Shown: positions 1 to 64,000 of the stretch, piece after piece
How the letters are laid out: each line of letters starts with the position of its first letter
Position numbering within the stretch: position 1 is the stretch's first letter
Virus record (IMG/VR): IMGVR_UViG_3300046697_000246
Span: 9,291 to 73,290 of that record
Source of the DNA: a virus
Length of the DNA: 64,000 nucleotides
Reading direction: 5' to 3' (one strand)
Made by a program: the position numbers and the translations under genes
The notes under the pieces: generated by a model
Databases searched by the model: none
Told to the model about the DNA's origin: nothing
The model's input: the letters and a program-made list of their open reading frames with translations, nothing else

Positions 1-183
1 CAAATCCAGCAAATCGGCCAGCTTGTCCAGCAGCTTGAAGTGTTGCTCTCCAAACTCGCGCAGCCGCCGCCCGCACCGCCAGCGTTGCCTCCGCAAATGA
101 ATGCCCCCGGAACACCGACGCCAGTTCAGGCAGCATTGCCGCCGGATGGACAAATGCCACCGCCCGCAATGATTCCACGATGA
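1..183 (+). CDS. 3' end of a probable portal protein (partial)
   Basis: Frame 1 is open from the window start (QIQQIGQLVQQLEVLLSKLAQPPPAPP...MIPR*). Pro/Gln-rich tail; TGA overlaps the next ATG; lies upstream of scaffold and capsid genes. Confidence 0.5.
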   Translation, partial: QIQQIGQLVQQLEVLLSKLAQPPPAPPALPPQMNAPGTPTPVQAALPPDGQMPPPAMIPR

Positions 184-467
184 ACATTGAACTCAACGAA
201 ACGCCACTGGAAAAAGGATTGCAAGATTCCGTCGTCAACCTTTTTAGGCGAAGCGATTTTAAAACCCTTGAGCGCATCATCGAGGCCGAGGCCAAGAAAT
301 CCGCCTTTGCCGCAACCAACAAGGCGCTTGAATCTGGAAAATTTCCGAATTACACCGATGCGGCCAATGCCGAACTCGCCATCGCCATTCGCTATCAGAC
401 CGCGCTTGAAGTCCTGCAAGAACTGAAACAGCGCAAGGAAACCTTCACGCTCATCACTTCAAAATAA
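180..467 (+). CDS. hypothetical phage head-module protein
   Basis: 95-aa helical ORF, ATGA-coupled to the upstream gene. Confidence 0.7.
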   Translation: MNIELNETPLEKGLQDSVVNLFRRSDFKTLERIIEAEAKKSAFAATNKALESGKFPNYTDAANAELAIAIRYQTALEVLQELKQRKETFTLITSK

Positions 468-490
468 ACCACCAACCACTCGGAAAAATT

Positions 491-1900
491 ATGGCAAAAG
501 AAAAACCGACAGACGAAAAAATCATCCCCCTCGTTCAACCAACACCCGAAGAAGTCAAAAAGGCCGGGGGCGAGAAGCCCGTTGAAAGCAAGGCGATTGA
601 CTCTTTCACTTCACGATTCATTCCCAGACCGCCCGGCGAGCAGCCGCTTGTCACGCCAAAGAAAAAGGAAGACAAGCCGGCAGTCAAGCCAAAGGCAAAG
701 CCAGCGCCGGCGCACGCAGCAGCCTCACCGCCACCGGTTCCGTTGGGCGCGGATGAAATTGCGGAGGCGGCGGCGCGCGGTGTTGCGACTGCACTGGCCG
801 AAACCAAATCAACCTTTACGCGCGAAACCCGTTTGGCTGATGAGGAAATAAAGAGAGTGGAGGAGTTGAGAAAATTACCAGCCGCCGAGCAGCGCCGCGT
901 TTCGATCTTGACTGAAATGGAGAAATCCAATCCCGATAAATACAAAGGCATGGCCGACCTTTACAAAAAATCACTGGCCAATCTTGTTGACTACGCGGCG
1001 AAATGGGAGACCGAACACCCCGGCGAAACCTTCGACGAGGATGCCGAGGATCACAAGGAATGGATTGCTCAAAATGAGCAGGGTTTGGATTGGGACGATG
1101 ACGATTACACCGACGCCCTTGCCGAAATCAAAGTCCAAAAGGTTGTGGGCGATTCGCAGAAAAAGGACGATATGAAGGTGGCGGCGGCTGCGCGATTGCA
1201 GTCAGCAATGCCGGTCATTGCCGCCGAGCGCCTGGCTGCCGGACGTTCGTTTCTTTCCAAGATGGGCGAGGAATATGCGGCGATTGTCGGCGAAGACGGA
1301 GTTGTGAAGAAGGAAGTGTTCGACAAATTGAACGCCGAAGACCCGGTAAAAACCGAAATCATCATCAGTTCCGCCGACATGGTTGAGCGGCTTGTGGCCG
1401 AGAACCACGCACTCTTTAACGGGCTGGTGCCGTTCAGCGGGCAGAACCCATTGCATCGTGACATCAGCAATTTCATTCTTCAAAAGGAGGCGCAGCTTTT
1501 GAAACTGCCCTCCGATCAACAGCAAAACAGCAAGGGACATCCATTCAAACCGGCGGCAGTATTTTGGAAGTTGTCCAAGGAACAGCAGGGGAAGTTCTGG
1601 ACGTTCAACCAAAAGGATATTCAGGTGTTGCTCGTCAACGGCGTCTATCAGCAGGCGAAAAAACAAATCTCTGTCGAGGATGAAAAGTTTGCCAAGCGCG
1701 CAAAGGCACGCGGGATAAATCTGGAAACACCACTGGAAAAACCAACGGTTCAGTCCACGGTGAAGCCGGTTCCGGCGGATGAAGACGACAAACCGGAGAC
1801 GCCAGATGTCCCGATTCAACCGCGAACTTCCAGCGGAAAAGCGCCGGAATCCACCGATTCACAGTCGAAATTCTTTAATAAATTCATCGCCAAAGCCTGA
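491..1900 (+). CDS. putative capsid scaffolding/assembly protein
   Basis: 469 aa, charged and helical with Pro/Lys-rich disordered ends; immediately upstream of the capsid gene. Confidence 0.55.
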   Translation: MAKEKPTDEKIIPLVQPTPEEVKKAGGEKPVESKAIDSFTSRFIPRPPGEQPLVTPKKKEDKPAVKPKAKPAPAHAAASPPPVPLGADEIAEAAARGVATALAETKSTFTRETRLADEEIKRVEELRKLPAAEQRRVSILTEMEKSNPDKYKGMADLYKKSLANLVDYAAKWETEHPGETFDEDAEDHKEWIAQNEQGLDWDDDDYTDALAEIKVQKVVGDSQKKDDMKVAAAARLQSAMPVIAAERLAAGRSFLSKMGEEYAAIVGEDGVVKKEVFDKLNAEDPVKTEIIISSADMVERLVAENHALFNGLVPFSGQNPLHRDISNFILQKEAQLLKLPSDQQQNSKGHPFKPAAVFWKLSKEQQGKFWTFNQKDIQVLLVNGVYQQAKKQISVEDEKFAKRAKARGINLETPLEKPTVQSTVKPVPADEDDKPETPDVPIQPRTSSGKAPESTDSQSKFFNKFIAKA

Positions 1901-1922
1901 TTTCAGGCCGGTTTTTCAACAA

Positions 1923-1953
1923 GCCCGTTCGCAAAAGCGCGAACGGGTCTTTT
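1923..1953 (+). terminator. intrinsic terminator
   Basis: Stem GCCCGTTCGC / GCGAACGGGT with a 6-nt loop, followed by CTTTTCGTTTT. Confidence 0.65.
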
Positions 1954-2040
1954 CGTTTTCAAGGTGGATTGAACCTAATGGAGCCTTTTATTTGCAAGGC
2001 AATATGGCCATTTAGGTCGCGGAGTATTAAGCCCGATAGA

Positions 2041-2056
2041 ATGCCAAATATGGCAT
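2041..2056. promoter_or_regulatory. palindromic operator ATGCCA-N4-TGGCAT
   Basis: ATGCCAAATATGGCAT in the intergenic region upstream of the capsid gene; same motif at 18085, 21262 and 27473. Confidence 0.55.
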
Positions 2057-2158
2057 CTTCAAAGAATGTGGAAAAATAATTCAACTTTCTTTCAGCAACC
2101 CTTGACGAATTGAAAGATGCTGTTTGCGTAAAGTTTAACAATTGAACAACGAAAAATT

Positions 2159-3886
2159 ATGGCACTCGTAGCAAACAGTTTCTCGAAATGCGCTCCGGCG
2201 ATTTCCACCAACATCAGGCAATGCGGCAGCGTCACCATCTGTGATGCCGTTCCGCTCGAAGTCGGCGATCTCACCGATGTTTATATGAAATCGGGCAACT
2301 ACCGCGTCATGGAGGCGCTGTTGATGCACGACATGGAAATCAAGATGTGCGAGGCCGTCCAGAACGGGATGTATGATTTCCTGATGGCCAACAGGGTCAA
2401 TCTGTCGAAACGCATCAAGAGCGACAACATGAACAGCGGCCTCATCGAAATCGCGCCGTTCATCATGGCCCGCCAGTTCAGCCCGATCAACGATGAATAC
2501 TGGATCGTCGGCAATGGCCGCGCCTCCGCCAGCAATTGGGTTGTCGAAGTCACTTCCTCGACGAACATCCCGATTGATCTCCGCCTGTTCCCCGCCGGCC
2601 GCCGCGTTTACATTGACTCGATGACCAATGCCGGAACGAAGGCTTCGACGGCATGGGCGATTGTCAGCGCGGTTGACAATGGCGACGACACCGCCGATCT
2701 CACGCTCACTTCGCAGAACGCCAACTCCTTCCTCGACGCCGACAAACTGACCAGCCCGGTCAATGGCGTGATGACGATTGGCTCGAACAATGTCAGCGAT
2801 TACGAGAAGTTCTGCAACGAAGACCCCTCCTACATCAACTGGAAGAACGTCCCCTTCTGGTTTGAAACCACGCGCACGAGCCTTTGCAAATCCTCGAACT
2901 ACGACAAATGGCGCGCGTTGATTCTCGAAAACAACCCGCTCTTCCGGGAGTTCGGCGACTTGGATGACATCCAGCGCAACAAGCAGCTTGGCCGCTCTTT
3001 CCAAAAGAGCTTAGTCCACAACATCTTTTTCTCGAAACCTCTGCCGAACCAGAGCCTTTCGACCTACAACGACCTCGAAACCATTGACGCATTCGACGGC
3101 TCACAGTTCGGCCTCGGCGTTGACGGCGCGACCTGCCAGGGCAAGCGCGCGAACGTCGTCGGTGTTTACGAACAGTTGGCGGAGTGCGGCCAGATCGTTG
3201 ACCTTCAAGGTGCCGGCCTTAACCTGCCCGCGCTGTTCCGGGCGCTCTACAACATTTCGCGTGTCCGCGAGGGCATTGGAAACAAGCCCGACACGATTGA
3301 CATCTTCACCGACTCGGTGACTGCCGAGCGCATCAATCAGGCGATGATCAAGTATTACAGCGGCAAGTCGAACAACACTTTGCGGATGACGTTGAGCATT
3401 GACGACTCTGTGAAGTCGTTCAACACGCCCGTTGCTTCGCAGCCGAAGAACGCGGAGTTCGGTTTCCGCTACCGCGCGTATCCGTTGCAGTGGCCGGCGC
3501 TGACGATGAACATCGTCACCCACTACTTCTTCGACGACTATTTGTCCGCTGGCGCCCGTGCTTACGGTGCGTCATCGAACATGGCGAGGGTGTTGTGGAT
3601 ACTTGACTTTGCCGGGATCTATCCGGGCATCCTCGCCACAAATAAAGTCATCGCCAAGACTGGCGACCTGAAAACGATGGCGTCTGTCAACTCGGATTAC
3701 GCGTGCGTGATGAAAGTTCCGACGCGCGAGCAGACGTTGACCTCCACCAGTTACACCGTGGTTGTCGAATGTCCCAAGAGCAATCTGATCATCGAGAACT
3801 GGGACTCCACGGAGATCGAACCGCTGGTTGATAACGGTGCTGATTATCCGAGTGGCGGCACTACGACGACCACACCGCATCATTAA
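2159..3886 (+). CDS. putative major capsid protein
   Basis: 575 aa, strongly C-ending codon bias, follows the scaffold-like gene and is flanked by terminators; ends SGGTTTTTPHH. Confidence 0.7.
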   Translation: MALVANSFSKCAPAISTNIRQCGSVTICDAVPLEVGDLTDVYMKSGNYRVMEALLMHDMEIKMCEAVQNGMYDFLMANRVNLSKRIKSDNMNSGLIEIAPFIMARQFSPINDEYWIVGNGRASASNWVVEVTSSTNIPIDLRLFPAGRRVYIDSMTNAGTKASTAWAIVSAVDNGDDTADLTLTSQNANSFLDADKLTSPVNGVMTIGSNNVSDYEKFCNEDPSYINWKNVPFWFETTRTSLCKSSNYDKWRALILENNPLFREFGDLDDIQRNKQLGRSFQKSLVHNIFFSKPLPNQSLSTYNDLETIDAFDGSQFGLGVDGATCQGKRANVVGVYEQLAECGQIVDLQGAGLNLPALFRALYNISRVREGIGNKPDTIDIFTDSVTAERINQAMIKYYSGKSNNTLRMTLSIDDSVKSFNTPVASQPKNAEFGFRYRAYPLQWPALTMNIVTHYFFDDYLSAGARAYGASSNMARVLWILDFAGIYPGILATNKVIAKTGDLKTMASVNSDYACVMKVPTREQTLTSTSYTVVVECPKSNLIIENWDSTEIEPLVDNGADYPSGGTTTTTPHH

Positions 3887-3912
3887 GTTTTTCGCGTTGG
3901 TTTTGTCATCGG

Positions 3913-3941
3913 CGGCGCGGGGTGGTTCCCGCGCCGTTTTT
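3913..3941 (+). terminator. intrinsic terminator after capsid gene
   Basis: CGGCGCGGG-gtggtt-CCCGCGCCG followed by TTTTT. Confidence 0.75.
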
Positions 3942-3943
3942 GC

Positions 3944-3972
3944 TTGCAAATCGCGGCGTTAAGATTTACAGT
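3944..3972 (+). promoter_or_regulatory. sigma70-like promoter, probably leaderless
   Basis: TTGCAA-17 bp-TACAGT; ATG 3981 is 8 nt downstream. Confidence 0.55.
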
Positions 3973-3980
3973 GATGCGAC

Positions 3981-4445
3981 ATGAAACTTTTTTTCAAAAA
4001 AGAACTCTGCGCGAATAAATTCTTCGTTGACAATTCTCCCGTCCCATTCGAGTGTCAGCCATCCAACACCGGCGTCATCGCTTTGGATTCCGAGGCTGAC
4101 GCAAAACTTGTCGCCGCGTTGGATGATGCGATTTCCAAACGCAAGGGCGGCATCGGTAAAATTGATGAGGCGACCTACGAAGCCATAAAAAAAAACAAGA
4201 TCGGCAGAGTATCCGCCGCCTTCTTGCCCAGTCAAAGGTTGCAAGTCCTCAAAGTCCCAAGCCCGTTCGGCAAGCCAAAGGACACCGCAGTTGTTGCGGC
4301 GGCTGAAAATCCAGTTCATCAGCGAAGCCCCGCAAACAGTCCTGGTGAGGCGCTTGGTTCCACGGATCAAAGAGGGTCGTTCATCCCTCGCCGAGGCAAG
4401 GTGTTGAACGACTCGGACAAGACAAAAGTTCCCGGCAACCCATGA
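3981..4445 (+). CDS. hypothetical protein
   Basis: 154-aa ORF with its own promoter, 3 nt before the next gene. Confidence 0.7.
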   Translation: MKLFFKKELCANKFFVDNSPVPFECQPSNTGVIALDSEADAKLVAALDDAISKRKGGIGKIDEATYEAIKKNKIGRVSAAFLPSQRLQVLKVPSPFGKPKDTAVVAAAENPVHQRSPANSPGEALGSTDQRGSFIPRRGKVLNDSDKTKVPGNP

Positions 4446-4448
4446 TAA

Positions 4449-6539
4449 ATGAGCGCCACTTTTGGAAAACTCAAATCAGATGTCCGGGCAATAATTTTTC
4501 CAAGCGGGGAAAGTTCAAATCTTATCGCCGCTCACGACAAGGCATTTGTTGACGCGCTGATTGACCTGCAAATTTTTGTTGAATGCCTTCAAACTGACAA
4601 CACTTCACTTTTTCCGCAATGCTCCACGCTTTACAACTGTGGCATCACCGTGTTCGACGCGCCGCGTGGCCGGATTAAAAAAGTGTCAGTCATTGATTCG
4701 CAACGGTCGCCAGCGCCCAGCGGCGACATTTTGTTTTCAGGAACATTCAACCCTCAGATAACGGATGCGGCCAGAGGAATGTCAGACATCGGCACCATCG
4801 TCAATCCCGATCTTTACATCATTGAAATTATCGGCCAAGGGACAAGGTGCTCCGGGAAAAAGGTGCCGCAATACTTCAACGTCAACATCCTTTACAAGTC
4901 CCCTTCAGGTGTGCAGACCGCAACCAATCGCGTGACGCTCAACGATTGCAACACAGACCAGACAATTCAGGCCAACATCGTGGCCAACTCTGATGTTTAT
5001 GTTTCCATCGTTCCGGTCAATGTTCCCGTGAAAAACTCGCCGGGCGATGGCGGCGCGCAAATCACGGTGAATGTCCGGCAAAACATTGCCACGGACATCC
5101 TTACGTCGGTTGATGAATACTGCTCGGAAATTGAATACAAGCAGGTTGATCCGGCTTACGTTCAAAAATACTGGAATGAGACCCGGCACCGGAGATATTG
5201 TCCATCCATTCCATTTTTCTTCGGCTTGGATGCTGAACAAAGCGGGATGCGGAATTATCCGCCCGTGCCAACGGACGCCACGGTTCCCGCCGGGCTTGCC
5301 GTTTTGCCGATGGGGTTTCATTATCCGCAATCCGACACGGACAAAAAGCATCGCGCGCGCTCCGGCGTGTGGGCGATTGAGCGCGGGAAAATCTATATCG
5401 CTCCGTGGATTGACAGCACGGAAACCGTGCTGGTCAAGTGGGATGGCATCAAACGAATCTGGGCGGATGCCGACCCGGTTGACGACGACCCGCTGTTGAC
5501 TGAGGCGGTTACGGCGTTTGTCCGGCAAAACCACTACACCTATTGGGATCGGGATTACGAGGCGGCGCAGGTCGCGCAGGGAGCATACAACGAGGCGCGA
5601 GCCAAGCTCATCCATGAATGCCGGGAAGAAACCCGGATACGCGGCGATGAGCCGAGTTTTGCCAGGGCGGTTTCCTCGGCAAATTCAGCCGGCGGCGGGG
5701 CGCTGTTCTACAACAACGCGCAGACGGCCACGGCCAGTTGTTCGTCTGGTCAAACCGGAAATCCAGTTTCGGTGACGATTCCGGCAGGAACCGTTGCCAG
5801 TTCGCTTTCACAGGCTGATGCCGACACACAGGCATTGGCGCAGGCGCAGCAGCAGGCAACGGCGCAGTTGAATTGCCAGTCACCACTGATAACCTATTAC
5901 AACGCCGCGCAGAGTTTCACGGCGGTTTGCACGGGAGAAACCGGAGCGCCAAGTCCCACAGGAACACCAGTGACAGTCACAATTTCAGCCGGAGCAATTT
6001 CTTCGGTTGTCAGCCAAGACGATGCAAATGCTCTTGCGTTGGCGCAGGCCACCAGCGAAGCGACCGATCAACTGGTTTGCATCTGGCACAACAAGGCCGT
6101 CAGTTTCACGGCGTCCTGCCCATTGAATCCAAGCATCACCGCAGTAGGCACCACGCCCTCCGGAACCAGTTCATGCGACTCGACATTATCACAAGCGGAA
6201 GCCGACAATAATGCACTGATTGCCGCGACCAATTCCGCAAATACAGCCCTTAATTGCGGCGGCGGGGTGCTTTATTTCAACACCCTCCAATCAGCAACTA
6301 AATTGGCTTTCTGTAAAGGCCCAGGAGTTTATGCCGGCTGCAATATGCAAGTCATGCTCCTTGTGCCGGCGGGAAGCTTTAATTCCCGCGTATCGCAAGC
6401 TGATGCAAATCAACAGGCGATCAACTGGGCAAATGGCAGAATTTTAAGTGCCTGGCTTTCGGCCTGCATGAAGTATCCCCCAACTGGGATTTCAGTGTGT
6501 CCGCCAATCACCATTCAATATCCCAATACGAGCGTATGA
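4449..6539 (+). CDS. virion protein: adaptor-like N-terminus plus four DUF5977-like repeats
   Basis: C-terminal repeats of the form YN..Q..TA.C...V.V.IPAG...S..SQADA...A; position after the capsid gene suggests a head-tail connector. Confidence 0.6.
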   Translation: MSATFGKLKSDVRAIIFPSGESSNLIAAHDKAFVDALIDLQIFVECLQTDNTSLFPQCSTLYNCGITVFDAPRGRIKKVSVIDSQRSPAPSGDILFSGTFNPQITDAARGMSDIGTIVNPDLYIIEIIGQGTRCSGKKVPQYFNVNILYKSPSGVQTATNRVTLNDCNTDQTIQANIVANSDVYVSIVPVNVPVKNSPGDGGAQITVNVRQNIATDILTSVDEYCSEIEYKQVDPAYVQKYWNETRHRRYCPSIPFFFGLDAEQSGMRNYPPVPTDATVPAGLAVLPMGFHYPQSDTDKKHRARSGVWAIERGKIYIAPWIDSTETVLVKWDGIKRIWADADPVDDDPLLTEAVTAFVRQNHYTYWDRDYEAAQVAQGAYNEARAKLIHECREETRIRGDEPSFARAVSSANSAGGGALFYNNAQTATASCSSGQTGNPVSVTIPAGTVASSLSQADADTQALAQAQQQATAQLNCQSPLITYYNAAQSFTAVCTGETGAPSPTGTPVTVTISAGAISSVVSQDDANALALAQATSEATDQLVCIWHNKAVSFTASCPLNPSITAVGTTPSGTSSCDSTLSQAEADNNALIAATNSANTALNCGGGVLYFNTLQSATKLAFCKGPGVYAGCNMQVMLLVPAGSFNSRVSQADANQQAINWANGRILSAWLSACMKYPPTGISVCPPITIQYPNTSV

Positions 6540-9500
6540 ATTTCGGCTTAATCATCAAAGTGGATTGCGTGAACATCGGATCGGTTCCGAATCAGAATTG
6601 CAACGACCCTGCATTTGCTGAACTCAACCCCGGCATTTGCGGCTCGACACCGCAACTCATCATCCAGCCGTCGAATGTGCTTTGCTGCTTGCTGGGAGGA
6701 GTGAAATTTAGCGCAGTTCAGATTCTAAATGGAGTTGAAACGGACGTGACGGCCTCGACCATTTTCCAGATTTCAGATCCGGCCATAGCTGTGATTGGGG
6801 TTTCCAGTGGCCGGGCGACCGGCGTTGGTGAAGGTGAAGCCGTGGTGAATGCGACCTACAACGGCATGACAACGCAGGCTTCACTCACCGTCATCGGGCA
6901 ACCAGACGAATGCGGGTGTTGCGATGACGTGGAGGTTGCCATGATGGTTGTGGTGGACAACAGCCTTTCGATGTCGCAACAGTTCAATGGGAGTTACCTG
7001 ACAAAGCTGGCGTATGCAAAGGCGGCGGCGAAACGATTTATCGGTGAAGTCAACGGGACGAAAGACCTGGTTGGGCTGATGACATTCAACGACAGTGGCG
7101 GCACGGTGGTTTCCGATTTGTCGCACGATGAAAACGCAGTCGCGGCACTCGTGAACGACATCAGCCAGACCAGCCAGTTGACCGGATACGCGGCGGCGCT
7201 GACCGCCGCAATCGGCGCGCTCAACGCAAGCGGCGCGTCGGAACTGGTGCTCGTTTTGATGAGCGACGGAGTTGACACGTCAACCGCCGATTCAACGGAC
7301 ATGGCGGACGCGCTGGCCTTGGCAAAACAATTCCAGTCCGGCGGCGGGATAATCATTTGTTTAGGTGTGCGGTCAAGCAGCGGCGGTTTCAGCTTTTTGG
7401 AGTCACTGTCAACGGGCGGTTTCTTTGTCAACGCCTTCGACTCGACGGCGACGGCTGCGCTTGGCTATTTGAGCGGCATGAAGGGATATTTCTGCGCGGG
7501 CAATTGCGCCCCGGTAGGTGATGATTATGTTGCCAAAGGGCAGTTCGATTATTGCGCGTTTGCGAACTGGAATGTGGTTGGAGGCCATGTAGATTTACTG
7601 GGGAATGGGTTTCTGGATTACCTGCCCGGCAACGGGCTTTACGTTGAACTTGCCGGGAGTGATGCACCGCACGGCGGCGCGATGGTCAGCAAGAATTCTT
7701 TCGCATTGAAGTCCGGCCACAATTACCGGCTGTCTTTGAATCTGGCTGGCAATCAGCGCGTGGCGGGATCTCCGAACACGGTTTTGATGAAGATATTCGG
7801 GCGCAACAATGACGGGCTTTCAAACCCGTCGGGTGCCCCGGTGTTGACGGTGAACAATGCCGGCAACACGCTTTCGACCACGCCGACCTACAAGTATGCA
7901 TACACCTACACCAACGCCAATGGCGAGACGGCGCCAAGCCCGGTGGCATCGGCAACGCCGACAACTGATGGCGCGTCCGTCACCGTCCAAACCGCCGCTG
8001 ATGCGAGCGCGGACAAAATACGGATTTACCGGACAATTGGAACTGCACCGGACAGCCCTTATTATCTGATTGCCGAAATTGACAATACCGCCCCGGCCTA
8101 CACGGATTACATGAACGAGGCGGACATGATTGCAGCGATGGCGGCTGGAACGGTTGACACTTGCGCGGTTGTTCCGACGGCCAACACCACTGGTTCAACG
8201 GTGAACTATCTGAATCAGTCGGTATCCATCAACAATTACCAACAGGGATTCACGCCGCAATCGTTCACGTTCACCGCGCCATCCGATGCGGTGGTCTGGA
8301 TTTCATTCCAGCAGACGGCATTCCCGGCGGGCGCGGCGTCAACGGGATTGCTGCTCGACAGCGTTTCCTTTGACGACACGACGGACATCATCAATTTGTT
8401 GCGCGACGATTTCACGAATGAGAATTTGACGTATATCCCCCCAGCTTGCGGGACTGGAAAGACGTATGTGCCGGTAGGTTACCAGTATTACGGACAATGC
8501 GGGTCGTATTCCAATCAGACAACAACCACACTAATCCCGCTGATGACTTCGGCTAATACGCCGTCTGGAATCGCATCCGCGTCCGATCAATATACGTTTG
8601 CAGGACAAAATAACTCCCTTTATCCGTGGAAGGCATTCGACGGAAGTGCCGGAATAGCTGTCGGATTATTCAGCGCCTTCGACCACGCATGGGCGACCGT
8701 TAGTTACCAAGGATGGTTGCAATACCAATTCAACACGCCACAATTGGTTAATAGTTATTCATTCTCAATAAACAATTCGTCTCTATCTTGGTCGTTCCAA
8801 GGTTCAAATAACGGATCAAGCTGGACGACGCTGGACACGCAAACTGGTTTTAATTTTGGCAGTTCGAATGCAAACTTGATGAGGAGCATTAATACGTTTA
8901 GCTTCAGCAATACGACTGCATATTCGTATTATCGAATCCTGCTATTATACCCACCAGCGCCATATCAAGGTGATTACCTATTGGTTTCATTGTTCCAAAT
9001 GTATTCCACCATAAATGTATCAGGGAATGTCTTATGCTACGTCCAGCCCTACGGCTACGAATCCGGCTATTGCTGCTACGGTGAAGGCTGTCTCGACACG
9101 CCTCCTCCCGCGCAACTCCAAGACCCATCACCGCAACCCGACATCGAGTCCGGTTACACGCCGCCCGGCACCTATCAAAGCACGCAACAAGTTTGTGTCA
9201 GTTGTCCCGGCGAACAGGTTAATTTCCAGCCCGCCAGTCTGATACCCGCGATGACCAGCGATACCATGCCAAGCGGGATTGTGTCGGCATCCAGTTACAG
9301 CAGCACGAATTATCCGTGGCAGGCTTTCCGGGGTTTCGCCACGATTGCCGGCCAGTTGTGGGATGCGGGCGGGAATTGTCCGCAATGGCTTCAATATCAG
9401 TTTGCCGCAGAACAGACGATTGGAAATTACGGCGTCACGCTCGGATTGATCGGGGCGTCAAATGTCAGTTTTGAATTTCAAGTCTCCGACGATGGCACAA

Positions 9501-10462
9501 ACTGGACGACCGTTGACACCCAGACCGGGCTTTCATTCTACGGCAGCGAGCGGAAGCTGTTCACCCTCGGTGCCCCGGCATCATGCACTTTCATCCGGCT
9601 CACCTTAACCAGCATCACCATTGCCGGAACTCCACAGCAATATCCGTTCGTCAACCTGATTGAAGTATTTGCTCCGGCTCCGCTCCAAGTATGTGCCAGC
9701 GCCTCCTACACCAGCGAGATCAGTCAGACCGACGCAGATTCAAAGGCCACGGCAGCGGCCACGGCAGCGGCCACGGCACAACTGAATTGTGTTGATGGTT
9801 TTACCGCAACGGAATCATTCACGGCAAGTTGCATAGTTGGCATGACTGGATCATCTGTAACCAAATCAGTCACGGCAACCAGTCTTATCAGCCTGCAAGA
9901 CGCGCAGAACAATGCACAGGCTGCGGCACAAGCGGCGGCGGAAACCGCCTTGGTGTGCGTTTGCAACGACACGAGCGAAGACACCATCACCATTCCGCTT
10001 GAAGGCGCGGCAACTCTGTATCCTGCCAGTCAATGTGTTTCTGGCAAAACCGGGACGATTACAAAAGTTACGGTCGAACTTGCCGGCTTTTATCATACAT
10101 CGCCCAGCGATGTCAGTGTGGTTTTGATGAGTCCGACCGGAACGATTGTTGAACTGATGCGGAATTGTGGCGGTGAAAATGCGGTATTCGAGGCATCCGA
10201 CTGCAACATTATTTTCGATGACAGCGCGGCAAACCCGCTTCCAGACAACGCACAGATTGTTTCTGGCACTTACAAACCGACGCAACGAGGTCTGACTGTA
10301 TCACTGCCCGCCCCATGCCCGTCAGGGACACCGCATAACACCTTGGCGGCATTCATCGGAGAAGACCCGAATGGCGTCTGGAACTTGTTTGTTTTTGACA
10401 GCCAGCCGCTGGATGGCGGGGCAATCGTCGGCGGGTTCGCCGTGAACATAACTTCTGCATAA
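6536..10462 (+). CDS. multidomain virion adhesin/decoration protein (Ig-like, VWA, two discoidin/F5-8C-like, DUF5977-like, P-domain)
   Basis: Start at ATG 6536 (ATGA overlap). VWA MIDAS motif VVDNSLSM...LMSDG; two LIPxMTS..PSGI.SAS..YPW.AF modules with GSN/VSDDG.NWTT.D; C-terminal proprotein-convertase P-like HT.P.D..V.L.SP.G...NG.W.L.V.D. Confidence 0.75.
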   Translation: MNFGLIIKVDCVNIGSVPNQNCNDPAFAELNPGICGSTPQLIIQPSNVLCCLLGGVKFSAVQILNGVETDVTASTIFQISDPAIAVIGVSSGRATGVGEGEAVVNATYNGMTTQASLTVIGQPDECGCCDDVEVAMMVVVDNSLSMSQQFNGSYLTKLAYAKAAAKRFIGEVNGTKDLVGLMTFNDSGGTVVSDLSHDENAVAALVNDISQTSQLTGYAAALTAAIGALNASGASELVLVLMSDGVDTSTADSTDMADALALAKQFQSGGGIIICLGVRSSSGGFSFLESLSTGGFFVNAFDSTATAALGYLSGMKGYFCAGNCAPVGDDYVAKGQFDYCAFANWNVVGGHVDLLGNGFLDYLPGNGLYVELAGSDAPHGGAMVSKNSFALKSGHNYRLSLNLAGNQRVAGSPNTVLMKIFGRNNDGLSNPSGAPVLTVNNAGNTLSTTPTYKYAYTYTNANGETAPSPVASATPTTDGASVTVQTAADASADKIRIYRTIGTAPDSPYYLIAEIDNTAPAYTDYMNEADMIAAMAAGTVDTCAVVPTANTTGSTVNYLNQSVSINNYQQGFTPQSFTFTAPSDAVVWISFQQTAFPAGAASTGLLLDSVSFDDTTDIINLLRDDFTNENLTYIPPACGTGKTYVPVGYQYYGQCGSYSNQTTTTLIPLMTSANTPSGIASASDQYTFAGQNNSLYPWKAFDGSAGIAVGLFSAFDHAWATVSYQGWLQYQFNTPQLVNSYSFSINNSSLSWSFQGSNNGSSWTTLDTQTGFNFGSSNANLMRSINTFSFSNTTAYSYYRILLLYPPAPYQGDYLLVSLFQMYSTINVSGNVLCYVQPYGYESGYCCYGEGCLDTPPPAQLQDPSPQPDIESGYTPPGTYQSTQQVCVSCPGEQVNFQPASLIPAMTSDTMPSGIVSASSYSSTNYPWQAFRGFATIAGQLWDAGGNCPQWLQYQFAAEQTIGNYGVTLGLIGASNVSFEFQVSDDGTNWTTVDTQTGLSFYGSERKLFTLGAPASCTFIRLTLTSITIAGTPQQYPFVNLIEVFAPAPLQVCASASYTSEISQTDADSKATAAATAAATAQLNCVDGFTATESFTASCIVGMTGSSVTKSVTATSLISLQDAQNNAQAAAQAAAETALVCVCNDTSEDTITIPLEGAATLYPASQCVSGKTGTITKVTVELAGFYHTSPSDVSVVLMSPTGTIVELMRNCGGENAVFEASDCNIIFDDSAANPLPDNAQIVSGTYKPTQRGLTVSLPAPCPSGTPHNTLAAFIGEDPNGVWNLFVFDSQPLDGGAIVGGFAVNITSA

Positions 10463-10482
10463 ACCAAAGGACATCCCGGCAA

Positions 10483-11997
10483 ATGAATAATCCGAAACTC
10501 TCGGCGCTGATGGTGACGTATGGCAGAACCGCTCACGTCCAGCGCGCGTTGCAATGTTTCCTCAATCAGGATTATCCGAACAGGGAACTCATCATTCTCA
10601 ACACCTTCCCCGGCCAGAAATTGACCGGCGACTTCAAGGATGTCCGAATTGTGAATCTTGATCATCGCCCTCCATCGCTAGGCGCGTGCCGGAACATTGG
10701 CGTCAAGGAAACAACTGGCGACTTGATCGTTACGCACGACGATGATGATTTAGTATTGCCAAACCATCTTTCCAATTTCGCGGAGCAATTCTCGGAAGGA
10801 GAATGGGTTTGGATGGAAAATCAGTTTTACAGCGAGAAGGGCGCAATCCTGAAATTCATGTCTGGGAGTTACAACACGTTTGCGTTCACAAAAAAGGCGT
10901 GGGAAACCGTTGGCGGATTCAACGAGTTGTCGGTCGGTGAGGATCGTCACTTCGTCAGCCGGGTCACGTCGGCGCTGCCGGGGAAACGAATCACACTTGC
11001 GCCGGACAAAATCAGCTTCATCTACTGCTGGGCAAATGGCGCCGCACACATATCCGGCCTCGGCGAGGACAAGCGCGGATTGCAACCGGCGTATGTCCGC
11101 TCGGAATTGGATTTGAAGCGGCGCGTGAAAAACGGCATGGAGCCAATGGGCACCGTCGAATTGAAGCCAGAATCAGTTGACACTCAAAAGATGGCGGATG
11201 ATTTTCTAGCGAGCGTCGTCCATCCGGGTGACCCGATGCCGGTTTGCATCGTTGAATTGGGGCGCATCGGTGACGTTATCAATCTCCTGCCGATCTGCAA
11301 ACATATCGCGGAGCAATATGGGAAACCGCATCTGATGGTCAGCCGGCCATTTGCTTCTGTGCTGGATGGCGTGAGCTACGTCATCCCTGAAGTGGTGGAC
11401 ATTCCTTACGAGCATTTGAATGCTGGCGTGGCAGAGGCACAGCGCAAATTTCCAATTGTCATGCGCGGCCAGATTTGGGGCAGCGGGCATCATCAGGAAA
11501 AGCAATGCGCGTCCTACAACGAGGAATCGTGGCGTGAACTTGGATTTCTGAAACACTTCAAAGACCCGGCATTCCCGCTGGTGTTCGACCGGCGCGACGC
11601 CAAGCGCGAGCAGCAGCTTGTGGACAAATTGAAGACGGACAAACCGATGCTGTTGGTCAAGGTGACGGGCGGAATGAGTTCGCCATTTCCAACTGGTGAA
11701 AGGAATCTCTACGCGATTCGGCAGTATTTTGGCGCGGACTTCAACGTGGTGGATTTGAGCATCGTGCAATGTGAACGAATTTACGACCTGCTGGGTCTGA
11801 TGGATGTCGCCGCCGGTTTGATAACCATAGACACAGCGACAATCCACCTTGCCGCCGCCTCGACCGTGCCCGTGCTGGCTATCGTCAATCCGACGCCGTG
11901 GGCCGGCACAACCCCGCGTTGCAACTGCGTGGCTCGGTTGACCTATACCGAGATTGAAAAGAACCCCAGACTGCTTCTTAAAGCCATCCCGAAATGA
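10483..11997 (+). CDS. bifunctional glycosyltransferase (GT2 N-terminal + GT9-like C-terminal)
   Basis: FLNQDYPNRELII, LG.CRN.G, HDDDD (GT2); then GRIGDV and ITIDTATIHLAAA..VP (GT9 heptosyltransferase-like). Confidence 0.8.
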   Translation: MNNPKLSALMVTYGRTAHVQRALQCFLNQDYPNRELIILNTFPGQKLTGDFKDVRIVNLDHRPPSLGACRNIGVKETTGDLIVTHDDDDLVLPNHLSNFAEQFSEGEWVWMENQFYSEKGAILKFMSGSYNTFAFTKKAWETVGGFNELSVGEDRHFVSRVTSALPGKRITLAPDKISFIYCWANGAAHISGLGEDKRGLQPAYVRSELDLKRRVKNGMEPMGTVELKPESVDTQKMADDFLASVVHPGDPMPVCIVELGRIGDVINLLPICKHIAEQYGKPHLMVSRPFASVLDGVSYVIPEVVDIPYEHLNAGVAEAQRKFPIVMRGQIWGSGHHQEKQCASYNEESWRELGFLKHFKDPAFPLVFDRRDAKREQQLVDKLKTDKPMLLVKVTGGMSSPFPTGERNLYAIRQYFGADFNVVDLSIVQCERIYDLLGLMDVAAGLITIDTATIHLAAASTVPVLAIVNPTPWAGTTPRCNCVARLTYTEIEKNPRLLLKAIPK

Positions 11998-12725
11998 ATC
12001 CTCCAACTCGCAGAATCTACCACGCCGTTGAACGGCACGAGGGCGGCGATGCCAGGGTGCAGGCCGCGCAAGCAAGCTGGGACACGCTCTACGAAAACGG
12101 CGTCATTCCGTGCCACTACTGGCGATACGAGCGGACGGCGCTGGAAATCGGAGACCACCGCGCGCTCCCGTTCTTGAAGGACGTTTTGAAATCCGCGATG
12201 GATCAGGCTGGTGATGACGACATCATTTTCTGGACAAACGACGACAACCTTTTGCACCCGCAACTTCCCGAAATCCTTCGATTCTGCGTGTCGGTTTATG
12301 ATGCTGTTTGCAGCCAGCGATGCGAGTTCAAGCGGCGCATTCCAGTCAACGCCACAACGGAAGACTGGGTGAAAGCCGCCAGCCCTCACATGGGGTGCGA
12401 CCTGTTCGCGTTCAAGAAATCGTGGCTCACACAGCATTGGAACGAAATTCCAGACTTCATTCTCGGTGCCTCGATTTTTGACTTGGCGATGGCCTGCCTG
12501 ATTCGGTTGGACAAGGGCATTATCACCACGCAGCGAAACATTAGGCATCATATTTTTCCCGCCGAACTTCCACTTGGTTACATCGGCCATGTCTGGCATA
12601 AATCGTCATGGAATCTGTCTAAAAACGCAAGATCACCGGCGGAAAAGTGGAATAAAAGACTTTTCCAAGAATGGGCGGTAACGAGGCTTCCCGAATTGAA
12701 GTTCGACAAGTTTGGAAATATATGA
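11994..12725 (+). CDS. putative GT-A fold glycosyltransferase
   Basis: IIFWTNDD (DxD-like) and G.DLFAF.K.W; coupled within the GT operon. Confidence 0.55.
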   Translation: MNPPTRRIYHAVERHEGGDARVQAAQASWDTLYENGVIPCHYWRYERTALEIGDHRALPFLKDVLKSAMDQAGDDDIIFWTNDDNLLHPQLPEILRFCVSVYDAVCSQRCEFKRRIPVNATTEDWVKAASPHMGCDLFAFKKSWLTQHWNEIPDFILGASIFDLAMACLIRLDKGIITTQRNIRHHIFPAELPLGYIGHVWHKSSWNLSKNARSPAEKWNKRLFQEWAVTRLPELKFDKFGNI

Positions 12726-13396
12726 AGATTTGCGTCATCAACGCCCACCTGCCGAATTACCAGCAACTCGCTGAATTGACCACCTATGGCAATCGCGCTG
12801 ATTATTGCCATCGCCACGGCTACGAACTAAAAGTGCAGACAGATGGATTCACCGGCGGGATGCAGCACCCTGTTTCATGGGACAGATTCAGATTCATGCG
12901 CGACACACTTGCCGGCGGATTTGACTGGGCGTGGTGTTCCGGCACGGACACTTTGAACACAAACTTCAACATCCGATTGGAGGATTTGATTGATGAAAAC
13001 TTTCATGTGATTGCATCGGCGGAATGGTGCAGCCCGTTTCAGGCTGATTCATTTCTGGTCAGGAACAGCCCGGAGGGACTCGGCTGGATGGACACGATTC
13101 TCTCCATGTTTGACAAATACAAAACCCATACGTGGGTTGAGCAGCAGGCGATAATTGACACACTGCCAGATTTCAAAGGCATTGTGAAACTGCTTCCGCA
13201 AAGGGCGATGAACTCTTACGATTACTGGCTTTACAGGGAAAAATATCCGAAAGAGAATCGTGTTTATTCTGGTGTGGACATCTTTGGCAATGACGGGCAA
13301 TGGCGGACTGGCGACTTCCTGATTCACTGGCCTGGATTGCCACTTGAACAGCGCATGGAGTTGGTGAAAAAATATCTTCCGTTCGTAGTGAAATGA
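12722..13396 (+). CDS. GT34-like (GMA12/MNN10 family) glycosyltransferase
   Basis: YC.RHGY, W.EQQA, MNSY and W..GDFLIHWPG motifs; start at ATG 12722 (ATGA overlap). Confidence 0.75.
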   Translation: MKICVINAHLPNYQQLAELTTYGNRADYCHRHGYELKVQTDGFTGGMQHPVSWDRFRFMRDTLAGGFDWAWCSGTDTLNTNFNIRLEDLIDENFHVIASAEWCSPFQADSFLVRNSPEGLGWMDTILSMFDKYKTHTWVEQQAIIDTLPDFKGIVKLLPQRAMNSYDYWLYREKYPKENRVYSGVDIFGNDGQWRTGDFLIHWPGLPLEQRMELVKKYLPFVVK

Positions 13397-14022
13397 AAAT
13401 CACGCTCATTTACATCAGCGTTTTGAACAATCGCGGCTTCGATGAATATGCCAAGCGGTTTCTGGTGACTTACGCTTTGTTCCGACCAACGATCCAGCAT
13501 GAACTCATCATCAGAGACGGCGCCGCGGCATGGGACATCGGGACGTTTCAACAGGTGGTGCCGGAGCTTGACTGCGACCTTGCTGTTTGTCTGGGCAGCG
13601 CGGCATATTTCCATCATCAGAACTGGCTGGAGCCATTCGTGGCGGTATTTCAGACCTACGGGCCGGGGTTGTATGGGCCGCAGGCCAGCTACGAGAACCG
13701 TCCGCACATCCGAACCGCCGCCTTTGCAGTTGCGCCCAGAATCATGTGCGATTATCCGGTGAAAGTTCACGCGCCGGACGAGCGTTGGGAGTTTGAATGG
13801 GGCGAGCGGAACATCACCGCATGGACGTTATCCCGGGGTTGTCCGGTTTTCATGGTGACAAAGGACGGATGCCGCGAACAAACGCAGTGGCGGAACCCGG
13901 ATAACATCTTCCGGCGCGGCGATCAATCCAACTGCCTCATCAAAGACCGGCACAACGACATTTACCAGATGGCAACGCCGGCAGAAAAGGCGCGGCTGGA
14001 AAAACTTGCGGACGCCGTATGA
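13393..14022 (+). CDS. glycosyltransferase-associated hypothetical protein
   Basis: WDIG.F, PHIRT.AF, FE.G motifs; coupled within the GT operon. Confidence 0.55.
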   Translation: MKITLIYISVLNNRGFDEYAKRFLVTYALFRPTIQHELIIRDGAAAWDIGTFQQVVPELDCDLAVCLGSAAYFHHQNWLEPFVAVFQTYGPGLYGPQASYENRPHIRTAAFAVAPRIMCDYPVKVHAPDERWEFEWGERNITAWTLSRGCPVFMVTKDGCREQTQWRNPDNIFRRGDQSNCLIKDRHNDIYQMATPAEKARLEKLADAV

Positions 14023-14798
14023 ATCTCAACATCATCACGCTGGTTTTGGACGGTGCTCCATACATCTTCAGGCACCTGCCAATCTTTGAAAAGCTGTCTT
14101 GTCCGTGGAGGTGGCACATCGTTCACGGCGCGGCGGCGAACGTCGGATCAACAGCTTGGTGCAAACCGCAGGAGCCGCGATTGAGCAGGGATGGGACTTC
14201 CGAATTCGTCAACTCGCTCGTGAAGCACTCGAACGTCAGGATTTACCAGAAACAGTTTTGGCGTGGCGGGAAGGATGAAATGGCCAATGCGCCGTTGAAG
14301 GGCATCATGGAGCCGTGTTGTCTGATGCAAATTGATTCGGATGAAATCTGGACTGCCGACCAACTTGATAAAATCGTCCAGACTTTTGAGGCGCGACCGG
14401 AGCTTTACCGAATGTATTTCTGGTGCAATTATTTTCTGGGGCCGGACATTGTTTCTACCTCAATGAATGGGTATGGAAATCGGTATGGTGAGTGGTTGCG
14501 CGCCTTCCGCTTCGTGCCGGGAATGGCGTTTCAAAAGCATGAGCCGCCCGTGCTGGCTGGAAACAGCCGCGGGCTTTCGCTTGGGCGAGACGCAACGCGC
14601 GGCATGGGATTGGTCTTCGACCATTTTTCGTGGGTGCATGAGCCGACGGTTCGGGCGAAGATGCAATTCTACGGATACGGCGAACGCGGCCTTGCCGGAT
14701 GGAAAAGGCTGCAAGAAAACAAAAGCTGGCCGGTTGACTTGCGGCAATTTCTGCCGTTCGTCGGGCCGGGAGCCAGCGCGGACAAGGTGAAAATATGA
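14019..14798 (+). CDS. GT2-like glycosyltransferase
   Basis: LMQIDSDEIW DxD motif, HEPP, F.HFSW. Confidence 0.7.
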   Translation: MNLNIITLVLDGAPYIFRHLPIFEKLSCPWRWHIVHGAAANVGSTAWCKPQEPRLSRDGTSEFVNSLVKHSNVRIYQKQFWRGGKDEMANAPLKGIMEPCCLMQIDSDEIWTADQLDKIVQTFEARPELYRMYFWCNYFLGPDIVSTSMNGYGNRYGEWLRAFRFVPGMAFQKHEPPVLAGNSRGLSLGRDATRGMGLVFDHFSWVHEPTVRAKMQFYGYGERGLAGWKRLQENKSWPVDLRQFLPFVGPGASADKVKI

Positions 14799-15706
14799 GC
14801 GCCAAACCCACCATCGCCTGTGTTGCGCGGTTTGATTTCCCATCATTTTACTGGCTTGGGTTCGTGCCACTATTGGAGTTGGCACAGGATTTAAAAGTCA
14901 TTATTGACGGGCGGGACATGGCTTCAAAAGCTGACATCGTTTTCATAATAAAGGGCAGGCCGAATTTGGAATGGGCTGGAATGTTGAAGGCGGGCGGCAA
15001 GCGGCTTGTCTATTGCCCGGCGGACGAGTTCAACAGCGCGGAGGAAATCGCCGAATCTGGAAAGTGGTTGCAGTTTATGGACGTGGTGTTGATCCACTGC
15101 GAGCGGTTGAGGAAATACTTTGCGCCCATTTGCCGCCGGGTCGAGTTTTGCGAGCATCCGGTTTTGTCGAGTCCGGTCAACGCCATGACGCGCGACTCAA
15201 TCGTGTGGAGCGGCCAATGCCAAAACCTTCAGCCCGTCATGCAGCATTTGAAGAACAATCTCGACTCCTTTGGAGGACTAAAACTCAAGGTGATGACCAA
15301 TCTAGAAGTGAACTGGCGCGAGCCGGAAGGCTTTGACTGGGAGTTCGTGAGCAAGCACGTCGAACTTCTGAATTGGAGTTTTGCCGCCGAGCGCAAGCTG
15401 TTCGCATCGGCAGTCGCCACGCTCGACATCAAGGGTGACTCGTTCAACGCGATGCACAAGCCGCCGCTGAAGGTGAACACGTTTATCTCTTACGGAGTGC
15501 CGGTGTGGACAAATCCTGAAAGTTACTCGACTGAATATCTACTGAAGAACGGACTGCCCGTTCCAAGTTCGTTTTATGGAATGACTGGAATGACATCAGA
15601 TTACCGTGTCGCTTGCTACAACTATGACTGGCAACACATTCTGAAACACTGTTCACCCGCCGCCGTCGCCAATACCTATCGCAACATTTTCAGGCAAATC
15701 GCATGA
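14795..15706 (+). CDS. putative GT-B fold glycosyltransferase
   Basis: ADIVFIIK, VY.P.D, IVW.G...N and KP.LK..TFISYGVPV motifs. Confidence 0.6.
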   Translation: MSAKPTIACVARFDFPSFYWLGFVPLLELAQDLKVIIDGRDMASKADIVFIIKGRPNLEWAGMLKAGGKRLVYCPADEFNSAEEIAESGKWLQFMDVVLIHCERLRKYFAPICRRVEFCEHPVLSSPVNAMTRDSIVWSGQCQNLQPVMQHLKNNLDSFGGLKLKVMTNLEVNWREPEGFDWEFVSKHVELLNWSFAAERKLFASAVATLDIKGDSFNAMHKPPLKVNTFISYGVPVWTNPESYSTEYLLKNGLPVPSSFYGMTGMTSDYRVACYNYDWQHILKHCSPAAVANTYRNIFRQIA

Positions 15707-16356
15707 GCAAGTTTTACATCTACACTGCATTTTCGAGGGACTACGACAATCTCATGGCGTTGCCGAATGGATTCATTCGAGGTTGCACGCCGGTTGCTTT
15801 CGTCAACGGTCAGACGGCAAACGGCTGGGATGTCCGACTGTTTGAAAACAGAACTGCCACGCAAAAACTCAACGCAAAATTCTACAAGGTGTTGCCACAT
15901 GTTGTTTTTTCAGACGCCGACTACTCGCTCTGGATTGATGGCTCGTTCAAGGTGTTCACGCACGACTGCGTCTGGGGCTTGGTTCAGAAATACCTCCAAG
16001 ATTCAGACATCTGCGTTTTCAGGCACCCGAAGCGCAACTCGTGCTACGAGGAGGCCGCTGCGTGCATCGCTCAAAAGTTGGATGACCCGCAAGTGATTTT
16101 TGACCAAGCGGCGCGGTATCAAGCTGACGGGTATCAGGACACCGAACTGTTCGAGTGCTGTGTTATTCTTCGTCGGCGCACTCCGGCAGTGGCACGGTTC
16201 AACGAAATCTGGTGGGATGAGATTGTCAAAGGCAGCACGCGCGACCAAATTTCTTTTGGCTACGCGGCACACAAGGCCGGTCTGAAGGTGTCCACGTTTT
16301 ACGGTGAGAACAAACAGCATTCCGCTGGCTGGATTCAGAAATGGGGACACCGATGA
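15703..16356 (+). CDS. DUF616 / TOD1-MUCI70-like glycosyltransferase
   Basis: YTA...YD, K.LPH..F...YSLWIDG, HP.R.S.YEE, WW.E....RDQ.SF motifs. Confidence 0.8.
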   Translation: MSKFYIYTAFSRDYDNLMALPNGFIRGCTPVAFVNGQTANGWDVRLFENRTATQKLNAKFYKVLPHVVFSDADYSLWIDGSFKVFTHDCVWGLVQKYLQDSDICVFRHPKRNSCYEEAAACIAQKLDDPQVIFDQAARYQADGYQDTELFECCVILRRRTPAVARFNEIWWDEIVKGSTRDQISFGYAAHKAGLKVSTFYGENKQHSAGWIQKWGHR

Positions 16357-17156
16357 CCGCAACGCCCTACAACACCGCTGTCGTCTGCCTGCTCAATTAC
16401 AAGGAGGGTGAGATTCCGGCGACCTGCGCCTTTTTCCAGAAGTCGGCGGCGCGGCTGGGCATCTCGCCGATGGTCTTTGGCCGTGGCGATACGTTCGGTT
16501 CAAACACCCTGACCCCGGATCACCCTGAATTCCTGTATCACAATTCGTTCAACGCGAAGGTGACGCGGCTTGCCAAGCATATCGCCACAATTCCGCCTGA
16601 ATTCAAATACATCCTCTATGTTGACGCCCGCGACTCGCTATTTGTCCGGTCATTGTGGGCAATCTGCGATGAATTCAACCGGACTGGCTGGCCGCTCCTG
16701 TTCGGTGCCGGTCCGATAAATCATCCTCACGTTGACCCCGGCTGGCTGGGCAGGTTCCGCCAGAACAAAACCGGGATTAAGTTCCTGAACGCCGGAGTCT
16801 GGATGGCAGAGCGCGGCGCATTGGAGGAGGCATTCGACAAACTGGAAGTGGTAAGTTCAATGGTGAAGGAAAACGAAATTCCGTCGTCGGCGTCCTTCCT
16901 CCATGACAACGATCAACACGTCTGGCAGGCCGCTTACGCCGAGGAGATGCTGCCCATCCGGCTCGACTTCGAGCGTCAGATTTTTATGAACATGGATCAC
17001 TCCGACATCAGCGACTTCGACTTCTCGAAAAGCACGGAAGACGCGCCGGTTGTGCTGAAGAATGGGTCGAGGCCAAGCATCATCCACTTTCCGGGCATTT
17101 CGAGCGTGGCACTGCCGTTCTTCGCGTGGTTCTTGAGGATAGCTCCGCTGCCATGA
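16353..17156 (+). CDS. PLOD-type glycosyltransferase domain protein
   Basis: ILYVDARD, LLFGA, FLNAG.WM, DQ, LD....IF and P.IIH.PG, matching the GT domain of procollagen lysyl hydroxylases; start at ATG 16353. Confidence 0.7.
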   Translation: MTATPYNTAVVCLLNYKEGEIPATCAFFQKSAARLGISPMVFGRGDTFGSNTLTPDHPEFLYHNSFNAKVTRLAKHIATIPPEFKYILYVDARDSLFVRSLWAICDEFNRTGWPLLFGAGPINHPHVDPGWLGRFRQNKTGIKFLNAGVWMAERGALEEAFDKLEVVSSMVKENEIPSSASFLHDNDQHVWQAAYAEEMLPIRLDFERQIFMNMDHSDISDFDFSKSTEDAPVVLKNGSRPSIIHFPGISSVALPFFAWFLRIAPLP

Positions 17157-18073
17157 AAATCTCCGCTGTAATTCCAGTCGTAAATGACCTGCCAGAGCTT
17201 TTAGAAACGGTCAAGAGCCTGCGCGAGACAGCGCCGGATATAGAAATTGTCGTCGTGGATGATTGCAGCGCCGCTCCTGTGGTCATTCCGCGCGAGCTTG
17301 GCGTCGTCCTGCATCGGAACACCTACCGCATTGGCTCCGGCGCGTCCCGGCACGTCGGCGCGCAGATTGCGACGGGAGATTACATGCTGATCACTGATTC
17401 ACACTGCCGTTTTGAGCCGGGCTGGGTCGCCGCTGTTGAGCAAGCGGTCGAAAAACATCCCGGCTCTGTGTTTTGTGGAATCTGCCACGGTTTCACGGCC
17501 AAGATTCCTCCATTTTCGAGGCCATCCGGCGTCTATTACGGCGCGCATCTCCAATTTGTCGGCCACGATCCGAACAATCCGAGCCGTGTTCAAGTTTTGG
17601 AAGGAGTTTGGTCGGGATTGAGGCCAGACGACTGCGAAATCTCATGTCCAATGGGTGCCTGCATAATTGTTCCACAAAAAACATTTCTTCATTTGGGTGG
17701 GATGCAGCATTTTCGCGTGTGGGGCTGCGAAGAAGTGATGTTGAGCCTCAAATTCTGGCTTTCGGGCGGCGAAGTGCGGCTGTTGCACGGGTTGAAAACT
17801 TGGCACCGTTTCCGCGACGGCGAGAAACTGCCATTCCGTTTGGAATACTGGAATGTGATTTACAACAAGCTGTTCACGATCCACACCATCTTTCCAGACG
17901 ACATGGCGGAGCGCATGATTTCGCGGCTGCCAAAGGGGTTCGACTTGAACAAGGCGCAGGAAACGATTCGGAAGGACTGGGGGCTGGTCGAGGCGGAGAA
18001 GGCGCGGAACAAAACGCTGTTCACGGGAGACGTAAAATGGCTCCAAGAAAAATTTAACGTTCCGCTAATTTAG
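17153..18073 (+). CDS. GT2 / ppGalNAc-transferase-like glycosyltransferase
   Basis: ISAVIPV.N, EIVVVDDCS, DSHC.F..GW, WG.E...LSLK.WL.GG and H.FR motifs; start at ATG 17153. Confidence 0.8.
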   Translation: MKISAVIPVVNDLPELLETVKSLRETAPDIEIVVVDDCSAAPVVIPRELGVVLHRNTYRIGSGASRHVGAQIATGDYMLITDSHCRFEPGWVAAVEQAVEKHPGSVFCGICHGFTAKIPPFSRPSGVYYGAHLQFVGHDPNNPSRVQVLEGVWSGLRPDDCEISCPMGACIIVPQKTFLHLGGMQHFRVWGCEEVMLSLKFWLSGGEVRLLHGLKTWHRFRDGEKLPFRLEYWNVIYNKLFTIHTIFPDDMAERMISRLPKGFDLNKAQETIRKDWGLVEAEKARNKTLFTGDVKWLQEKFNVPLI

Positions 18074-18076
18074 TTG

Positions 18077-18105
18077 TTGACACCGTGCCAGATTTGGCAT
18101 AGTAT
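18077..18105 (+). promoter_or_regulatory. sigma70 promoter with operator in the spacer
   Basis: TTGACA-17-TAGTAT; GTGCCAGATTTGGCAT at 18085-18100. Confidence 0.7.
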
Positions 18106-18132
18106 GACTTTATGTAAAGACCAACAATCAAA

Positions 18133-18630
18133 TTGTCAGAGTTCCCGCGTGGGATTCCAATGGGTATTTATTTTATACAACTTCCGGCATGGGTGTTTCA
18201 TGGCGGGATGCGCGTCTGGTTCAGACACGCAAGCGTTCACGATCACTTCATGAACGATAGCCACTGGTGGCCGGGAGATTTGCCAGAACCCGAATTTAAG
18301 CCGACTTCAGAAGACGTGAAACACGCTTACGATGGGCGCGATAAAAGAACAACGGCAAAAAACTTTTCTAAAACAGTGAAGAACCCAAAACCGGGAAGAC
18401 CGATCTCGTTGCTGCACCCCGGCTACGCGGCTACGCGACATAATAAAGGATGCCGGAACCAAAGACTCACCATGAAAAGCCTGTTGAAAAAGAAAGGCGC
18501 TACAAACGCCGAATTAAAAAGGTTGTTTCTTTTGAAGGAACCGACTTCGCGTGTTACCAGACTGAAATTAAAAATCTGCAAACAAGTTGTAAAGAACAAT
18601 CCCGGAGCGTTCCAAAAGATAGTTGAATAA
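18133..18630 (+). CDS. hypothetical moron-like protein
   Basis: Basic ORF with its own promoter; start may be ATG 18160. Confidence 0.5.
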   Translation: MSEFPRGIPMGIYFIQLPAWVFHGGMRVWFRHASVHDHFMNDSHWWPGDLPEPEFKPTSEDVKHAYDGRDKRTTAKNFSKTVKNPKPGRPISLLHPGYAATRHNKGCRNQRLTMKSLLKKKGATNAELKRLFLLKEPTSRVTRLKLKICKQVVKNNPGAFQKIVE

Positions 18631-18656
18631 GTTCCAGATTCCGTTATTGTAGCGGT

Positions 18657-20513
18657 GTGGCAGCAAAGAAACAAAAGTGGAGCACCGTCAGCCTGCAACC
18701 GCTGACCGGGCAACTGGACGCGAGGTTTCGTCCGACGGAAACCCCGGACGGGGGACTCAAGGAAAAGCAGAACCTTGCCGTCAGCGAAAACGGGCGGTTG
18801 ACCCGCAAGTGCGGTTTCGAGCGTTTGTTTGCCGAAAGCGTTTTTTTACAGGGGCCGTATGCTTCTCAAAATTTAACCGGTTGCATCGCAACCGCCGTTT
18901 TGCAGGGTGGTCAATGGTGGTGTCCATCCTACACCAACTGGGATTTTCACCGGCGCAACGTCACCACGCGCAAGCCCATCACCGGACTTTTTGAAATCAC
19001 CGGCAGCGACAAGGCGCGATACCTTTTTGCCACAACCGAATCAGAGATTTCCGTTTTGAATGAAACGACCGGGCAATGGACGGACATTTACCAAGGGGCG
19101 ATCACGGGCGGCAAATTCAGATGCGATATGCTGCAAGACACGGTGGTTTTTACCGACCGGAAAAACGTCATTCTGTCATTTAATCTTGGAGGCACACAGG
19201 CAGTTACAATTTCTGATTTGCAAAACGTTGGCAGCGACACTCCTTTGACCAACGCGCAAGTTGTCATCCAATACAATGGGCTGATGCTCCTGATGAACAC
19301 GGTTGAGGGGGGCGTAAATCATCCAAATCGCGTTCGCAATTCAGATTTGAATCTTCCGTTAAGCTGGTTGGTTGAGGGTGCTGGCGGCGGTTCCATCGCC
19401 AACTTTCAAGACCTTGCTGCTGGCGAGGAAATTCTGGCTGCAGCAGTGTTGCAAGGCAGCCTCATCATTTACACCAACTGTTCATTATGGACTTGCTATA
19501 TTTCCGTTGACGCTGCCGCCAATACCGCACTGGGCTTCGGTAGAATTTACACCGAGCCAAAAAACAACGCGGGCTGTCTGGTTTATCCCGATTCTCTCGT
19601 CAGCACTGGGGACGCTCATTACTACGCCTCGCGGGAAAGTTTCTACACCTACAACCCGTATCTGCCGACGCCGGAAGCCCCGGAATGGCTGCGACAGGCG
19701 ACCGGGTTGATTTACACGGACAAGAACCGAAAGATTGACCCGGCGTGCTGTTTGGCCATGTGCGCAGAATACCGGCCTCTCACGCATGAAATGTGGATAA
19801 GCTGGCCGTCGGCGGGCAACGCCTGCCTCAACAACCAGTCCATGATTGTCAGCACGAAGTATTTGACCGGGTATTACAACGATGCTGGTTTCACGGCGCT
19901 GACGAATTACAAACCCAACCCGGCGGCGGGCGCTGACTGCAATGTGTTGCAAATCTTGGTTGCGGCGAGTTCGCAGGATTACGCCTTGAAACAGGCGGGC
20001 ATGGTTTTGTTCCGGGAATTTGTTGCACAAACGCCGAGGCCTGGGGATGAGACGCCGTTGGTTTCTGAAAACATCACCGTGCCAGTCTGGTCAACGGTTG
20101 GATTCAACAGTATTCTGCGCGGCATTGTCCCGGTGACACTTTTCGACGTGGAGAAGATCATCCGCAAGGTGATTCTGGGGCAATACACAGCGCCGCAAAC
20201 AACGCCCTGCATCGCGCGACTGCGGATTGGGACATCAGCGCAGTTGACCGACCCGAACAACACGACGTATTGTTCAATCGTCTGGCACACCATCACGCCG
20301 GATTTGGTGTTGAAATGCCCGGAGACATTGACGGCGGATGAATTGGCGGCAGACAACTTGATCCCGTCACTGGAATCAGAGTGGAATTGTTACGAGCGCG
20401 GGAAATATATTTACTTTGAAATCACGGTGTTGAATGCGGACGGGACTCCGGCCATTGGTGCCGAGACGCATTGGTTCAAGATTGACTTCTCGGTCATGTC
20501 TTTGCCTGCGTAA
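18657..20513 (+). CDS. putative tail tubular / DNA stabilisation protein (P22 gp10-like)
   Basis: 618 aa, GTG start, beta-rich, with PNRVR.SD...P.SW motif typical of podovirus stabilisation proteins. Confidence 0.6.
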   Translation: MAAKKQKWSTVSLQPLTGQLDARFRPTETPDGGLKEKQNLAVSENGRLTRKCGFERLFAESVFLQGPYASQNLTGCIATAVLQGGQWWCPSYTNWDFHRRNVTTRKPITGLFEITGSDKARYLFATTESEISVLNETTGQWTDIYQGAITGGKFRCDMLQDTVVFTDRKNVILSFNLGGTQAVTISDLQNVGSDTPLTNAQVVIQYNGLMLLMNTVEGGVNHPNRVRNSDLNLPLSWLVEGAGGGSIANFQDLAAGEEILAAAVLQGSLIIYTNCSLWTCYISVDAAANTALGFGRIYTEPKNNAGCLVYPDSLVSTGDAHYYASRESFYTYNPYLPTPEAPEWLRQATGLIYTDKNRKIDPACCLAMCAEYRPLTHEMWISWPSAGNACLNNQSMIVSTKYLTGYYNDAGFTALTNYKPNPAAGADCNVLQILVAASSQDYALKQAGMVLFREFVAQTPRPGDETPLVSENITVPVWSTVGFNSILRGIVPVTLFDVEKIIRKVILGQYTAPQTTPCIARLRIGTSAQLTDPNNTTYCSIVWHTITPDLVLKCPETLTADELAADNLIPSLESEWNCYERGKYIYFEITVLNADGTPAIGAETHWFKIDFSVMSLPA

Positions 20514-20859
20514 GCTTCAACCACGCTGCCATCTGCCGTTCAAAAGTTCTTCGCGTGATCGGTGACAGGTGTTTGAACTTCACTTTGGCCGTCGCCTGTT
20601 TCCGCAAGAAGGCAACCGCCTTGGCAGTTGAGTTCAGGTCAAAGTTGCAACCACGGCAGAATGGTTTAAGGTGATCCATCGAGCCAGCCCACGTCAAACG
20701 GGATGCGATGCGGGCCACGTTTCGCAGAGACAAGCCAGAAGCGGCGGCAATCTGCGTCAGTGTCAGTCCCTTACCGTGTTCGTCACGCGCAAGTGCGCGC
20801 ACAAGGAATGGAGGCCAGTTCTCAAGTTCTTTCACGTCAATCAGCATGAACGCCTCCAT
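20494..20859 (-). CDS. HTH DNA-binding protein
   Basis: LTLTQIAAASGLSLRNVARI helix-turn-helix. Confidence 0.65.
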   Translation of the reverse strand: MEAFMLIDVKELENWPPFLVRALARDEHGKGLTLTQIAAASGLSLRNVARIASRLTWAGSMDHLKPFCRGCNFDLNSTAKAVAFLRKQATAKVKFKHLSPITRRTFERQMAAWLKLTQAKT

Positions 20860-21250
20860 TTCCGTTGCTCTTTTTCTTTCCGACTTGGGTTTGAATCGCC
20901 TCCCAGACCTCGCGCGTCACCTGACGGATTTTGCCGGCCATGTCCTGTAATTCAGGTGTCGGTTTGATGAAGGCTCCGGGGTTGTTAGCGTAACAGCAGG
21001 CGATCATTCCGGCATTGAGTTCAATCTGGCAATCCGGGCATACCGCTCCCTCACAAGTGCGTTCGGCTTTGATTTTGATGGTGATGAAGTCGAATGGCTT
21101 CAGGCAGATTTTACAGAGCTTGCGGGGAACGGTGTGCTCGACCGGCTTGCGGCGGTGCGGGATGCGGCCGCGACTGTCATTGCGCACATAATTGACGATG
21201 TTGCCAAGCAGCCGGTTAAGATTGCGCGGGGCTTTTGGGTCATCTGGCAT
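20837..21250 (-). CDS. hypothetical Zn-finger protein
   Basis: CKIC...CPDC; start placed at ATG 21250 because the upstream ATG lies within the promoter/operator. Confidence 0.6.
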   Translation of the reverse strand: MPDDPKAPRNLNRLLGNIVNYVRNDSRGRIPHRRKPVEHTVPRKLCKICLKPFDFITIKIKAERTCEGAVCPDCQIELNAGMIACCYANNPGAFIKPTPELQDMAGKIRQVTREVWEAIQTQVGKKKSNGNGGVHAD

Positions 21251-21258
21251 TTCGATTG

Positions 21259-21287
21259 ACTGTGCCACAACTGGCATTGGATGTCAA
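21259..21287 (-). promoter_or_regulatory. sigma70 promoter with operator in the spacer
   Basis: Minus strand TTGACA-17-CACAGT; operator at 21262-21277. Confidence 0.6.
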
Positions 21288-21289
21288 TG

Positions 21290-24200
21290 TCAAAACGTAA
21301 GGCGAGGACGATGTAACCGGAGCCGTGGCGCATGATGTCTAGCCAACGTCAGTCGCGGCCTTTTGAGCTTGGGTGCACGGTGACTGATTCTGAACGAAGA
21401 TGGCCGGGCGCGGCGCAGCTTGGAAATCCGAATCTTTGGAGTGGCGTAGTGCAGGCGCGCGGCGGACGTGCGGCGTCCGAGCGACACCCGGCGGGGTTTG
21501 GAACGTCCACCGGCGGGGGTATATCGCGCTGCCGTGGCTGCTGGGGCGGCTTTTCCTACACGGGCGGGCACTTGCACCCCAACTGCGGCCAAAGCCTGCG
21601 CGTTGGCCTGCTGGTAAGCGGCCTTGGCCTGCTGTGGCGTGGCTGATGACCCCAATTGGGCGAGATTTGCCTTCAAATACTGCCCGCGAAGCTCGGTGTA
21701 TTTGTCCAATTCAGCCGCCGTCATTGGCCGCATTGTGCCGCCGATGTCGTAACCCTTTGCGCCGTTGATGGATGGAGGACGGAAACCGCTTACAATCATG
21801 GCCTGATACGCCGCCGAATCAGCCTGATTTACGGCAGACTCGCCCGGCGACACGGGGAACGGATACGATCCGGCAGTAATCGCCTGGATGATGCGCTGGG
21901 CGTCGTTTGGCGTCCTGACGGGATCTCCCAAGGAATTGACCAGCCGCGCGCCGGAAGTGGGCAACGGCACGAGGTAATCGAACACAGACGCCATGTTCTT
22001 GTCCATCGAGACGCCCATCATGCGCGAAACCTCCTGATACATGGGAACGAGCGGCAAAAGCGGGCTTGCTAGTGCCGCCGCAGTTTTCCTCGCGTTTGGC
22101 ACCCCAAATTCGGAGTAACCGGACACGGCACCCGCCGCCGTTGAACCGCCTAAAATGGAGTTCCAAACCGCGGCGCCAGCAACAGCCAGCGTGTCGGCAA
22201 CGTAGTTGTGCGGGATTGGGCTTCGCGCCAGTCCTTTCGCATCAGCCGCGGCGTCGGCATTTTTCTGCTGTGCCGCCCTTGCATCGGCGAGTCCAGCCGC
22301 CGCGCCCGCGCCGGCCACATAAGGCGCAATCAGGGAGAACGGCCCCACCGTCATGCTGAACGGCGTGAATGTCCCGTCGTCATGCAGCCATTCCACCGTG
22401 CCGACCTTGTGCCCTTCTTCGATGAATCTGTCACGATCCTTTTTGTCGGTCGGGTATTTCAGTTGCACCTTCAACTTGTGATTTAGAATCATCAGGACAA
22501 CCGTGCTGCCGACGAGACTGCCGAAAACCGCCATTATCACGTTATGTTTCCGGTCAAGATCGGTTTCATTCGTGGCATGGGTTCCAACACCCTCCTTGCT
22601 GACATCACCCAAAAACAGTTTGTAGGCCGGAGTCAGGCGACCGTGAAAGTTTATCCCATTTCCGATGGCCTGTGAGAAATACGTCGGGATGAACGGCAGA
22701 TTATGTTTGACGGAGAATTGCCGCGCCGACTGCATCATCTTCGACACCGTTCCACCAAGGCTGCCCGCCGCCGGCGGAGACTGCCAAGCCTGGGACATAC
22801 GCTGGCGCAGGATGTAAGCCCGCATCGCATCGGACGGCAGCCCCATCAACTCCATCTTCTGATACATCCGTTCCTTGACCAGATAATCAGCGGCCTCGGC
22901 CAATTCAGTGTTGGGAGCCTTCTTCCCGTCCTCTGCAAACGTGCGCCCGGAATCTATCAGCGCGAGCGCCCATTCTTTCTTCATGTCGCCAAAGTTGCCA
23001 TTCCACGCCATCTCGCTTTCCGCGCGAGTCTTTCCGTTCTTCGCCATCTCGACAAAGAACTGATGACGCAGTTCTTGAAACTCGACTTCTTCGCCCTGGA
23101 ATGCGTCCAGCGCGCTCACGACGCGGATTGCGTATTTCCACTGGGCGATGAATCCGGTCATGGCCGCGCGTGAATAATCGCCCTTGGCGTAGTATTCCTT
23201 GGAAGCGAGTTCAGCGCGTTCCAGCGCGTTGATGCCCGTCATCATCCGGTCAATGTTTTGCTGTTTTCCGCGACCTGCCATCTGCGCCCGCGCCTGCCGC
23301 AGCCCCGGCCCCATAGATTGAATCCACTGTGATGCCGCTTCGGAATAAGCCTTGGAAACATTTTGATAAATGTCCAGTGGACGCCCCGCCTTTGCATTGG
23401 ACCCGATTAGCTCCCACGCCATTGCCGGCGGACGAGTGGCGATCAGGGTCAAATACTGAAATTGCGTGTGCAACAGGAGCCGGACTGGGAATCCCCATTT
23501 CGCCAGCAGGTTTGCCGTTGTGAATTCAATGACGGCCTTGGACGTGTTCCTGCCGGCATCGGTTGGGTTGAACCACGAGAACGGCGGGATGGCCTTGCGC
23601 GGATCGGCTGACAGCGGCTTGGTGAACTTTGCCCATTCACCAGCAAGTCGGCGGGTCAACTGGCTGATTTCGCTGGTGTTGATGGCTGTTCGTTCGCCAT
23701 TGCGTCTTTCAATTTCAGCCGCCTTATCTTTATCCGTGGACATGGTATCGGCCTGAATTCTGGCGCGCTCGGCTGGCGACACGGTTTGCAGGGATTGGAT
23801 TTTGGAAACCAGACCGCGCAGCTTTTCGACTTCTTCAGGTGAAGGCACATTCCAGCCGCGCAGCGCGGCAACCCGGCTCAACAACTGCCCGGTATCAGTT
23901 CCGCCCGCGTTGAAAAATTGGCTGATTCGATTCCACAGTTTAGAGTCGCCGGGCGGCATGGTCGCTATCTCGGCTGGAGTCATCGTTCTCACCGCCTCTT
24001 TCATTGCGCTTTCGCGGGCGAGCTTCAGGCGCGCGGTTAGCGCCGAATCCATCACTTTCCACGCGGCGGCGGCTTGTTCTGGCGGAACGCCAAGCTTGCC
24101 CACAAGTTGACGCATGAATTCGGCCTTCATGCCGGCCTGATCCGCCGTCGGAGTGGCGAGAATCTTTTTGACCAGATCGCTGACTTTCGGGAGCAGGTTG

Positions 24201-27200
24201 CGAATGGCCGATTTGCCAGCCACGCGGTTGATCATGTCACCGACGAGTCGCGGGTCGGCGAACAGACCGGCATTGACCTTTTGCGCCATCATTTCATCTG
24301 GCGTGAGTTTGTCCGGGTGCTTTGCAGCCTCGAACATCAGGTCGCGGACGCGCGGGCGAACAACGTCGTTGATCTGCTTCAACAACTGCTCGCGGATGAC
24401 GCCGGAAACCTGCTTTTTCGTCTCCGCCGATACACCATCCAAATCAATGTTGTCTTGGATGTTTTTCAGATAAGCATCCAGCACGCGCTGAACCTCGGCA
24501 TCGGGCTGTTTCGCCAGTTCTGTGATGCTGATGCGTGTATCCACCGGCTTGACCTTGGCCTGTTGGAAGCGCAAGCCTTTGAAATAACGCTCGGCGACGG
24601 AGCGCGCCAGCTTGACGGTGACGGGATCATACCCAGCCCATTCCTCGCGCATCCGTGCCCATTTCTCGAAGTTCGGCAGCTTCAATCCGGCCTCAATCTG
24701 CTCCGGTGTCGGCAGTTCACCCGCTTCGTAGCGGGCGTCAAGCTCGGCTATGGCATCGGCGTTGCCGGAAACCTCATTGCGCGCCGCCTGCTTGCCGGCC
24801 TCGATTTCGCCAGTCTCAACCGCCCGTTGAATTGCGGCTGTGATTTTGTCCTTGTTTGCGTCCGTGACCATCAGGCGCAACTTTTCCAGCGCGGACATCT
24901 TCTCTCCGGCCGGCGGCTCTTGGACGCCGTATTTCTTCAAAGATTCGAGGATGGTGTTCAATTCCTCTTGGAACAGGGCATTTTTCTCCATCTTGCCCGG
25001 TGAAGTCTTGGCCATACTCAACTTCTGCTGGACGGCGCGATACAGCCGGTCGCTCGCCGTCGCTTGATCGGCGGCAATCAGCTTGTTCAGGTCGGCTTCC
25101 ATGCTCGGATTGTCCTTGAGCATCTTCGCAATCTCGGCTTCGGTGAAGAATCCACGGAAATGCTCGACCAGCCGCTTGAAAAACGTCTCGTAAGCGCGCC
25201 CACCGAACGCCAGAGCGTAGGTCTTTTGCAGGAACACCGGGAGATTGGCCGCGACGGTGAGCAAATCCTTCTGGATGCCTTGAACGGAGCGCAACATCCA
25301 ACCGCGCCATGACGATTCACCGGATGAAATACCGATCAACTGGTTCGCCACGTCCTGCGACATGATTTTATACCAGCCGCCGTCGGGAGAGACGTTGTAA
25401 TTGATGAACCGGACGAGTGCGGACGAATAGGCCGGATCTCCGCCGGGCGAATTCTGCTGCTGGATGGCCTGCGTCAACTCCTCAATCAGCTTGCTCCCCT
25501 CGGCATCGTGGTTGAACCCGTCCGGGGTGAGCATGGCGACGTTTTCCTCGTGCGGCTCGACGGGGAGCTTCAGGGAATTGATGAAAGCCAGTGCGCGGGC
25601 ATCGCCTTGGCGCTTCTGCGCGGGTTGCAACAGGTCTTTGCCGAGCACCTTGTAATCGTTCCCGGCAATCTGCGTCTTGATGCCGTCATCTTGGTTGTCC
25701 GGCTCGGATTCGTCCGGCGGATTGGTCGAATACTTCGGTTCGCCTTGTCCCGTCAATTCCCCTTGAGATTTTGAGTATTCCGCCAAGGCGTCGGCCATTA
25801 CATTGCGAGCGTGTTCGACATCCTTGAAGAACCGGCTGGAACCATATTTTCGCTGATTCAGCCAGTCCATGATGCCGTTCATCCACTTCACCATTTCAGA
25901 AACAACCTTCTGGAAAGTGGATGGTGCTTTTTGCGCGAAGCGTTGCCAGAAGGCAGGCTCGGTGATTTGGTCACCAAGTAAATCCGCCAGCGTTTCTTCC
26001 TCAATATCCTCCGGCTTGTAATACTGACCGTATTGTTTTTCCTGTCTCTGGCGCGATGCGGCCAAGTCATCTTTCAAAGCAGACTGAACCTCGGCATACA
26101 AATCAGGACGCTGAACCTTCATCGCGTGAAGCAGTTCATGTGCTGCCGGCCTAATCCACGGGTGAGGATCGTCAGCATTTACGAACAGAACGTCAGGTCG
26201 CGAAGGCAGAAATATCCCGCCACGGCTTTCGCCTTGGATGTTATCCCGGAAGAAAACGATCCTTTTACCAAATAGTTGTGCAAATCCATCAACTCCTCCC
26301 TTGAGAAGTTCCAACAACTGTGGATCGTTTGGTCTGACAGCAACAAGAGAATCTCCTCTGGTGTAGCGCGGGTCTTTTGTGGTAACTGCTCGCCTTGCTG
26401 ATTCGACAAGGTTGGCATCAATGCTTGATTCATGGTCATCGTAACGGCCTTTCGGTTCGTTTGGTTCATTGGTTGAAAATTTGGGCGATTCCGGCGGTAT
26501 CGGCGGTTGCTGCGGCGCGGCGGGTTGCGCGGCCTGCTGCACCTGATTCAAAATGTCGTTCGCCTCTTGCGGCTTCATCGCGTTGATTTGCGCCTCTGTG
26601 TAGCCGCGCGCCTTCAAATCAACCGTCATCTGTTTTGTGATGAGCAGCGGAACTTTGACACCGCCTTTCGGAATTGGCGGAGCCGATTTCGGCCTTTCTA
26701 CCGGCTCATCTCCGTTCCAAATATCCGCCATGTCGCGGGCGTTTTCTTCAGTAGCCCCACCGTGGGCAATTTTTCCAGTCCTTGAATCTGTAACATCCCA
26801 AGCGCCAGATTTGTTTTGAGACGCAACGAAGCGTTTTCCAAGCGGTGCTTCTTTTTGAGTGACATCAATGCCTGTAAAATCATTCACGGCTTTCACTGAT
26901 AACGCAATCAACTTTTTGAAAACAGCCGCCTCCTTCGGGGTCAATCCTTGCGGAAGAATGCCCTTTGTAATGTAATCGCCAAAGCTCCACCCTTCCGCTT
27001 TGAAATTGTCCATCTTCTGAATGAAGGACTCTGAACTGAAAGTGGCGCGTTCTTCTGGTGTCAATTCTTCCGCAACCAACTCCTCCATCATGCCGGTGAC
27101 TTTTTCGTTGTCGCCAGCGTCAGCAGCTTTTTGAAGAAAGTCCTCAACGGCCTTGTTTTCAATCGCGTCCAAGCCGGATTCTTTTTGCAGCCTTGCACCC

Positions 27201-27406
27201 TCTTGAACGGCTTGATAGAGCGTTCTCCCTTTTGGATCGCGCCAAGTCTTGGCATCCAGCCCCAGCAAGCGGATGGAATTCTCAAGGTCTGGTAGGGTGT
27301 TATTGTTCCTGAAAAAAGCCACATAAGAGCGCGGCTCGCCAATGAATCCAACCAGCCGCTTCCAGGTGGCGGCACTTTTATTGGGACAGACAATGTTGAC
27401 TGGCAT
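21290..27406 (-). CDS. large polyvalent / ejected internal virion protein with zincin-like metallopeptidase motif
   Basis: 2038 aa, helical; AAHELLHAM...EETLAD (HExxH); Arg-rich C-terminal tail. Confidence 0.7.
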   Translation of the reverse strand: MPVNIVCPNKSAATWKRLVGFIGEPRSYVAFFRNNNTLPDLENSIRLLGLDAKTWRDPKGRTLYQAVQEGARLQKESGLDAIENKAVEDFLQKAADAGDNEKVTGMMEELVAEELTPEERATFSSESFIQKMDNFKAEGWSFGDYITKGILPQGLTPKEAAVFKKLIALSVKAVNDFTGIDVTQKEAPLGKRFVASQNKSGAWDVTDSRTGKIAHGGATEENARDMADIWNGDEPVERPKSAPPIPKGGVKVPLLITKQMTVDLKARGYTEAQINAMKPQEANDILNQVQQAAQPAAPQQPPIPPESPKFSTNEPNEPKGRYDDHESSIDANLVESARRAVTTKDPRYTRGDSLVAVRPNDPQLLELLKGGVDGFAQLFGKRIVFFRDNIQGESRGGIFLPSRPDVLFVNADDPHPWIRPAAHELLHAMKVQRPDLYAEVQSALKDDLAASRQRQEKQYGQYYKPEDIEEETLADLLGDQITEPAFWQRFAQKAPSTFQKVVSEMVKWMNGIMDWLNQRKYGSSRFFKDVEHARNVMADALAEYSKSQGELTGQGEPKYSTNPPDESEPDNQDDGIKTQIAGNDYKVLGKDLLQPAQKRQGDARALAFINSLKLPVEPHEENVAMLTPDGFNHDAEGSKLIEELTQAIQQQNSPGGDPAYSSALVRFINYNVSPDGGWYKIMSQDVANQLIGISSGESSWRGWMLRSVQGIQKDLLTVAANLPVFLQKTYALAFGGRAYETFFKRLVEHFRGFFTEAEIAKMLKDNPSMEADLNKLIAADQATASDRLYRAVQQKLSMAKTSPGKMEKNALFQEELNTILESLKKYGVQEPPAGEKMSALEKLRLMVTDANKDKITAAIQRAVETGEIEAGKQAARNEVSGNADAIAELDARYEAGELPTPEQIEAGLKLPNFEKWARMREEWAGYDPVTVKLARSVAERYFKGLRFQQAKVKPVDTRISITELAKQPDAEVQRVLDAYLKNIQDNIDLDGVSAETKKQVSGVIREQLLKQINDVVRPRVRDLMFEAAKHPDKLTPDEMMAQKVNAGLFADPRLVGDMINRVAGKSAIRNLLPKVSDLVKKILATPTADQAGMKAEFMRQLVGKLGVPPEQAAAAWKVMDSALTARLKLARESAMKEAVRTMTPAEIATMPPGDSKLWNRISQFFNAGGTDTGQLLSRVAALRGWNVPSPEEVEKLRGLVSKIQSLQTVSPAERARIQADTMSTDKDKAAEIERRNGERTAINTSEISQLTRRLAGEWAKFTKPLSADPRKAIPPFSWFNPTDAGRNTSKAVIEFTTANLLAKWGFPVRLLLHTQFQYLTLIATRPPAMAWELIGSNAKAGRPLDIYQNVSKAYSEAASQWIQSMGPGLRQARAQMAGRGKQQNIDRMMTGINALERAELASKEYYAKGDYSRAAMTGFIAQWKYAIRVVSALDAFQGEEVEFQELRHQFFVEMAKNGKTRAESEMAWNGNFGDMKKEWALALIDSGRTFAEDGKKAPNTELAEAADYLVKERMYQKMELMGLPSDAMRAYILRQRMSQAWQSPPAAGSLGGTVSKMMQSARQFSVKHNLPFIPTYFSQAIGNGINFHGRLTPAYKLFLGDVSKEGVGTHATNETDLDRKHNVIMAVFGSLVGSTVVLMILNHKLKVQLKYPTDKKDRDRFIEEGHKVGTVEWLHDDGTFTPFSMTVGPFSLIAPYVAGAGAAAGLADARAAQQKNADAAADAKGLARSPIPHNYVADTLAVAGAAVWNSILGGSTAAGAVSGYSEFGVPNARKTAAALASPLLPLVPMYQEVSRMMGVSMDKNMASVFDYLVPLPTSGARLVNSLGDPVRTPNDAQRIIQAITAGSYPFPVSPGESAVNQADSAAYQAMIVSGFRPPSINGAKGYDIGGTMRPMTAAELDKYTELRGQYLKANLAQLGSSATPQQAKAAYQQANAQALAAVGVQVPARVGKAAPAATAARYTPAGGRSKPRRVSLGRRTSAARLHYATPKIRISKLRRARPSSFRISHRAPKLKRPRLTLARHHAPRLRLHRPRLTF

Positions 27407-27420
27407 AAATCTTCACGTCA

Positions 27421-27449
27421 TTTATACACCGAAACCCGCTTGATTTCAA
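27421..27449 (-). promoter_or_regulatory. sigma70-like promoter for the 2038-aa gene
   Basis: Minus strand TTGAAA-17-TATAAA; back-to-back with the 27463 promoter. Confidence 0.55.
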
Positions 27450-27462
27450 GCAAAATTAGATG

Positions 27463-27491
27463 TTGACGCAGTATGCCAAATGTGGCATTGT
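27463..27491 (+). promoter_or_regulatory. sigma70 promoter with operator in the spacer
   Basis: TTGACG-17-CATTGT; ATGCCAAATGTGGCAT at 27473-27488; ATG at 27498. Confidence 0.6.
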
Positions 27492-27497
27492 GTGGAA

Positions 27498-27908
27498 ATG
27501 AAGCGAAAGCACAGGCTGGCCGTGACTCAAAACACCACTCCTCCGGGTGAGATTTTGTGGGCGCAATGCAAGGGCGCGTCAAAAAAGAAAATAGATGCGA
27601 TCAAACGCGAGATGCGGCGGGATTACAAGCGGTGGAAAAAGCCTTGCCCGAAGTTCACAAAAGCAGATTTTCAGCCGGCTTCGGAATATGAAAAAGGTAG
27701 CTTTTGGGTTCTCGTCACAAGTGAACGGTGGAGCGGTTTTGGTGTTAATGTTGGACTTAATAATTTACCTCAGATTGGTGATGCGCTCAATTTGAACTGG
27801 TGGAGGAGTCCAGCCGATTTTGCAATGGTTGAGGGGCGAAAAGTGCTAAAAGTGGAATATCCAAAACCCACAAAAAGTGATATAGTTAATGCGATAATTT
27901 ATGTCTAA
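27498..27908 (+). CDS. hypothetical moron protein
   Basis: AT-richer ORF opposite to its neighbours, with its own promoter. Confidence 0.6.
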   Translation: MKRKHRLAVTQNTTPPGEILWAQCKGASKKKIDAIKREMRRDYKRWKKPCPKFTKADFQPASEYEKGSFWVLVTSERWSGFGVNVGLNNLPQIGDALNLNWWRSPADFAMVEGRKVLKVEYPKPTKSDIVNAIIYV

Positions 27909-27945
27909 ATCCACTCTGGCAAATTGATGTCTGGGCAGACAATTT

Positions 27946-29178
27946 TCATTTCGATTTCTCCATCAGCTTTACGGCTTCGTCGAGCGCATCGCATTCGGCC
28001 TTCAACTGGTAGCCGCTGACCTTCTCCGCCGCGCCCTTCGCGCTGTCACAGGCTTCCTCGATGGTTGCACCGAGGCCAACAACGCTCGCCACTTCCTCGG
28101 CGTGCGTGTCGTCGGGGATACAATAATCCACGCCGTCAATTCGGCAATGATTGTAAATCTTCATCTGCTCCCTGATTTCTTCGGGGAACAGGATCGCCAA
28201 AGGATGATGCGTTGCCCACGGCGATTTGAAAATGATCTGCGCGACGAACTTCGCCTTTGTCTGCGCGTGAACCAAAACCCCTCCGGCACCTTCCCAAAGG
28301 ATTTCAGGCAGGTTGTCAAACGCTTGGCAGAACGTCTCACCCGCCGGGCTTGCGTGGCGCGCGGTAATATCAATCGGAAAACCGTTGCGAAGCTCGATTG
28401 ACCAGAATTGGCGATAGCCGTCCATGTGATAGGACAGCTTCGTGTTGGCATCCTTCACTTCCTTGGGCAACGAATCGTAATCCACCAGCTTCCCACAATA
28501 CGCCTTGTTTTTGATTTCAAACCCAAAGTAGGAGTTGTTCGGGAACTCGCCTTCAATGCAGTATCCGTCGTAGCCGACCTCGGCGGCATCCGGTATCTCC
28601 GCCTCGACGATGTAATCGAGCGTTTCCATGATCGGCCCGTGTTGCGCTTCCAACTCGTCCAACTGGCTTTTGACCTCGGTGTAGTTCTTGGATTCAAACG
28701 TCTCGGCCATGCCGCGGAAGGTGGAAATCTTCACGAACACATTCTCGTGCTTTTGCAAATACAGCCGCAAGTTGGTCATGCCGTGAATCTGCTGCGCCGG
28801 ATTTGACGGCAAGCCAACCTCTTTTATCAACCCCTTCGTTTTCCATCGGGCTTGCTCAAGGCTCGACTTCATGCCCGTCCCCCACACGCGCTTCCCGATG
28901 CTGCGAAGATATTCCTGCAAATCGCCGTCCCAGCAGTCCGGGAAGATGAACAGATCGTAGTCGTTCACCGCCGGCCAGAAGTATTTGAGCCGCGTCACTC
29001 CGAATTCATCAAGCCCGCTACCGACCGCCAATTCACGGCCATCGCAAAATCCATCCTGCCAAGGTCTGAAATAATCCACTTGCGCGAAAGTGTCTATTGC
29101 GGCAAGGCGCAGCGCGAGCGACACGAACAGGCCGTTGTCGTAGATCAAAACACGTTTCTTGGAAAGGTCTTCGCTCAT
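27946..29178 (-). CDS. ATP-grasp ligase, PurD (GAR synthetase)-like
   Basis: G..VWG....LE..R, VFVKI, IVE..I....EVG.DG; C-terminal VVG.G.TIEEA...A......V as in GARS_C. Confidence 0.75.
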   Translation of the reverse strand: MSEDLSKKRVLIYDNGLFVSLALRLAAIDTFAQVDYFRPWQDGFCDGRELAVGSGLDEFGVTRLKYFWPAVNDYDLFIFPDCWDGDLQEYLRSIGKRVWGTGMKSSLEQARWKTKGLIKEVGLPSNPAQQIHGMTNLRLYLQKHENVFVKISTFRGMAETFESKNYTEVKSQLDELEAQHGPIMETLDYIVEAEIPDAAEVGYDGYCIEGEFPNNSYFGFEIKNKAYCGKLVDYDSLPKEVKDANTKLSYHMDGYRQFWSIELRNGFPIDITARHASPAGETFCQAFDNLPEILWEGAGGVLVHAQTKAKFVAQIIFKSPWATHHPLAILFPEEIREQMKIYNHCRIDGVDYCIPDDTHAEEVASVVGLGATIEEACDSAKGAAEKVSGYQLKAECDALDEAVKLMEKSK

Positions 29179-29555
29179 GGCAATGCGTTGATAGCCTCCT
29201 CATACGTCGCCCAATCAACTCCCAACTCGGCTGCGAGCAATCTCTCCACCGTGGTTGCAAAAAAGTGTTCGCGCCGGTATGGGGCAAGCGCAGAATCTCC
29301 AGGTTCACTATTGTCACCGTCCGGCCTGCACTGCTCGTATTGCTTGTCGAAGGCGTCCACGAGCGCGCAGGTGATTCCCCTGTCCTCGCACAACGCCACT
29401 TCGAGCAATTCGTGGGTTGCCACGAGGAGGGCATATTTGTCGCCAATTTCTTCACTGACGCGAATGTGAAGAACGCCGTCGGCCTCGCGGCGCCAGTCCC
29501 CCACCGTGGGATACGGCTGTTCGGAGTGCGGAATTGTTTCGATCAAGATTTTCAT
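29175..29555 (-). CDS. small HExxE putative metalloprotein
   Basis: Y.TVGDW, ATHELLE, PY..EH.FA..VE; ATGA-coupled to the ATP-grasp gene. Confidence 0.65.
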   Translation of the reverse strand: MKILIETIPHSEQPYPTVGDWRREADGVLHIRVSEEIGDKYALLVATHELLEVALCEDRGITCALVDAFDKQYEQCRPDGDNSEPGDSALAPYRREHFFATTVERLLAAELGVDWATYEEAINALP

Positions 29556-29710
29556 GGCAATTTGGCTTTGAAAACTTTCGGCTCGCGTTTCTTCTTCGCC
29601 TCGGCGATGCGCTTGGCAAGGTCGAGCGGCAAGTCCCGAATCTCAACCGGCACGTCGCGCAGGTTCAAATACGGCGATGCGTCTTTCGGCTTGATCGGCT
29701 GGTTATTCAC
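29552..29710 (-). CDS. 52-aa hypothetical protein
   Basis: GTG start; stop overlaps the next ATG; fills the operon gap (below the ORF-track cutoff). Confidence 0.5.
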   Translation of the reverse strand: MNNQPIKPKDASPYLNLRDVPVEIRDLPLDLAKRIAEAKKKREPKVFKAKLP

Positions 29711-31841
29711 TCAACACGCTCCTTTTTGTCGGAAACTTGCCGGAGCAAAACATCCGTTTCAGGAATTCGGATTTTGATTCCTTCACTCCGGCATCGGCAT
29801 CCTTGGCGAATGCCTTTTCAAACTCGCGCGGGCTGGCTCCAAGATTTTCACGGGCCGACTCGTAAAGTTCGCCGAGCGGTTTTCCAAAGCCAAATTCGTG
29901 GCTGTGCTGGCGCCCGGCGAAACGCTTCGCGGCCTCCTTGCGCGGGATGAACTCGCCGGATGGCAGGATGAAGCCCTCTTCGCCCTTCTTCGCGCCCTTG
30001 CCGTAAATCTCGTCGTGGCTGTTTCCCGTCACCAACTCGCCGGACTTGGCGCGGACGGCGGCGGACACCGGTTCTTGGACAATTTCCGGCTGGACGGGTT
30101 TTGGCTGGCCAGATTCGGGCTTCGGAGCCTGCGCGTCTCGAATTGATTGTGCAACCGTGTCACTGACGTTTCGGGCATAAACGGTGTATTGGTTGATTCC
30201 CTTCGCGCCGGGCTTTGTGGGTTTCTTGATCCACGGCTCAACCTTCGCGTCCACCTTCCCGGACGTTGCGTTGAAAAGCGCGGCGGAAAGCTCGTTTGCG
30301 TCCTTCAGCTTGTCGAAATGTTTGATGACGATGACATTTCCGCCGTTTGGCGTTGTCTGCACGTCTCCCGCCTTGCTGTCGAAAAGCCAGTGCTGTTCTG
30401 GTGCAAGCGTCGGCTTGGCAAGTTGTGGCGATATTGCCGTTTGCTCCGGTTTTGGAGGTATAATTTCGCTGCCAGTTGGCGCTGGCGGCGTTTTTACGAC
30501 GGCGGGCTGGATGGTTGGTGATGTTTGCTTAACCTTGACGCTGACCATGCCTTTCTCGTTTGGCGTCGAAACGTCCACGATGCCAGCATCGGACAACTGC
30601 CGCCATGTGGGTGTATTTCGGCCAAGCACGAGCTTCAGGTGTGGCGTCTGCTGTTCAACTTCCGTGGCGGGAATGAACATCTCGCGGCCCTGCATGTTCT
30701 CGAACAGTTTAGATTTCAGCGCGGGAACTATTTCAGGCGATATTGCTGGCGCAGTAGGTTTGGCGGCGGGCTTGACCGGCTCCGGCGGGAATGCGGCGGC
30801 AAACTGTTCCGGCGTCATCGCGGCCACGCGCCCGATGTCGGCGAAGGTCGAGCCTACTTCTTCGCGCGGCGCAACGACAGGCGGCGTTTGGACTTCTTCC
30901 AGTGGTGGTATCGGGGCAGCTTCCCCTTGTTGTCGAAGTGGTGCCGTTTCACCCACGCCTTCCCCTTCGTTGCGAACAGGAAGGCCCGTTGTTTCTGGCT
31001 GGTCGAGGGCATTTTGATCTCCCGTGGTTGTTCCGCCGCCTCCTGGCGGGGATGATTTTCCGAATTTTCTTGGTTCACCGAACAAAAGGAATTGCGCGAC
31101 GCTTTGCGTGATTTCACCGCCGGTCGGTTTCTGGCCTTGGAGTAGCGGATTCACGACGCCCATGCCTGCGCCGAGTCCAGCTTGGACGGCAAGATTTGTG
31201 GCAAGGCGTTTTTCAATGGCCGTGACAGGCTGGCCAGCGGCGATTTTTCTGATTGCGTTTGCCGCCGTCGCCGTCTGGATCGGGTTGGCGAGTTTGAAGG
31301 CGGGTAGTGAACCGAACAGGCTTCCGGCGAAACTCGCAACCGGATGGTCTTTCAAATCCTCCTGCTGGAACTGTTCGAGTTCGTCAGCAACTTGAGGAGC
31401 GGCAACCTTCAGCGCCTCGTGCTGCGCTTTGTCTGCCACGGTTGAACCGATGATTGCTCCAACAAGTCCCAATCCGACTCCCAAAACATCGGCGAGCGGG
31501 TCTTCCGGGCCGAGGCCGATGGCTTCACCCAATCCCAATCCGCCAAGAAATCTTCCAACAGCGCCAGTCGCGGCTTTCTTCACAACCTGCGAGCCTGCCA
31601 CTTTTGCACCAGCCAAAGCGCCATACGCGGGCAGGATGTTTTCGGCAGCTTGGCGGGTGAATGCTCCGGTTGCGGTTGTGGATGTTGGCGCGGGCGTTGC
31701 GGGGGCGGCGGGCGGCGGGGCGAACTGGTAGGCGGATGGAGCGGCGGGCGCGTTTGTCGTCTCTATGTCATCCGGCGACGGCGGAACAAAGCTGCTTGGC
31801 GCTTCTTCAATTTCATCCGGTGCTGGTGGTGCAAAAGTCAT
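29703..31841 (-). CDS. putative ejection/internal virion protein
   Basis: N-terminal F.PP.PD repeats, Gly/Ala-rich hydrophobic segment, Pro-rich linker; start at ATG 31841, downstream of TTGAAT-17-TATAGA. Confidence 0.6.
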   Translation of the reverse strand: MTFAPPAPDEIEEAPSSFVPPSPDDIETTNAPAAPSAYQFAPPPAAPATPAPTSTTATGAFTRQAAENILPAYGALAGAKVAGSQVVKKAATGAVGRFLGGLGLGEAIGLGPEDPLADVLGVGLGLVGAIIGSTVADKAQHEALKVAAPQVADELEQFQQEDLKDHPVASFAGSLFGSLPAFKLANPIQTATAANAIRKIAAGQPVTAIEKRLATNLAVQAGLGAGMGVVNPLLQGQKPTGGEITQSVAQFLLFGEPRKFGKSSPPGGGGTTTGDQNALDQPETTGLPVRNEGEGVGETAPLRQQGEAAPIPPLEEVQTPPVVAPREEVGSTFADIGRVAAMTPEQFAAAFPPEPVKPAAKPTAPAISPEIVPALKSKLFENMQGREMFIPATEVEQQTPHLKLVLGRNTPTWRQLSDAGIVDVSTPNEKGMVSVKVKQTSPTIQPAVVKTPPAPTGSEIIPPKPEQTAISPQLAKPTLAPEQHWLFDSKAGDVQTTPNGGNVIVIKHFDKLKDANELSAALFNATSGKVDAKVEPWIKKPTKPGAKGINQYTVYARNVSDTVAQSIRDAQAPKPESGQPKPVQPEIVQEPVSAAVRAKSGELVTGNSHDEIYGKGAKKGEEGFILPSGEFIPRKEAAKRFAGRQHSHEFGFGKPLGELYESARENLGASPREFEKAFAKDADAGVKESKSEFLKRMFCSGKFPTKRSVLSE

Positions 31842-31887
31842 TAAATCAGTTGAGTTTCTATACCTCAACAATCCCACCCATTCAAGA

Positions 31888-33012
31888 TTATTGTGTCTGC
31901 TGCCAAGAATTCGGGTCGTTCGGATCGCCGCCGAGGTAAATCAAACCGCCCTTGTATCGCGTGCCAATTTTGTATCCTCCCATTGCCTGCGCTCCCAAAC
32001 TTGGAGCGGCAGAAATCGGGGCTGCTGGCGGCGCTGTAGGCGGAACCCATGACGGAGCGCCGCCGGGCGCTGGCGAGACGTTCCGATACTGGCCGGTCGT
32101 CGGGTCGAGAATCAGACCGGCGGGGATCGTCGGCGCTCCCTTGGGGCCGGTGTCGTAGGGCGCGAGGCGGGCGTCCATGGCGGCACTTTTCGCTTTCAAA
32201 GCGTCGAACCAACTGGTGTCCGGCGGCGGTGAACCACCAAACATCGGACTCGCGCCAGCCCAGCGCGCCACGGCGCCCGCCCCAATCAGTCTCGCGGGAT
32301 TGAAATGGTTCCACCACGATAACCCGGAGTAGTTCGGTGTGATTGGGTTTTGCTGCGGCCCTACGGTTGACATCCCTTTGTCATCAACAGCCTTCGGAGT
32401 TTTGGAAATTTCCGATGACAGCAAACCCTTCAAATTCTCCTGCTTGGCCAGGTCGCCCGTGAATTGATACTGCTGTTCAACCTGTTTCCGGTTGGTTTCA
32501 TTCGTGTCCCAAAGTTCGTCAATCTGGTCTTTGGTCGCCTTTGGCAATGCCGCCGCTATTTCATCACGCGATGCGAAATGGCCTTTCAAAGCGAGTCCAG
32601 AGACAGCATTGGCGTCATTCGCGGCATCCACAAGGGCTTGCTGTCGCTGTTCGTCATATTGCTTGCTCGTGAGATTGGCGGCGTTTTCGGCGAGTGTGGC
32701 GGCGATTTTGGATTTTTCGAGGTCAAGATACGCTTGCGAGCTTTGCTGGTCTTGCGCGTTCTTCTCCGCGAACTGGTAGGCTTGCTGCTGGCGTTCCGCG
32801 TTCTGATCTGCCTCGTTCTGCGCGCGGGCTGAGTCCTCACGATTCATCCCGGCAACATCGCGGAAGTATGCGTTGCGCTGGTCGGCGGCGCGGGCATAAG
32901 AGTCGAGATTGGCCCGGTCAACTTGGTTGCTATAACCGGCCCACCCGGCTTGTTGCGCGGCGTCGGCGTCAAAGCCGCTACCGATTACGGGCATGAAAGA
33001 AGGCGTAGGCAT
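31888..33012 (-). CDS. putative DNA ejection protein
   Basis: Gln/Ala coiled coil; C-terminal Y.GGDPNDPNSW motif seen in podovirus ejection proteins. Confidence 0.6.
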   Translation of the reverse strand: MPTPSFMPVIGSGFDADAAQQAGWAGYSNQVDRANLDSYARAADQRNAYFRDVAGMNREDSARAQNEADQNAERQQQAYQFAEKNAQDQQSSQAYLDLEKSKIAATLAENAANLTSKQYDEQRQQALVDAANDANAVSGLALKGHFASRDEIAAALPKATKDQIDELWDTNETNRKQVEQQYQFTGDLAKQENLKGLLSSEISKTPKAVDDKGMSTVGPQQNPITPNYSGLSWWNHFNPARLIGAGAVARWAGASPMFGGSPPPDTSWFDALKAKSAAMDARLAPYDTGPKGAPTIPAGLILDPTTGQYRNVSPAPGGAPSWVPPTAPPAAPISAAPSLGAQAMGGYKIGTRYKGGLIYLGGDPNDPNSWQQTQ

Positions 33013-33014
33013 GG

Positions 33015-34640
33015 TTAGGATGTGTAGTTAGTTTCGTCGCCCAGATTCACTCCGGCTGGGAATTGATAGGTTCCGTTTGAACCACTGGCCGGGCCGGATT
33101 GCGCGCCGTAGCCCATCGCTGCCGATCCGAGATATTGCTGGTTGGCGTTGTAATAATTTCCACCGCTGTCAACGTAACCCTGTGTCCCGTCCGGCAACAC
33201 AACCGATGTCATTCCTGCGTTGGTGCCGGAATAATTACTTCCGTAATTGCCTCCGCCGGCTTGTGCTGGCGCGGGCTGTTGCGGCTGTTGCGGCTGTTGC
33301 GGATAGCCGCCTCCCGGCATCACTCCACTGTAGCGAGAGCCGGTCGGATAAGCCCCCGCCCCTCCGGGATTGAAAGTCGTCGTGGTCGGCTGTGATGGAT
33401 TGGCACCGAATAAATCCTGCAAACCCTGATACTGGCTGCCGCCGTAGAGCGAGTTCAATCCGCCCAAAGTCGAGATGTTGCCCTGATTCAACCCTTGATT
33501 GGTCGCAAGAATTTGCTGAATGGTCTGGTCGGGCACCGCCATTGCCTTCATGTAATTCGTGGCGTCGGCGATGCTCATGCCTGCCGTCTGCAACTTCAAG
33601 TTTTGAAGCTGGGTCGCCGTGTTGTAGGAATTCTGATAATTCTGCTGCGCCATCGGCGCGGTGAATCCAGTCAACTGGCCGATTTGTGCCTGCGTCAACT
33701 GTTGCTGCAATGGGGTGACGTAGCCCTGAAGCAACTGCTGCGCGGCCTGCGTCTTGGCCAGTTGCGTCGGAAGCTGGATGTTCTGGACGCCCTGCGCGAT
33801 CAGCGATTCCTCGCCGCCGCCCAGTCCACTTGGCGTTCCGGTGCCGAGCTTGTAGCGGCTGACCTGTGCTTGCAAGGCGTTCTGTTCGGCATCCGCCACG
33901 TTTTGCGCTGCGGTGTCGTAACTGTCCAAGTTCTGATTGGCCTGTGCAATATCGGATGCGGTCGTGTCTGCCTGATTGCCGAGGATGTTGGAATATGTCG
34001 TGTTGAGTCCGCTGGTGGTATTCGCGTAGCCGGCGTTGAGATTGTTCAGCGTGGTTGTCAGCGGGTCGAGATTGATGGCGTTCTGATCGCTGGCGAGGCC
34101 GGAGGTTGCCGTTGATTGCGCTGAACGCGAGGCATTGAGCAAATCGCTGAAATCTGTGATTCCCTGTGTTGGCTGAAAAGTGGACGTGAGATTGTTGGTA
34201 GCCGCTAAAACGCCGGGGTTTTTGGCAATGTTGACAGACGCATAGCGCGAATTCGGATTGTTGGCCATCTGCTGGTATGACTGGCCGGCGTTAAAAGATT
34301 GGCCGAGATATGTGCCGGTGAACGGCTGGCCGGTCGTCGAGGACACCCAGCTTGATCCATTCCAAGTCGGGTTTCCCGGCGTCTGCGAGAGGTAGCTGTT
34401 GGTCGTCGGATTGTAATTTGGGCTGGTTTGGCTGCCGTAAGTATTGTTGATCAGGCCGCTGTAGGTGGTCTGGTTTTGTGACGGCGCAGACAACGACTGT
34501 CCGGGCGACCATATATTGTTGTTCGTCCCTTGAGGAGTTGTGGGGAATGGCGTGTTCAAATACTGACCCTGCGAAAACATACTGTTGTTTGGATTATTAT
34601 TGCTCCCGCCGCCAGCGGATGTAAATGATGTGTCAGCCAT
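33015..34640 (-). CDS. putative pilot/DNA transfer protein
   Basis: 541 aa, Q/N/G/S/T-rich with very few charged residues. Confidence 0.6.
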   Translation of the reverse strand: MADTSFTSAGGGSNNNPNNSMFSQGQYLNTPFPTTPQGTNNNIWSPGQSLSAPSQNQTTYSGLINNTYGSQTSPNYNPTTNSYLSQTPGNPTWNGSSWVSSTTGQPFTGTYLGQSFNAGQSYQQMANNPNSRYASVNIAKNPGVLAATNNLTSTFQPTQGITDFSDLLNASRSAQSTATSGLASDQNAINLDPLTTTLNNLNAGYANTTSGLNTTYSNILGNQADTTASDIAQANQNLDSYDTAAQNVADAEQNALQAQVSRYKLGTGTPSGLGGGEESLIAQGVQNIQLPTQLAKTQAAQQLLQGYVTPLQQQLTQAQIGQLTGFTAPMAQQNYQNSYNTATQLQNLKLQTAGMSIADATNYMKAMAVPDQTIQQILATNQGLNQGNISTLGGLNSLYGGSQYQGLQDLFGANPSQPTTTTFNPGGAGAYPTGSRYSGVMPGGGYPQQPQQPQQPAPAQAGGGNYGSNYSGTNAGMTSVVLPDGTQGYVDSGGNYYNANQQYLGSAAMGYGAQSGPASGSNGTYQFPAGVNLGDETNYTS

Positions 34641-34643
34641 AAA

Positions 34644-34871
34644 TCAAGGGGGTGGGATTGCGCCAAAGATGGCGACGTTGGTTTGAACACGCCATGCTTC
34701 CAACGCGGCGTGATTGGTCTTGTGCCACGCGGACAATTCCGGGAAAGCATCCGAAACCCTTTTGGGAATGGACACAAAAGGGATTTTCGGAATGACCAGC
34801 GCCGGCTTTACTGTCGCCACATTCGCCAGTGCATTTTGCTTAATCTGTTGCGGTGTTGGTGTTGATGACAC
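34644..34871 (-). CDS. hypothetical protein
   Basis: 75 aa, first gene of the minus-strand block; upstream TTGACA-17-TATTAA. Confidence 0.55.
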   Translation of the reverse strand: MSSTPTPQQIKQNALANVATVKPALVIPKIPFVSIPKRVSDAFPELSAWHKTNHAALEAWRVQTNVAIFGAIPPP

Positions 34872-35010
34872 GAACGCCTTTTGACCCTGCCGGGGTGGGC
34901 GTCAGATATTTAATAACGCAAAATCCAGCCCGTGTCAACATTCTGCTTGCCAATGTCGAACGATTATGCGATAGATTCTTAACGCGCCCCGGCAGGCTCG
35001 TAGGTGAATT

Positions 35011-35397
35011 GTGGCTGAAGACGCATACGGAAATTATCAGGCTGGATTGTCGGACAACGTGGATTATGTGACGCCACAATCAGGCGCGCCAGTCCAAACC
35101 GGAACTGGATCGCCGACTGCCAACACGCCTGTTTCGCCAGTTTATCTGGATTCAGCCAACAATAACATCTGGATCAATCCGTCTTTGACGACAAATGGAT
35201 GGGTTTTGTCCACCAGTGGCGGCGGGGGAAGCGTTCAGGTGATGAGCAGCAACGCCGCAAACCCGAACACGGCTTCTGTTTCGCCAGACAATCCGACGCT
35301 CGGCGCAATTTATTATCAAACCGCGTCTGTGACGCCCTACAACATCTGGATTTGGGACACGGCTGGTCGCGTCTGGGTGCAATTTTCCGCTCCGTAA
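35011..35397 (+). CDS. hypothetical tail/fibre-associated protein
   Basis: 128 aa, GTG start, G.GSP...YLD and W.WDT motifs. Confidence 0.6.
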   Translation: MAEDAYGNYQAGLSDNVDYVTPQSGAPVQTGTGSPTANTPVSPVYLDSANNNIWINPSLTTNGWVLSTSGGGGSVQVMSSNAANPNTASVSPDNPTLGAIYYQTASVTPYNIWIWDTAGRVWVQFSAP

Positions 35398-35402
35398 AAT
35401 TT

Positions 35403-38375
35403 ATGAAAATAACATCATTCGTCTTTCTTGCCTTTATCGCCAGTCTTTTCACCGTGTTTGGGCAACCTTACAGGCCGACGGCATACACGACCAACACGGC
35501 GGCTGCCGCAGACGCCCATGTGCGGGGCATTGTCGTTTCAAACGCGCAGTCGGCGAACTATGCGACCAGCGCGGCCTCGGCTGCGGTTGCGGGGGCGGCG
35601 GGCTTGGCGACGAATCTTGTCCCGCCGATTGCGAACCTGATTTACACCAACATTGGGAATTTGAGCATCGGCACAAACATCTCGACGCACGCAAACTTCA
35701 CGTTGAATAACGCCACGGGTGACAAGACGACCAGCGGCAGCGAGACGGCGGCGGGCGGGTTTATCGGCGGGGCGTCCACGGCGACGAATGCGCTGGGATT
35801 TACTAGTCTCGGCACGACCAACATCTTCGAGTTCGGAAATTATGCGGCACCGCAGGGTGAATTTCTTGACACCACGGCTGGCAGTCGCGATGCGCACAAT
35901 TTGAATAACTGGGGATCGCTTTGGCGGATGACTGGAACTCAATCCAGCCAGAGCGGAAACTTCTATTCCGGCATTGATGATACTGGAAACAATTTCAATA
36001 ATGAGGGATTCGTGTATGGGGTTTATCCGCTTTACGGAGACTGGTATTTCAACGGCTACACCACGGCAACCGTGTTTCCGACGAATATAATTTCTTTCAA
36101 GTGGAACCTTTACACCGCTAATCCTGAAAACATCCTGCGGATGTATGGGGCGCAGTATTTTGAAGCCCCGGCCAGTTTGCGGCCAAATGATGCCAGTTAT
36201 CCCAATGGCTACACCGTCTCCACACTGATTCCCTTCGTGGGCGGCTCGGCGTCGGCGATGGATGATTTGCCGCCTTCGCCCACCGCCGTGGCGAACAATA
36301 TGCCTCTGCCCATTTTCCGCTTCATGGCGGATGCAGGCAACACGGCGCAGATGACCAACTGGGTTCAATCCGAAATCACCAACACGCTTCCCCGGATTTC
36401 CACCGTCCATAATTTTCTGACGAACAATGGCGTGACCACCGTTGCCTTTGTGGACGGCTACTGGCAGGCGGCGCACCGGGATTCGGGCGGGGGCATCGTC
36501 TGGGATACCAATCAATTTCCCAGCGGAATGCCGTGGTTGGCCAACTGGCTGCATACCAACGGCTGGAATTTTGAACTGGCGGATTATTACCTTGGCGGCT
36601 ACTCGAACGAAGTCAGTTCCATTATTTTTGGCGGGAGCGCAAATTATGTGATGCTGACTCCCAACACCATCCAGCGCGATATTGCACGGATCCATTCATG
36701 GGGCGTTGATGGTTTCCGCGCCGAAGATTCAGAACTTGGATCTGGATACCAGCAGCAGATGGTGTTGCAACTGTCCGCCGCCTGCGTTGCGCCGGGCGGA
36801 AGTGTTTTCAACGACATCGTGAACCAACCCTATCCGCACCCGATGTATTCAAGCGTGCTCCTGCAAAACCCGCCAAACATGAACTGGTCAAGCTGGGTCA
36901 ACACTGTTGGAAATGACGGAATCTCCTATTTCCAGCCCGCGTCGCAGACCGTCCAGTTCCAGATTGATATGTGGAATTTCCGGGTGGACTGGACGAATTA
37001 TGTCCCCGGCACTTCGCGCGGGCATTATGTGGATGTGTCAACCTTCAGCGGAGGCGGGTGGGACCCGCCCGTCGGCGATGCTCATATTGTCCTGTCCAGC
37101 GCGGCGATGATGTTTTCTTCCCTGAACTTCTGGGGCGCAACCAACGATTCCATCGCCGCCAGCTTCAGCAACTCCGTTCTGTCGAACACGAATTGGATTT
37201 CCGTCTGGCACGATCCGCTGTTTGCCCACGCGCAAAAGGTTTATGACGGCGGGCTGCTCACCACGTCCGTCTGGTCACGGGCATTGTCAACCGGCGGCGC
37301 GGCAGTGCTGATGGTGAACGAGACGAACACCCAGCCGATGAGCGTGCAATTCGGCGCGCTCGGAATGTCACCGGCGCTCACCACGTTTGACGTGTTCGAT
37401 TGCTGGTCGAATCAGGACTTGGGAAACTTCACGGGCGGCTTCACGAACAGCATCGGTTTTCAAGATTGCGGACTGTATGTGGTCACGCCGGTCAGTTCCA
37501 TTTCCGCCTCGTCCCTAAACAACAGCGCGGGCAATCCGGCCAGCCTGACCAACGCGGCCAACTCCTTCTCCGGCACCTTCACCGGCAACGGGAGCGGGTT
37601 GACTGGCGTCAAAGTGGCTGACACGAATATCACCGGGACAATCACAGTGACAAACGGCAACGTCGGCATCGGGACGACGACGCCACTATCAAAATTGGAA
37701 GTGGCAGATAGTCAAAGATGGTCATTGAGTGAAGACCCGAACAATTACTACTTGAACTTAGTCCGAGATATTACATCAGGCAATGTTCGTTGGTCTTTTG
37801 ACCAAAAAAATGCGGGTTTTGATTATGGTCGGGTTCTTACTTTTACAACGGGTAAGATTGGTATAGGTGGAGAATTGAATCCTGCTTCAAATATAAGCGT
37901 TTCGGGTAATTTATCTGTTGGTGATTCAACTTATACAACCACTGCGGCTCCAACAGGAGGGGCAATAATTCAAGGCAACGTCGGCATCGGGACGAATGCT
38001 CCCGACTCTTTGCTGCACGTCGCTGGCAACGGTCACTTTAACGGCACCGTCACCGCCAGCGGGTTTGCGTCGACGATTACCGTCATGCCCTCAATCACAA
38101 ACTGGGTGGACATGAGCAGTCAGGTTCAACTCATCACGGAGACGACCACGAACATCACACTGCTCGGTTTCAGCAACCTTGTGGCATCCGTGGTCAACAC
38201 TTGCATCCTTGAAGTGACCAACTCCACGGCCACGGCAGCGGCAGTTACCCTGTCACCCGCTTTCCACATCGGCGTAAATTCAACGAACTGCCTGTGGATT
38301 CCCGCCGGTAAAGAAGGCCGGATATTTCTTGATTACATAGACCAAACCAACGCCATGACCACTTTATTCCAATGA
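35403..38375 (+). CDS. signal-peptide-bearing fibre-like protein with GH27 (alpha-galactosidase)-like domain
   Basis: MKITSFVFLAFIASLFTVFG leader; VDGYWQ...RD..G.....FPSGM..LA..LH..G, WGVD and VWSR.L..GG.AV...N (GH27); GNVGIGT repeats. Confidence 0.75.
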   Translation: MKITSFVFLAFIASLFTVFGQPYRPTAYTTNTAAAADAHVRGIVVSNAQSANYATSAASAAVAGAAGLATNLVPPIANLIYTNIGNLSIGTNISTHANFTLNNATGDKTTSGSETAAGGFIGGASTATNALGFTSLGTTNIFEFGNYAAPQGEFLDTTAGSRDAHNLNNWGSLWRMTGTQSSQSGNFYSGIDDTGNNFNNEGFVYGVYPLYGDWYFNGYTTATVFPTNIISFKWNLYTANPENILRMYGAQYFEAPASLRPNDASYPNGYTVSTLIPFVGGSASAMDDLPPSPTAVANNMPLPIFRFMADAGNTAQMTNWVQSEITNTLPRISTVHNFLTNNGVTTVAFVDGYWQAAHRDSGGGIVWDTNQFPSGMPWLANWLHTNGWNFELADYYLGGYSNEVSSIIFGGSANYVMLTPNTIQRDIARIHSWGVDGFRAEDSELGSGYQQQMVLQLSAACVAPGGSVFNDIVNQPYPHPMYSSVLLQNPPNMNWSSWVNTVGNDGISYFQPASQTVQFQIDMWNFRVDWTNYVPGTSRGHYVDVSTFSGGGWDPPVGDAHIVLSSAAMMFSSLNFWGATNDSIAASFSNSVLSNTNWISVWHDPLFAHAQKVYDGGLLTTSVWSRALSTGGAAVLMVNETNTQPMSVQFGALGMSPALTTFDVFDCWSNQDLGNFTGGFTNSIGFQDCGLYVVTPVSSISASSLNNSAGNPASLTNAANSFSGTFTGNGSGLTGVKVADTNITGTITVTNGNVGIGTTTPLSKLEVADSQRWSLSEDPNNYYLNLVRDITSGNVRWSFDQKNAGFDYGRVLTFTTGKIGIGGELNPASNISVSGNLSVGDSTYTTTAAPTGGAIIQGNVGIGTNAPDSLLHVAGNGHFNGTVTASGFASTITVMPSITNWVDMSSQVQLITETTTNITLLGFSNLVASVVNTCILEVTNSTATAAAVTLSPAFHIGVNSTNCLWIPAGKEGRIFLDYIDQTNAMTTLFQ

Positions 38376-38935
38376 AAACATTCACTCATTTCCTTCTCAT
38401 TCTGGCCATGACCGTCCTCGACGGCGTGGCTTACGCCCAGCCCAGCTACTGGCAGCAGTCCATGTTGAGCCAGCCGGGGGCGAGTGTGCCGTCAGGTCCG
38501 TCTTTGACTTGCACTCTTTTGGGTGAAACCCTTTCTGGAGGAGGTAACCTATACAACGACGGTTCTGGTTGTCTTTCAACATCATGGACGGCAGTATCAA
38601 CATCCCAAGTGTGTGAGTTTGATGTTTTTGCGGCAACGGTTAATTCTAATCCAACTCATATTGAGATATGGACAGGCCCCGGAAGCACAGGGACACTTCT
38701 TGGCACTAGTTCGAGTATAACAGCATCATCAGGCTGGAACGCATATTATTTTTCTTCCCCAGTTTCGATTTCTTCCGGGACAACGGTTTATTTTACTTGG
38801 ATAACTGGAACGGAATGGGATTACTCTAGTTGGGCTTTTGCCGGCGGTGCCGGTGGAGTATTGCCGGGATTGGCATTTAAGACGGGATTGCAAGCTGGGG
38901 AACATCCTGCTTGCCGAGTTTATACTGAACAATGA
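38372..38935 (+). CDS. signal-peptide-bearing beta-sandwich protein
   Basis: Hydrophobic leader ending AYA; IW...GTLLG.S...GWN...F..PV.I..GT. Confidence 0.65.
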   Translation: MKTFTHFLLILAMTVLDGVAYAQPSYWQQSMLSQPGASVPSGPSLTCTLLGETLSGGGNLYNDGSGCLSTSWTAVSTSQVCEFDVFAATVNSNPTHIEIWTGPGSTGTLLGTSSSITASSGWNAYYFSSPVSISSGTTVYFTWITGTEWDYSSWAFAGGAGGVLPGLAFKTGLQAGEHPACRVYTEQ

Positions 38936-39240
38936 AAAAAATACTGTTTATTTTGTTGTTGTCGGCTTCAGCCTCGGCGCAGATTATGCCCTCCGGCCAT
39001 CTTCCCGGTGGTGTCATCTGGGCATCGAATCAGGTTGGTGTCGTTGGCGGCATCCCGAACGTCACAACCATCTACACCAACCTTTATCCCGGTGCTGATG
39101 ACTGGGGCACAATCAATCGAGCGTTGAAGGTCTGTCCTAGCAATGAAGTGGTTTATCTCAATGCCGGAACTTACACGCTTACCAATTATCTGTGGTATGG
39201 AACGGCTTGGGATGCGTGGCTTTCAACTGCGGGACATTGA
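38932..39240 (+). pseudogene. truncated secreted pectate-lyase-like beta-helix protein
   Basis: Leader ending ASA; GV.GGIP...IN.AL..CP...VV.L.AGTY resembles the cap of a long beta-helix, but the ORF stops at 102 aa. Confidence 0.45.
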
Positions 39241-39243
39241 ACC

Positions 39244-39795
39244 ATGAACGATCTTTCAAAAATCATTGACGAAATCCGCGCGCTGGAGTTGAAGATTCGC
39301 CGCATTGAGAATCGTATTCTCGACAAAGAAATCGAGTTGGCCACGGCTCTTGATGCAAAACTAAAAAGCGGCACTTCTCTTGCGGACACGAGCAAGGAAA
39401 CTCCAGCTGTGATTCCGCCATTAACCCGTTCTGAAGCATCCAAGCTGCGGTGGAAATTGATCAGGGAGAAACGGGGCAGCTTTGTGATGTTGATGTTCCT
39501 CTTTCTGGCAACAACGGCATGGGCGGCAGATGTAAGGCTGTCATGGGTTCCATCGGTTTCAACCAATGCCATTGGCACGAAGATTTACTGGGGTGGACAA
39601 AGCCGGGTTTATACGAACAGCATTGATGTCGGAAGCGTAACCAACTGCGCGGTCAGCAACTTGATGTCAAACACCAGATACTATTTCGCGGCCACGGCCT
39701 ACGATTCAGCCGGGAATGAAAGCACTAATTTTTCAAACGAGGCGGTGTGGCCAATCGTAACCAGTCCCGGCGGATTCTGGCCGGGATTATATTGA
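39244..39795 (+). CDS. fibronectin type III domain protein
   Basis: V.LSW..S.....G.KIY.G...YYFAATAYD..GNES..SNE after a hydrophobic segment. Confidence 0.7.
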   Translation: MNDLSKIIDEIRALELKIRRIENRILDKEIELATALDAKLKSGTSLADTSKETPAVIPPLTRSEASKLRWKLIREKRGSFVMLMFLFLATTAWAADVRLSWVPSVSTNAIGTKIYWGGQSRVYTNSIDVGSVTNCAVSNLMSNTRYYFAATAYDSAGNESTNFSNEAVWPIVTSPGGFWPGLY

Positions 39796-40007
39796 AACAT
39801 GAAACGCCTCATCAAACTGATAGACTGGATTATAGACAGACTGACACCAATAAATGATTGGATTGCAGGCCGTCTTAAATAAAACCATGAAACTTCTCCT
39901 ACAATTCCTGCGCGACTTATTCAGCTGTCCTTTGGGCTGGCAGGATGAGACGACGCAGACTTTTAAGTTTGGGAAAGAGCCATGACCACCAACAACTAAA
40001 TTGAACT

Positions 40008-40382
40008 ATGATTACAAACCTACTCGCAACCATAACAATAATGCTCGTCACCAATACCACAGAGCGTTTCCCATTGGAACAAGTGCCTGACTTTTCTCCG
40101 TCTCCTGTCGTCACTGATTCACACGGTTATGGAATGAATGACTTGGTTTATCGCTACCGCTTGGAGCCGGTCAAAGACCCCACGCAGAAGGATGTCGTGA
40201 CAGAGGTTTATGAGGTCAAGACGCTGACATTCGATTTCGAGGGCAAGCACACGATGGAAATCAGCCGCACAAGAATGTCATCCACGACGAATCATTTCGA
40301 GTTGAAGAACAACTGGCTGCCTTCAACCAATTCGCTGCCGGAACCCAAAAGTGTTCTATTTTTTAGCCCAACAGGAAATTAA
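40008..40382 (+). CDS. hypothetical protein with N-terminal hydrophobic segment
   Basis: 124-aa ORF. Confidence 0.55.
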   Translation: MITNLLATITIMLVTNTTERFPLEQVPDFSPSPVVTDSHGYGMNDLVYRYRLEPVKDPTQKDVVTEVYEVKTLTFDFEGKHTMEISRTRMSSTTNHFELKNNWLPSTNSLPEPKSVLFFSPTGN

Positions 40383-40406
40383 ACAACGGATAAAAGGGAA
40401 ATAAAA

Positions 40407-40799
40407 ATGAGCGATTCAACCGAGCAAATTCAAGCTGAACATTTGAAGCGGGAAGCCGCCAGGGTAGCTGACGAGCTTCTATCGCACGCAAGGGAAACGG
40501 CTCGCCAAATGTTGCTTCTGGCAAACAAGGACGCGATTCAAATGAACACGATGCTGCAAAACCTGGCGCAGAAGATGTCGGATGTTCATACGGCTGTTTG
40601 CGGCGATGAATACGATTTGAAAAAGCCTGGCCTTTTGAGAACTACACAAAAGCATTCTGTGACGCTTTACGGCGAGTCTGGAAAGAATGGTCTGAACGGG
40701 GATAATCAAAAATACAAGCGGATGTTTTGGATCGGGACGGGCGCGGTTGGACTGGCTCAAATTTTATTCGCGTGGTATATCGCCGTCCATTCGCATTGA
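40407..40799 (+). CDS. membrane-anchored coiled-coil protein (lysis-module candidate)
   Basis: Helical N-terminus and a single C-terminal TM segment. Confidence 0.6.
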   Translation: MSDSTEQIQAEHLKREAARVADELLSHARETARQMLLLANKDAIQMNTMLQNLAQKMSDVHTAVCGDEYDLKKPGLLRTTQKHSVTLYGESGKNGLNGDNQKYKRMFWIGTGAVGLAQILFAWYIAVHSH

Positions 40800-40803
40800 T
40801 TTT

Positions 40804-41004
40804 ATGAACGAACTGACAACCATCCTGCCGCCGAAATACGCGGCTTACGGCGCGGCGCTGGTCGTGCTTATTCAAGTCTGTGGCCGGGCATATCACTCGC
40901 TGGCGAGCGGCAGCGGGCTTATTGGCGCGTGGCGGGCGTTGCTCTACGGAACCACCAAGACGCCGCAGGAAACGAAAGACGCGGCAAAACCGACTGTCCC
41001 GTGA
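40804..41004 (+). CDS. small membrane protein, holin candidate
   Basis: 66 aa from ATG 40804; hydrophobic helix and charged C-terminus. Confidence 0.5.
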   Translation: MNELTTILPPKYAAYGAALVVLIQVCGRAYHSLASGSGLIGAWRALLYGTTKTPQETKDAAKPTVP

Positions 41005-41272
41005 TCGTGAATCATGCCAAGCATCGCCGGTTCAAGGAGCGGCTGGCGGCGTTGTCACCCGGCGGCAAGCCGCTGATGAATCTGGCGAAGGTGTCGCTCC
41101 ATCAGGTGGTCGTTATCCATGTCTGCACTCGCGTTAAAAAAATCACGAAGCGTCTTTTGTTTTATTGCGCGGCTCTTGCCGCATGGGTCGCGCACCTCTC
41201 GGAATGTTTTGCTCATGGACGCAAAATCAACACGCCCTTGATTGTCGTCTATGGGGTGTTATACTAACACGA

Positions 41273-41422
41273 ATGAAAACCGCCAAGAATCACAATGCGA
41301 CGATGATGCTTGAAAGGCTGTTTGAGGCGCTGGGTTGTAAGTTTGTAACGGTCACGCCGCCGCCGGATTTCACCGCCAAAGTCATGCGACGAATACGGAA
41401 GGCGAGAAAGGCTTCAAAGTGA
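41273..41422 (+). CDS. small basic protein
   Basis: Preceded by TTGATT-16-TATACT; GTGA overlap with the next gene. Confidence 0.5.
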   Translation: MKTAKNHNATMMLERLFEALGCKFVTVTPPPDFTAKVMRRIRKARKASK

Positions 41423-42297
41423 AAACGTCCGGTCTTTTTACAACGCATCAGTTCACCATCCCGTCAAAATTTTCAAAGGAGGTTCAAATAATTTGCTTCG
41501 GCGATGTTCACCGCGATTCTCCGAACCATGCGGATACAAAATGGCAGGAGGACTTGGCTTATTTCCGGTCACAAAAAGACGCCTACTTCCTCGGCATGGG
41601 AGATTATTTAGATTCCACATCCACAACTGAACGCGAATGCCTCGGCCACATTTCCAAACAGATGCACGATACTTTCCGCAAGGATATTCAGGCATTGCAA
41701 CTCGCAAAAATTGAAATGATTGCGGGCGAACTTTCGTTTATGAAGGGGCGGCTAATTGGGTTGCTAAACGGAAACCACTACTTTGAATTTCAAAGCGGAA
41801 TCAACGGCGACCAAAAGCTCGCAGAGTTGCTTGAAACAAAATATCTGGGCGTGTGCAGCCTCATGCGGTTTTTTTTCAAGTTTTCACAATCAGGCCAAAC
41901 GCAAGCGATTGACATCTTTGCGCATCACGGGATGGGGGCGGCAAGGCTCATTGGCGGATCGCTTAACCGTGTGGCACAAATGTTTGAAGGCGTTGAGGCT
42001 GACATAACGATAATGGGTCACGATCACAAGCGCGGCGCAGTCCCATCCACTCCGCGATTGTTCCTGCAAAACACGAGCAACGGAGGATTGAAGGTAAGGC
42101 AGCGCGAGACATGGGCGGTTCGTTCCGGTTCGTATCTGACAAGTTTCCGAGACGGTGAATCTAATTACAACGTGGACTCCTGCCGGATGCCGTCCAGTCT
42201 TGGTCATGTTGAAATGCGCGTCAAATTCACAAATGGTCGGAATACGGATGGAGGCAATGCGCGAAATGTTCGCAAAGAAATCCACTTCCTGACTTGA
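41419..42297 (+). CDS. calcineurin-like metallophosphoesterase
   Basis: GDVH, GMGD..D, GNH, HHG and GHDH motifs. Confidence 0.85.
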   Translation: MKTSGLFTTHQFTIPSKFSKEVQIICFGDVHRDSPNHADTKWQEDLAYFRSQKDAYFLGMGDYLDSTSTTERECLGHISKQMHDTFRKDIQALQLAKIEMIAGELSFMKGRLIGLLNGNHYFEFQSGINGDQKLAELLETKYLGVCSLMRFFFKFSQSGQTQAIDIFAHHGMGAARLIGGSLNRVAQMFEGVEADITIMGHDHKRGAVPSTPRLFLQNTSNGGLKVRQRETWAVRSGSYLTSFRDGESNYNVDSCRMPSSLGHVEMRVKFTNGRNTDGGNARNVRKEIHFLT

Positions 42298-42549
42298 TTT
42301 TTTCCTTGCAACCCGGCGCGGGCGGGTTTATGATTCCAATGTGATTAACGTCACCACCAATTACATCCTCGTCGCGCTGACACTCCTTTGTGTGTGCTTA
42401 AATTTGTTCCTGTTGAAGAAATGAAACCGGATCACATCATCTGGCTGGTCACGGCGGCTTACGTCCTGTTGACGGCGTTGGTGGTATTTGTCATCATTCA
42501 TTTTTCTCCAGTCGCTCTGGAGAAGTAGCAAACAAACAACAACTCATAT

Positions 42550-43128
42550 ATGAATAAAATCAAAACATTCGGATCGGGCGCATTGCTGCTTCTGGCGTGC
42601 GCGTTCACGGCAACGGCGCAGACCAATGCGCCAAACTTGTCTGCGGTCACCAACGGTATGTCGTCCGACCTGACAAAGCTCGGATCGGACTTGCTGTTGG
42701 ATTTCAAAAACATCTATCCGCTGACGACCAACGGCGAGGCCACGGTGCTGCTGGCGGCGGGTAAAGGCACGGCCAAAAGTTCCCACTGGGTTGAAGCCGT
42801 TGACTTGAACGTGCCATTGAGCAAGATGGTTTCCGTGACGGTGATAGGCGACCACATTGGCAGCACCTGGCAGGAGGGCGGCGGCACGCTGACGCTCTCT
42901 CGCACGGACAACTGGCCGCTCATCGGCACGGTGAATGAATCCATCGGCGACGGCGCGGTGTATGACTTCAAGGCGCACGGCATGGCGAACTACCTTTACA
43001 CGCAATACGACAAGAAGTGGGACATCAGCAATAAGTTCTACATTCACGCGGGAGTGGCCGTGGCGAACATTTCATCGGTGTCAGGCGTTGAGATTCTGGC
43101 CGGTGGCGGACTCACGTTTCACTGGTGA
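42550..43128 (+). CDS. putative outer-membrane beta-barrel protein
   Basis: Signal peptide (ATA|Q), alternating beta-strands, C-terminal GLTFHW. Confidence 0.6.
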   Translation: MNKIKTFGSGALLLLACAFTATAQTNAPNLSAVTNGMSSDLTKLGSDLLLDFKNIYPLTTNGEATVLLAAGKGTAKSSHWVEAVDLNVPLSKMVSVTVIGDHIGSTWQEGGGTLTLSRTDNWPLIGTVNESIGDGAVYDFKAHGMANYLYTQYDKKWDISNKFYIHAGVAVANISSVSGVEILAGGGLTFHW

Positions 43129-43186
43129 CCAAAAAAGCCGGGCGCGGTGCTCGTTCCTCCGACGCCGCGCCTCGGCAATCTGATTT

Positions 43187-43363
43187 ATGGACACACACGG
43201 AATAATTTCAAAAGCCTGCGAAATCGTTTACCGACTCGTGCCGGACATAACGGTCGCGGAGCGGTTTCAGATCAGCAAGGCAGTTTCAGAGGCGGTGAAA
43301 GAAGGAACGAGACTTGCGGAGGAGGTTAAAAGAACAAAATATATGCCGGTTCGACTCCGGTAG
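43187..43363 (+). CDS. 58-aa hypothetical protein
   Basis: ORF read manually; fills the gap between genes. Confidence 0.4.
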   Translation: MDTHGIISKACEIVYRLVPDITVAERFQISKAVSEAVKEGTRLAEEVKRTKYMPVRLR

Positions 43364-43376
43364 CCCGCGCCAATTT

Positions 43377-43880
43377 ATGACCCCCGCCGAAACATTTGCC
43401 GTGTGCGGCGTCTATTTGGCGCCGGGGCAGTTCTCGACGAGGATTTCATCGGTTGACACTTCTGATTTCCGGCACTTCATTCCTACGGCCAGCGTTGAGT
43501 ATTTGTCGCTGGCCGGCGTGCTGTATCGGTTTCCGCGCTACGCCCCAACCGACTTGGCGAGCATCCCGCGCCCGCTGTGGGCACTGCTTCCGCCGCAAGG
43601 TGAGGATGGCGCGGAGTATGGGCTTGCCGCCAGAGGGCATGATAATTTCTACCAAGACACCGCCTTGGTTTGGCCGGCTGGCGCAACGCCGCCAGGCCTC
43701 TTCGTCTTTGCCCCGAACGATAACACTGGCTGGATCAAGGCAACGCTGCCAAAGGCCGATTGCGATTTACTCCTTTGGGAAATGATGATCGCCTGCAAGG
43801 TGCCGGGGAGCATCGCGGAAGCTATCTACATGGGCGTCAAGCTCGGAGGCGCTAGTGCTTTCGACAAAGATCGCTCTTGA
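43377..43880 (+). CDS. DUF1353 family protein
   Basis: TDLASIPR.LW..L.P.G...Y..AA..HD..Y and D.L..E.M....IY.GV.LGG; start at ATG 43377. Confidence 0.8.
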   Translation: MTPAETFAVCGVYLAPGQFSTRISSVDTSDFRHFIPTASVEYLSLAGVLYRFPRYAPTDLASIPRPLWALLPPQGEDGAEYGLAARGHDNFYQDTALVWPAGATPPGLFVFAPNDNTGWIKATLPKADCDLLLWEMMIACKVPGSIAEAIYMGVKLGGASAFDKDRS

Positions 43881-43926
43881 ACCGTGAACATTGGCTTCGA
43901 CCATATTGCGGACTCGCGCAACATGG

Positions 43927-44136
43927 TCAAACATATCTCGTTTTGCGCATCTCCCGCCAAGCCACATTGTAAGCCGAGTGGCCGAGTGCTTTATTTGACA
44001 GTCCCGTCCACCATCGTCGGTTCGTCTTGCGCGGGACTCTTCGTCTCATTAAACGGGCGTATTCGTTCGCGCCGAGTTCTTTCCATGAAAGCCCGCTTTT
44101 GTTTGGACGACCAATTTTTGGAAGTGTTGGTTTCAT
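43927..44136 (-). CDS. small basic hypothetical protein
   Basis: ATGA-coupled to the upstream gene. Confidence 0.5.
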   Translation of the reverse strand: MKPTLPKIGRPNKSGLSWKELGANEYARLMRRRVPRKTNRRWWTGLSNKALGHSAYNVAWREMRKTRYV

Positions 44137-44534
44137 GAGGTTAAAACGGCTCGAATCAAATCAGAACATTTGCCCGGATTGTCAGCAAATGTCTCAACCA
44201 TTTGAGGTGTTACCGCCGATCCGACGTGTCGGAAATCCATCACGGCACCGTCCATCCGGCCAAGAAGCCCTGTTGCCTTTTTTCTGAATCGGTTTCGCGT
44301 CTCCGGCACGTCAGCGCAATCCTTCTGCATTTGTTGCCATTTTGTAGCCAGTGAATAGAGCGCGTGCGTCACGTCGCGCGTCGTCCGGTAATAACGAGCG
44401 CAATGGTCACAAGCGATGTGATCTTTGAAACTCATTATTATTTTATCAAGAATTGGATTAAATTTAATAGTTTCATCAAAATTGAATGTGCCGGCTTTGT
44501 GGCAGAACGTGCAATTATAGGGGATTTGTGTCAT
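44133..44534 (-). CDS. Zn-finger protein downstream of the initiator
   Basis: CTFC...CDHC; coupled to the replication gene. Confidence 0.6.
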   Translation of the reverse strand: MTQIPYNCTFCHKAGTFNFDETIKFNPILDKIIMSFKDHIACDHCARYYRTTRDVTHALYSLATKWQQMQKDCADVPETRNRFRKKATGLLGRMDGAVMDFRHVGSAVTPQMVETFADNPGKCSDLIRAVLTS

Positions 44535-45271
44535 AGCTGGTTTGCGAGGTTGCGGATGCGTTTTTCTTCTTCAGGTGATCTCTCTGGTTTGAAATTTCGG
44601 GCTTGGTCAACGAACTTCTCCCATCCTGTGACAAGGGAAAAAAGTGATTGCGGCGGTTTCCTGGCCCTCGGAATAAACCGCTCGATCTCGGCAAGTTCTT
44701 CCAAAATGTCCGGTCTGCCCGTCAACCTTGAAATATCAGCCTGTTCAGAATAAGGCATTCCGTTTTGTTTGCGTTTGAATAAGCCAAAAAGACGGATCTC
44801 GACCTGGTTGAAAACATCTATTTCAGGCTTGGGGTTAGAAGCAGAGGTAGAAGCAGAGGCATATGCATATGCAGAGGGTGTTGGGGTGTTTGTTCCTACA
44901 GGCTGTTGGGGGTGTTGTTCATGTTTTGTTCGTGCTATTCCGGACAATCTACCCGCCTTTCTGCGCTCTTCTTTGATTTCACAGTCTCTTTTTCGGCGTC
45001 GGCTTGTTAGAGTTATGTTCCCGTTCCGTTCGTCAATATCGGCAACTTCGCGCGCTTTTAGCTGCTGAATTGCCATCGAAAGTTCAACCGGAAGGCACGA
45101 AAGAAGCCCGCAAAGCTCCTCGTTTGTGCCGGAAATCTGGCAGGCCCCGGACAGCATCATGGTGTTCAACGCGTCAAACCAGATTCCGCGAGTTGATGGC
45201 CGGCAGAGGCGCAATCCAGGCTCGCTCGCCCAGTTGGTCGGATACCACTTTTCCCATGGGAGTTCAGGCAT
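44531..45271 (-). CDS. phage replication initiator (lambda O-like organisation)
   Basis: PW.KWYP..W..E..L..C....RG.W N-domain, RRKAG..SG helix, low-complexity repeat linker; start at ATG 45271. Confidence 0.7.
   Translation of the reverse strand: MPELPWEKWYPTNWASEPGLRLCRPSTRGIWFDALNTMMLSGACQISGTNEELCGLLSCLPVELSMAIQQLKAREVADIDERNGNITLTSRRRKRDCEIKEERRKAGRLSGIARTKHEQHPQQPVGTNTPTPSAYAYASASTSASNPKPEIDVFNQVEIRLFGLFKRKQNGMPYSEQADISRLTGRPDILEELAEIERFIPRARKPPQSLFSLVTGWEKFVDQARNFKPERSPEEEKRIRNLANQL
44836..44920. repeat. iteron-like repeats inside the initiator gene (candidate origin)
   Basis: TAGAAGCAGAGG x2, CATATG x2, and TGTTGGGG(G)TGTT(T)GTTC x2. Confidence 0.45.
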
Positions 45272-45436
45272 AATAAAAAAGACCGCCATCAATCTTCACC
45301 CACGAGAAAGTTGTGACGCCCGCAAGCGGGGTCGGATTGACAGCGGCCAAAATGGAAAATGCGGTCGTCACAAGTGCATTCTCGCACACCCGCGCGCCGG
45401 ATGCAAGCAAAATCTCGATATTTTTGGAGGGAGGGG

Positions 45437-46030
45437 TCATAAAAGTGCCAACTCCTGCTCAACGGCATGGATTTGAGCCGTGGCGGGCGGTGGTGGCGTC
45501 GAGTTGCGTTCCAGCCATGTCCGGGCAGCCGCCGCGCTTTTGAGGCGGTTAAACTCACTAAATGACATGCGTGGTGGCTTTGGCTTCTCTGACAATGCCC
45601 TTTCAATACTCCACCCACGATTTAGGCGGTTGATAATTGTATTGTGCGGGATACCCATTAACTTTCCCCAATCCACCAGACAGCGAACAACTCCATTAAA
45701 ATTAAGAATGTGATTAGTGTGTTGGTTTCTGTTTTGCTCTGCACAAGTTGCCCAGCGACAATTTTCTTTTGAGTAAGAAAAATCATTGTCAATTCTTTCA
45801 ATAGACTTTCCGCCAGGCCTTGGCCCCATATCTTCAAAGAAATTAGGAAATGAATGCCTCCAACGATCACAGACAAAAATCCCGCGCCCCCCATATCGTG
45901 GAAACGCATCTACGTTCGGATTGTAACACCTTGCAAGCATGGCCTTCCAAATTCGATATTCGGTCGTTTCACCGCCTCTTTTTGCCGCGCCGTGTTTCGT
46001 CATAAAATTTTGGGTTGGCGTTTTAGGCAA
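45437..46030 (-). CDS. HNH homing endonuclease-like protein
   Basis: Y..W..M..RC.NP...YGGRGI.VCDRW...F..DMG.RP...SIERIDN...Y..ENCRWAT..EQ.RN; AT-rich; start may be ATG 46003. Confidence 0.85.
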   Translation of the reverse strand: MPKTPTQNFMTKHGAAKRGGETTEYRIWKAMLARCYNPNVDAFPRYGGRGIFVCDRWRHSFPNFFEDMGPRPGGKSIERIDNDFSYSKENCRWATCAEQNRNQHTNHILNFNGVVRCLVDWGKLMGIPHNTIINRLNRGWSIERALSEKPKPPRMSFSEFNRLKSAAAARTWLERNSTPPPPATAQIHAVEQELALL

Positions 46031-46170
46031 TCTTCAATTCCACGCTTCATCATGTCATTAGCGAGCGAAGGAGTTGAAAGTGAAAGCCCAAGTTGTTTTT
46101 TTAATTTTGCCAGCAACGCCCAATTATCCGGCGTTACTCGAACCCTGTTATGTTTGTCGCATTTGCTCAT
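46000..46170 (-). CDS. small RHH-like DNA-binding protein
   Basis: Beta-strand RVRV plus two helices; TTGACC-17-TACATT 7 nt upstream of the ATG. Confidence 0.55.
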   Translation of the reverse strand: MSKCDKHNRVRVTPDNWALLAKLKKQLGLSLSTPSLANDMMKRGIEDCLKRQPKIL

Positions 46171-46269
46171 GGCACACAATGTATCGTAGTGGGTTAATAT
46201 GGTCAACAGATTTTTTTCCGCTCGGCGTCGGATTGTTCTGGTGGACGGGTTTTCATAAAGTTTTCAGGT

Positions 46270-46536
46270 TCACGCCCGCATTAAAACCTGCTGGACTTTC
46301 TTGCCGGCCAAAGTCGGGCTGATTGTCCAGCCGCCATTCGGAAGTTTGTAGGTGCTGAACTGCATCTGTGGTTGGTCTTTTAGTTTTATGGTGACAACGA
46401 CATCAGGCCGGATTTTAGGGCGAAACACACTCTCGTTTTCCGGGATCAATTCGGATGCGGCCTTGTGCTGGTAATACGCAGCAATGTTGCCCCGACGAAT
46501 CGCCGCCTTCCAAGTGCTTGAATGAAAACGAGACAT
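46270..46536 (-). CDS. hypothetical protein
   Basis: 88-aa ORF in the early operon. Confidence 0.55.
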   Translation of the reverse strand: MSRFHSSTWKAAIRRGNIAAYYQHKAASELIPENESVFRPKIRPDVVVTIKLKDQPQMQFSTYKLPNGGWTISPTLAGKKVQQVLMRA

Positions 46537-46552
46537 AAATGTTAAGTGATTT

Positions 46553-46867
46553 TCACTTCGGCTTATCAGCTATGTTAGCCGTCACTAGCTGGCTCTTTGG
46601 CGGGTAGCCTGATGCCTCGTCACATACACGCTGCATCCATTCCGCCAATGTCAGATTGTGCAGCCGTGCCATTCGCACATACCAGTTCTTGCGCGCCATC
46701 ACGACGCGCAGGTGGATGTGTCCTGTGGCAGCTACGCTGTCATTCAGCGGACGACCAGCCCCGCGTCCTAGGTCGGCGGTTTTAGCGCCACGGGGCCGGT
46801 CGTGAGATTCTTCGTGGCATCGGACGCATACGTCCGAGTCTTTGCCGTGTTCGCATTTGTGGGCCAT
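46553..46867 (-). CDS. RHH/CopG-like DNA-binding protein (cassette gene)
   Basis: GAGRP...HIHLRV...K..Y...A....LTLAEWM..VCD; its 3' part is duplicated at 63912-64000. Confidence 0.65.
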   Translation of the reverse strand: MAHKCEHGKDSDVCVRCHEESHDRPRGAKTADLGRGAGRPLNDSVAATGHIHLRVVMARKNWYVRMARLHNLTLAEWMQRVCDEASGYPPKSQLVTANIADKPK

Positions 46868-46868
46868 A

Positions 46869-47114
46869 TTATTTCAGCAGCTTGGCGACTTCGGAGGCGA
46901 TGCGGCTATTGTGCGGCTCGCCGATATTGTCAGCCGTCCACCATCCACGGCGCGAGGCTCGGCAGTCGCCCGGCGCGCAGCCGTATCCGCACTTGCATTG
47001 CGGATCGGAATGATTGACGTGGGTTGCTCCGGTAGCAGCCTCGATCTTGCTGACGATTTTGCGGGACAGGAATCCGTCGTGGCATCCGAAGATATATTCG
47101 CTTGAGGTTGTCAT
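46869..47114 (-). CDS. hypothetical protein (cassette gene)
   Basis: 81 aa; upstream promoter TTGACA-17-GAAACT (47186-47214, minus strand). Confidence 0.6.
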   Translation of the reverse strand: MTTSSEYIFGCHDGFLSRKIVSKIEAATGATHVNHSDPQCKCGYGCAPGDCRASRRGWWTADNIGEPHNSRIASEVAKLLK

Positions 47115-47289
47115 ATTTTTGTCTGTGTTGTTTGTTCACTTCCCGGATTCGCCGGGGCGATTTGTTGGTTTCTTCCAACACAGATAGTTTCGCATTTCAT
47201 CTTCATTTTGTCAACACATTATTATCAGATTTTTACGATTTATTTTGCCCTTGAAAACATTGACGATTTTAGTGTTTTTCGCCCGTGAC

Positions 47290-47379
47290 GGCTAACAAAT
47301 CGGTGCAGCCAATGCCGGTTGGCGCTCTCAGCCAAGTCCGGGCGTCACTGGCCCGGCATGGCTGACCTCTGCGTTGGGT
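47290..47379 (+). repeat. attC-like site 1
   Basis: GGCTAAC..gt[g]cagcca[a]tgccgg / ccggcatggctgac..GTTGGGT. Confidence 0.85.
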
Positions 47380-47545
47380 GCAGAAAAGTTTCATGCGGAT
47401 TCTCCATGCGCTTGCGGGCGTTTGCCGCTGCGCCGAGTTTGCCAAGTCTTGAGGCGTTTCCTTTGTGAAACCTGCCATGTCTAGCGGTGATTATTATATC
47501 AGCCTGTTGGGCGGCACAGCGCACGCGCACTGTGCCGCGTGAGTT

Positions 47546-47953
47546 TTATTTGTTTCGGGTAGCTTCAAGGATTGGCAGGTTGGCTTCGGTCGGCACATAG
47601 ACCACGGTTTTATCCGTGCCTTGCGCGGCCACGTCGTTGATCCAGAGGTAGCGGAGATACGCTTCGTTGTTTTTCAGCGATTCGCCGATTATCTGGTTTG
47701 CTTTTGCGACACCACCAGCGCGGATTACTTCCGCTTGCGCCAGCAGTTCCGCCGATTCCATTTTGGCCTTCGCTTCGGCCACGGCCACTTCTTTTGCGGA
47801 CTGAGCGTGTGCCAGCATTGCCTGGCCGAGTGCGCGGCTCGCATAGATGTTGTATTGAGGATACGCCCACATTGCGCCGAAGATTACGACGCCGATTGCC
47901 ACGATTGATGCGACGATCCAGCCCGCGTAGTTTGGTTCACCATTTTCTTTCAT
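47546..47953 (-). CDS. membrane protein with SPFH-like C-terminal coiled coil (cassette gene)
   Basis: TM helix, then AEV.RA.G.A.AN..I..SL....YLRYLWI..VYVPTEANLPILEA. Confidence 0.7.
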   Translation of the reverse strand: MKENGEPNYAGWIVASIVAIGVVIFGAMWAYPQYNIYASRALGQAMLAHAQSAKEVAVAEAKAKMESAELLAQAEVIRAGGVAKANQIIGESLKNNEAYLRYLWINDVAAQGTDKTVVYVPTEANLPILEATRNK

Positions 47954-47977
47954 TGTTGTGTGTCTTTCGATTGTGCC

Positions 47978-48086
47978 GCCCAACAACCGCATGGAGCCAA
48001 TGCGGGTTGGACGCGCAGTTTATTTCGTTGAGGCTCCAGATTGTTTCACGGTTTCAGTCCCGCATGGCTCATGCGGAGCGTTAGAC
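47978..48086 (+). repeat. attC-like site 2
   Basis: GCCCAAC..ccgcatggagccaatgcggg / cccgcatggctcatgcgg..GTTAGAC. Confidence 0.85.
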
Positions 48087-48226
48087 AGCCGGGCGGAGCG
48101 TTTTGCTTTACGGCGAGCTTTTTGAAGTGCGGCCTGTTGCGCTGGCGTGATTATCCGCGTGCGCTTACGTTTCTTCGGGCCTTGCGCGCCCCACCGCTTG
48201 AAATCTTCTGACGTGTAGGTTTTCAA
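48020..48226 (-). CDS. small basic protein (cassette gene)
   Basis: F..WG..G.K motif; C-terminus is encoded by attC site 2. Confidence 0.55.
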   Translation of the reverse strand: MKTYTSEDFKRWGAQGPKKRKRTRIITPAQQAALQKARRKAKRSARLSNAPHEPCGTETVKQSGASTK

Positions 48227-48546
48227 AATTGGTGCCGGTCTTTATGGGTTTCATCCCAATGTTCTTTTGCGTGGCAGTTACCGCAAAGTAATTCGCATTT
48301 AGAAATCTCAATCTTAACCTTTTCTAAAGACTTTGTTTGCGCTAAAAGCCTGTTCACTCTATCCACTTTCGTTGATGGGTCAATATGGTGGAACTGCAAA
48401 CAGGCCGGATGAGATTCACCGCACCTTTTACAGCCTGACAATTTAACACCCAACACATACGCCCTTAATTTAGCTCTGTGAGCGGACTGCCGCTTACGCT
48501 CACTCTCTTTGTAGAGATGTAAATTTTCACGCCCGATGTAACTCAT
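48223..48546 (-). CDS. HNH endonuclease-like protein (cassette gene)
   Basis: C..CGE....CLQFHH.DP..K...E..KC.LLC.NCH..H. Confidence 0.8.
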   Translation of the reverse strand: MSYIGRENLHLYKESERKRQSAHRAKLRAYVLGVKLSGCKRCGESHPACLQFHHIDPSTKVDRVNRLLAQTKSLEKVKIEISKCELLCGNCHAKEHWDETHKDRHQF

Positions 48547-48549
48547 AAA

Positions 48550-48872
48550 TTTATTGCGGGTCTTTCCCCGCTGTCATCACCTTCGGACGATCAATCCAAT
48601 CCACGGCCACGGTGCGGGCCTGTCCCAGCTTCGGTTGCTGCTCCACTTCCGGCATTGTTGATGCCAGTTCCTCACGCGGGGCTATGAGTCGGAACCGCCG
48701 GAGGCTTTCGCCAAATTATCTCCGGACTTTCACGCCGTCCGGCTGGCGGCTCTTACGTTAGACAGATTCCGCGCTCTGCCGTGCTTTCGTGCGGCTCAGT
48801 TTATTTTATACTCACTTCACTGGAGCCGACTCCGTTTTTCACAAGTCGCACTGCCGGTTTCCCGCGTGCAAG
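48550..48872 (-). ncRNA. candidate structured non-coding RNA / long leader
   Basis: About 320 nt without a credible ORF, several GAAA-capped hairpins, downstream of an AT-rich promoter-like segment. Confidence 0.4.
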
Positions 48873-48943
48873 ATTATTTATATCATATCCCCGTTACGAA
48901 TCAAACTCTTTTTTGATTTATTTTCGTGAATCGCAAACCGGCT

Positions 48944-49040
48944 GTCTAACAACGCGCTGGAACCAACGCCCATTATCGCTGTCAGTCCGCTACGCGGGTC
49001 ATTCCTCAAGCTGGGCGTGGTTCAGCTTGAGGCGTTAGAC
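48944..49040 (+). repeat. attC-like site 3
   Basis: GTCTAAC..gctg[g]aacca[a]cgccc / gggcgtggttcagc..GTTAGAC. Confidence 0.9.
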
Positions 49041-49300
49041 GGCTCGGCGAGCGCCTCGCGCGCTATGTCGCCAAGTCCGAAACTGCGGATGCTTTGCGAT
49101 TCTTCGGACTCGATGATTTCTTCGAGTGCTTTTTTGTAGCGCTTCACATTCTCACCGAGCGCAAAAATTTGTCTGGCATCGGCTCGAATCAGCCTGTCAG
49201 ATTCAAGCAGTTCGCCGATGAGTTGCAGTTTTGACACCTTTTTGTATCGTGCGGCGACTGTAATTTGTTCGCCGAATGTTTGTTCGCTCATAGAGTTCAT
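49022..49300 (-). CDS. hypothetical coiled-coil protein (cassette gene)
   Basis: Ends IAREAL..PSNASS inside attC site 3. Confidence 0.6.
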   Translation of the reverse strand: MNSMSEQTFGEQITVAARYKKVSKLQLIGELLESDRLIRADARQIFALGENVKRYKKALEEIIESEESQSIRSFGLGDIAREALAEPSNASS

Positions 49301-49521
49301 TTGTTCCTTTTCACGAGGCGTTCAGCCTCGAACTTGGTCAGCCCTATTGCCAGCTTGGTCACTTTTCCGAACTTGGTCACTTTCACCACCATCCAAGCGT
49401 TTCCTACCGTCGAGCATGGTTTTATTTGAAGTTTCATATTTTCAATTCGCCGTCTAACAACCGCATGAAGCCAATGCGGTTGGGCGTCTCTGGTTTGACG
49501 GGAAGTCTCTGGTGATTTCAT
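49297..49521 (-). CDS. hypothetical protein (cassette gene)
   Basis: Starts inside attC site 4; ATGA-coupled to the downstream gene. Confidence 0.55.
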   Translation of the reverse strand: MKSPETSRQTRDAQPHWLHAVVRRRIENMKLQIKPCSTVGNAWMVVKVTKFGKVTKLAIGLTKFEAERLVKRNK

Positions 49522-49557
49522 GGTTTGGTGTCCGCGTCGCTTATGCGGACGTTAGAC
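49452..49557 (+). repeat. attC-like site 4
   Basis: GTCTAAC..ccgcatgaagccaatgcgg / ccgcgtcgcttatgcgg..GTTAGAC. Confidence 0.85.
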
Positions 49558-49567
49558 GGCTTCAGTA

Positions 49568-49942
49568 TCACCAGTCTATGAGTATCGTGTGTTCACCGGC
49601 TTCAAGCAGCCCTTTGGCATGGAGGTCATTTGCCACCATTTGCAGGTCAGGGTAGAAGTTTCTATCCCACCAAAGTCCCAGGCTGTAGTCCGTTCGCCCA
49701 TCGGCCAGCGCTTTTTTTGGATCTCTTGCGAGCCACGCCGCGAAGCTCACGCCCTTTTCTTCATGGTTCACTTTTTCCGGCACAGTTGTTCGCTCGTGGT
49801 CACTTGCTTCGGATGGCACGTCTATTACCACCGTTCCGCGACTCATGCAGCCATCCTGTTGCTGTAGATTGTAGGGGCGTCCGTAGGTTTTCACCACGAG
49901 CGCATCCCATTCCGACACTTCGATCACTTGTTTTGTTTTCAT
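49568..49942 (-). CDS. conserved-looking phage hypothetical protein (cassette gene)
   Basis: YGRPY..QQQDGC..RG, W.RNFYP..ANDL. Confidence 0.7.
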   Translation of the reverse strand: MKTKQVIEVSEWDALVVKTYGRPYNLQQQDGCMSRGTVVIDVPSEASDHERTTVPEKVNHEEKGVSFAAWLARDPKKALADGRTDYSLGLWWDRNFYPDLQMVANDLHAKGLLEAGEHTILIDW

Positions 49943-49963
49943 ATTTGTTTATCGCTGTTCGCC

Positions 49964-50062
49964 GTCTAACAACTCACTCCAGCCAACCGGCGTTACGACT
50001 TGCCGTCCGCCTTCGCGGGCGACGCGCCTCGGTCGCCGGTGGCTGAGTTCGAGGCGTTCTCC
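49964..50062 (+). repeat. attC-like site 5
   Basis: GTCTAAC..ctc[c]agcca[a]ccggcg / cgccggtggctgag..GTTCTCC. Confidence 0.85.
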
Positions 50063-50286
50063 GGCACGAGTCCTTTGTATTTATGGAGTTGGTAGCGGAG
50101 GTGTTGGATTAGCGCGGCGCAGTTTTTCCCATCATCACCAAAGTCTCGTAAGGCGGCTTCGGCTTGCCACATTTGAGCGGTTGCCTGTGCGATGTGAGAC
50201 ATGACGTGTTCGCGTGCCGGAGAACAAGTCGCTGCACCCGCAACTGCCGCTGCCCGTTTCCGATTCTTGGCTTTTATTTTGGTCAT
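49993..50286 (-). CDS. hypothetical protein (cassette gene)
   Basis: Starts in attC site 6 and ends in site 5. Confidence 0.55.
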   Translation of the reverse strand: MTKIKAKNRKRAAAVAGAATCSPAREHVMSHIAQATAQMWQAEAALRDFGDDGKNCAALIQHLRYQLHKYKGLVPENASNSATGDRGASPAKADGKS

Positions 50287-50346
50287 AAAGTTTCAGTGCC
50301 GCCCACGGTCGCGCTCGGCGGCAGTGGGGTGAGCTTCACGTTCGGC
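50219..50346 (+). repeat. attC-like site 6
   Basis: GGAGAAC..gctgcacccgcaactgccgc / gcggcagtggggtgagc..GTTCGGC. Confidence 0.8.
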
Positions 50347-50350
50347 GTCT

Positions 50351-50998
50351 TCATTTTCGCGCCTCCGGTTTATCGTAGGGCAGTCCGACGAAAGCAAAGA
50401 CGGCTTCCTCGGATTCCATCGCTCGCGCTTCGTCACCCCGCGAGAATCCCGCACCGTATGGATTCCATTTCCATCCGCGTTCCTGCGCGGACATGCAGAT
50501 GCGCGTGTTGCTGTCCGCCGGGCCGGTTCGGCAGACGAGATAGTTGTGCCAGTTCTCCGCCGTCGCCGCGAAGAAGTCCACGGGCAGCCCGGTGGCACGG
50601 TGGCGCATCAGTTTATTTTTCGCGCCATACATTTCCGATCCGTTCACATTCTTGCGCCGTTCCAGCACGCCGGATTTTTCGAGCGCGGCGATTACTTCGT
50701 CCGCGAGATTTACCGTGATGCTGGCGAACATATCGGCAGGGTCTTGGCGCTCTTCGGTTTTTCCGATGTAGAGGATTTCAGCATCGCCCACGGTGGTCTT
50801 TCGCCGGCGCAGTGAGCCAGCGACGACGAGGCGCTCACAGACTGGCTTGAGCGCCGCGCAGAGTTCCGCAGCCACCTTCATTCCAACGGCGTTGTCGAAG
50901 CGAGGTTTCTGTCCAGACGCCGAACACATCGCTGCACCCGCAATGACTGCTGCGGTCACAGTTTTCGGCGATGGTGGCGTTTTTGGCGCAGCAGTCAT
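50351..50998 (-). CDS. minimal family X DNA polymerase-like nucleotidyltransferase (palm + thumb; cassette gene)
   Basis: AGSLRR....GDAEIL, PVDFF, RTG..D.N and E..VF...GL.Y..PE.R; start at ATG 50998 inside attC site 7. Confidence 0.8.
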   Translation of the reverse strand: MTAAPKTPPSPKTVTAAVIAGAAMCSASGQKPRFDNAVGMKVAAELCAALKPVCERLVVAGSLRRRKTTVGDAEILYIGKTEERQDPADMFASITVNLADEVIAALEKSGVLERRKNVNGSEMYGAKNKLMRHRATGLPVDFFAATAENWHNYLVCRTGPADSNTRICMSAQERGWKWNPYGAGFSRGDEARAMESEEAVFAFVGLPYDKPEARK

Positions 50999-51019
50999 GG
51001 GGTGAGCTTTGCGTTCGGC
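50919..51019 (+). repeat. attC-like site 7
   Basis: GCCGAAC..gctgcacccgcaatgactgctgcg / cgcagcagtcatggggtgagc..GTTCGGC. Confidence 0.85.
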
Positions 51020-51237
51020 TGCTTTATTGCTTGGGCATTCCAGTTGCGGCGGGCGGTGTGGCGAGTCCACGCCATTTTTCCGCTCCGACCGCATTTGGGA
51101 CATAGCAGCCAGATCAGTCCGCCGCCACCGTCCCATATCGGGAGCGTTCCACAGTTACACGGCAGCAGCCGAACAAGCCTGCCGGAGCCAACCGTGGTTG
51201 GCCGTCTCTTTTTATTCGCTACGGATTTCTTTTTCAT
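50995..51237 (-). CDS. Lar-like (restriction alleviation) Zn-ribbon protein (cassette gene)
   Basis: LLPC.CG...C.KC.......AR..WN; start at ATG 51237. Confidence 0.6.
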   Translation of the reverse strand: MKKKSVANKKRRPTTVGSGRLVRLLPCNCGTLPIWDGGGGLIWLLCPKCGRSGKMAWTRHTARRNWNAQAIKQPNAKLTP

Positions 51238-51278
51238 AAAGTCTCTAGTCCACGGCGGCGCATCAGGCACCGTTCGGC
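51168..51278 (+). repeat. attC-like site 8
   Basis: GCCGAAC..gcctg..ccgtgg / ccacgg..caggc..GTTCGGC; somewhat degenerate. Confidence 0.7.
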
Positions 51279-51805
51279 TTCTGATACACGATCCAGTGTG
51301 TTCGGGTGTTTCCGACCCGCTGACCAAATAGCGGCTTCTGGTCGGTGAGCGACAAAACGGTTGTCAGCTTCACCCGATGTTCATTCCATTTGAAAACGAG
51401 CGTTCCCAGAGGACACAGGACGCGGAAGCATTCACGGAAGCCGGCCGAGATTTCGTTGCGCCAGTCGAGCGGAAGGCTTCCGTATTTCTTTATCGTCCTT
51501 CCGTTCGGCCCGCACCAGGTATGCGGCGGGTCGAATACGACGAGCGCGAAAGTGCAGTCAGGGAATGGCAGTTCCTTGAAGTTTGCCAGCACGTCGGGAT
51601 TTACGACGATGCTTGCCGGTTTCGGGCCGGTGTGGTCTATAAGCGTTTCGCGGCGCTTATCCACGAACAGAGCGCGAGGGTCTGATTTATCAAACCAGAA
51701 CATCCGACTCCCGCAGCACGCATCCAGCACAGAAGCCGAACAAGTCCTTGGAGGCAAAGACGCCACGCCTTGCGCTCCATCATTGATTTCAATTTGAGTA
51801 TTCAT
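51263..51805 (-). CDS. SAM-dependent (probable DNA amino) methyltransferase (cassette gene)
   Basis: VLDACCGSRMFWFDK, LVVFDPPH, F.EC.RVL...G.LVFKW. Confidence 0.85.
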   Translation of the reverse strand: MNTQIEINDGAQGVASLPPRTCSASVLDACCGSRMFWFDKSDPRALFVDKRRETLIDHTGPKPASIVVNPDVLANFKELPFPDCTFALVVFDPPHTWCGPNGRTIKKYGSLPLDWRNEISAGFRECFRVLCPLGTLVFKWNEHRVKLTTVLSLTDQKPLFGQRVGNTRTHWIVYQKPNGA

Positions 51806-51856
51806 TTTACGTTCGAGGCGGCGCTGTCGGCGTCTTGCCTCAAGTCTGCGTTCGGC
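51735..51856 (+). repeat. attC-like site 9
   Basis: GCCGAAC..cttg[g]aggcaa[a]gacgcc / ggcgtcttgcctcaag..GTTCGGC. Confidence 0.85.
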
Positions 51857-52254
51857 GAAATGAATTGCACCGGCAGCCCCATCTCGTTTGCGATGGCGAT
51901 TTCACCCGCAACGCCTTTTGATTCCTTCCAGCCGTCGAGTGTCAGCACGATCATCGCGCAGCACGCGGCGAGGATGGCGCGGTCATACGCCTGCCAGTAT
52001 TCCCACCCCAGAGGCAGATCACCGGCCAGCGCAATTGGATGCGTGTGGCTGATAGGCGAGTAGATGTGCATTCCCTTCCGCATCAGTTCCGCCGCCGCCG
52101 CGTTGACGGCTCGGAAGCGTCCTTCCCGCACCGATGCGTCTGGGTGCGAGTATGGGGTTGCGAGATATACGAGCGTTTTCGCCGAACAAGCGGATGCAGG
52201 CAACAGCCGCTGGCCATCTGGTTTTTCAAGTGTTGATTCCATATTCAAAGTCAT
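51802..52254 (-). CDS. DUF1937 family protein (cassette gene)
   Basis: YLATPYSH, SPISH.HP, W...D..IL..C..M.VL...GW.ES.GV..EI..A; start at ATG 52254 inside attC site 10. Confidence 0.8.
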   Translation of the reverse strand: MTLNMESTLEKPDGQRLLPASACSAKTLVYLATPYSHPDASVREGRFRAVNAAAAELMRKGMHIYSPISHTHPIALAGDLPLGWEYWQAYDRAILAACCAMIVLTLDGWKESKGVAGEIAIANEMGLPVQFISPNADLRQDADSAASNVK

Positions 52255-52293
52255 TTGGTCTTCGGCGGCTGTGCCTGATCCGCAGCGTTCGGC
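52181..52293 (+). repeat. attC-like site 10
   Basis: GCCGAAC..gcggat[g]caggca[a]cagccg / cggctgtgcctgatccgc..GTTCGGC. Confidence 0.85.
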
Positions 52294-52300
52294 GGCATTT

Positions 52301-52549
52301 TCATTCGATGCAAACAATACGCTCGGAGCCGCATTCAGGACACACGAGTTTCCCGCCGGCCACGCATGGCATTCGTTCCTCTCCGCAGTTATGGCAGCCG
52401 TGATATTTTCCGCAGGCTTGTTCTACGCTCAACGTTGCCGCCGAACAAACCGTTGCAGATAATTCGCTCTGCGCCTTCTGTTCTCGCTGCTCTCGTCGGC
52501 GAGCAACGCGCGCATACACGAGGATGGATGTTGGGTCAAAGTCGCTCAT
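52301..52549 (-). CDS. small Zn-ribbon protein (cassette gene)
   Basis: CHNC...CPECGS. Confidence 0.55.
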   Translation of the reverse strand: MSDFDPTSILVYARVARRREQREQKAQSELSATVCSAATLSVEQACGKYHGCHNCGEERMPCVAGGKLVCPECGSERIVCIE

Positions 52550-52570
52550 ATCTGAACTTTCTCGTTAGCC
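52440..52570 (+). repeat. attC-like site 11
   Basis: GCCGAAC..ttgcagata / tatctgaa..GTTAGCC; weaker stem. Confidence 0.65.
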
Positions 52571-52854
52571 ATCGGTTCGACATCCACGCCTTTCATTCCA
52601 AGAAACGCTTTTCCGTGGATTGGGCATACAAACATATCGAAGTGGTGCTTGTGACTTCGGACGCGCCACTCAGCCTTGTTCTCGCAGAGTTCGCGGTCAG
52701 CTATGACCATACACGTCCGCTGGCTAACCCGGCGCTGCTGCGAATCCGTGCCTCGCTTTACGGACAACGGCATCATCACCATTTCGCGGCACCATCCGGC
52801 ACAGTAGCCGTCATCCGTCACCAGTTCTTTTTTGCATTTTGGACACGTTCTCAT
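52546..52854 (-). CDS. Cys-rich hypothetical protein (cassette gene)
   Basis: The N-terminal CPKC..C..WC is encoded within the long loop of attC site 12. Confidence 0.55.
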   Translation of the reverse strand: MRTCPKCKKELVTDDGYCAGWCREMVMMPLSVKRGTDSQQRRVSQRTCMVIADRELCENKAEWRVRSHKHHFDMFVCPIHGKAFLGMKGVDVEPMANEKVQI

Positions 52855-52920
52855 ATTCGTTATTTTCCTTTGCGCTCCACATCCGCCGCCGGCACGGATC
52901 GCAGAGCTTGGTCGTTAAGC
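52722..52920 (+). repeat. attC-like site 12 (199 bp)
   Basis: GGCTAAC..gct[g]ctgcga[a]tccgtgcc / ggcacggatcgcagagc..GTTAAGC. Confidence 0.8.
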
Positions 52921-53193
52921 CGCTAGCTTCAGTTTGTGGCAGTTTTTTATTTCCTCACAACATTGCGGACAAGTTATCGCTTGCGGTGGGACATTCTCCC
53001 AAGCGGATTGATCTTGCTCATTTCCGGTCGCAGTTCCATCGAACGCTTGCCCGCAGATGGTAAATTCCGAATTGAGAGCACTTATCCGGTGGACAAATCC
53101 ATCACCTGTTTTTCCGAAGCCCGTATTCTTTCGGGGCCGCGGCTTAACCCGTCGCTGCTGCGGACACGGCTTGGCGTCTTGGGATTTGCTCAT
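52915..53193 (-). CDS. hypothetical Zn-binding protein (cassette gene)
   Basis: VH.....T.CG.A.D...ITCP.C. Confidence 0.6.
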   Translation of the reverse strand: MSKSQDAKPCPQQRRVKPRPRKNTGFGKTGDGFVHRISALNSEFTICGQAFDGTATGNEQDQSAWENVPPQAITCPQCCEEIKNCHKLKLAA

Positions 53194-53250
53194 AAGGTTT
53201 CTGGTTTGCCTGCGTCCCCATGTGCCGGGTCGCAGAGCGCGTCGTTCGGC
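53142..53250 (+). repeat. attC-like site 13
   Basis: GCTTAAC..cgctgctgcggacacggc / gccgggtcgcagagcg..GTTCGGC. Confidence 0.75.
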
Positions 53251-53505
53251 CTATTCAGTTTTTTCGAGCCATTTCGCATATTTTTGCGCGGCTTCCTTGA
53301 CGGCTTCTTCGAGTGTTTCTTTGCTTTTGGATTCACAGTAGCAGTCACCATGTATTGTAACACAGTAGCCACGACCAGCCCCCATTAACTTGAACATCTT
53401 GACCTCTTGCCCATCATCTAGTGCAGGCGCCAACGACTCTTGGCGATTTCCGTTCGATGTTTTTTTCTTCATTGGTTCTTTTGATTGTGATTTTTTAATT
53501 TTCAT
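53251..53505 (-). CDS. hypothetical protein
   Basis: 84 aa; overlaps the end of the DUF5131 gene. Confidence 0.5.
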   Translation of the reverse strand: MKIKKSQSKEPMKKKTSNGNRQESLAPALDDGQEVKMFKLMGAGRGYCVTIHGDCYCESKSKETLEEAVKEAAQKYAKWLEKTE

Positions 53506-54499
53506 GCGGATCGTTAAAATCTTTTGGCCATTCCCTGATTTGAAGATGTTTCGGAAACTTGCTCATGTCGGTTTCAACTTTGCCGTCCATTGAAACTTGT
53601 TTTACCCACACCGGAATTCCAGCCTCCAAGCCTTGCTCGACCAGCGACTCAATCCATTCGATCTTGCACTCGCGACGGCGCGGGCCGGACTCGCAGCCGA
53701 TGATGAGCCAGTCAATCCCAACACCAAGTGCCCAACCGTCTTGAAACTTGGTCGAACCGGTTTTTACTTTCATCAAATCTACCGGCCCCAGCAGCGGTTC
53801 GAGCGAAAGACCCCGGCACGCCGCCGGAATCTTGAGCGCATCCCGGACGCGCTTGTCGGCCATCGGCTGATTTTCAACCGAAGTCAGAAGGGTGATATTT
53901 TTGTGCGGATGGTCGTAGGTAATCCATTCATTCAACCAACCAAGCAATCCACAAATCCATTCGTCGCGTCCCCCGGCATTGTGTTTTTCAGCGAGATAAT
54001 TCACCGTCGCCGACATTCGCGGAAAGAAATTCTCCGGCCTCTTGGTGCAGTTGATCAGCGTCACGTCCGGGCATCGGCGTTGAACGTCAAGGAAATGAGC
54101 GAAGGTTTCAATCGGCCACTTTAAGTCCAAGAAGTCGCTGTTTGAATCGCAGAAGATTTTTCTGATGTGGAAATTCATGCGGCACAAATTGTCGCCATCA
54201 CCACGGCAAAAATGGTTCGTAGGCTCTTTGAACGCCTCGCCGCAGTCGTCGCAAATCAGCGGTCGCCGGTTCATCGCCAGCATGGACTTCTCGAAGCCCT
54301 TGACCGGCACGCGGGCGCCATGCGGCCCCCACGTCTCAACACGTTCCCCGCGCATTCCCGGCCATCTGCCAGATCGCAGCACGCGGGCGGGAGTGTCCAT
54401 CGCGGCAAAGCAATTTTTGCAGCCTTCCGAAATGCGGGAACAACCGATTACGCAATTTGAGGATGAGTCCGCCCAGGAAATTGAAGTTTTAGTTGCCAT
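53495..54499 (-). CDS. phage Gp37/Gp68 (DUF5131) family protein
   Basis: T.I.W....N...GC.RIS.GC.NCFA, TKRPEN, SVENQ, S.EPLLG, DW.I.G.ESG, P.WVKQ; start at ATG 54499. Confidence 0.85.
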   Translation of the reverse strand: MATKTSISWADSSSNCVIGCSRISEGCKNCFAAMDTPARVLRSGRWPGMRGERVETWGPHGARVPVKGFEKSMLAMNRRPLICDDCGEAFKEPTNHFCRGDGDNLCRMNFHIRKIFCDSNSDFLDLKWPIETFAHFLDVQRRCPDVTLINCTKRPENFFPRMSATVNYLAEKHNAGGRDEWICGLLGWLNEWITYDHPHKNITLLTSVENQPMADKRVRDALKIPAACRGLSLEPLLGPVDLMKVKTGSTKFQDGWALGVGIDWLIIGCESGPRRRECKIEWIESLVEQGLEAGIPVWVKQVSMDGKVETDMSKFPKHLQIREWPKDFNDPHEN

Positions 54500-54513
54500 T
54501 TGTAGTGATGACC

Positions 54514-55506
54514 TCATGCCTCAATGAATGCCGGTGTTTTACCGCCCCGATTTCCGACATTGATGTCCTGATGGGCAATGACGCCGGCAATCTTGCCTTC
54601 CGAATCCGTCAGGGCTTGCTTCAATCCCGTCAAATCCCATTCAACCTTGCGGACCAGGTCCGGCCTGGATTTCATCAATTGGAAATCATTGATCTGGTCA
54701 ATAATCCAGACTTTTGTGATCGTCTGGCCTTTTGCCCGGCTGATTTCGGGAGTCTTGCTCTCGATGTAGCTGGCCTGCGCCGCGTGCTCCGCCGCCGCCT
54801 GCGCTTCCGCCACGGCGCGGGCTTGTGATTCTGCTGCCAGCCTGCCCGCCTCCGCCTTGGCCTCCGCAGCGCGTTTATCAGCCTCAATGCGGGCGAGTTC
54901 GGCGGCGGCACGCTGTTTCTTGTTGGTTGCGTCACGCGCCAGCCGCTCGGCGGCTTCCCGCTCCTCACGCGCCTTACGCTCGGCTTCCGCTGCAACTCGG
55001 GCGGCCTCCGCCTCTCGCGCCGCCTGTTCGCGGGCGATGCGAAGCAACTCCGCCTGTTTCTCGGCCTCAATCCGGGCGAGTTCCTTCCGCTGCAATTCTT
55101 CCTCCTCGGCCCGCCGGCGCAGCTCGGCGCGCATGAAGTCCTTTTCAAGACATTCAAGTCGGCCATCCTCGCGCAAAAGCTCGTCAATTTCTTTGTCCAC
55201 GATGCGCTTGACCGTGCGCTGATATTCCAGCGCCGGGTCGGTCAGTTCCCGGCGGCACTTTTCAAACGCCCGGGCGATTGATTTGATATTCTGCCGGGCG
55301 CGCGAGGACGCCTCATTTTCTTTTCCGGTCTCGACCTTGCCGATCAGGGCGGACGCCGCAAGGGCGTCGGATTTTGCCGCAAGTGCGGCGGGTGAAATTG
55401 TAATCGGCTCGGATTGAAATCCGCCGAGAACGAGTTTGTTGTTTTCTTGTGTCACGGTATTTTTTGCGGTCTCTCCCGCCGTCAAGCCTGCCGTGGGGCT
55501 TTCCAT
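54514..55506 (-). CDS. coiled-coil protein of the recombination module
   Basis: Long E/A/R-rich coil; directly downstream of the recombinase. Confidence 0.65.
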   Translation of the reverse strand: MESPTAGLTAGETAKNTVTQENNKLVLGGFQSEPITISPAALAAKSDALAASALIGKVETGKENEASSRARQNIKSIARAFEKCRRELTDPALEYQRTVKRIVDKEIDELLREDGRLECLEKDFMRAELRRRAEEEELQRKELARIEAEKQAELLRIAREQAAREAEAARVAAEAERKAREEREAAERLARDATNKKQRAAAELARIEADKRAAEAKAEAGRLAAESQARAVAEAQAAAEHAAQASYIESKTPEISRAKGQTITKVWIIDQINDFQLMKSRPDLVRKVEWDLTGLKQALTDSEGKIAGVIAHQDINVGNRGGKTPAFIEA

Positions 55507-55519
55507 TCGGTTTTAGATT

Positions 55520-56452
55520 TTATCCCTTGATGATTTTCAGCGCGGCCAGAAAGCCCGTCTTGTTTTTGAGCAGCCGCTTCGCCTCCTCGGTTTTGATTTC
55601 CGAAAACATGGTCAAGCTGTCCGCATCGGCGATGTTTCCCGAATCCGTCCCGAATTTGACGACGTGCCCCAGATCAAACCCGGCACCCAATACCAACGCT
55701 TCAAGTTCGGCTTGCGGCGTAGTTTTCTCCGGTGCGGACTCAGTTGGAATTTGACGCGGGGGTTCGCCAGGGATTTGCGCGAAAACCGGCGCGGGCGCGG
55801 GCGCATCGGCGGAAATAATCGCAGAGATGGTATCAATCATTCGCAGTTCATCGCCCTGATACAATCCACCGAGCAGCGTCGGGAATGTCGCGCGCAAGGC
55901 GTCGGCCTCGGCGCACTTCACGATCTGACCAGGTGTTTTGGCTTCTGACCAAAACGGCGTCTCATAACCCGGAATCATGGCCGACACAGATAGCCGGCGG
56001 TAAGTCGGCTTGCGGCCTTTGCGGTGAACTCGCGCCCAACCGCCGACGCAGATTTCATCCTTCAATTTGAAGTCGCCATCGCGCTCGGTTACGACGTTGT
56101 TTTCCGGGTTCACCAAAATAATGCCGGACTCCATGCCCTCGTAATCCGCGCAAGTTTCGGCGCGCTTCAAAAACGCGACGTGTGCCGTGATGAGAGAAAA
56201 CACCGCGCCATTTTTTCCATCGTATCCGCAAAGAAAACAGTCGCCCGCGAATGGATTAAGCCGCTGCGCCTGGCAGAGCATCATAAACCTCACCGCATCG
56301 CGCACGGTGCAAACCTTTCCCGTTTTTGTTGGAATGCAAACGGTGTTTTGGATTATTGAAACCGACAGTTTGATTTTGTCGGCTGATCCGAATGGAATGA
56401 ATTCCATCGGCTTTTCGGACTTGTCTATTGTTTGAACTACATTTGTGCTCAT
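55520..56452 (-). CDS. bet: Bet/RecT-family single-strand annealing recombinase
   Basis: F..LC....LNPF....L..Y, GGWA.V.RK.R, W....P.....KCAEA.ALR..FP. Confidence 0.8.
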   Translation of the reverse strand: MSTNVVQTIDKSEKPMEFIPFGSADKIKLSVSIIQNTVCIPTKTGKVCTVRDAVRFMMLCQAQRLNPFAGDCFLCGYDGKNGAVFSLITAHVAFLKRAETCADYEGMESGIILVNPENNVVTERDGDFKLKDEICVGGWARVHRKGRKPTYRRLSVSAMIPGYETPFWSEAKTPGQIVKCAEADALRATFPTLLGGLYQGDELRMIDTISAIISADAPAPAPVFAQIPGEPPRQIPTESAPEKTTPQAELEALVLGAGFDLGHVVKFGTDSGNIADADSLTMFSEIKTEEAKRLLKNKTGFLAALKIIKG

Positions 56453-56510
56453 GGTTTTATTTTTTGTTGATGTTGACTGCTAAATTTCCTTTTCGGTTGG
56501 TTGGTTTGGT

Positions 56511-56984
56511 TTATTTTTTCATGGGCATCAGCAACCCATCGCCGTCGGCGAACTCGAACCACATGGGATCGTATTCACCACCGCAGTTCGGCGCGATTTT
56601 AACTCCGGGCAACAGCCTCAACAGTGCAAGATATTGGGTCGCCAACCGCCGGTTTCCAATGTCAGAAAATTCACGCGGCCTGCAATCGCATTGAGTCTTG
56701 TGTCCGCATTCTTTGCAGGTTACAAAACCTTCATCTTTGCATTTTTGACATACCGGCTGCGGAATCGGCTGGAAAACAGCCCCCTCTTTTGAGGGAGCAT
56801 ACGCAAAGACTACATCCACGTTCTTTTTGAAACGTTCACCGTCCATCACGCCAGGCACTTTTCCTTTGAGCCGAATGGCTATTCTGCGGTTCGTCGCATA
56901 AGTGTTTCCACCAGCAACGAATGGCGCGCTGCATATTTCGCCTTTTTCTTGGTCACAGAATCGTTTAAGAAGTTCAATTTTCAT
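56511..56984 (-). CDS. hypothetical Zn-finger protein
   Basis: YATN...AIR, CQKC...CKEC...C.C, F.F..G.GLLMPM. Confidence 0.65.
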   Translation of the reverse strand: MKIELLKRFCDQEKGEICSAPFVAGGNTYATNRRIAIRLKGKVPGVMDGERFKKNVDVVFAYAPSKEGAVFQPIPQPVCQKCKDEGFVTCKECGHKTQCDCRPREFSDIGNRRLATQYLALLRLLPGVKIAPNCGGEYDPMWFEFADGDGLLMPMKK

Positions 56985-57000
56985 AATTTTGTTGATGTGA

Positions 57001-57375
57001 CTACGCTATAACTTCGATAATAGTTTGCTCAAATTCGCCACGTTTTATTTTCTCCTGGTTCACTTCGAGCGTGATCTGACCCTCTTTGTCGCCACGTATA
57101 ACGCCAGCGATTGCAAGGCAGTCGAGTAAATCTTTGACGCTGGAGTATTTTGCATCAACGTCGAGGAGTTGTTTTCGGCGGAGCGTAAAGCGGCAATGAC
57201 GCAATCCTGCGCCTGGTGTTTTTCCTTCATCACCCCGCGCCAGTGTTTGCGCGCATTTGCGTTGTTGGGCGTCCGGTATGGCAACGCCAGCCTGAAAATT
57301 AGTTCGTTCATTTGATTTCAAAACCATCTTCCCAAAGTTTGGATGGTCGGCAAGCTGTTGTCGCGTCCAACCCAT
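57001..57375 (-). CDS. RusA-like Holliday junction resolvase
   Basis: LLD.D.....K.LLD.L...G.I.GD catalytic pattern; the overlapping frame 57060-57311 resembles a RusA N-terminus. Confidence 0.6.
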   Translation of the reverse strand: MGWTRQQLADHPNFGKMVLKSNERTNFQAGVAIPDAQQRKCAQTLARGDEGKTPGAGLRHCRFTLRRKQLLDVDAKYSSVKDLLDCLAIAGVIRGDKEGQITLEVNQEKIKRGEFEQTIIEVIA

Positions 57376-57377
57376 GA

Positions 57378-57524
57378 TTATTTAGCCTTCCTATTCTTGG
57401 ACTTTCGGCTCGCCAGATAATCATTCCACTTTTTCATTTCCTCATCACTAAAAGGACGGTGGCACCACGGACAGGGTTGAGAGCCATCCGTGCTGGGTTT
57501 TCCGCAATGTTTGCAATCTTTCAC
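57378..57524 (-). CDS. 48-aa Zn-ribbon protein
   Basis: CKHC...CPWC, GTG start; read manually. Confidence 0.4.
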   Translation of the reverse strand: MKDCKHCGKPSTDGSQPCPWCHRPFSDEEMKKWNDYLASRKSKNRKAK

Positions 57525-57606
57525 AATTTTACCGCGCGTTGTTTTGCCAGCCGCGCCCCTGGCTCACTGTGCATTTTTGCCAGCCTACTGGCGTAGCGGA
57601 TTAAGA

Positions 57607-58017
57607 TTATTTCTTCTTGTTCAGAGCCTTCGCCGCCCGGCTGAATTCCTCGTGCGTCATCGTGACCGGCTCCGTGCCTTCCGTGCTGATCGTCACGGTG
57701 TCAATGCCGCCTTTCACCCTCGGCTTTTCTTCGTCATCAATCGGCAGTTTGGTTTGATCAGGGTCGTCAAGGAACACCGTCGCCCCGTCCTTCGTCTTCA
57801 GAGGAGCAAATGCTATATCCACCCCGGCGCAAGGCACCTTGCCGTCGAAATGAAAAGTGATGCTTGCCGCCACCTTCACCGCGCCTTCGGCTTCCGAATC
57901 ATCCGCAAGGCTTCGGATTACCGCCCAATGCGCGGCCAGCAAATTGATGATTGTGTCGGCGCACTTCCGAACCAGCGCGCCCTCGTTTTCGTCATGGAAT
58001 AATTCGTCTTTTGTCAT
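57607..58017 (-). CDS. hypothetical protein
   Basis: 136 aa, DPDQ.KLP motif. Confidence 0.65.
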   Translation of the reverse strand: MTKDELFHDENEGALVRKCADTIINLLAAHWAVIRSLADDSEAEGAVKVAASITFHFDGKVPCAGVDIAFAPLKTKDGATVFLDDPDQTKLPIDDEEKPRVKGGIDTVTISTEGTEPVTMTHEEFSRAAKALNKKK

Positions 58018-58028
58018 GGTATTTTTGG

Positions 58029-58241
58029 TTAATGGTTGGGCGGCTTCCGCATTTGAAAGTAATGCGTCCTATCATCATCAGCCCAGCGAGGGAAGCCGTC
58101 GCCGTTACTGACGCTGCTAGTTGTCCATCGGCCATCGCGATAAGAACCGGCAACCACAAAGCCGGTCTTGGGCAGTTTCTTGCGGTTTATCGGTTTCCAA
58201 CCCAGCCGAGTAACCGCCGTTACGCTTTTCTTTTTGCTCAT
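58029..58241 (-). CDS. hypothetical protein (DUF551-like)
   Basis: W.PI...LP...TH...M..PP. Confidence 0.55.
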   Translation of the reverse strand: MSKKKSVTAVTRLGWKPINRKKLPKTGFVVAGSYRDGRWTTSSVSNGDGFPRWADDDRTHYFQMRKPPNH

Positions 58242-58243
58242 AA

Positions 58244-58546
58244 TTACACCAGCTTCGGCGTGCAGGTCTTGGCCAGTTCGTCGAACAACGCCTGTTTGTC
58301 AATTCCGGTGAGTTGCGCCAGCCGCTTCCCAATGATGGTTTTCAGAATCCGCCCGCTCGCTCCCATCTTCCGATACTCCACGACTCGCGCCTTCGCCTCG
58401 GCGTGGATGGCGGCGATTCCGGGATCAATGACGCGGGGCTTCGACGGCTTGCGCAGCTTTGGAGTCTTGCGCGCCGCATAGATGGAGCGCGGCTTCGTGA
58501 GAGACGGCGTTTGCTCGACTGGCGGTTTTACAGTTTCTTCATTCAT
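58244..58546 (-). CDS. basic hypothetical protein
   Basis: 100 aa in the early operon. Confidence 0.6.
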   Translation of the reverse strand: MNEETVKPPVEQTPSLTKPRSIYAARKTPKLRKPSKPRVIDPGIAAIHAEAKARVVEYRKMGASGRILKTIIGKRLAQLTGIDKQALFDELAKTCTPKLV

Positions 58547-58567
58547 GGTTTTTTGGTTTTGGTTGTT

Positions 58568-58951
58568 TCAAATAGCTATCTTCTCGGCGCGGGCGAGGGC
58601 GATTAAGACCGGGCAATCGGATAAATGGCCGCTGTGACGATGATTTCGGCAACGCGGACAATAATCATCCGGTGCCCATTCCATTGAATGAATTATGTCC
58701 ACCAACTCCGGTAACACGTTCGCGGCGTGAGCATAGTAAATCGCCGTTGCCTCGACTTCGCCCGCCCTGTTTGGATTCAAGCTCGTCTCATCCTCGTAAG
58801 CGCATACGCCGCCGTGAGGGTGTTCAACTCTTTCCTTTGACCCTATTTTGAAACAGCGTCCGATTGAGGTTTTGACGCATTTTACTAGGTGCGGAAGTGG
58901 CGTTATCCTCTTGAACACGTCGTCAAGCGCGATGGTGTTTGTCTCGCTCAT
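58568..58951 (-). CDS. hypothetical protein
   Basis: TP.P...A.Y.AHA.N.LP.L, CP.C...H..DC. Confidence 0.6.
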   Translation of the reverse strand: MSETNTIALDDVFKRITPLPHLVKCVKTSIGRCFKIGSKERVEHPHGGVCAYEDETSLNPNRAGEVEATAIYYAHAANVLPELVDIIHSMEWAPDDYCPRCRNHRHSGHLSDCPVLIALARAEKIAI

Positions 58952-59193
58952 TTTGCCTCCGGGAGTTGCTGGACTGAAAGCTTTCGGATTGCGGCTTCGA
59001 CTTTATTGAACAAATCATTTGACCAGTTGCGCCGCCCTCGTTCCAAATCGGAAACGTATTGTTGAGAATAACCTACTGCGTTTGACAATGCAAGCAGCGA
59101 CACCCCCTTGCGCTCGCGCAGTTCCCGAATCATTTCCCCCGCCTGCTCATTTCGGATTTCAACCGTCGTTTTCTTTTGAGTTGGAATTTTCAT
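58948..59193 (-). CDS. XRE/Cro-like HTH regulator
   Basis: IRELRERKGVSL..LS..VG.SQQYVSDLERG; upstream TTGAAT-17-TATTCT. Confidence 0.85.
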   Translation of the reverse strand: MKIPTQKKTTVEIRNEQAGEMIRELRERKGVSLLALSNAVGYSQQYVSDLERGRRNWSNDLFNKVEAAIRKLSVQQLPEAK

Positions 59194-59256
59194 TTTGTTT
59201 TTAACTTCGCGTCAAGAATAGCGGATGTAAGCGGAACATTCAAGCAAATAATCAAT

Positions 59257-59520
59257 TTATTTTACGGTCGTCACTTTGACCTGACAGATTCCGAGGGGCA
59301 GGGAGTTGAGGCGTTCTTCCCACGAATGGTAAGCCGCGTCAATCGCGCGCAGCCGGGCGTCCAGCGCGACGAGCGTAACCGAGTTCTCCGGTTCCCACGG
59401 CGGGTCTTCGTTAATTTCCCCACGCTCGCGGTTTGTTTCCTGCCGGTCATACCAGCCGTTTGTTGGCAGCTTGAACCCGCAGAACTGCCCATATTCTCCC
59501 GAATGTCTTGGTGCGTTCAT
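59257..59520 (-). CDS. hypothetical protein
   Basis: 87-aa ORF. Confidence 0.5.
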   Translation of the reverse strand: MNAPRHSGEYGQFCGFKLPTNGWYDRQETNRERGEINEDPPWEPENSVTLVALDARLRAIDAAYHSWEERLNSLPLGICQVKVTTVK

Positions 59521-59656
59521 AAATTGGTGCCGGATGTTGACGAAACCCGCTCCGGCGGCAGGTCAGAAATGGCGCGAATGCTGTTATGGGGATGAATTGC
59601 CCCTCGCGGCGCACGCACGCCCAGGCGTCAACTGCCTGCATTATTTTGCCGCAAAA

Positions 59657-59773
59657 TCATAAAATCAGCGCGACGGCGGCCAGGGCGAGAATAATCAAGC
59701 CGACCAGCAGCGTGCCGAAAAAGTCCCCCGCATCCTCGTCCATCAGCCAGCCGCGTTTGGGGAAGTGGGTCAC
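59657..59773 (-). CDS. 38-aa membrane peptide
   Basis: GTGA-coupled; single TM helix; read manually. Confidence 0.4.
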   Translation of the reverse strand: MTHFPKRGWLMDEDAGDFFGTLLVGLIILALAAVALIL

Positions 59774-60180
59774 GATTGACCTCTCCGCACGCTTCCCGCT
59801 GCGATTGACTTCTTCCAGCCTGCCGAGAATTTCGCGGCAAGCGATTCACCGCGAACGGCGGCAATCGCGGCGCGGGCTTCGCGTTGGATTGCTGCCAGCG
59901 TTTGTTTCTCTTCGCCTTCGGCGTGGTATTGTGCGCGACCCATAATCCGTGCAAGCGCGGCTAGGAGTGCGGGCGCGGACGCAGCGAGCCGGGCGATCTT
60001 CTCCGCATCTTTCGCCGGCAGCTTATAATCCGCATAACCATCTTGAGTTTCCAGCAGCAGCGCGCCCGCCGCGTCGCGGACATTCCACTTGTCACCGTTC
60101 CCACAAGCCCGCCAAGCCCGCCACTTGTCGTAACCGATTTCAAACGTGTCCCCCACTTTGATTGTTTCGTTTCTGTCCAT
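59770..60180 (-). CDS. hypothetical protein
   Basis: ARL.A.AP.LL.AL....ARAAIA phage motif; start at ATG 60180. Confidence 0.65.
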   Translation of the reverse strand: MDRNETIKVGDTFEIGYDKWRAWRACGNGDKWNVRDAAGALLLETQDGYADYKLPAKDAEKIARLAASAPALLAALARIMGRAQYHAEGEEKQTLAAIQREARAAIAAVRGESLAAKFSAGWKKSIAAGSVRRGQS

Positions 60181-60196
60181 AATGTTTCCTGTTTTT

Positions 60197-60665
60197 GTTT
60201 TGCGCCTTTGCGCGGTTTTTTCAGTTCCAGTTTTTCGGAAAATTTGTCGGCGTGGCCAAATATGAATTTGGAGAAAAAGCGTAACGCAGCGCCGATTTTG
60301 GGACGTTGAATTTTTCGACAACTCTCGAAACCCAATTTGGAGGCAAACAGCTTTTGCTCATGCCGATTTTTTCAGCCAGCGAAGCCAGTTTTTTTGTGGC
60401 TGCCGATTGCGCCGCCCGCGCCGCCGGCACTGGAAAGCCAGGTCCCCAGCCCGCGAGCGTGCCAGCCGCCGAATTTTTTGCGTGCCATTGGTTGCAAAAA
60501 ATCGCGTCATCTCCGCGATGGCCAAGCAGATGCAGCTTGCCAATTTGTTTTTCGAGCCGCGAAAAAATGCGCTCGAAGGTTAATGCCTCGGTGTTGATCT
60601 TTACGATTACACCCTGTTTTGTTTCAAGAACTTTGAATTTTTTCATAGTGTTAATTTGTTGTTTT
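60197..60665. repeat. 469-bp direct repeat, copy 1
   Basis: Appears identical to 61360-61828 (offset 1163). Confidence 0.9.
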
Positions 60666-60853
60666 TTTGTTTGTTGACCGCAGCCAAGGGTGGTTATTCC
60701 CCCACCCCTGAACGCGACTAACTTCTCAAAATTTCCCTTACGATCCCGGACCAGTGCCAGGCCAAGTGGCCTCCAATTAAAAAATGCGGTCAGGTGAAGC
60801 GTGACACGGCCAATTCGGGACACGGCCAGGCGGTTTGTGATTCTGGATTTCAT
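60221..60853 (-). CDS. hypothetical protein: duplicate of the 141-aa gene with an in-frame N-terminal extension
   Basis: Internal ATG 60646 gives a protein identical to 61384-61809. Confidence 0.55.
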   Translation of the reverse strand: MKSRITNRLAVSRIGRVTLHLTAFFNWRPLGLALVRDRKGNFEKLVAFRGGGITTLGCGQQTKKQQINTMKKFKVLETKQGVIVKINTEALTFERIFSRLEKQIGKLHLLGHRGDDAIFCNQWHAKNSAAGTLAGWGPGFPVPAARAAQSAATKKLASLAEKIGMSKSCLPPNWVSRVVEKFNVPKSALRYAFSPNSYLATPTNFPKNWN

Positions 60854-61014
60854 TAGCTGATTTCCTTTGGGATAAAGTTGGGCAGCCGGGCGGCGCGTTT
60901 TGGTTTCTTCGGGCGGCCTCCGAGCTTTCCGTTCTCGCGGACGGCTCGGCGCTTGGCCTCGGAGGTTGCTTTTCCTCCGACGCGACCGAGCGAGACAGCA
61001 GCAGGATTTTTCAT
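60853..61014 (-). CDS. small basic KNPAAV.LGR.GG protein
   Basis: MKNPAAVSLGRVGGKATSEAKRRAVRENGKLGGRPKK; coupled on both sides; read manually. Confidence 0.7.
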   Translation of the reverse strand: MKNPAAVSLGRVGGKATSEAKRRAVRENGKLGGRPKKPKRAARLPNFIPKEIS

Positions 61015-61343
61015 GCGGCGACTTTTTCAGCCGGTGTCCAGGTCAGTTCGACGGGCTGCACGTTGCGGGGAGCGTAGTTCATCGGGTCTCCGTCCGCTTC
61101 GTCGTTGGTAGGTTTGAGGAGCGCGGCTAGGTCTTCGGTTGAGTTGCAGCCCGCGACATCTTTTGCGAGCACGCGCACGTCACGCGATTTCATCCCACCG
61201 AATCCCTGTTTGTGGTGACGAACCCAGTAAGTGTTTTGGTCGCTGGCTTTGAAAAACTCTGAACCCCAGTATTTATCGGTCAGCTTCACGGTTTCGGTTT
61301 TCGAGGCTTCCATCAGTTTTTGTCCGAGCGTTTTCATTTTCAT
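61011..61343 (-). CDS. hypothetical protein
   Basis: 110 aa from ATG 61343. Confidence 0.6.
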   Translation of the reverse strand: MKMKTLGQKLMEASKTETVKLTDKYWGSEFFKASDQNTYWVRHHKQGFGGMKSRDVRVLAKDVAGCNSTEDLAALLKPTNDEADGDPMNYAPRNVQPVELTWTPAEKVAA

Positions 61344-61359
61344 ATTCAATTCCTGTTCG

Positions 61360-61828
61360 GTTTTGCGCCTTTGCGCGGTTTTTTCAGTTCCAGTTTTTCG
61401 GAAAATTTGTCGGCGTGGCCAAATATGAATTTGGAGAAAAAGCGTAACGCAGCGCCGATTTTGGGACGTTGAATTTTTCGACAACTCTCGAAACCCAATT
61501 TGGAGGCAAACAGCTTTTGCTCATGCCGATTTTTTCAGCCAGCGAAGCCAGTTTTTTTGTGGCTGCCGATTGCGCCGCCCGCGCCGCCGGCACTGGAAAG
61601 CCAGGTCCCCAGCCCGCGAGCGTGCCAGCCGCCGAATTTTTTGCGTGCCATTGGTTGCAAAAAATCGCGTCATCTCCGCGATGGCCAAGCAGATGCAGCT
61701 TGCCAATTTGTTTTTCGAGCCGCGAAAAAATGCGCTCGAAGGTTAATGCCTCGGTGTTGATCTTTACGATTACACCCTGTTTTGTTTCAAGAACTTTGAA
61801 TTTTTTCATAGTGTTAATTTGTTGTTTT
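61360..61828. repeat. 469-bp direct repeat, copy 2
   Basis: Appears identical to 60197-60665. Confidence 0.9.
61384..61809 (-). CDS. hypothetical protein (141 aa)
   Basis: First gene after the promoter at 61848-61875. Confidence 0.6.
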   Translation of the reverse strand: MKKFKVLETKQGVIVKINTEALTFERIFSRLEKQIGKLHLLGHRGDDAIFCNQWHAKNSAAGTLAGWGPGFPVPAARAAQSAATKKLASLAEKIGMSKSCLPPNWVSRVVEKFNVPKSALRYAFSPNSYLATPTNFPKNWN

Positions 61829-61847
61829 GTTTTCTGCTAACGACTAC

Positions 61848-61875
61848 AGAATAACACATGCAAACCGCTTTGCAA
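61848..61875 (-). promoter_or_regulatory. promoter with palindromic operator TGCAAA-CCGC-TTTGCA
   Basis: TTGCAA-16-TATTCT; same core CAAAGCGGTTTG at 62107-62118. Confidence 0.55.
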
Positions 61876-61933
61876 GGAATGATTGAAGGAAAATGATGCC
61901 CATTGTTGGGCTAAACCGAAGTAGAATAACCCT

Positions 61934-62089
61934 TTATTTACAAGGGTTTTTGCAATTAAGCATGGACAATCTTTGCCTTTCCAGATTTGCACGCTTAAGA
62001 TTTTTCAAGATTGCCGCCCGCTTTTTGACTGTTTTTTTCAAACCGCCAAGCCGGCCAAGCGCAACCGCAAACGGATTTTTAGAACTCAT
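61934..62089 (-). CDS. small basic KNPFAVALGRLGG protein
   Basis: Paralog of 60853-61014; preceded by TTGCAA-18-TACACT containing the operator. Confidence 0.65.
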   Translation of the reverse strand: MSSKNPFAVALGRLGGLKKTVKKRAAILKNLKRANLERQRLSMLNCKNPCK

Positions 62090-62254
62090 GCCGGCCAGTG
62101 TAACAGCAAAGCGGTTTGGATTGCAAGCAAAATAATCTGTTGACAGGAACGGCAATCAGTTTTTGTTGCAACCTGATACGATTGAAACAAAGTTGCCGAA
62201 TATCAGCCCAAAAGACCGACGCCAGAAACTCCTGATATTGGACTTGCCTTGCCG

Positions 62255-62818
62255 TCATGCGTCACCAGCAATGATGCTGTCGGCCAATGCCTGGTTGCCA
62301 TTGTCCGCCGCTTTGACCGCCCGCCGTTCGCGCGCCATGAATGCTTCAGACGGTGCCTTGCCGTCGTCGCCGGTGTTGACTCGCCGCCGCCGACCGCCGT
62401 GTTTCTTTTCCCGATAACGCTTTGACCGCGCCGCGCTGGTGTGATCCTTCTCCCGATACTTCGCAAAATTTAACGCAATGAAACCGCCAGAGACACGCAC
62501 CAATCTTCGCCCGTCAAAGTCCGGTGTCCGGCTTTCCATCTCCGGTTCTCCCAAACGCTCAAGAGCCGCCAGTCCAATTTCAGCTTCCATCCCGGATCGG
62601 TGGATGATGCCGCTGCCAGCCGCCGCGACAAATCCATACCAACCAACCGGCACGACAAACCCCGTTTCATCCAGAGACCGGACCTTGATTTGTTTCGCCG
62701 GTTCCCTCAATTCAAACGGCTCCGCCATGAGCAAAGCCGTGATGAACAATTCCCGCGCAGCGCGGTCAAGCCAGATTGTTGAGTCTAATATCCCGCAGTC
62801 AAGTTTTACAAATGCCAT
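62255..62818 (-). CDS. replication-initiator-like N-terminal domain protein
   Basis: F.KL...ILDSTIW, A.L..L..P...SR....DGRR...V.GG...LN..KYR; start at ATG 62818. Confidence 0.65.
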   Translation of the reverse strand: MAFVKLDCGILDSTIWLDRAARELFITALLMAEPFELREPAKQIKVRSLDETGFVVPVGWYGFVAAAGSGIIHRSGMEAEIGLAALERLGEPEMESRTPDFDGRRLVRVSGGFIALNFAKYREKDHTSAARSKRYREKKHGGRRRRVNTGDDGKAPSEAFMARERRAVKAADNGNQALADSIIAGDA

Positions 62819-62826
62819 ATTCCAAC

Positions 62827-62891
62827 AGCATAAACCATGCGTCACGCCGTGTCAAGTGTGATGTCACGCGTAGCAAGCCGTAGCGTCACGC
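62827..62891 (-). promoter_or_regulatory. promoter overlapped by three GTCACGC boxes at 22-bp period
   Basis: TTGACA-17-TATGCT; GTCACGC at 62841, 62863 and 62885. Confidence 0.55.
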
Positions 62892-63191
62892 AAGCAGAAG
62901 CATACTACAGAGAAAAAACTCCCCGCCCGCGGCAAAATCCCCCAAATCCCGCCAATCCCAAATTCCCCCCATGTCAACACCAAGCCCGACCAATAAAAAC
63001 GTCCCCAGCGCCAGCCAGACACCAAATTTCATGCGATTTACAAGCCTTTTCACCATTTTACTCGTTTTTGCCGTTTTACCAGCTTAACCCAAATCCTGAC
63101 CAAATGGATTGCCCAAAGCGGAAATGGCGACTATCCCTGACGCCCCGTAACATTGATTTTGAAACATGATATGATTGGTTCATGGCAAAAG

Positions 63192-63900
63192 TTAAATCGA
63201 AGTTTCTCCGGCTTTTGTGGCTGGCGTCAAACCCGTCTTTGCGACCAGCGAAGCGAAAAGTTCTTCGCCCGCGAAACGGTGCGAGTAACGCCAAGCGAAC
63301 TCGTTAATGTAGCCTTGCAGGTATTTCGGGCTGACGCTGTGGTGCGTGCCGTCCAGCGACCGTTTCACTTGCGACCAGAATCCGTCAATCGTGTTCGTGT
63401 GGACTTGCCCGCGAACATATTCCTTGCGCCCGTGATTCACGACTCCATGCGGGAAGCCAAGTTTCCCCACATAGTTGTAAATCGGAAATTCGTCCGTGTG
63501 AACTGTGGTTCCCGGCTTGACGTTCATGCGGATAAGTTTGATCGCGCGGGCGGTCGTTACCCTGTCCATCACTTTCGCGCAGACTCCCCCGCGCCGCTGA
63601 ACGACTCCAATAACCGGAGTCTTGCCAAGTGCGCCGCGCCCGCGAAGCCCGGCGCGTTTTCCACCGATGTAAGTTTCGTCGGCCTCGACAACGCCAGCGA
63701 ACAATTCACCATCAGCGGCCATCAGTTCACGAATTTTGTGCCCCATGCGGTGCGCGGTCTTGTAAGTCACGCCAAGCTGCCGTTGCAATTCTTTGGCCGC
63801 AACTCCGTTCTTGGATTTTGTGAAAAGGAAAATGGCGAAGAACCACGATTTCAAGCTGGTTTCGGATTTGTGGAAAATCCTTGAAATTATACGCGCTCAT
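63192..63900 (-). pseudogene. IS1595-family transposase lacking its N-terminal Zn ribbon
   Basis: VEADETYIGG, VHTDE, VNH..EYV.G.VHTNTIDGFWS..KR...G.HH.VS.KYL..Y..EF..R; frame is closed just upstream of IFHKS. Confidence 0.75.
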
Positions 63901-64000
63901 TTTGACCTTTCGGCGGGTAGCCTGATGCCTCGTCACATACACGCTGCATCCATTCCGCCAATGTCAGATTGTGCAGCCGTGCCATTCGCACATACCAGTT
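63887..64000 (-). CDS. 3' end of a second copy of the RHH-like gene (partial)
   Basis: 63912-64000 is identical to 46599-46687; ends GYPPKGQNERV*. Confidence 0.7.
   Translation of the reverse strand, partial: NWYVRMARLHNLTLAEWMQRVCDEASGYPPKGQNERV

What the first reader, a model, noticed from the sequence alone, without database searches (positions are those of the whole stretch)
46560..53250. Phage early region built as an integron-type attC cassette array without an integrase
Seen: 13 complete sites of 90-199 bp (47290, 47978, 48944, 49452, 49964, 50219, 50919, 51168, 51735, 52181, 52440, 52722, 53142) plus two right-half sites (R' at 46574 and 47506). All have the same polarity: ...AAC, a short spacer, an imperfect stem, then GTT.... 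In the best sites the left arm has two unpaired bases (e.g. ctc[c]agcca[a]ccggcg vs cgccggtggctgag). Known: this is the attC architecture recombined as a folded bottom strand by IntI integron integrases. The cargo is typical phage accessory content (methyltransferase, PolX, Lar-like, DUF1937, HNH), and no tyrosine recombinase is in the window. Inference: the phage uses a host (or out-of-window) IntI in trans to gain, lose and reorder early genes.
Basis: partly seen in the sequence, partly recalled or inferred. Interest (0 to 1): 0.9.

Follow-up and report, generated by a model that had tools for sequence, protein, structure and literature searches.

The report
Phage integron cassette array, genes reversed
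An uncultured peat phage keeps about fifteen small accessory genes as swappable integron-type cassettes whose folding DNA sites match those of likely host bacteria, yet it has no integrase and every gene faces the opposite way to genes in bacterial integrons.

Summary

- **Independent model:** a covariance model I trained only on 10 class-1 integron attC sites found 11 of the 13 as its top 11 window hits, with exact ends, all on the + strand.
- **Cassette joints:** each site's R'' box is complementary to the preceding R' box, 13 of 13, but to its own R' in only 6 of 13.
- **Mobility:** one metagenome contig lacks exactly the stretch between two R' boxes. Another holds a cassette with its attC at 98.3% identity in a different array, cut at G|TT on both sides.
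- **No recombinase:** the near-complete 73-kb genome has no tyrosine or serine recombinase and no Y1 transposase.
- **Host link:** the same attC sequence family fills chromosomal integrons of peat Verrucomicrobiota genomes, which do carry IntI.
- **Polarity:** phage genes lie on the strand opposite to canonical cassettes; the host arrays are canonical.

Integrase-less attC clusters in phages are published (Qi 2023), so this is a new variant. This scan reported similar reversed phage arrays on other DNA. Use of host IntI in trans is inferred, not shown.

The parts
46574..46580 (+). Leftmost R' box GTTAGCC without a hairpin. It marks the start of the first cassette and sits where attI would sit. 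It is preceded by an imperfect inverted copy (GGCTTATC, then 6 nt).
   Evidence: It is complementary to R'' of site 47290. The X6 contig joins 46573 to 48080 here.
47290..47379 (+). attC site 1 (R'' GGCTAAC, R' GTTGGGT)
   Evidence: R1 37.7 bits, E 5e-7. Arms. Contigs diverge at 47373/47374.
47506..47512 (+). R' half-site GTTGGGC that ends a 133-bp unit without an attC
   Evidence: It is complementary to R'' of site 47978.
47978..48086 (+). attC site 2 (GCCCAAC .. GTTAGAC)
   Evidence: R1 19.8 bits. Present at 98.3% with its cassette in contig L237.
48757..48763 (+). Extra R' half-site GTTAGAC inside the 475-bp ORF-poor stretch 48547-49021
48944..49040 (+). attC site 3 (GTCTAAC .. GTTAGAC)
   Evidence: R1 32.9 bits. 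Arms.
49452..49557 (+). attC site 4 (GTCTAAC .. GTTAGAC)
   Evidence: R1 21.6 bits.
49964..50062 (+). attC site 5 (GTCTAAC .. GTTCTCC)
   Evidence: R1 30.6 bits. 88.6% identical to an attC of the related phage G005.
50219..50346 (+). attC site 6 (GGAGAAC .. GTTCGGC)
   Evidence: R1 17.1 bits.
50919..51019 (+). attC site 7 (GCCGAAC .. GTTCGGC). It lies in the 5' part of the long PolX-like reading frame.
   Evidence: R1 23.5 bits..
51168..51278 (+). attC site 8 (GCCGAAC .. GTTCGGC), missed by the model
   Evidence: Arm ends pair. The R-box chain holds. Its interior is 90% identical to a site in G003 whose neighbours differ on both sides.
51735..51856 (+). attC site 9 (GCCGAAC .. GTTCGGC)
   Evidence: R1 29.9 bits.
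52181..52293 (+). attC site 10 (GCCGAAC .. GTTCGGC)
   Evidence: R1 13.2 bits. Best arm pairing in the crude scan.
52440..52570 (+). attC site 11 (GCCGAAC .. GTTAGCC)
   Evidence: R1 15.9 bits.
52722..52920 (+). attC site 12 (GGCTAAC .. GTTAAGC), 199 bp, missed by the model
   Evidence: Arm pairing score 14. The R-box chain holds.
53142..53250 (+). attC site 13 (GCTTAAC .. GTTCGGC), the right end of the array
   Evidence: R1 18.5 bits.
47546..47992 (-). Cassette gene: membrane protein of phrog_11227. ATG 47953 is my reading of the likely start.
   Evidence: E 2.7e-45. The start is inferred from the sequence.
48223..48546 (-). HNH endonuclease gene, present or absent within a cassette
   Evidence: Contigs of X6 and X8 skip 48237-48558 with 7 shared letters at the ends.
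49568..49942 (-). Cassette gene, phrog_27943 (function unknown)
   Evidence: E 5e-52.
50351..51136 (-). PolX-like gene (thumb and palm domains). The true start is probably an ATG inside attC site 7.
   Evidence: The start is inferred from the sequence.
51263..51805 (-). DNA methyltransferase cassette gene. Its start codon lies in the loop of attC site 9.
   Evidence: phrog_954, E 1e-62. 95.5% amino-acid identity to a cassette gene of G005.
51802..52317 (-). DUF1937 gene. The likely start is ATG 52241 in the loop of attC site 10.
   Evidence: E 2.4e-22. The start is inferred from the sequence.
46553..47114 (-). Two small ORFs of the first cassette (46553-46867 and 46869-47114), with no family match
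49022..49521 (-). Two overlapping small ORFs in one cassette (49022-49300 and 49297-49521), with no family match
49993..50286 (-). 97-aa ORF that starts in the loop of attC site 6 and ends inside attC site 5
   Evidence: no family match.
52301..53193 (-). Three small ORFs (52301-52549, 52546-52854, 52915-53193). The last has a weak match to phrog_15583.

Best explanation
This is a genuine integron-type gene-cassette array: a cluster of attC sites lacking an integrase (CALIN) in the accessory-gene region of a tailed phage from peat. The host is probably a member of Verrucomicrobiota.

**Layout.** On the + strand each unit runs from the TT after one R' box, through one or two genes, to its own attC site, and ends at the G of the next G|TT.

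**Shown.** Units are gained, lost and moved by crossover at that point.

**Inferred.** The sites fold as single strands, as attC sites do, with two extrahelical bases on the R''/L'' arm that mark the window's minus strand as the recombinogenic bottom strand. Because the phage has no recombinase of its own, the integron integrase of the infected cell most probably does the cutting and joining, between phage arrays and perhaps with the host's integron.

**Departure from bacterial integrons.** All genes lie on the bottom strand. They are therefore transcribed antisense to canonical cassettes, and many start codons sit inside the attC loops.
For: 1. **Model trained on known sites.** The model R1 was trained only on 10 class-1 integron attC sites. 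Its top 11 hits in the window are 11 of the 13 sites, full length, with exact ends, all on the + strand, at 13.2-37.7 bits. Six held-out known attC sites score 19.5-40.6 bits. In 79 unrelated phage loci it gave 0 hits at E <= 0.1; all 7 hits among the 80 loci (487 kb) searched lie in the related locus L029.
2. **R-box chain.** The outer four bases of R'' are complementary to the preceding R' box in 13 of 13 sites (52 of 52 positions). They match the site's own R' in only 6 of 13 sites (36 of 52 positions). The same chain holds in four arrays of three related phages.
3. **Covariation.** 99.3% of pair cells are paired, 8 of 10 arm pairs show double changes, and only 2 cells are wobble pairs.
4. 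**Deletion variant.** Contig 20 of run X6 joins 46573 to 48080, removing exactly the three units between two R' boxes. Contigs of X4 and X5 break at 46578, 47373/47374 and 48079/48080.
5. **Moved cassette.** Metagenome contig L237 carries window 47371-48084 at 98.3% identity inside another attC array. The homology starts at the TT of G|TTGGGT and ends within GTTAG of the cassette's own attC.
6. **No recombinase.** The genome has no IntI, PF00589, resolvase or Y1 transposase. The contig wraps around: its head 1-1763 equals 70650-72412. CheckV puts completeness at 95%.
7. **Host link.** The attC family motif occurs in at least 120 stretches of bacterial genomes, and 61 of the 80 printed rows are labelled Verrucomicrobiota. 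Many form arrays. Five of 5 such genomes have IntI above the curated cut-off. R1 confirms 56 attC sites in 7 of their loci.
8. **Genes on the minus strand.** Pfam and PHROG matches are all on the minus strand. Gaps between sites that are open on the opposite strand only versus the top strand only number 13 versus 2 of 43 in phage arrays, and 2 versus 32 of 69 in host arrays.
Against: - No recombination by any integrase was tested, and the host assignment rests on the attC family alone.
- No cassette gene is shared between the phage array and the 120 host loci (822 kb) that I compared; only attC-level similarity of 74-87% was found.
- Some break points do not fit bottom-strand-only crossover at R'. 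The methyltransferase module shared with phage G005 (89% nt identity) runs from the R' box to the R'' box, and neither attC interior is shared. The interior of attC 51168-51278 is shared with G003 while both neighbours differ. Contigs also break at R'' of site 50219.
- Two of 13 sites were missed by the model.
- Seven of 13 sites have outer R'' boxes (GCCGAAC, GGAGAAC, GCTTAAC) that depart from the RYYYAAC consensus; the consensus is recalled, not taken from a call.
- A RecT-like annealing protein encoded 2.3 kb from the array could mediate some of the exchanges.
Confidence: 0.72

Rival explanations
1. The hairpins act mainly as RNA. On the minus-strand polycistronic mRNA they would be processing sites (RNase III type) or translation-control structures that present start codons in their loops. 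On this view the likeness to attC is convergent.
For: The genes are on the minus strand, so the mRNA carries the hairpins. In 27 of 48 sites across four phage genomes, an ORF of 40 or more codons starts inside the site, and many ORFs end inside the next site.
Against: - A simple hairpin needs its own two ends to pair. Here R'' pairs with the neighbour's R' (13 of 13) and with its own in only 6 of 13.
- A model trained on DNA attC sites finds the sites.
- The same family sits in bacterial integrons next to intI.
- Only 2 of 135 pair cells are wobble pairs, and neither folding energy nor wobble count shows a strand bias.
- DNA variants differ exactly at G|TT.

A secondary RNA role is not excluded.
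Confidence: 0.06
2. The modules are shuffled by the phage's own general recombination (the RecT-like annealing protein) or by template switching. The conserved boxes and arms would serve as short homologies, with no site-specific integrase involved.
For: - A RecT-like gene lies at 55520-56452.
- Break points occur at both R' and R'' boxes and also inside genes. Examples are 47890 and 49929 in comparisons with G003 and G005.
- A hybrid attC, with the left arm of site 49452 joined to the right arm of site 47978, appears in contigs of X6 and X8.
Against: - The best-resolved events share only 5 letters (GTTAG) or 2 letters (TT) at the joint, which is very short for annealing.
- The perfect R-box chain in 13 of 13 sites and in related arrays is the expected product of crossover at one fixed phosphate.
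- Annealing does not explain why the sites keep extrahelical bases and attC geometry.

It may well operate alongside site-specific exchange.
Confidence: 0.14
3. The array is a passive fragment of a host chromosomal integron, picked up once by illegitimate recombination and no longer active.
For: The attC family is that of verrucomicrobial integrons, and the phage has no integrase.
Against: - The cargo consists of phage-type genes: phrog_954 methyltransferase, HNH, phrog_11227 and phrog_27943.
- Gene polarity is the reverse of the host arrays.
- Arrays occur in at least five other viral contigs, including a distant relative with almost wholly different cassettes.
- Near-identical populations differ by whole units.
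- No cassette is shared with the 120 host loci.
Confidence: 0.05

Closest known systems
CALINs (clusters of attC sites lacking an integron integrase) in bacteriophage genomes: Qi, Rajabal, Ghaly, Tetu and Gillings 2023, Front Microbiol, PMC9892861. I read the abstract, sections 2.1 and 3.4, and passages with Table 2 and the Figure 2 legend.
   Same: Several attC sites bound small genes in a phage that has no integrase of its own, and DNA methyltransferases are among the cargo. That paper showed that IntI1 recombines 5 of 6 tested attC sites from virulent phages.
   Different: - The examples described there are small: TJE1 has 3 attC sites and 4 ORFs. [quoted passage not shown]
- Here there are 13 sites plus 3 half-sites, and every identified gene is reversed relative to attC polarity.
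- Here the attC family is matched to integrons of a candidate host phylum, and population variants differ at G|TT.
- I could not see that paper's supplementary table of all 17 CALINs. It may list larger or reversed arrays.
Sedentary chromosomal integrons of Verrucomicrobiota genomes from peat, bog and permafrost (loci L109-L188 and L229-L236)
   Same: They share the attC sequence family (motif TAACMAGTCGCCGGAGCCAA and the matching right arm), show individual attC similarity of 74-87%, and have site lengths of about 99-110 nt.
   Different: The host arrays lie beside intI and point away from it. Their reading frames are on the attC top strand: 32 gaps are open on the top strand only against 2 on the opposite strand only, of 69. 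The phage array has no intI, has reversed genes, and shares no cassette with the 120 loci compared.
Mobile class 1 integron cassette arrays (for example estX-psp-aadA2-cmlA1-aadA1-qacL in NZ_CP075373)
   Same: The site anatomy is the same: AAC, spacer, left arm with extra bases, loop, right arm, GTT. The cmlA1 site begins GCCCAACAAATCGCTGCAGCCGAC and phage site 47290 begins GGCTAACAAATCGGTGCAGCCAAT. A model built from these sites finds the phage sites.
   Different: Class 1 arrays have intI1, attI1 and a promoter, with genes on the top strand and mostly 57-72-nt sites among those I used. The phage sites are 90-199 nt, the genes are on the bottom strand, and there is no integrase.

Membership tests
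Integron attC recombination site | Inverted core boxes R'' (..AAC) and R' (GTT..) at the two ends | tested here: met
   AAC and GTT are invariant in 13 of 13 sites. The outer positions fit RYYYAAC/GTTRRRY (consensus recalled) in 6 of 13 sites; GCCGAAC, GGAGAAC and GCTTAAC depart from it.
Integron attC recombination site | Imperfect L''/L' stem with extrahelical bases on the R''/L'' arm, conserved in structure but not in sequence | tested here: met
   By my reading of the arm alignments, about 12 of 13 left arms carry two extra bases roughly 5 nt apart. Covariation: 8 of 10 pairs show double changes and 99.3% of cells are paired. The known sites fetched here have the extra bases on the same arm.
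Integron attC recombination site | Recognised by a covariance model built from bona fide attC sites | tested here: met
   11 of 13 sites at 13.2-37.7 bits, all on the + strand; 2 were missed. This was my own 10-sequence model, not IntegronFinder's.
Integron gene cassette | In an array, R' of one site matches R'' of the next, because the crossover falls at G|TT | tested here: met
   13 of 13 sites, 52 of 52 positions. Related arrays show the same.
Integron gene cassette | The unit of gene plus its own attC moves between arrays, bounded by G|TT on both sides | tested here: met
   L237 shares 47374-48084 at 98.3% with exact ends. The X6 deletion runs from 46574 to 48079. Other shared segments end at R'' or inside genes, so not every exchange fits.
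Integron gene cassette | The gene is on the attC top strand, so that the integron promoter expresses it | tested here: not met
   All seven genes with a family match lie on the bottom strand. Phage arrays have 13 gaps open on the opposite strand only and 2 on the top strand only, of 43.
Complete integron | intI with attI and a promoter beside the array | tested here: not met
   No IntI or PF00589 match at E <= 10 in the whole genome. None in 5 related viral records, 2 of them 100% complete.
CALIN | Two or more attC sites with no integron integrase nearby | tested here: met
   The definition is as used in PMC9892861, section 2.1.
Integron attC recombination site | Recombined by IntI as a folded bottom strand | not testable with these tools
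   This needs a recombination assay. The roughly 1000-fold preference for the bottom strand is stated in the introduction of PMC13108822 (passage read).

The most novel reading that the evidence does not exclude
Phages of peat Verrucomicrobiota run a mirror-image integron. They hold their accessory genes as cassettes built with the host's own attC family but place the genes on the recombinogenic strand. Host IntI would then shuffle cassettes among co-infecting phages during infection, and possibly into host integrons, where the genes would be antisense and silent. Phage transcription itself would expose the recombinogenic strand. Exchange at both R boxes would make gene bodies and attC interiors separately swappable.
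Probability: 0.3. Interest if true: 0.9.

Novelty: new variant of a known kind. Interest (0 to 1): 0.72.

Why it matters
Integrons are regarded as bacterial devices, and the published phage examples are small and were presented mainly as carriers of integron parts.

This is a long array whose cargo is phage-type genes. Its attC family matches that of a candidate host phylum, and it is seen varying in nature at the recombination point. Together these suggest that phages use the host's integrase as a gene-swapping service for their own accessory genes.

The consistent reversal of gene polarity in four related phages, set against canonical polarity in the host arrays, is not explained by current integron models. 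It is directly testable.

The shared attC family also offers a new kind of phage-host link for uncultured phages.

Tried and rejected
- **Rfam** at gathering thresholds: 0 matches in the window. **tRNA scan:** none.
- **Megablast** of the array against deposited phages: no match.
- **DUF5131 flank gene** as a probe for relatives in viral contigs: none confirmed.
- **Exact attC-arm motif** in bacterial genomes: 0 hits. The broader family motif then succeeded.
- **Left-boundary 23-mer** in metagenome contigs: 0 hits.
- **AT skew as a coding-strand indicator:** rejected. It is negative on the attC top strand both in the phage arrays and in the canonical host arrays.
- **Strand-specific folding or wobble excess:** none. 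Summed DNA folding energies are -293.3 and -293.1, and wobble-compatible mismatches number 5 and 3.
- **attC interior as an in-frame start and leader module:** the five GCCGAAC/GGAGAAC-type sites of the window share one reading frame, by my own reading. Across 27 sites of four genomes the phases are 12, 6 and 9, so the idea is rejected. The phase bias at the 3' side (28, 9 and 1) is explained by stop codons supplied by the box (TAA in CTAAC) and by the conserved arm, together with my selection rule.
- **Host attI regions versus the phage's left boundary:** no convincing similarity; the best local scores were short chance-like matches.
- **Promoter and terminator consensus scans of the array:** counts no higher than in shuffles.
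- **Homologues of the methyltransferase cassette gene:** 79 of the 80 viral loci searched have no attC site at E <= 0.1; the one locus with hits is G005. The gene family is therefore not generally cassette-borne.
- **Literature searches** (and passages of PMC13323075) found no description of reversed-polarity phage attC arrays or of phage arrays matched to verrucomicrobial integrons. This covers only the held library, and supplements were closed.

Full report
**What the DNA is.** The window is bases 9291-73290 of a single 73,290-bp IMG/VR virus record, which CheckV rates 95% complete. Its first 1,763 bases are identical to 70650-72412, so the contig wraps around and the genome is essentially complete. 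PHROG matches to tail, internal virion and virion structural proteins confirm a tailed phage, though most large proteins match nothing. Runs holding near-identical sequence are labelled peat, permafrost, freshwater, lake and pond metagenomes.

**The observation.** On the + strand each reads xxxxAAC, spacer, left arm, loop, right arm, GTTxxxx, over 90-199 bp. Aligning each left arm with the reverse complement of its right arm shows the same plan in nearly all sites: a 3-6 bp stem, one extra base, a 5-bp stem, an extra A, then a 6-9 bp stem. R' boxes without a hairpin lie at 46574 and 47506, as reported, and I found a third at 48757.

A crude scan of the whole genome for AAC..GTT with pairing arms gave 23 hits at score 10 or more. 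Sixteen of them, representing 10 of the 13 sites, lie in 47290-53250. Five shuffled genomes gave 0-6 hits.

**Independent test with known attC sites.** I fetched class-1 integron arrays from one phage-plasmid record and eight plasmid records and located their attC sites behind the annotated cassette genes. I aligned ten of them and built a covariance model, R1, with 13 base pairs.
Each matches the full model with exactly the ends I had defined, all on the + strand, at 13.2-37.7 bits.
- Sites 51168 and 52722 were missed. The only other hits had E above 1.
- Six known attC sites that were not in the training set scored 19.5-40.6 bits.
- In 79 unrelated viral loci the model gave 0 hits at E <= 0.1. 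All 7 hits among the 80 loci (487 kb) searched fell in the one related locus.
- On the 11 aligned sites, 99.3% of 135 cells are standard pairs and 8 of 10 arm pairs show compensatory double changes. None of 500 shuffles reached the observed values, and slid partners paired in only 19-37% of cells. That alignment was fitted to the model, which favours the structure.
- Only two cells are wobble pairs, and neither folding energy nor wobble count favours one strand. This fits a DNA structure better than an RNA one.

**The cassette signature.** In an integron array the crossover falls between G and TT of R'. The outer bases of R' therefore belong to the next cassette and match that cassette's own R''. 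Here the outer four bases of every R'' are complementary to the preceding R' box (13 of 13 sites, 52 of 52 positions). They match the site's own R' in only 6 of 13 sites (36 of 52 positions). At the seven places where the box type changes, the neighbour rule always holds and the own-site rule always fails.

**Polarity and genes.** The known sites carry their extra bases on the arm behind R'' on the coding (top) strand of the resistance genes. The phage sites carry theirs on the same arm of the + strand, and R1 matches only the + strand. The + strand is therefore the canonical top strand.

Every gene with a family match lies on the minus strand:
- HNH nuclease, 48223-48546;
- PolX-like protein, 50351-51136;
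- DUF1937, 51802-52317;
- DNA methyltransferase of phrog_954, 51263-51805;
- phrog_11227, 47546-47992;
- phrog_27943, 49568-49942;
- a weak match to phrog_15583, 52915-53193.

Several genes start inside the loop of the attC that belongs to their own cassette, and many end a few codons inside the neighbouring site. 'Lar-like' was not confirmed.

**No recombinase.** Six-frame profile searches of the whole genome found no integron integrase, no other tyrosine recombinase, no serine recombinase and no Y1 transposase. A RecT-like annealing protein is encoded at 55520-56452.

**Relatives.** A 24-letter motif from two attC arms found five other viral contigs, and all of them carry attC arrays by R1. 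None has a tyrosine recombinase, and two of the records are rated 100% complete.
- G005 (71.6 kb, with terminal repeats) is a distant relative. Its core genes are roughly 30-55% identical at the protein level by tblastx. It has 16 sites on one strand.
- The R-box chain holds in all four related arrays.
- In G005, 2 of the 5 longest ORFs on the strand opposite to the attC top strand have PHROG matches, against 0 of the 5 longest on the top strand. Its methyltransferase homologue is also reversed.

**Variation at the recombination point.**
- In run X6 a 1,667-nt contig joins 46573 directly to 48080. This removes exactly the three units between the hairpin-less box and the R' of site 47978. The same contig lacks the HNH gene.
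- Contigs of X4 and X5 end at 46578, 47373/47374, 48079/48080 and near 49034, and unrelated sequence continues on either side of 47373/47374.
- Metagenome contig L237 holds window 47371-48084 at 98.3% identity in a different array of at least five sites. Its homology starts at the TT of G|TTGGGT and ends within GTTAG of the cassette's own attC. Its left flank is the same sequence as the X4 loose end at 47374.
- This is a cassette with its own attC moving as a unit, with the polarity that the extrahelical bases predict.

**Results that do not fit the simple model.**
- The methyltransferase module shared with G005 (89% nt, 95.5% aa) is bounded by the R' box on one side and by R'' plus three bases on the other. 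Neither attC interior is shared.
- The interior of site 51168 is 90% identical to a site in G003 whose neighbours differ on both sides.
- Contigs also break at R'' of site 50219.
- Other homology ends lie inside genes.

Break points at R'' would need top-strand recombination, which is about a thousand times less efficient in the studied systems (PMC13108822, introduction passage). Otherwise they need ordinary recombination through the short conserved boxes, perhaps by the RecT-like protein.

**Host link.** Sixty-one of the 80 printed rows are labelled Verrucomicrobiota, from peat, bog and permafrost among other sources, with up to 14 matches in 8 kb.
- Five of 5 such genomes tested encode IntI above the curated cut-off, at 399-423 bits.
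- R1 confirms 56 attC sites in seven of their loci. On one contig the array lies beside intI and points away from it, the canonical layout.
- Individual phage attC sites are 74-87% identical to host ones, but no cassette gene is shared with the 120 loci.
- In the host arrays, gaps between sites are open on the top strand only in 32 cases and on the opposite strand only in 2, of 69. In the five phage arrays the counts are 2 and 13 of 43. This is a crude measure, but the contrast is clear: same attC family, opposite gene polarity.

**Comparison with what is known.** Qi et al. 2023 (PMC9892861; abstract, sections 2.1 and 3.4, table and figure-legend passages read) reported 17 integrase-less attC clusters in phages and showed that IntI1 recombines 5 of 6 tested sites. 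The kind is therefore known. What I did not find in print is a long array whose cargo is phage-type genes, with uniformly reversed genes, an attC family matched to host integrons, and natural variants cut at G|TT.

Earlier AI reports of this scan describe similar reversed, integrase-less phage arrays on other DNA. I treated them as leads only.

**Verdict.** Three points are added: reversed gene polarity, break points at both R boxes, and prior publication of the general kind. The role of a host integrase is the most likely mechanism but remains an inference.

Noticed in passing
window 48237-48558: The HNH endonuclease gene is skipped in contigs of runs X6 and X8, with 7 shared letters at the ends. 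It behaves as a free-standing homing-type insertion inside a cassette, independent of the attC sites.
   Followed up: partly
window 61360-63122 and genome 1-1763 (outside the window): The head of the contig repeats 70650-72412 of the genome at 100% identity, so the record wraps around. The sequence after the repeat differs between the two copies: 1761-1946 matches 73103-73288 at 88%. IMG/VR classes the record as linear with no end repeats.
   Followed up: partly
window 55520-56452: A RecT-like single-strand annealing protein gene lies 2.3 kb from the right end of the array. A second HNH nuclease gene lies at 45437-46030, left of the array.
   Followed up: no
window 48547-49021: This 475-bp stretch has no convincing gene on the coding strand and holds an extra R' box (48757). 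It may be a decayed attC plus an ORF-less cassette. My consensus promoter scan found nothing above chance.
   Followed up: partly
window 46553-46580: The hairpin-less box at the left end is preceded by an imperfect inverted copy (GGCTTATC, 6 nt, GTTAGCC). This resembles a double-stranded two-box core site in the position of attI. Array starts in G005 and G003 show loosely similar layouts. I found no clear similarity to the host attI regions.
   Followed up: partly
48 attC sites of the window, G002, G003 and G005: Many reversed cassette genes have no stop codon of their own. They end at the TAA inside a CTAAC box (9 cases) or a few codons into the neighbouring attC (28 cases), so their last residues depend on which cassette lies next.
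   Followed up: partly
window 47208-47608, 50015-50415 and 52421-52821, in run X8: Summed contig depth over some cassettes and attC sites is 560-1040, against about 15-45 in most other bins of the stretch. These units therefore also sit in other, more abundant genomes in that permafrost sample.
   Followed up: no
loci L110, L121, L123, L149, L159, L166, L170, L171, L184, L186: Ten of the 80 printed rows with the verrucomicrobial-type attC motif come from genome bins labelled Bifidobacteriaceae. These are probably mislabelled or contaminated bins.
   Followed up: no
G003 (loci L027, L028): This related viral contig carries two attC arrays in opposite orientations, at 90-3223 and 27155-30680.
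   Followed up: partly

What the first reader, a model, noticed from the sequence alone, without database searches (positions are those of the whole stretch)
47978..53280. Cassette genes are antisense to attC polarity and translated through the attC hairpins by coupled mini-ORFs
Seen: the unpaired bases mark + as the attC top strand, yet all genes are on -, the reverse of usual integron cassettes. The attCs themselves are coding. C-termini (..PNAKLTP*, ..PNADLRQDADSAASNVK*, ..ANEKVQI*, ..SNAPHEP..) come from one arm, and the next start sits in the loop as an ATGA overlap (50998, 51805, 52549, 53193). Where a cargo gene stops at or before the attC, a mini-ORF bridges it and ends on the next ATG: MKTPNVKLTPLPPSATVGGTETL* (50283-50354), MPPNAADQAQPPKTK* (ending on 52254), MRRRGLETL* (ending on 51237), VILKPSNVRISDADTKP* (ending on 49521). 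Inference: each attC is also a translational-coupling device. A shuffled cassette would be expressed in the operon, would carry its own start and would take its C-terminal tail from the neighbour; ribosomes may also suppress termination at the hairpins.
Basis: partly seen in the sequence, partly recalled or inferred. Interest (0 to 1): 0.88.

Follow-up and report, generated by a model that had tools for sequence, protein, structure and literature searches.

The report
Backwards integron cassettes translated through attC
A phage carries a row of genuine integron recombination hairpins whose genes run the opposite way to normal, so that genes stop and restart inside the hairpins, a layout that probably lets ribosomes carry on from one swappable gene to the next.

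Summary
A covariance model finds 12 attC sites in the window at 47290-53250, all in one orientation and none elsewhere in the 64 kb. A 13th site (52722-52920) was found by eye only.

A control with the aadA1 attC of plasmid R100, a published rule, and intI-linked arrays of the same attC family all make the + strand the attC top strand. All genes lie on the minus (bottom, recombinogenic) strand.

The ATGA overlaps and mini-ORFs are all present. Seven of 12 junctions are tightly coupled, one loosely, three have their own start region, and one is followed by non-coding DNA.

The pattern is a family trait. In viral contigs, 52 of 156 sites carry an ATGA stop-start bridge on the gene strand, against 9 of 156 on the top strand, 16.9±3.5 in shuffles, and 0 of 123 in canonical metagenome arrays of the same attC family.

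Genes enter the site with AAC read as a codon (39), stop at the box's TAA (19), or use the third frame (2).

Coupling is common but not universal. Short ORFs in attC that relieve the hairpin by termination-reinitiation are already in print. Anti-termination has no support.

This scan reported the same layout earlier in at least eight other phage genomes.

The parts
47290..47379 (-). attC site A0 (bottom strand on minus), followed on the gene strand by a promoter-like A/T-rich stretch
   Evidence: CM R1 66.6 bits; sequence
47978..48086 (-). attC A1. The 68-aa ORF 48020-48226 reads through its R'/L' arm (..LSNAPHEPCGTETVKQSGASTK*). The next gene starts at ATG 47953, 25 nt past the site, with its own leader.
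   Evidence: CM 84.3 bits
48944..49040 (-). attC A2. Gene 49022-49300 ends inside it (..EPSNASS*, TGA at site position 17). Non-coding DNA follows.
   Evidence: CM 71.1 bits
49452..49557 (-). attC A3, bridged by the mini-ORF 49571-49518 (GTGA overlap with the stop of gene 49568-49942). The mini-ORF ends in an ATGA on ATG 49521.
   Evidence: CM 61.8 bits
49964..50062 (-). attC A4. Gene 49993-50286 reads 68 nt into it (..ENASNSATGDRGASPAKADGKS*). The next gene starts at ATG 49942 with its own leader; no coupling.
   Evidence: CM 59 bits
50219..50346 (-). attC A5, bridged by the mini-ORF 50354-50283 (MKTPNVKLTPLPPSATVGGTETL) with an ATGA overlap at both ends
   Evidence: CM 34.1 bits
50919..51019 (-). 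attC A6. The zinc-ribbon ORF ends ..QPNAKLTP* at TGA 50997-50995 and overlaps ATG 50998 of the PolB-like nucleotidyltransferase gene (to 50351).
   Evidence: CM 45.4 bits; RNA fold -52.7 kcal/mol with the ATGA in the stem
51168..51278 (-). attC A7. The methyltransferase gene ends ..YQKPNGA* (TGA 51265-51263). Mini-ORF MRRRGLETL follows (TGATG, then ATGA on ATG 51237 of the zinc-ribbon ORF).
   Evidence: CM 76.1 bits; the homologous site in L015 keeps the mini-ORF (MSHRGLETL, read from the sequence)
51735..51856 (-). attC A8. The DUF1937 gene reads 52 nt into it (..SPNADLRQDADSAASNVK*). An ATGA overlap links it to ATG 51805 of the methyltransferase gene.
   Evidence: CM 56.6 bits
52181..52293 (-). 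attC A9, bridged by the mini-ORF 52304-52251 (MKMPPNAADQAQPPKTK) with ATGA at both ends. The DUF1937 gene starts at ATG 52254 in the loop, and its domain begins right after the R'' box.
   Evidence: CM 74.8 bits
52440..52570 (-). attC A10. Gene 52546-52854 ends ..MANEKVQI*, with an ATGA overlap onto ATG 52549 of gene 52301-52549.
   Evidence: CM 39 bits; weak as an RNA hairpin (z -0.56)
52722..52920 (-). Long attC-like hairpin A11. The stop of gene 52915-53193 is the TAA of its R' box. The next gene starts at ATG 52854 inside its loop.
   Evidence: By eye and arm alignment only; below the CM threshold
53142..53250 (-). attC A12. Gene 53251-53505 stops (TAG) directly before it. A bridging ORF from ATG 53279 ends in an ATGA on ATG 53193.
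   Evidence: CM 42.2 bits
49993..53505 (-). Chain of coupled reading frames on the gene strand (12 ORFs with their overlaps), broken only by a 58-nt gap inside A11

Best explanation
This is an integron-type cassette array without an integrase (a CALIN) inside the accessory-gene operon of a phage. It is built as a mirror image of a bacterial integron: the genes lie on the attC bottom strand, the strand that integron integrases recombine.

The operon is packed without gaps, so gene borders lie inside the 90-200 nt attC sites. The upstream gene crosses the R' box, either ending on the box's TAA or reading AAC as asparagine, and stops in the 5' arm or loop. The next gene, or a 9-23 codon mini-ORF, starts on an overlapping ATGA, TGATG or GTGA and reads out through the 3' arm and the R'' box.

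Inferred mechanism: on the mRNA each attC is a -34 to -53 kcal/mol hairpin that would hide the start codon. A ribosome finishing the upstream frame melts the hairpin and restarts, so downstream genes are translated by termination-reinitiation.

The crossover point (AA|C) falls in one fixed codon phase or just after a complete TAA. Nearly every attC has a stop in that phase. A re-ordered cassette would therefore still be terminated and coupled.

Shown: site identity, polarity, strand of the genes, frame statistics, enrichment of stop-start bridges. Inferred: that these frames are translated, that restart occurs, and that an integrase moves the cassettes.
For: 1. Bona fide attC.
- 15 of 19 model pairs have compensatory changes, and the bulges lie on one arm.
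- The model finds 12 sites in the window, all on one strand and none elsewhere.
- The same arm motif occurs in metagenome arrays next to intI with canonical layout (L182, L135).
- Related viral loci carry an integron-type integrase (TIGR02249 263.8 bits against a cut-off of 265).
- A contig of run X6 joins 46573 to 48080, a deletion between two GTT (R') boxes.

2. Polarity and strand.
- aadA1 control and Nivina 2016 passages.
- Codon model: 19,198 aa on the bottom strand against 513 on the top strand, in 37 viral arrays.
- ORF-length test without a codon model: viral arrays 47 bottom / 7 top / 55 unclear of 109 cassettes. Metagenome arrays 3 bottom / 118 top / 62 unclear of 183.

3. Frames.
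- Of 75 sites with a clear upstream gene, 39 read AAC as a codon, 19 stop on box positions 4-6, 15 stop before the site and 2 use the third frame.
- The AAC frame has a stop within the first 65% of the site in 133 of 145 sites. The third frame is open through the site in 47 of 145.

4. Coupling.
- ATGA bridges: 52 of 156 on the gene strand, 9 of 156 on the top strand, 16.9±3.5 in shuffles (maximum 30 in 200).
- 0 of 123 distinct sites of canonical metagenome arrays carry one.

5. Starts that must lie in the attC.
- 26 of 77 downstream genes with a start found have no in-frame ATG/GTG/TTG after the site.
- The DUF1937 domain begins directly after the R'' box.
- Methyltransferase homologues outside arrays have 2-10 residues before VLDACCG. 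In the window the only starts upstream of that motif are inside A8.

6. Hairpin strength.

7. ATGA overlaps are this phage's usual gene joint elsewhere too, for example 14019/14022, 14795/14798, 15703/15706 and 38372/38375.
Against: - No RNA or protein data. No listed sequencing run that holds this DNA is on record as RNA, so translation and restart are inferred from sequence alone.
- Coupling is not universal. J1, J4 and J11 have their own start regions, J12 is loose, and 24 of 77 downstream genes have an in-frame ATG only after the site.
- For the methyltransferase, a GTG at the conserved V just past the site cannot be excluded as the start.
- The TGA at site position 17 belongs to the L' box consensus. 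It also occurs in canonical arrays, where it is not on the coding strand (sequences), so it is exploited rather than evolved for this use.
- The attC interior is not kept with either neighbouring gene, which does not fit a simple one-crossover cassette model.
- The codon model was trained on this window's own genes.
- 55 of 109 viral cassettes were unclear in the ORF-length test, and 7 favoured the top strand.
- The metagenome control used the best 150 of 274 model hits, which are very uniform sites.
Confidence: 0.62

Rival explanations
1. Translation through the attCs is real, but coupling is not the selected function. Hairpins of host type were inserted into, or spread within, an already gap-free phage operon, and selection only kept frames open and joints overlapping. 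Alternatively, ribosome transit matters because it keeps long RNA hairpins unfolded and so protects the message from double-strand-specific RNases or from Rho-dependent polarity.
For: - ATGA overlaps are the phage's ordinary gene joint outside the array.
- The attC family is the same as in canonical arrays, so the hairpin itself did not evolve for translation.
- Stems of about 25-35 bp at -34 to -53 kcal/mol are plausible RNase III substrates; this point is my own knowledge, not tested here.
Against: - Mini-ORFs with overlaps at both ends (4 of 12 junctions) and the near absence of the third frame (2 of 60 genes that reach the box) point to selection on how ribosomes pass, not only on open frames.
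- Sequence alone cannot separate this reading from coupling.
Confidence: 0.25
2. The frames across the attCs are chance or gene-caller artefacts. True starts lie downstream of each attC, and the hairpins are untranslated spacers.
For: - Many sites are followed within 12-30 nt by an A/T-rich leader and ATGAAA.
- 24 of 77 downstream genes have an in-frame ATG only after the site, and 27 of 77 have both options.
- Database proteins with attC-encoded ends are gene-caller predictions.
Against: - 52 of 156 bridges against 16.9±3.5 in shuffles, 9 of 156 on the other strand, and 0 of 123 in canonical arrays.
- Entry frames split 39:19:2.
- 26 of 77 downstream genes have no possible start after the site.
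- Domain borders of DUF1937 and the methyltransferase.
Confidence: 0.08
3. The hairpins are not integron sites but phage regulatory stem-loops or terminators that only resemble attC.
For: - No integrase in this genome or in six related records.
- The first motif scan of 185,579 species genomes gave no attC-like hit.
Against: - AAC/GTT boxes, bulges on one arm and covariation.
- The same family sits next to intI in L182, L135, L048 and L064.
- A natural deletion lies between two GTT boxes.
- No T-runs follow the hairpins.
Confidence: 0.03

Closest known systems
Clusters of attC sites lacking an integrase (CALINs) and integrons in phage genomes (Qi et al. 2023, PMC9892861; abstract and section 3.4 read)
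   Same: An array of attC sites with small genes in a phage and no integrase in this genome. DNA methyltransferase genes are among the cassettes.
   Different: [quoted passage not shown] It does not report genes on the attC bottom strand, gene borders inside attCs, or a fixed frame at the crossover. Here 12-13 sites are inverted relative to their genes, and the same holds in 37 viral arrays.
Canonical integron cassettes (class 1, sedentary chromosomal integrons)
   Same: The same site anatomy: R boxes with AAC/GTT, an unpaired spacer, extrahelical bases on one arm and a variable loop. The same attC family occurs in canonical intI-linked metagenome arrays.
   Different: Canonical cassettes have the gene on the top strand, followed by its attC. 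Here the gene is on the bottom strand, so the attC lies ahead of the gene and is partly coding.
Translational coupling by ORF-11/ORF-18 in attI1 and by short ORFs within attC (Hanau-Bercot 2002 and Jacquier 2009, as reviewed in PMC8876359, sections 3.1 and 3.2 read; the primary papers were not seen)
   Same: A short ORF spanning a recombination site takes its stop from the neighbour and passes ribosomes to the next gene. attC hairpins block ribosomes unless they are translated.
   Different: Those cases are single sites on the top-strand transcript of class 1 integrons. Here it is an array-wide layout on the bottom-strand transcript, with real genes (not only leader peptides) starting and ending inside the sites.
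Promoter-early stem-loops (PeSLs) of T4-type phages, which flank shuffled genes
   Same: Repeated stem-loops between small phage accessory genes, linked with modular gene exchange.
   Different: PeSLs carry promoters and are not integrase substrates. The sites here are attCs by structure and by family.

Membership tests
Integron attC recombination site | Terminal R boxes with conserved 5'-AAC-3' and 5'-GTT-3' triplets | tested here: met
   All 12 model hits and the eye-curated site in the window. In the family, 145 of 156 sites have AAC and GTT at the expected places.
Integron attC recombination site | Imperfect hairpin kept by structure rather than sequence | tested here: met
   15 of 19 consensus pairs show changes on both sides.
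Integron attC recombination site | Extrahelical bases on the arm opposite the AAC triplet of one (bottom) strand | tested here: met
   Bulges at two fixed columns of the 3' arm on the gene strand. Same geometry as the aadA1 attC control. Rule taken from PMC5027507.
Integron attC recombination site | Recombined by an integron integrase | not testable with these tools
   Indirect only: a natural deletion between two GTT boxes, and an integron-type integrase beside sites of this family in L048, L064, L182 and L135.
Complete integron | intI gene and attI next to the array | tested here: not met
   No TIGR02249 or PF00589 match in the 73,290-bp record, which is rated 95% complete. The window is therefore a CALIN.
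Canonical integron cassette | Gene on the attC top strand, followed by its attC | tested here: not met
   Genes lie on the bottom strand in the window and in 37 viral arrays. Canonical arrays of the same family have genes on the top strand.
Translational coupling by termination-reinitiation | Stop and start overlap or lie a few bases apart, with the start poorly accessible on its own | tested here: met
   Overlaps at 7 of 12 window junctions. 52 of 156 sites in the family. Starts lie inside -34 to -53 kcal/mol hairpins.
Translational coupling by termination-reinitiation | Downstream translation depends on upstream translation | not testable with these tools
   Needs reporter assays or ribosome profiling.

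The most novel reading that the evidence does not exclude
Phage integrons form a distinct mirror-image cassette system. Genes are written on the recombinogenic bottom strand, and the crossover (AA|C) is locked to one codon phase or placed just after a TAA. Every attC supplies a stop for the gene before it and a start, or a bridging mini-ORF, for the gene after it. Any cassette order therefore gives an intact, fully coupled operon. Because the bottom strand is then the non-template strand, transcription of the early operon would itself expose the recombinogenic hairpins, tying cassette shuffling to phage gene expression.
Probability: 0.3. Interest if true: 0.85.

Novelty: new variant of a known kind. 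Interest (0 to 1): 0.72.

Why it matters
Integrons are taught as one-way devices: promoterless genes on the top strand, read from one promoter, with attC hairpins as untranslated spacers that damp downstream expression.

Here the same recombination sites, from the same sequence family as canonical bacterial arrays, are used the other way round in many phage genomes and are read by ribosomes.

If the frames are translated, three things follow:
- It would show how a shuffling system can keep every gene expressed whatever the order.
- It would explain how phages can exchange small accessory genes (methyltransferases, nucleases, nucleotidyltransferases) at fixed joints.
- It would mean that gene finders and integron finders mis-annotate these regions, by wrong strand expectations and by wrong starts and ends.

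It also gives a natural test bed for termination-reinitiation across very stable hairpins.

Tried and rejected
- A generic inverted-repeat or arm-alignment detector did not separate real sites from background. Scores outside the array reached 13-18. It was replaced by the covariance model.
- MAFFT of top-strand sites aligned only the 5' arm. Gene-strand sites of similar length aligned well.
- Greedy longest-ORF strand calls were unreliable. They were replaced by a codon model and an ORF-length test.
- An automatic chain finder that needed 60-codon windows failed on small genes: 36 of 57 junctions were callable and some frames were wrong. The window junctions were therefore checked by hand, and the family was tested with gene-call-free statistics.
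- Rfam and tRNA scans of the window found nothing.
- blastn against cultured phages gave only short hits to one gene.
- The search for related loci with the DUF5131-like protein found no relative.
- The genome-contig scan with the first motif gave 10 hits, none attC-like. The host was not tested.
- I tried to decide from shared modules which R box is the crossover. The result was ambiguous: 6 pairs fit the canonical point and 3 do not.
- Expression: no RNA holder is listed.
- Parts of the stretch without cover are not interpreted.
- Anti-termination by ribosomes was considered and dropped for lack of any terminator-like T-run.
- Supplementary tables of Qi 2023 could not be seen. They may list ORF strands for phage CALINs.
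- 'Not in print' rests on six full-text searches and on the sections named above, no more.

Full report
WHAT IS THERE. The window is bases 9291-73290 of a 73,290-bp linear virus record rated 95% complete. Between 47290 and 53250 lie 12-13 imperfect hairpins of 90-199 nt. On the + strand each reads RYYYAAC ... GTTRRRY.

I aligned 34 such sites from the window and from related viral contigs in gene-strand orientation. The consensus fold has a 5-bp R-box helix, an unpaired spacer and a 14-bp stem with two single-base bulges, both on the 3' arm. Fifteen of the 19 pairs show changes on both sides.

A covariance model built from this alignment finds 12 sites in the window, all on the minus strand. 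It finds nothing else in the 64 kb on either strand. One long site (52722-52920) was seen only by eye.

No integron integrase and no tyrosine recombinase of any kind is found in this record. None is found in six related viral records either, three of them rated 100% complete.

POLARITY. As a positive control I read the attC of aadA1 on plasmid R100. On its coding (top) strand the extra bases (C, then A six bases later) are on the 5' arm. Nivina et al. [quoted passage not shown]

In the window the extra bases are on the + strand 5' arm, which is the minus strand 3' arm. So + is the top strand and minus is the bottom strand.

A third control comes from the same attC family. Metagenome contigs L182 and L135 carry an intI homologue on the strand of the bottom-strand arm motif. 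Their first cassette ORFs lie on the other strand and end at the attC, which is the textbook layout.

STRAND OF THE GENES. In the window, Pfam matches fall on minus-strand ORFs: HNH, DNA polymerase beta palm and thumb, and DUF1937. The ORF 51263-51805 has thousands of SAM-methyltransferase relatives.

A codon model trained on long ORFs of the window puts 1157-1578 aa on minus and none on plus across the array, depending on the span scored.

With two motif scans of viral contigs and the model, I collected 158 sites at E<=1e-4 in 39 sources. In 37 arrays the scored ORFs total 19,198 aa on the bottom strand and 513 aa on the top strand.

A test that uses only ORF length gave 47 bottom, 7 top and 55 unclear of 109 viral cassettes. 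The same test on metagenome contigs that carry the same arm motif gave 3 bottom, 118 top and 62 unclear of 183.

So one attC family is used canonically in what are most likely bacterial arrays, and backwards in viral contigs.

Two viral loci, L048 and L064, encode an integron-type integrase. It scores 263.8 and 221.7 bits on TIGR02249, cut-off 265, and is the best family by a wide margin. It lies on the same strand as the cassette genes and in the same run of genes.

THE JUNCTIONS IN THE WINDOW, read along the minus strand:
- J12 (53142-53250). The gene stops (TAG) right before the site. A bridging ORF starts 27 nt upstream of that stop and ends in an ATGA on ATG 53193. This joint is loose.
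- J11 (52722-52920). The stop is the TAA of the R' box. The next gene starts 58 nt later in the loop, behind an A/T-rich leader. There is no coupling.
- J10. ..MANEKVQI*, with ATGA on 52549.
- J9. The upstream stop overlaps (ATGA) a 17-codon mini-ORF, which ends (ATGA) on ATG 52254.
- J8. ..SPNADLRQDADSAASNVK*, with ATGA on 51805.
- J7. ..YQKPNGA*, then TGATG, mini-ORF MRRRGLETL, then ATGA on 51237.
- J6. ..QPNAKLTP*, with ATGA on 50998.
- J5. ATGA, a 23-codon mini-ORF, then ATGA on 50286.
- J4. The gene reads 68 nt into the site. The next start is 48 nt further on with its own leader. No coupling.
- J3. GTGA, a 17-codon mini-ORF, then ATGA on 49521.
- J2. The gene ends at TGA, site position 17. 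Non-coding DNA follows.
- J1. The gene reads 65 nt into the site. The next gene has its own leader.

That makes seven tight joints, four of them through a mini-ORF with overlaps at both ends. From 53505 to 49993 the frames form one chain, broken only inside J11.

As RNA the sites fold at -33.6 to -52.7 kcal/mol. Five of eight have z-scores of -3.3 or lower, while 52440-52570 and 53142-53250 are weak. At 50919-51019 the ATGA is inside the stem.

IS IT MORE THAN CHANCE? I used a statistic that needs no gene calls. A site counts if a frame open from its first base runs to a stop, and an ATG overlapping that stop as ATGA opens a frame that stays open to the site's last base.

- On 156 non-redundant viral sites this holds for 52 on the gene strand and 9 on the top strand. 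In 200 dinucleotide shuffles of the interior the mean is 16.9, sd 3.5, maximum 30.
- With the ATG allowed at -4..+10 of the stop, the figures are 77, 22 and 43.8±5.1.
- On my first, hand-curated 57 sites the -4..+10 version gave 31, 5 and 16.8±3.6.
- The sharpest control is the same attC family in canonical metagenome arrays. Among the best 150 of 274 model hits (123 distinct sequences) there are 0 ATGA bridges on either strand, and only 14 sites contain any ATG on the bottom strand. In viral arrays 135 of 156 do. Those 150 sites are very uniform, which limits this control.

FRAMES. Of 145 sites analysed (11 skipped for lack of AAC or GTT at the expected place), 75 had a clear upstream gene. 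Of these, 39 read AAC as a codon and go on into the site, 19 stop on box positions 4-6 (TAA of YTAAC), 15 stop before the site and 2 use the third frame.

The AAC frame meets a stop in the first 65% of the site in 133 of 145 sites, at position 17 in 53 of them, and runs through in 4. The third frame runs through in 47. On the top strand the AAC frame runs through in 66.

On the exit side, 94 sites had a clear downstream gene and 77 of those had a start. In 26 of the 77 every possible start lies inside or before the site, 27 have both options, and 24 have an ATG only after the site.

The window's GCCGAAC/GTTCGGC boxes carry no stop in any frame, unlike GYCTAAC/GTTAGRC. This can be read directly from the sequence.

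GENE BORDERS FROM HOMOLOGUES. The DUF1937 match covers residues 50-152 of the 171-aa ORF. It starts directly after the codons of the R'' box (..CSA|KTLVYLATPYS). The last 17 residues are encoded by the next attC.

Methyltransferase relatives outside arrays have 2-10 residues before the invariant VLDACCG and end 2-8 residues after ..VF.K. In the window, the only in-frame starts before that motif lie inside site 51735-51856, apart from a GTG at the conserved V itself.

The same gene has four different tails after YQKPN: in the window, in L019 and in two database proteins. It also has four different leaders. Those database proteins are gene-caller predictions, not evidence of translation.

MOBILITY AND AN OPEN PROBLEM. 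A contig of run X6 joins 46573 to 48080 with 5 ambiguous letters. This is a deletion between GTTAGCC and GTTAGAC, two top-strand R' boxes. It fits cassette loss at the canonical point.

But homology between arrays ends at both R boxes. The methyltransferase segment is shared between the window and L019 from about 10 nt before the end of one site to 8 nt into the next, with unrelated interiors.

Among site pairs, 169 share only the interior, 5 only the upstream flank, 2 only the downstream flank, 1 the interior plus downstream flank, 1 the interior plus upstream flank, and 1 all three. Sharing only the interior is what homogeneous arrays give. The few informative pairs (6 fit the canonical point, 3 do not) do not settle which box is cut.

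WHAT IS KNOWN.
- attC clusters and integrons in phages are described, some with sites recombined by IntI1 (Qi 2023, PMC9892861; abstract and section 3.4).
- attC hairpins hinder ribosomes rather than transcription. [quoted passage not shown] This is stated in a review (PMC8876359, sections 3.1 and 3.2); I did not see the primary papers.
- I found no paper that describes cassette genes on the attC bottom strand as the rule in phages, gene borders inside attCs, or a fixed phase at the crossover.
- This scan's own earlier notes report the same layout in at least eight other phage genomes. One note concerns a 71.6-kb phage that may be my G006, judged by its length alone. I treated those notes as leads. 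My counts are my own.

VERDICT. The attC identity, the polarity and the inverted layout are secure. That the frames are translated and couple ribosomes is the best reading of strong sequence statistics, but it is untested by experiment. It is a new variant of a known kind.

Noticed in passing
window 46573-48080: A contig of run X6 joins 46573 directly to 48080 (skips 1506 nt, 5 ambiguous letters). Both ends are top-strand GTT boxes (GTTAGCC, GTTAGAC), so a variant lacking two cassettes exists in another sample. No attC was detected by the model just left of 46574, so that box may be a half-site or an attI-like end.
   Followed up: partly
window 48223-48546: The HNH gene is present or absent in natural variants. 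Contigs of runs X6, X8 and X9 join 48236 to 48559 (skips 322 nt, 7 ambiguous letters). This looks like a mobile HNH insertion inside a cassette.
   Followed up: no
L048 5006-5983 (+); L064 5796-6785 (-): Related viral contigs encode an integron-type integrase (TIGR02249 263.8 and 221.7 bits, cut-off 265). It lies in the same gene run and on the same strand as the cassette genes and the attC bottom strand. In L048 it is followed by a PolB-like nucleotidyltransferase gene like the window's.
   Followed up: partly
window 51263-51805 and L019 8182-8637: The same methyltransferase gene sits between unrelated attC interiors in two phages. Homology ends at both R boxes, and the gene is flanked by a 12-bp inverted repeat (GTTCGGCTTCTG / CAGAAGCCGAAC). 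Linkage of the interior to either neighbouring gene is not kept.
   Followed up: partly
window 47930-47977, 49437-49451, 49943-49963; many loci: A recurring A/T-rich leader, of the type ..atatacgaa(a)atATGaaa, follows many attCs within 12-30 nt. It has no clear Shine-Dalgarno sequence and is probably the stand-alone start region of the uncoupled cassettes.
   Followed up: no
window 47511-47538: A G+C-rich perfect hairpin followed by a T-run on the + strand, that is a terminator-like site facing the minus-strand operon. It lies between gene 47546-47992 and the attC at 47290-47379.
   Followed up: no
window 50219-52570: Five to six consecutive sites use the non-canonical boxes GCCGAAC/GTTCGGC. 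These have no stop codon in any frame. Three downstream genes read the R'' box in the same phase as Cys-Ser-Ala (TGT TCG GCN).
   Followed up: partly
L068-L187 (metagenome loci): There are dense, very uniform arrays of 99-nt attCs of this family every 300-600 nt, with up to 12 exact arm motifs in 5.1 kb and ORFs on the top strand. They look like large sedentary chromosomal integrons of an unidentified host.
   Followed up: partly
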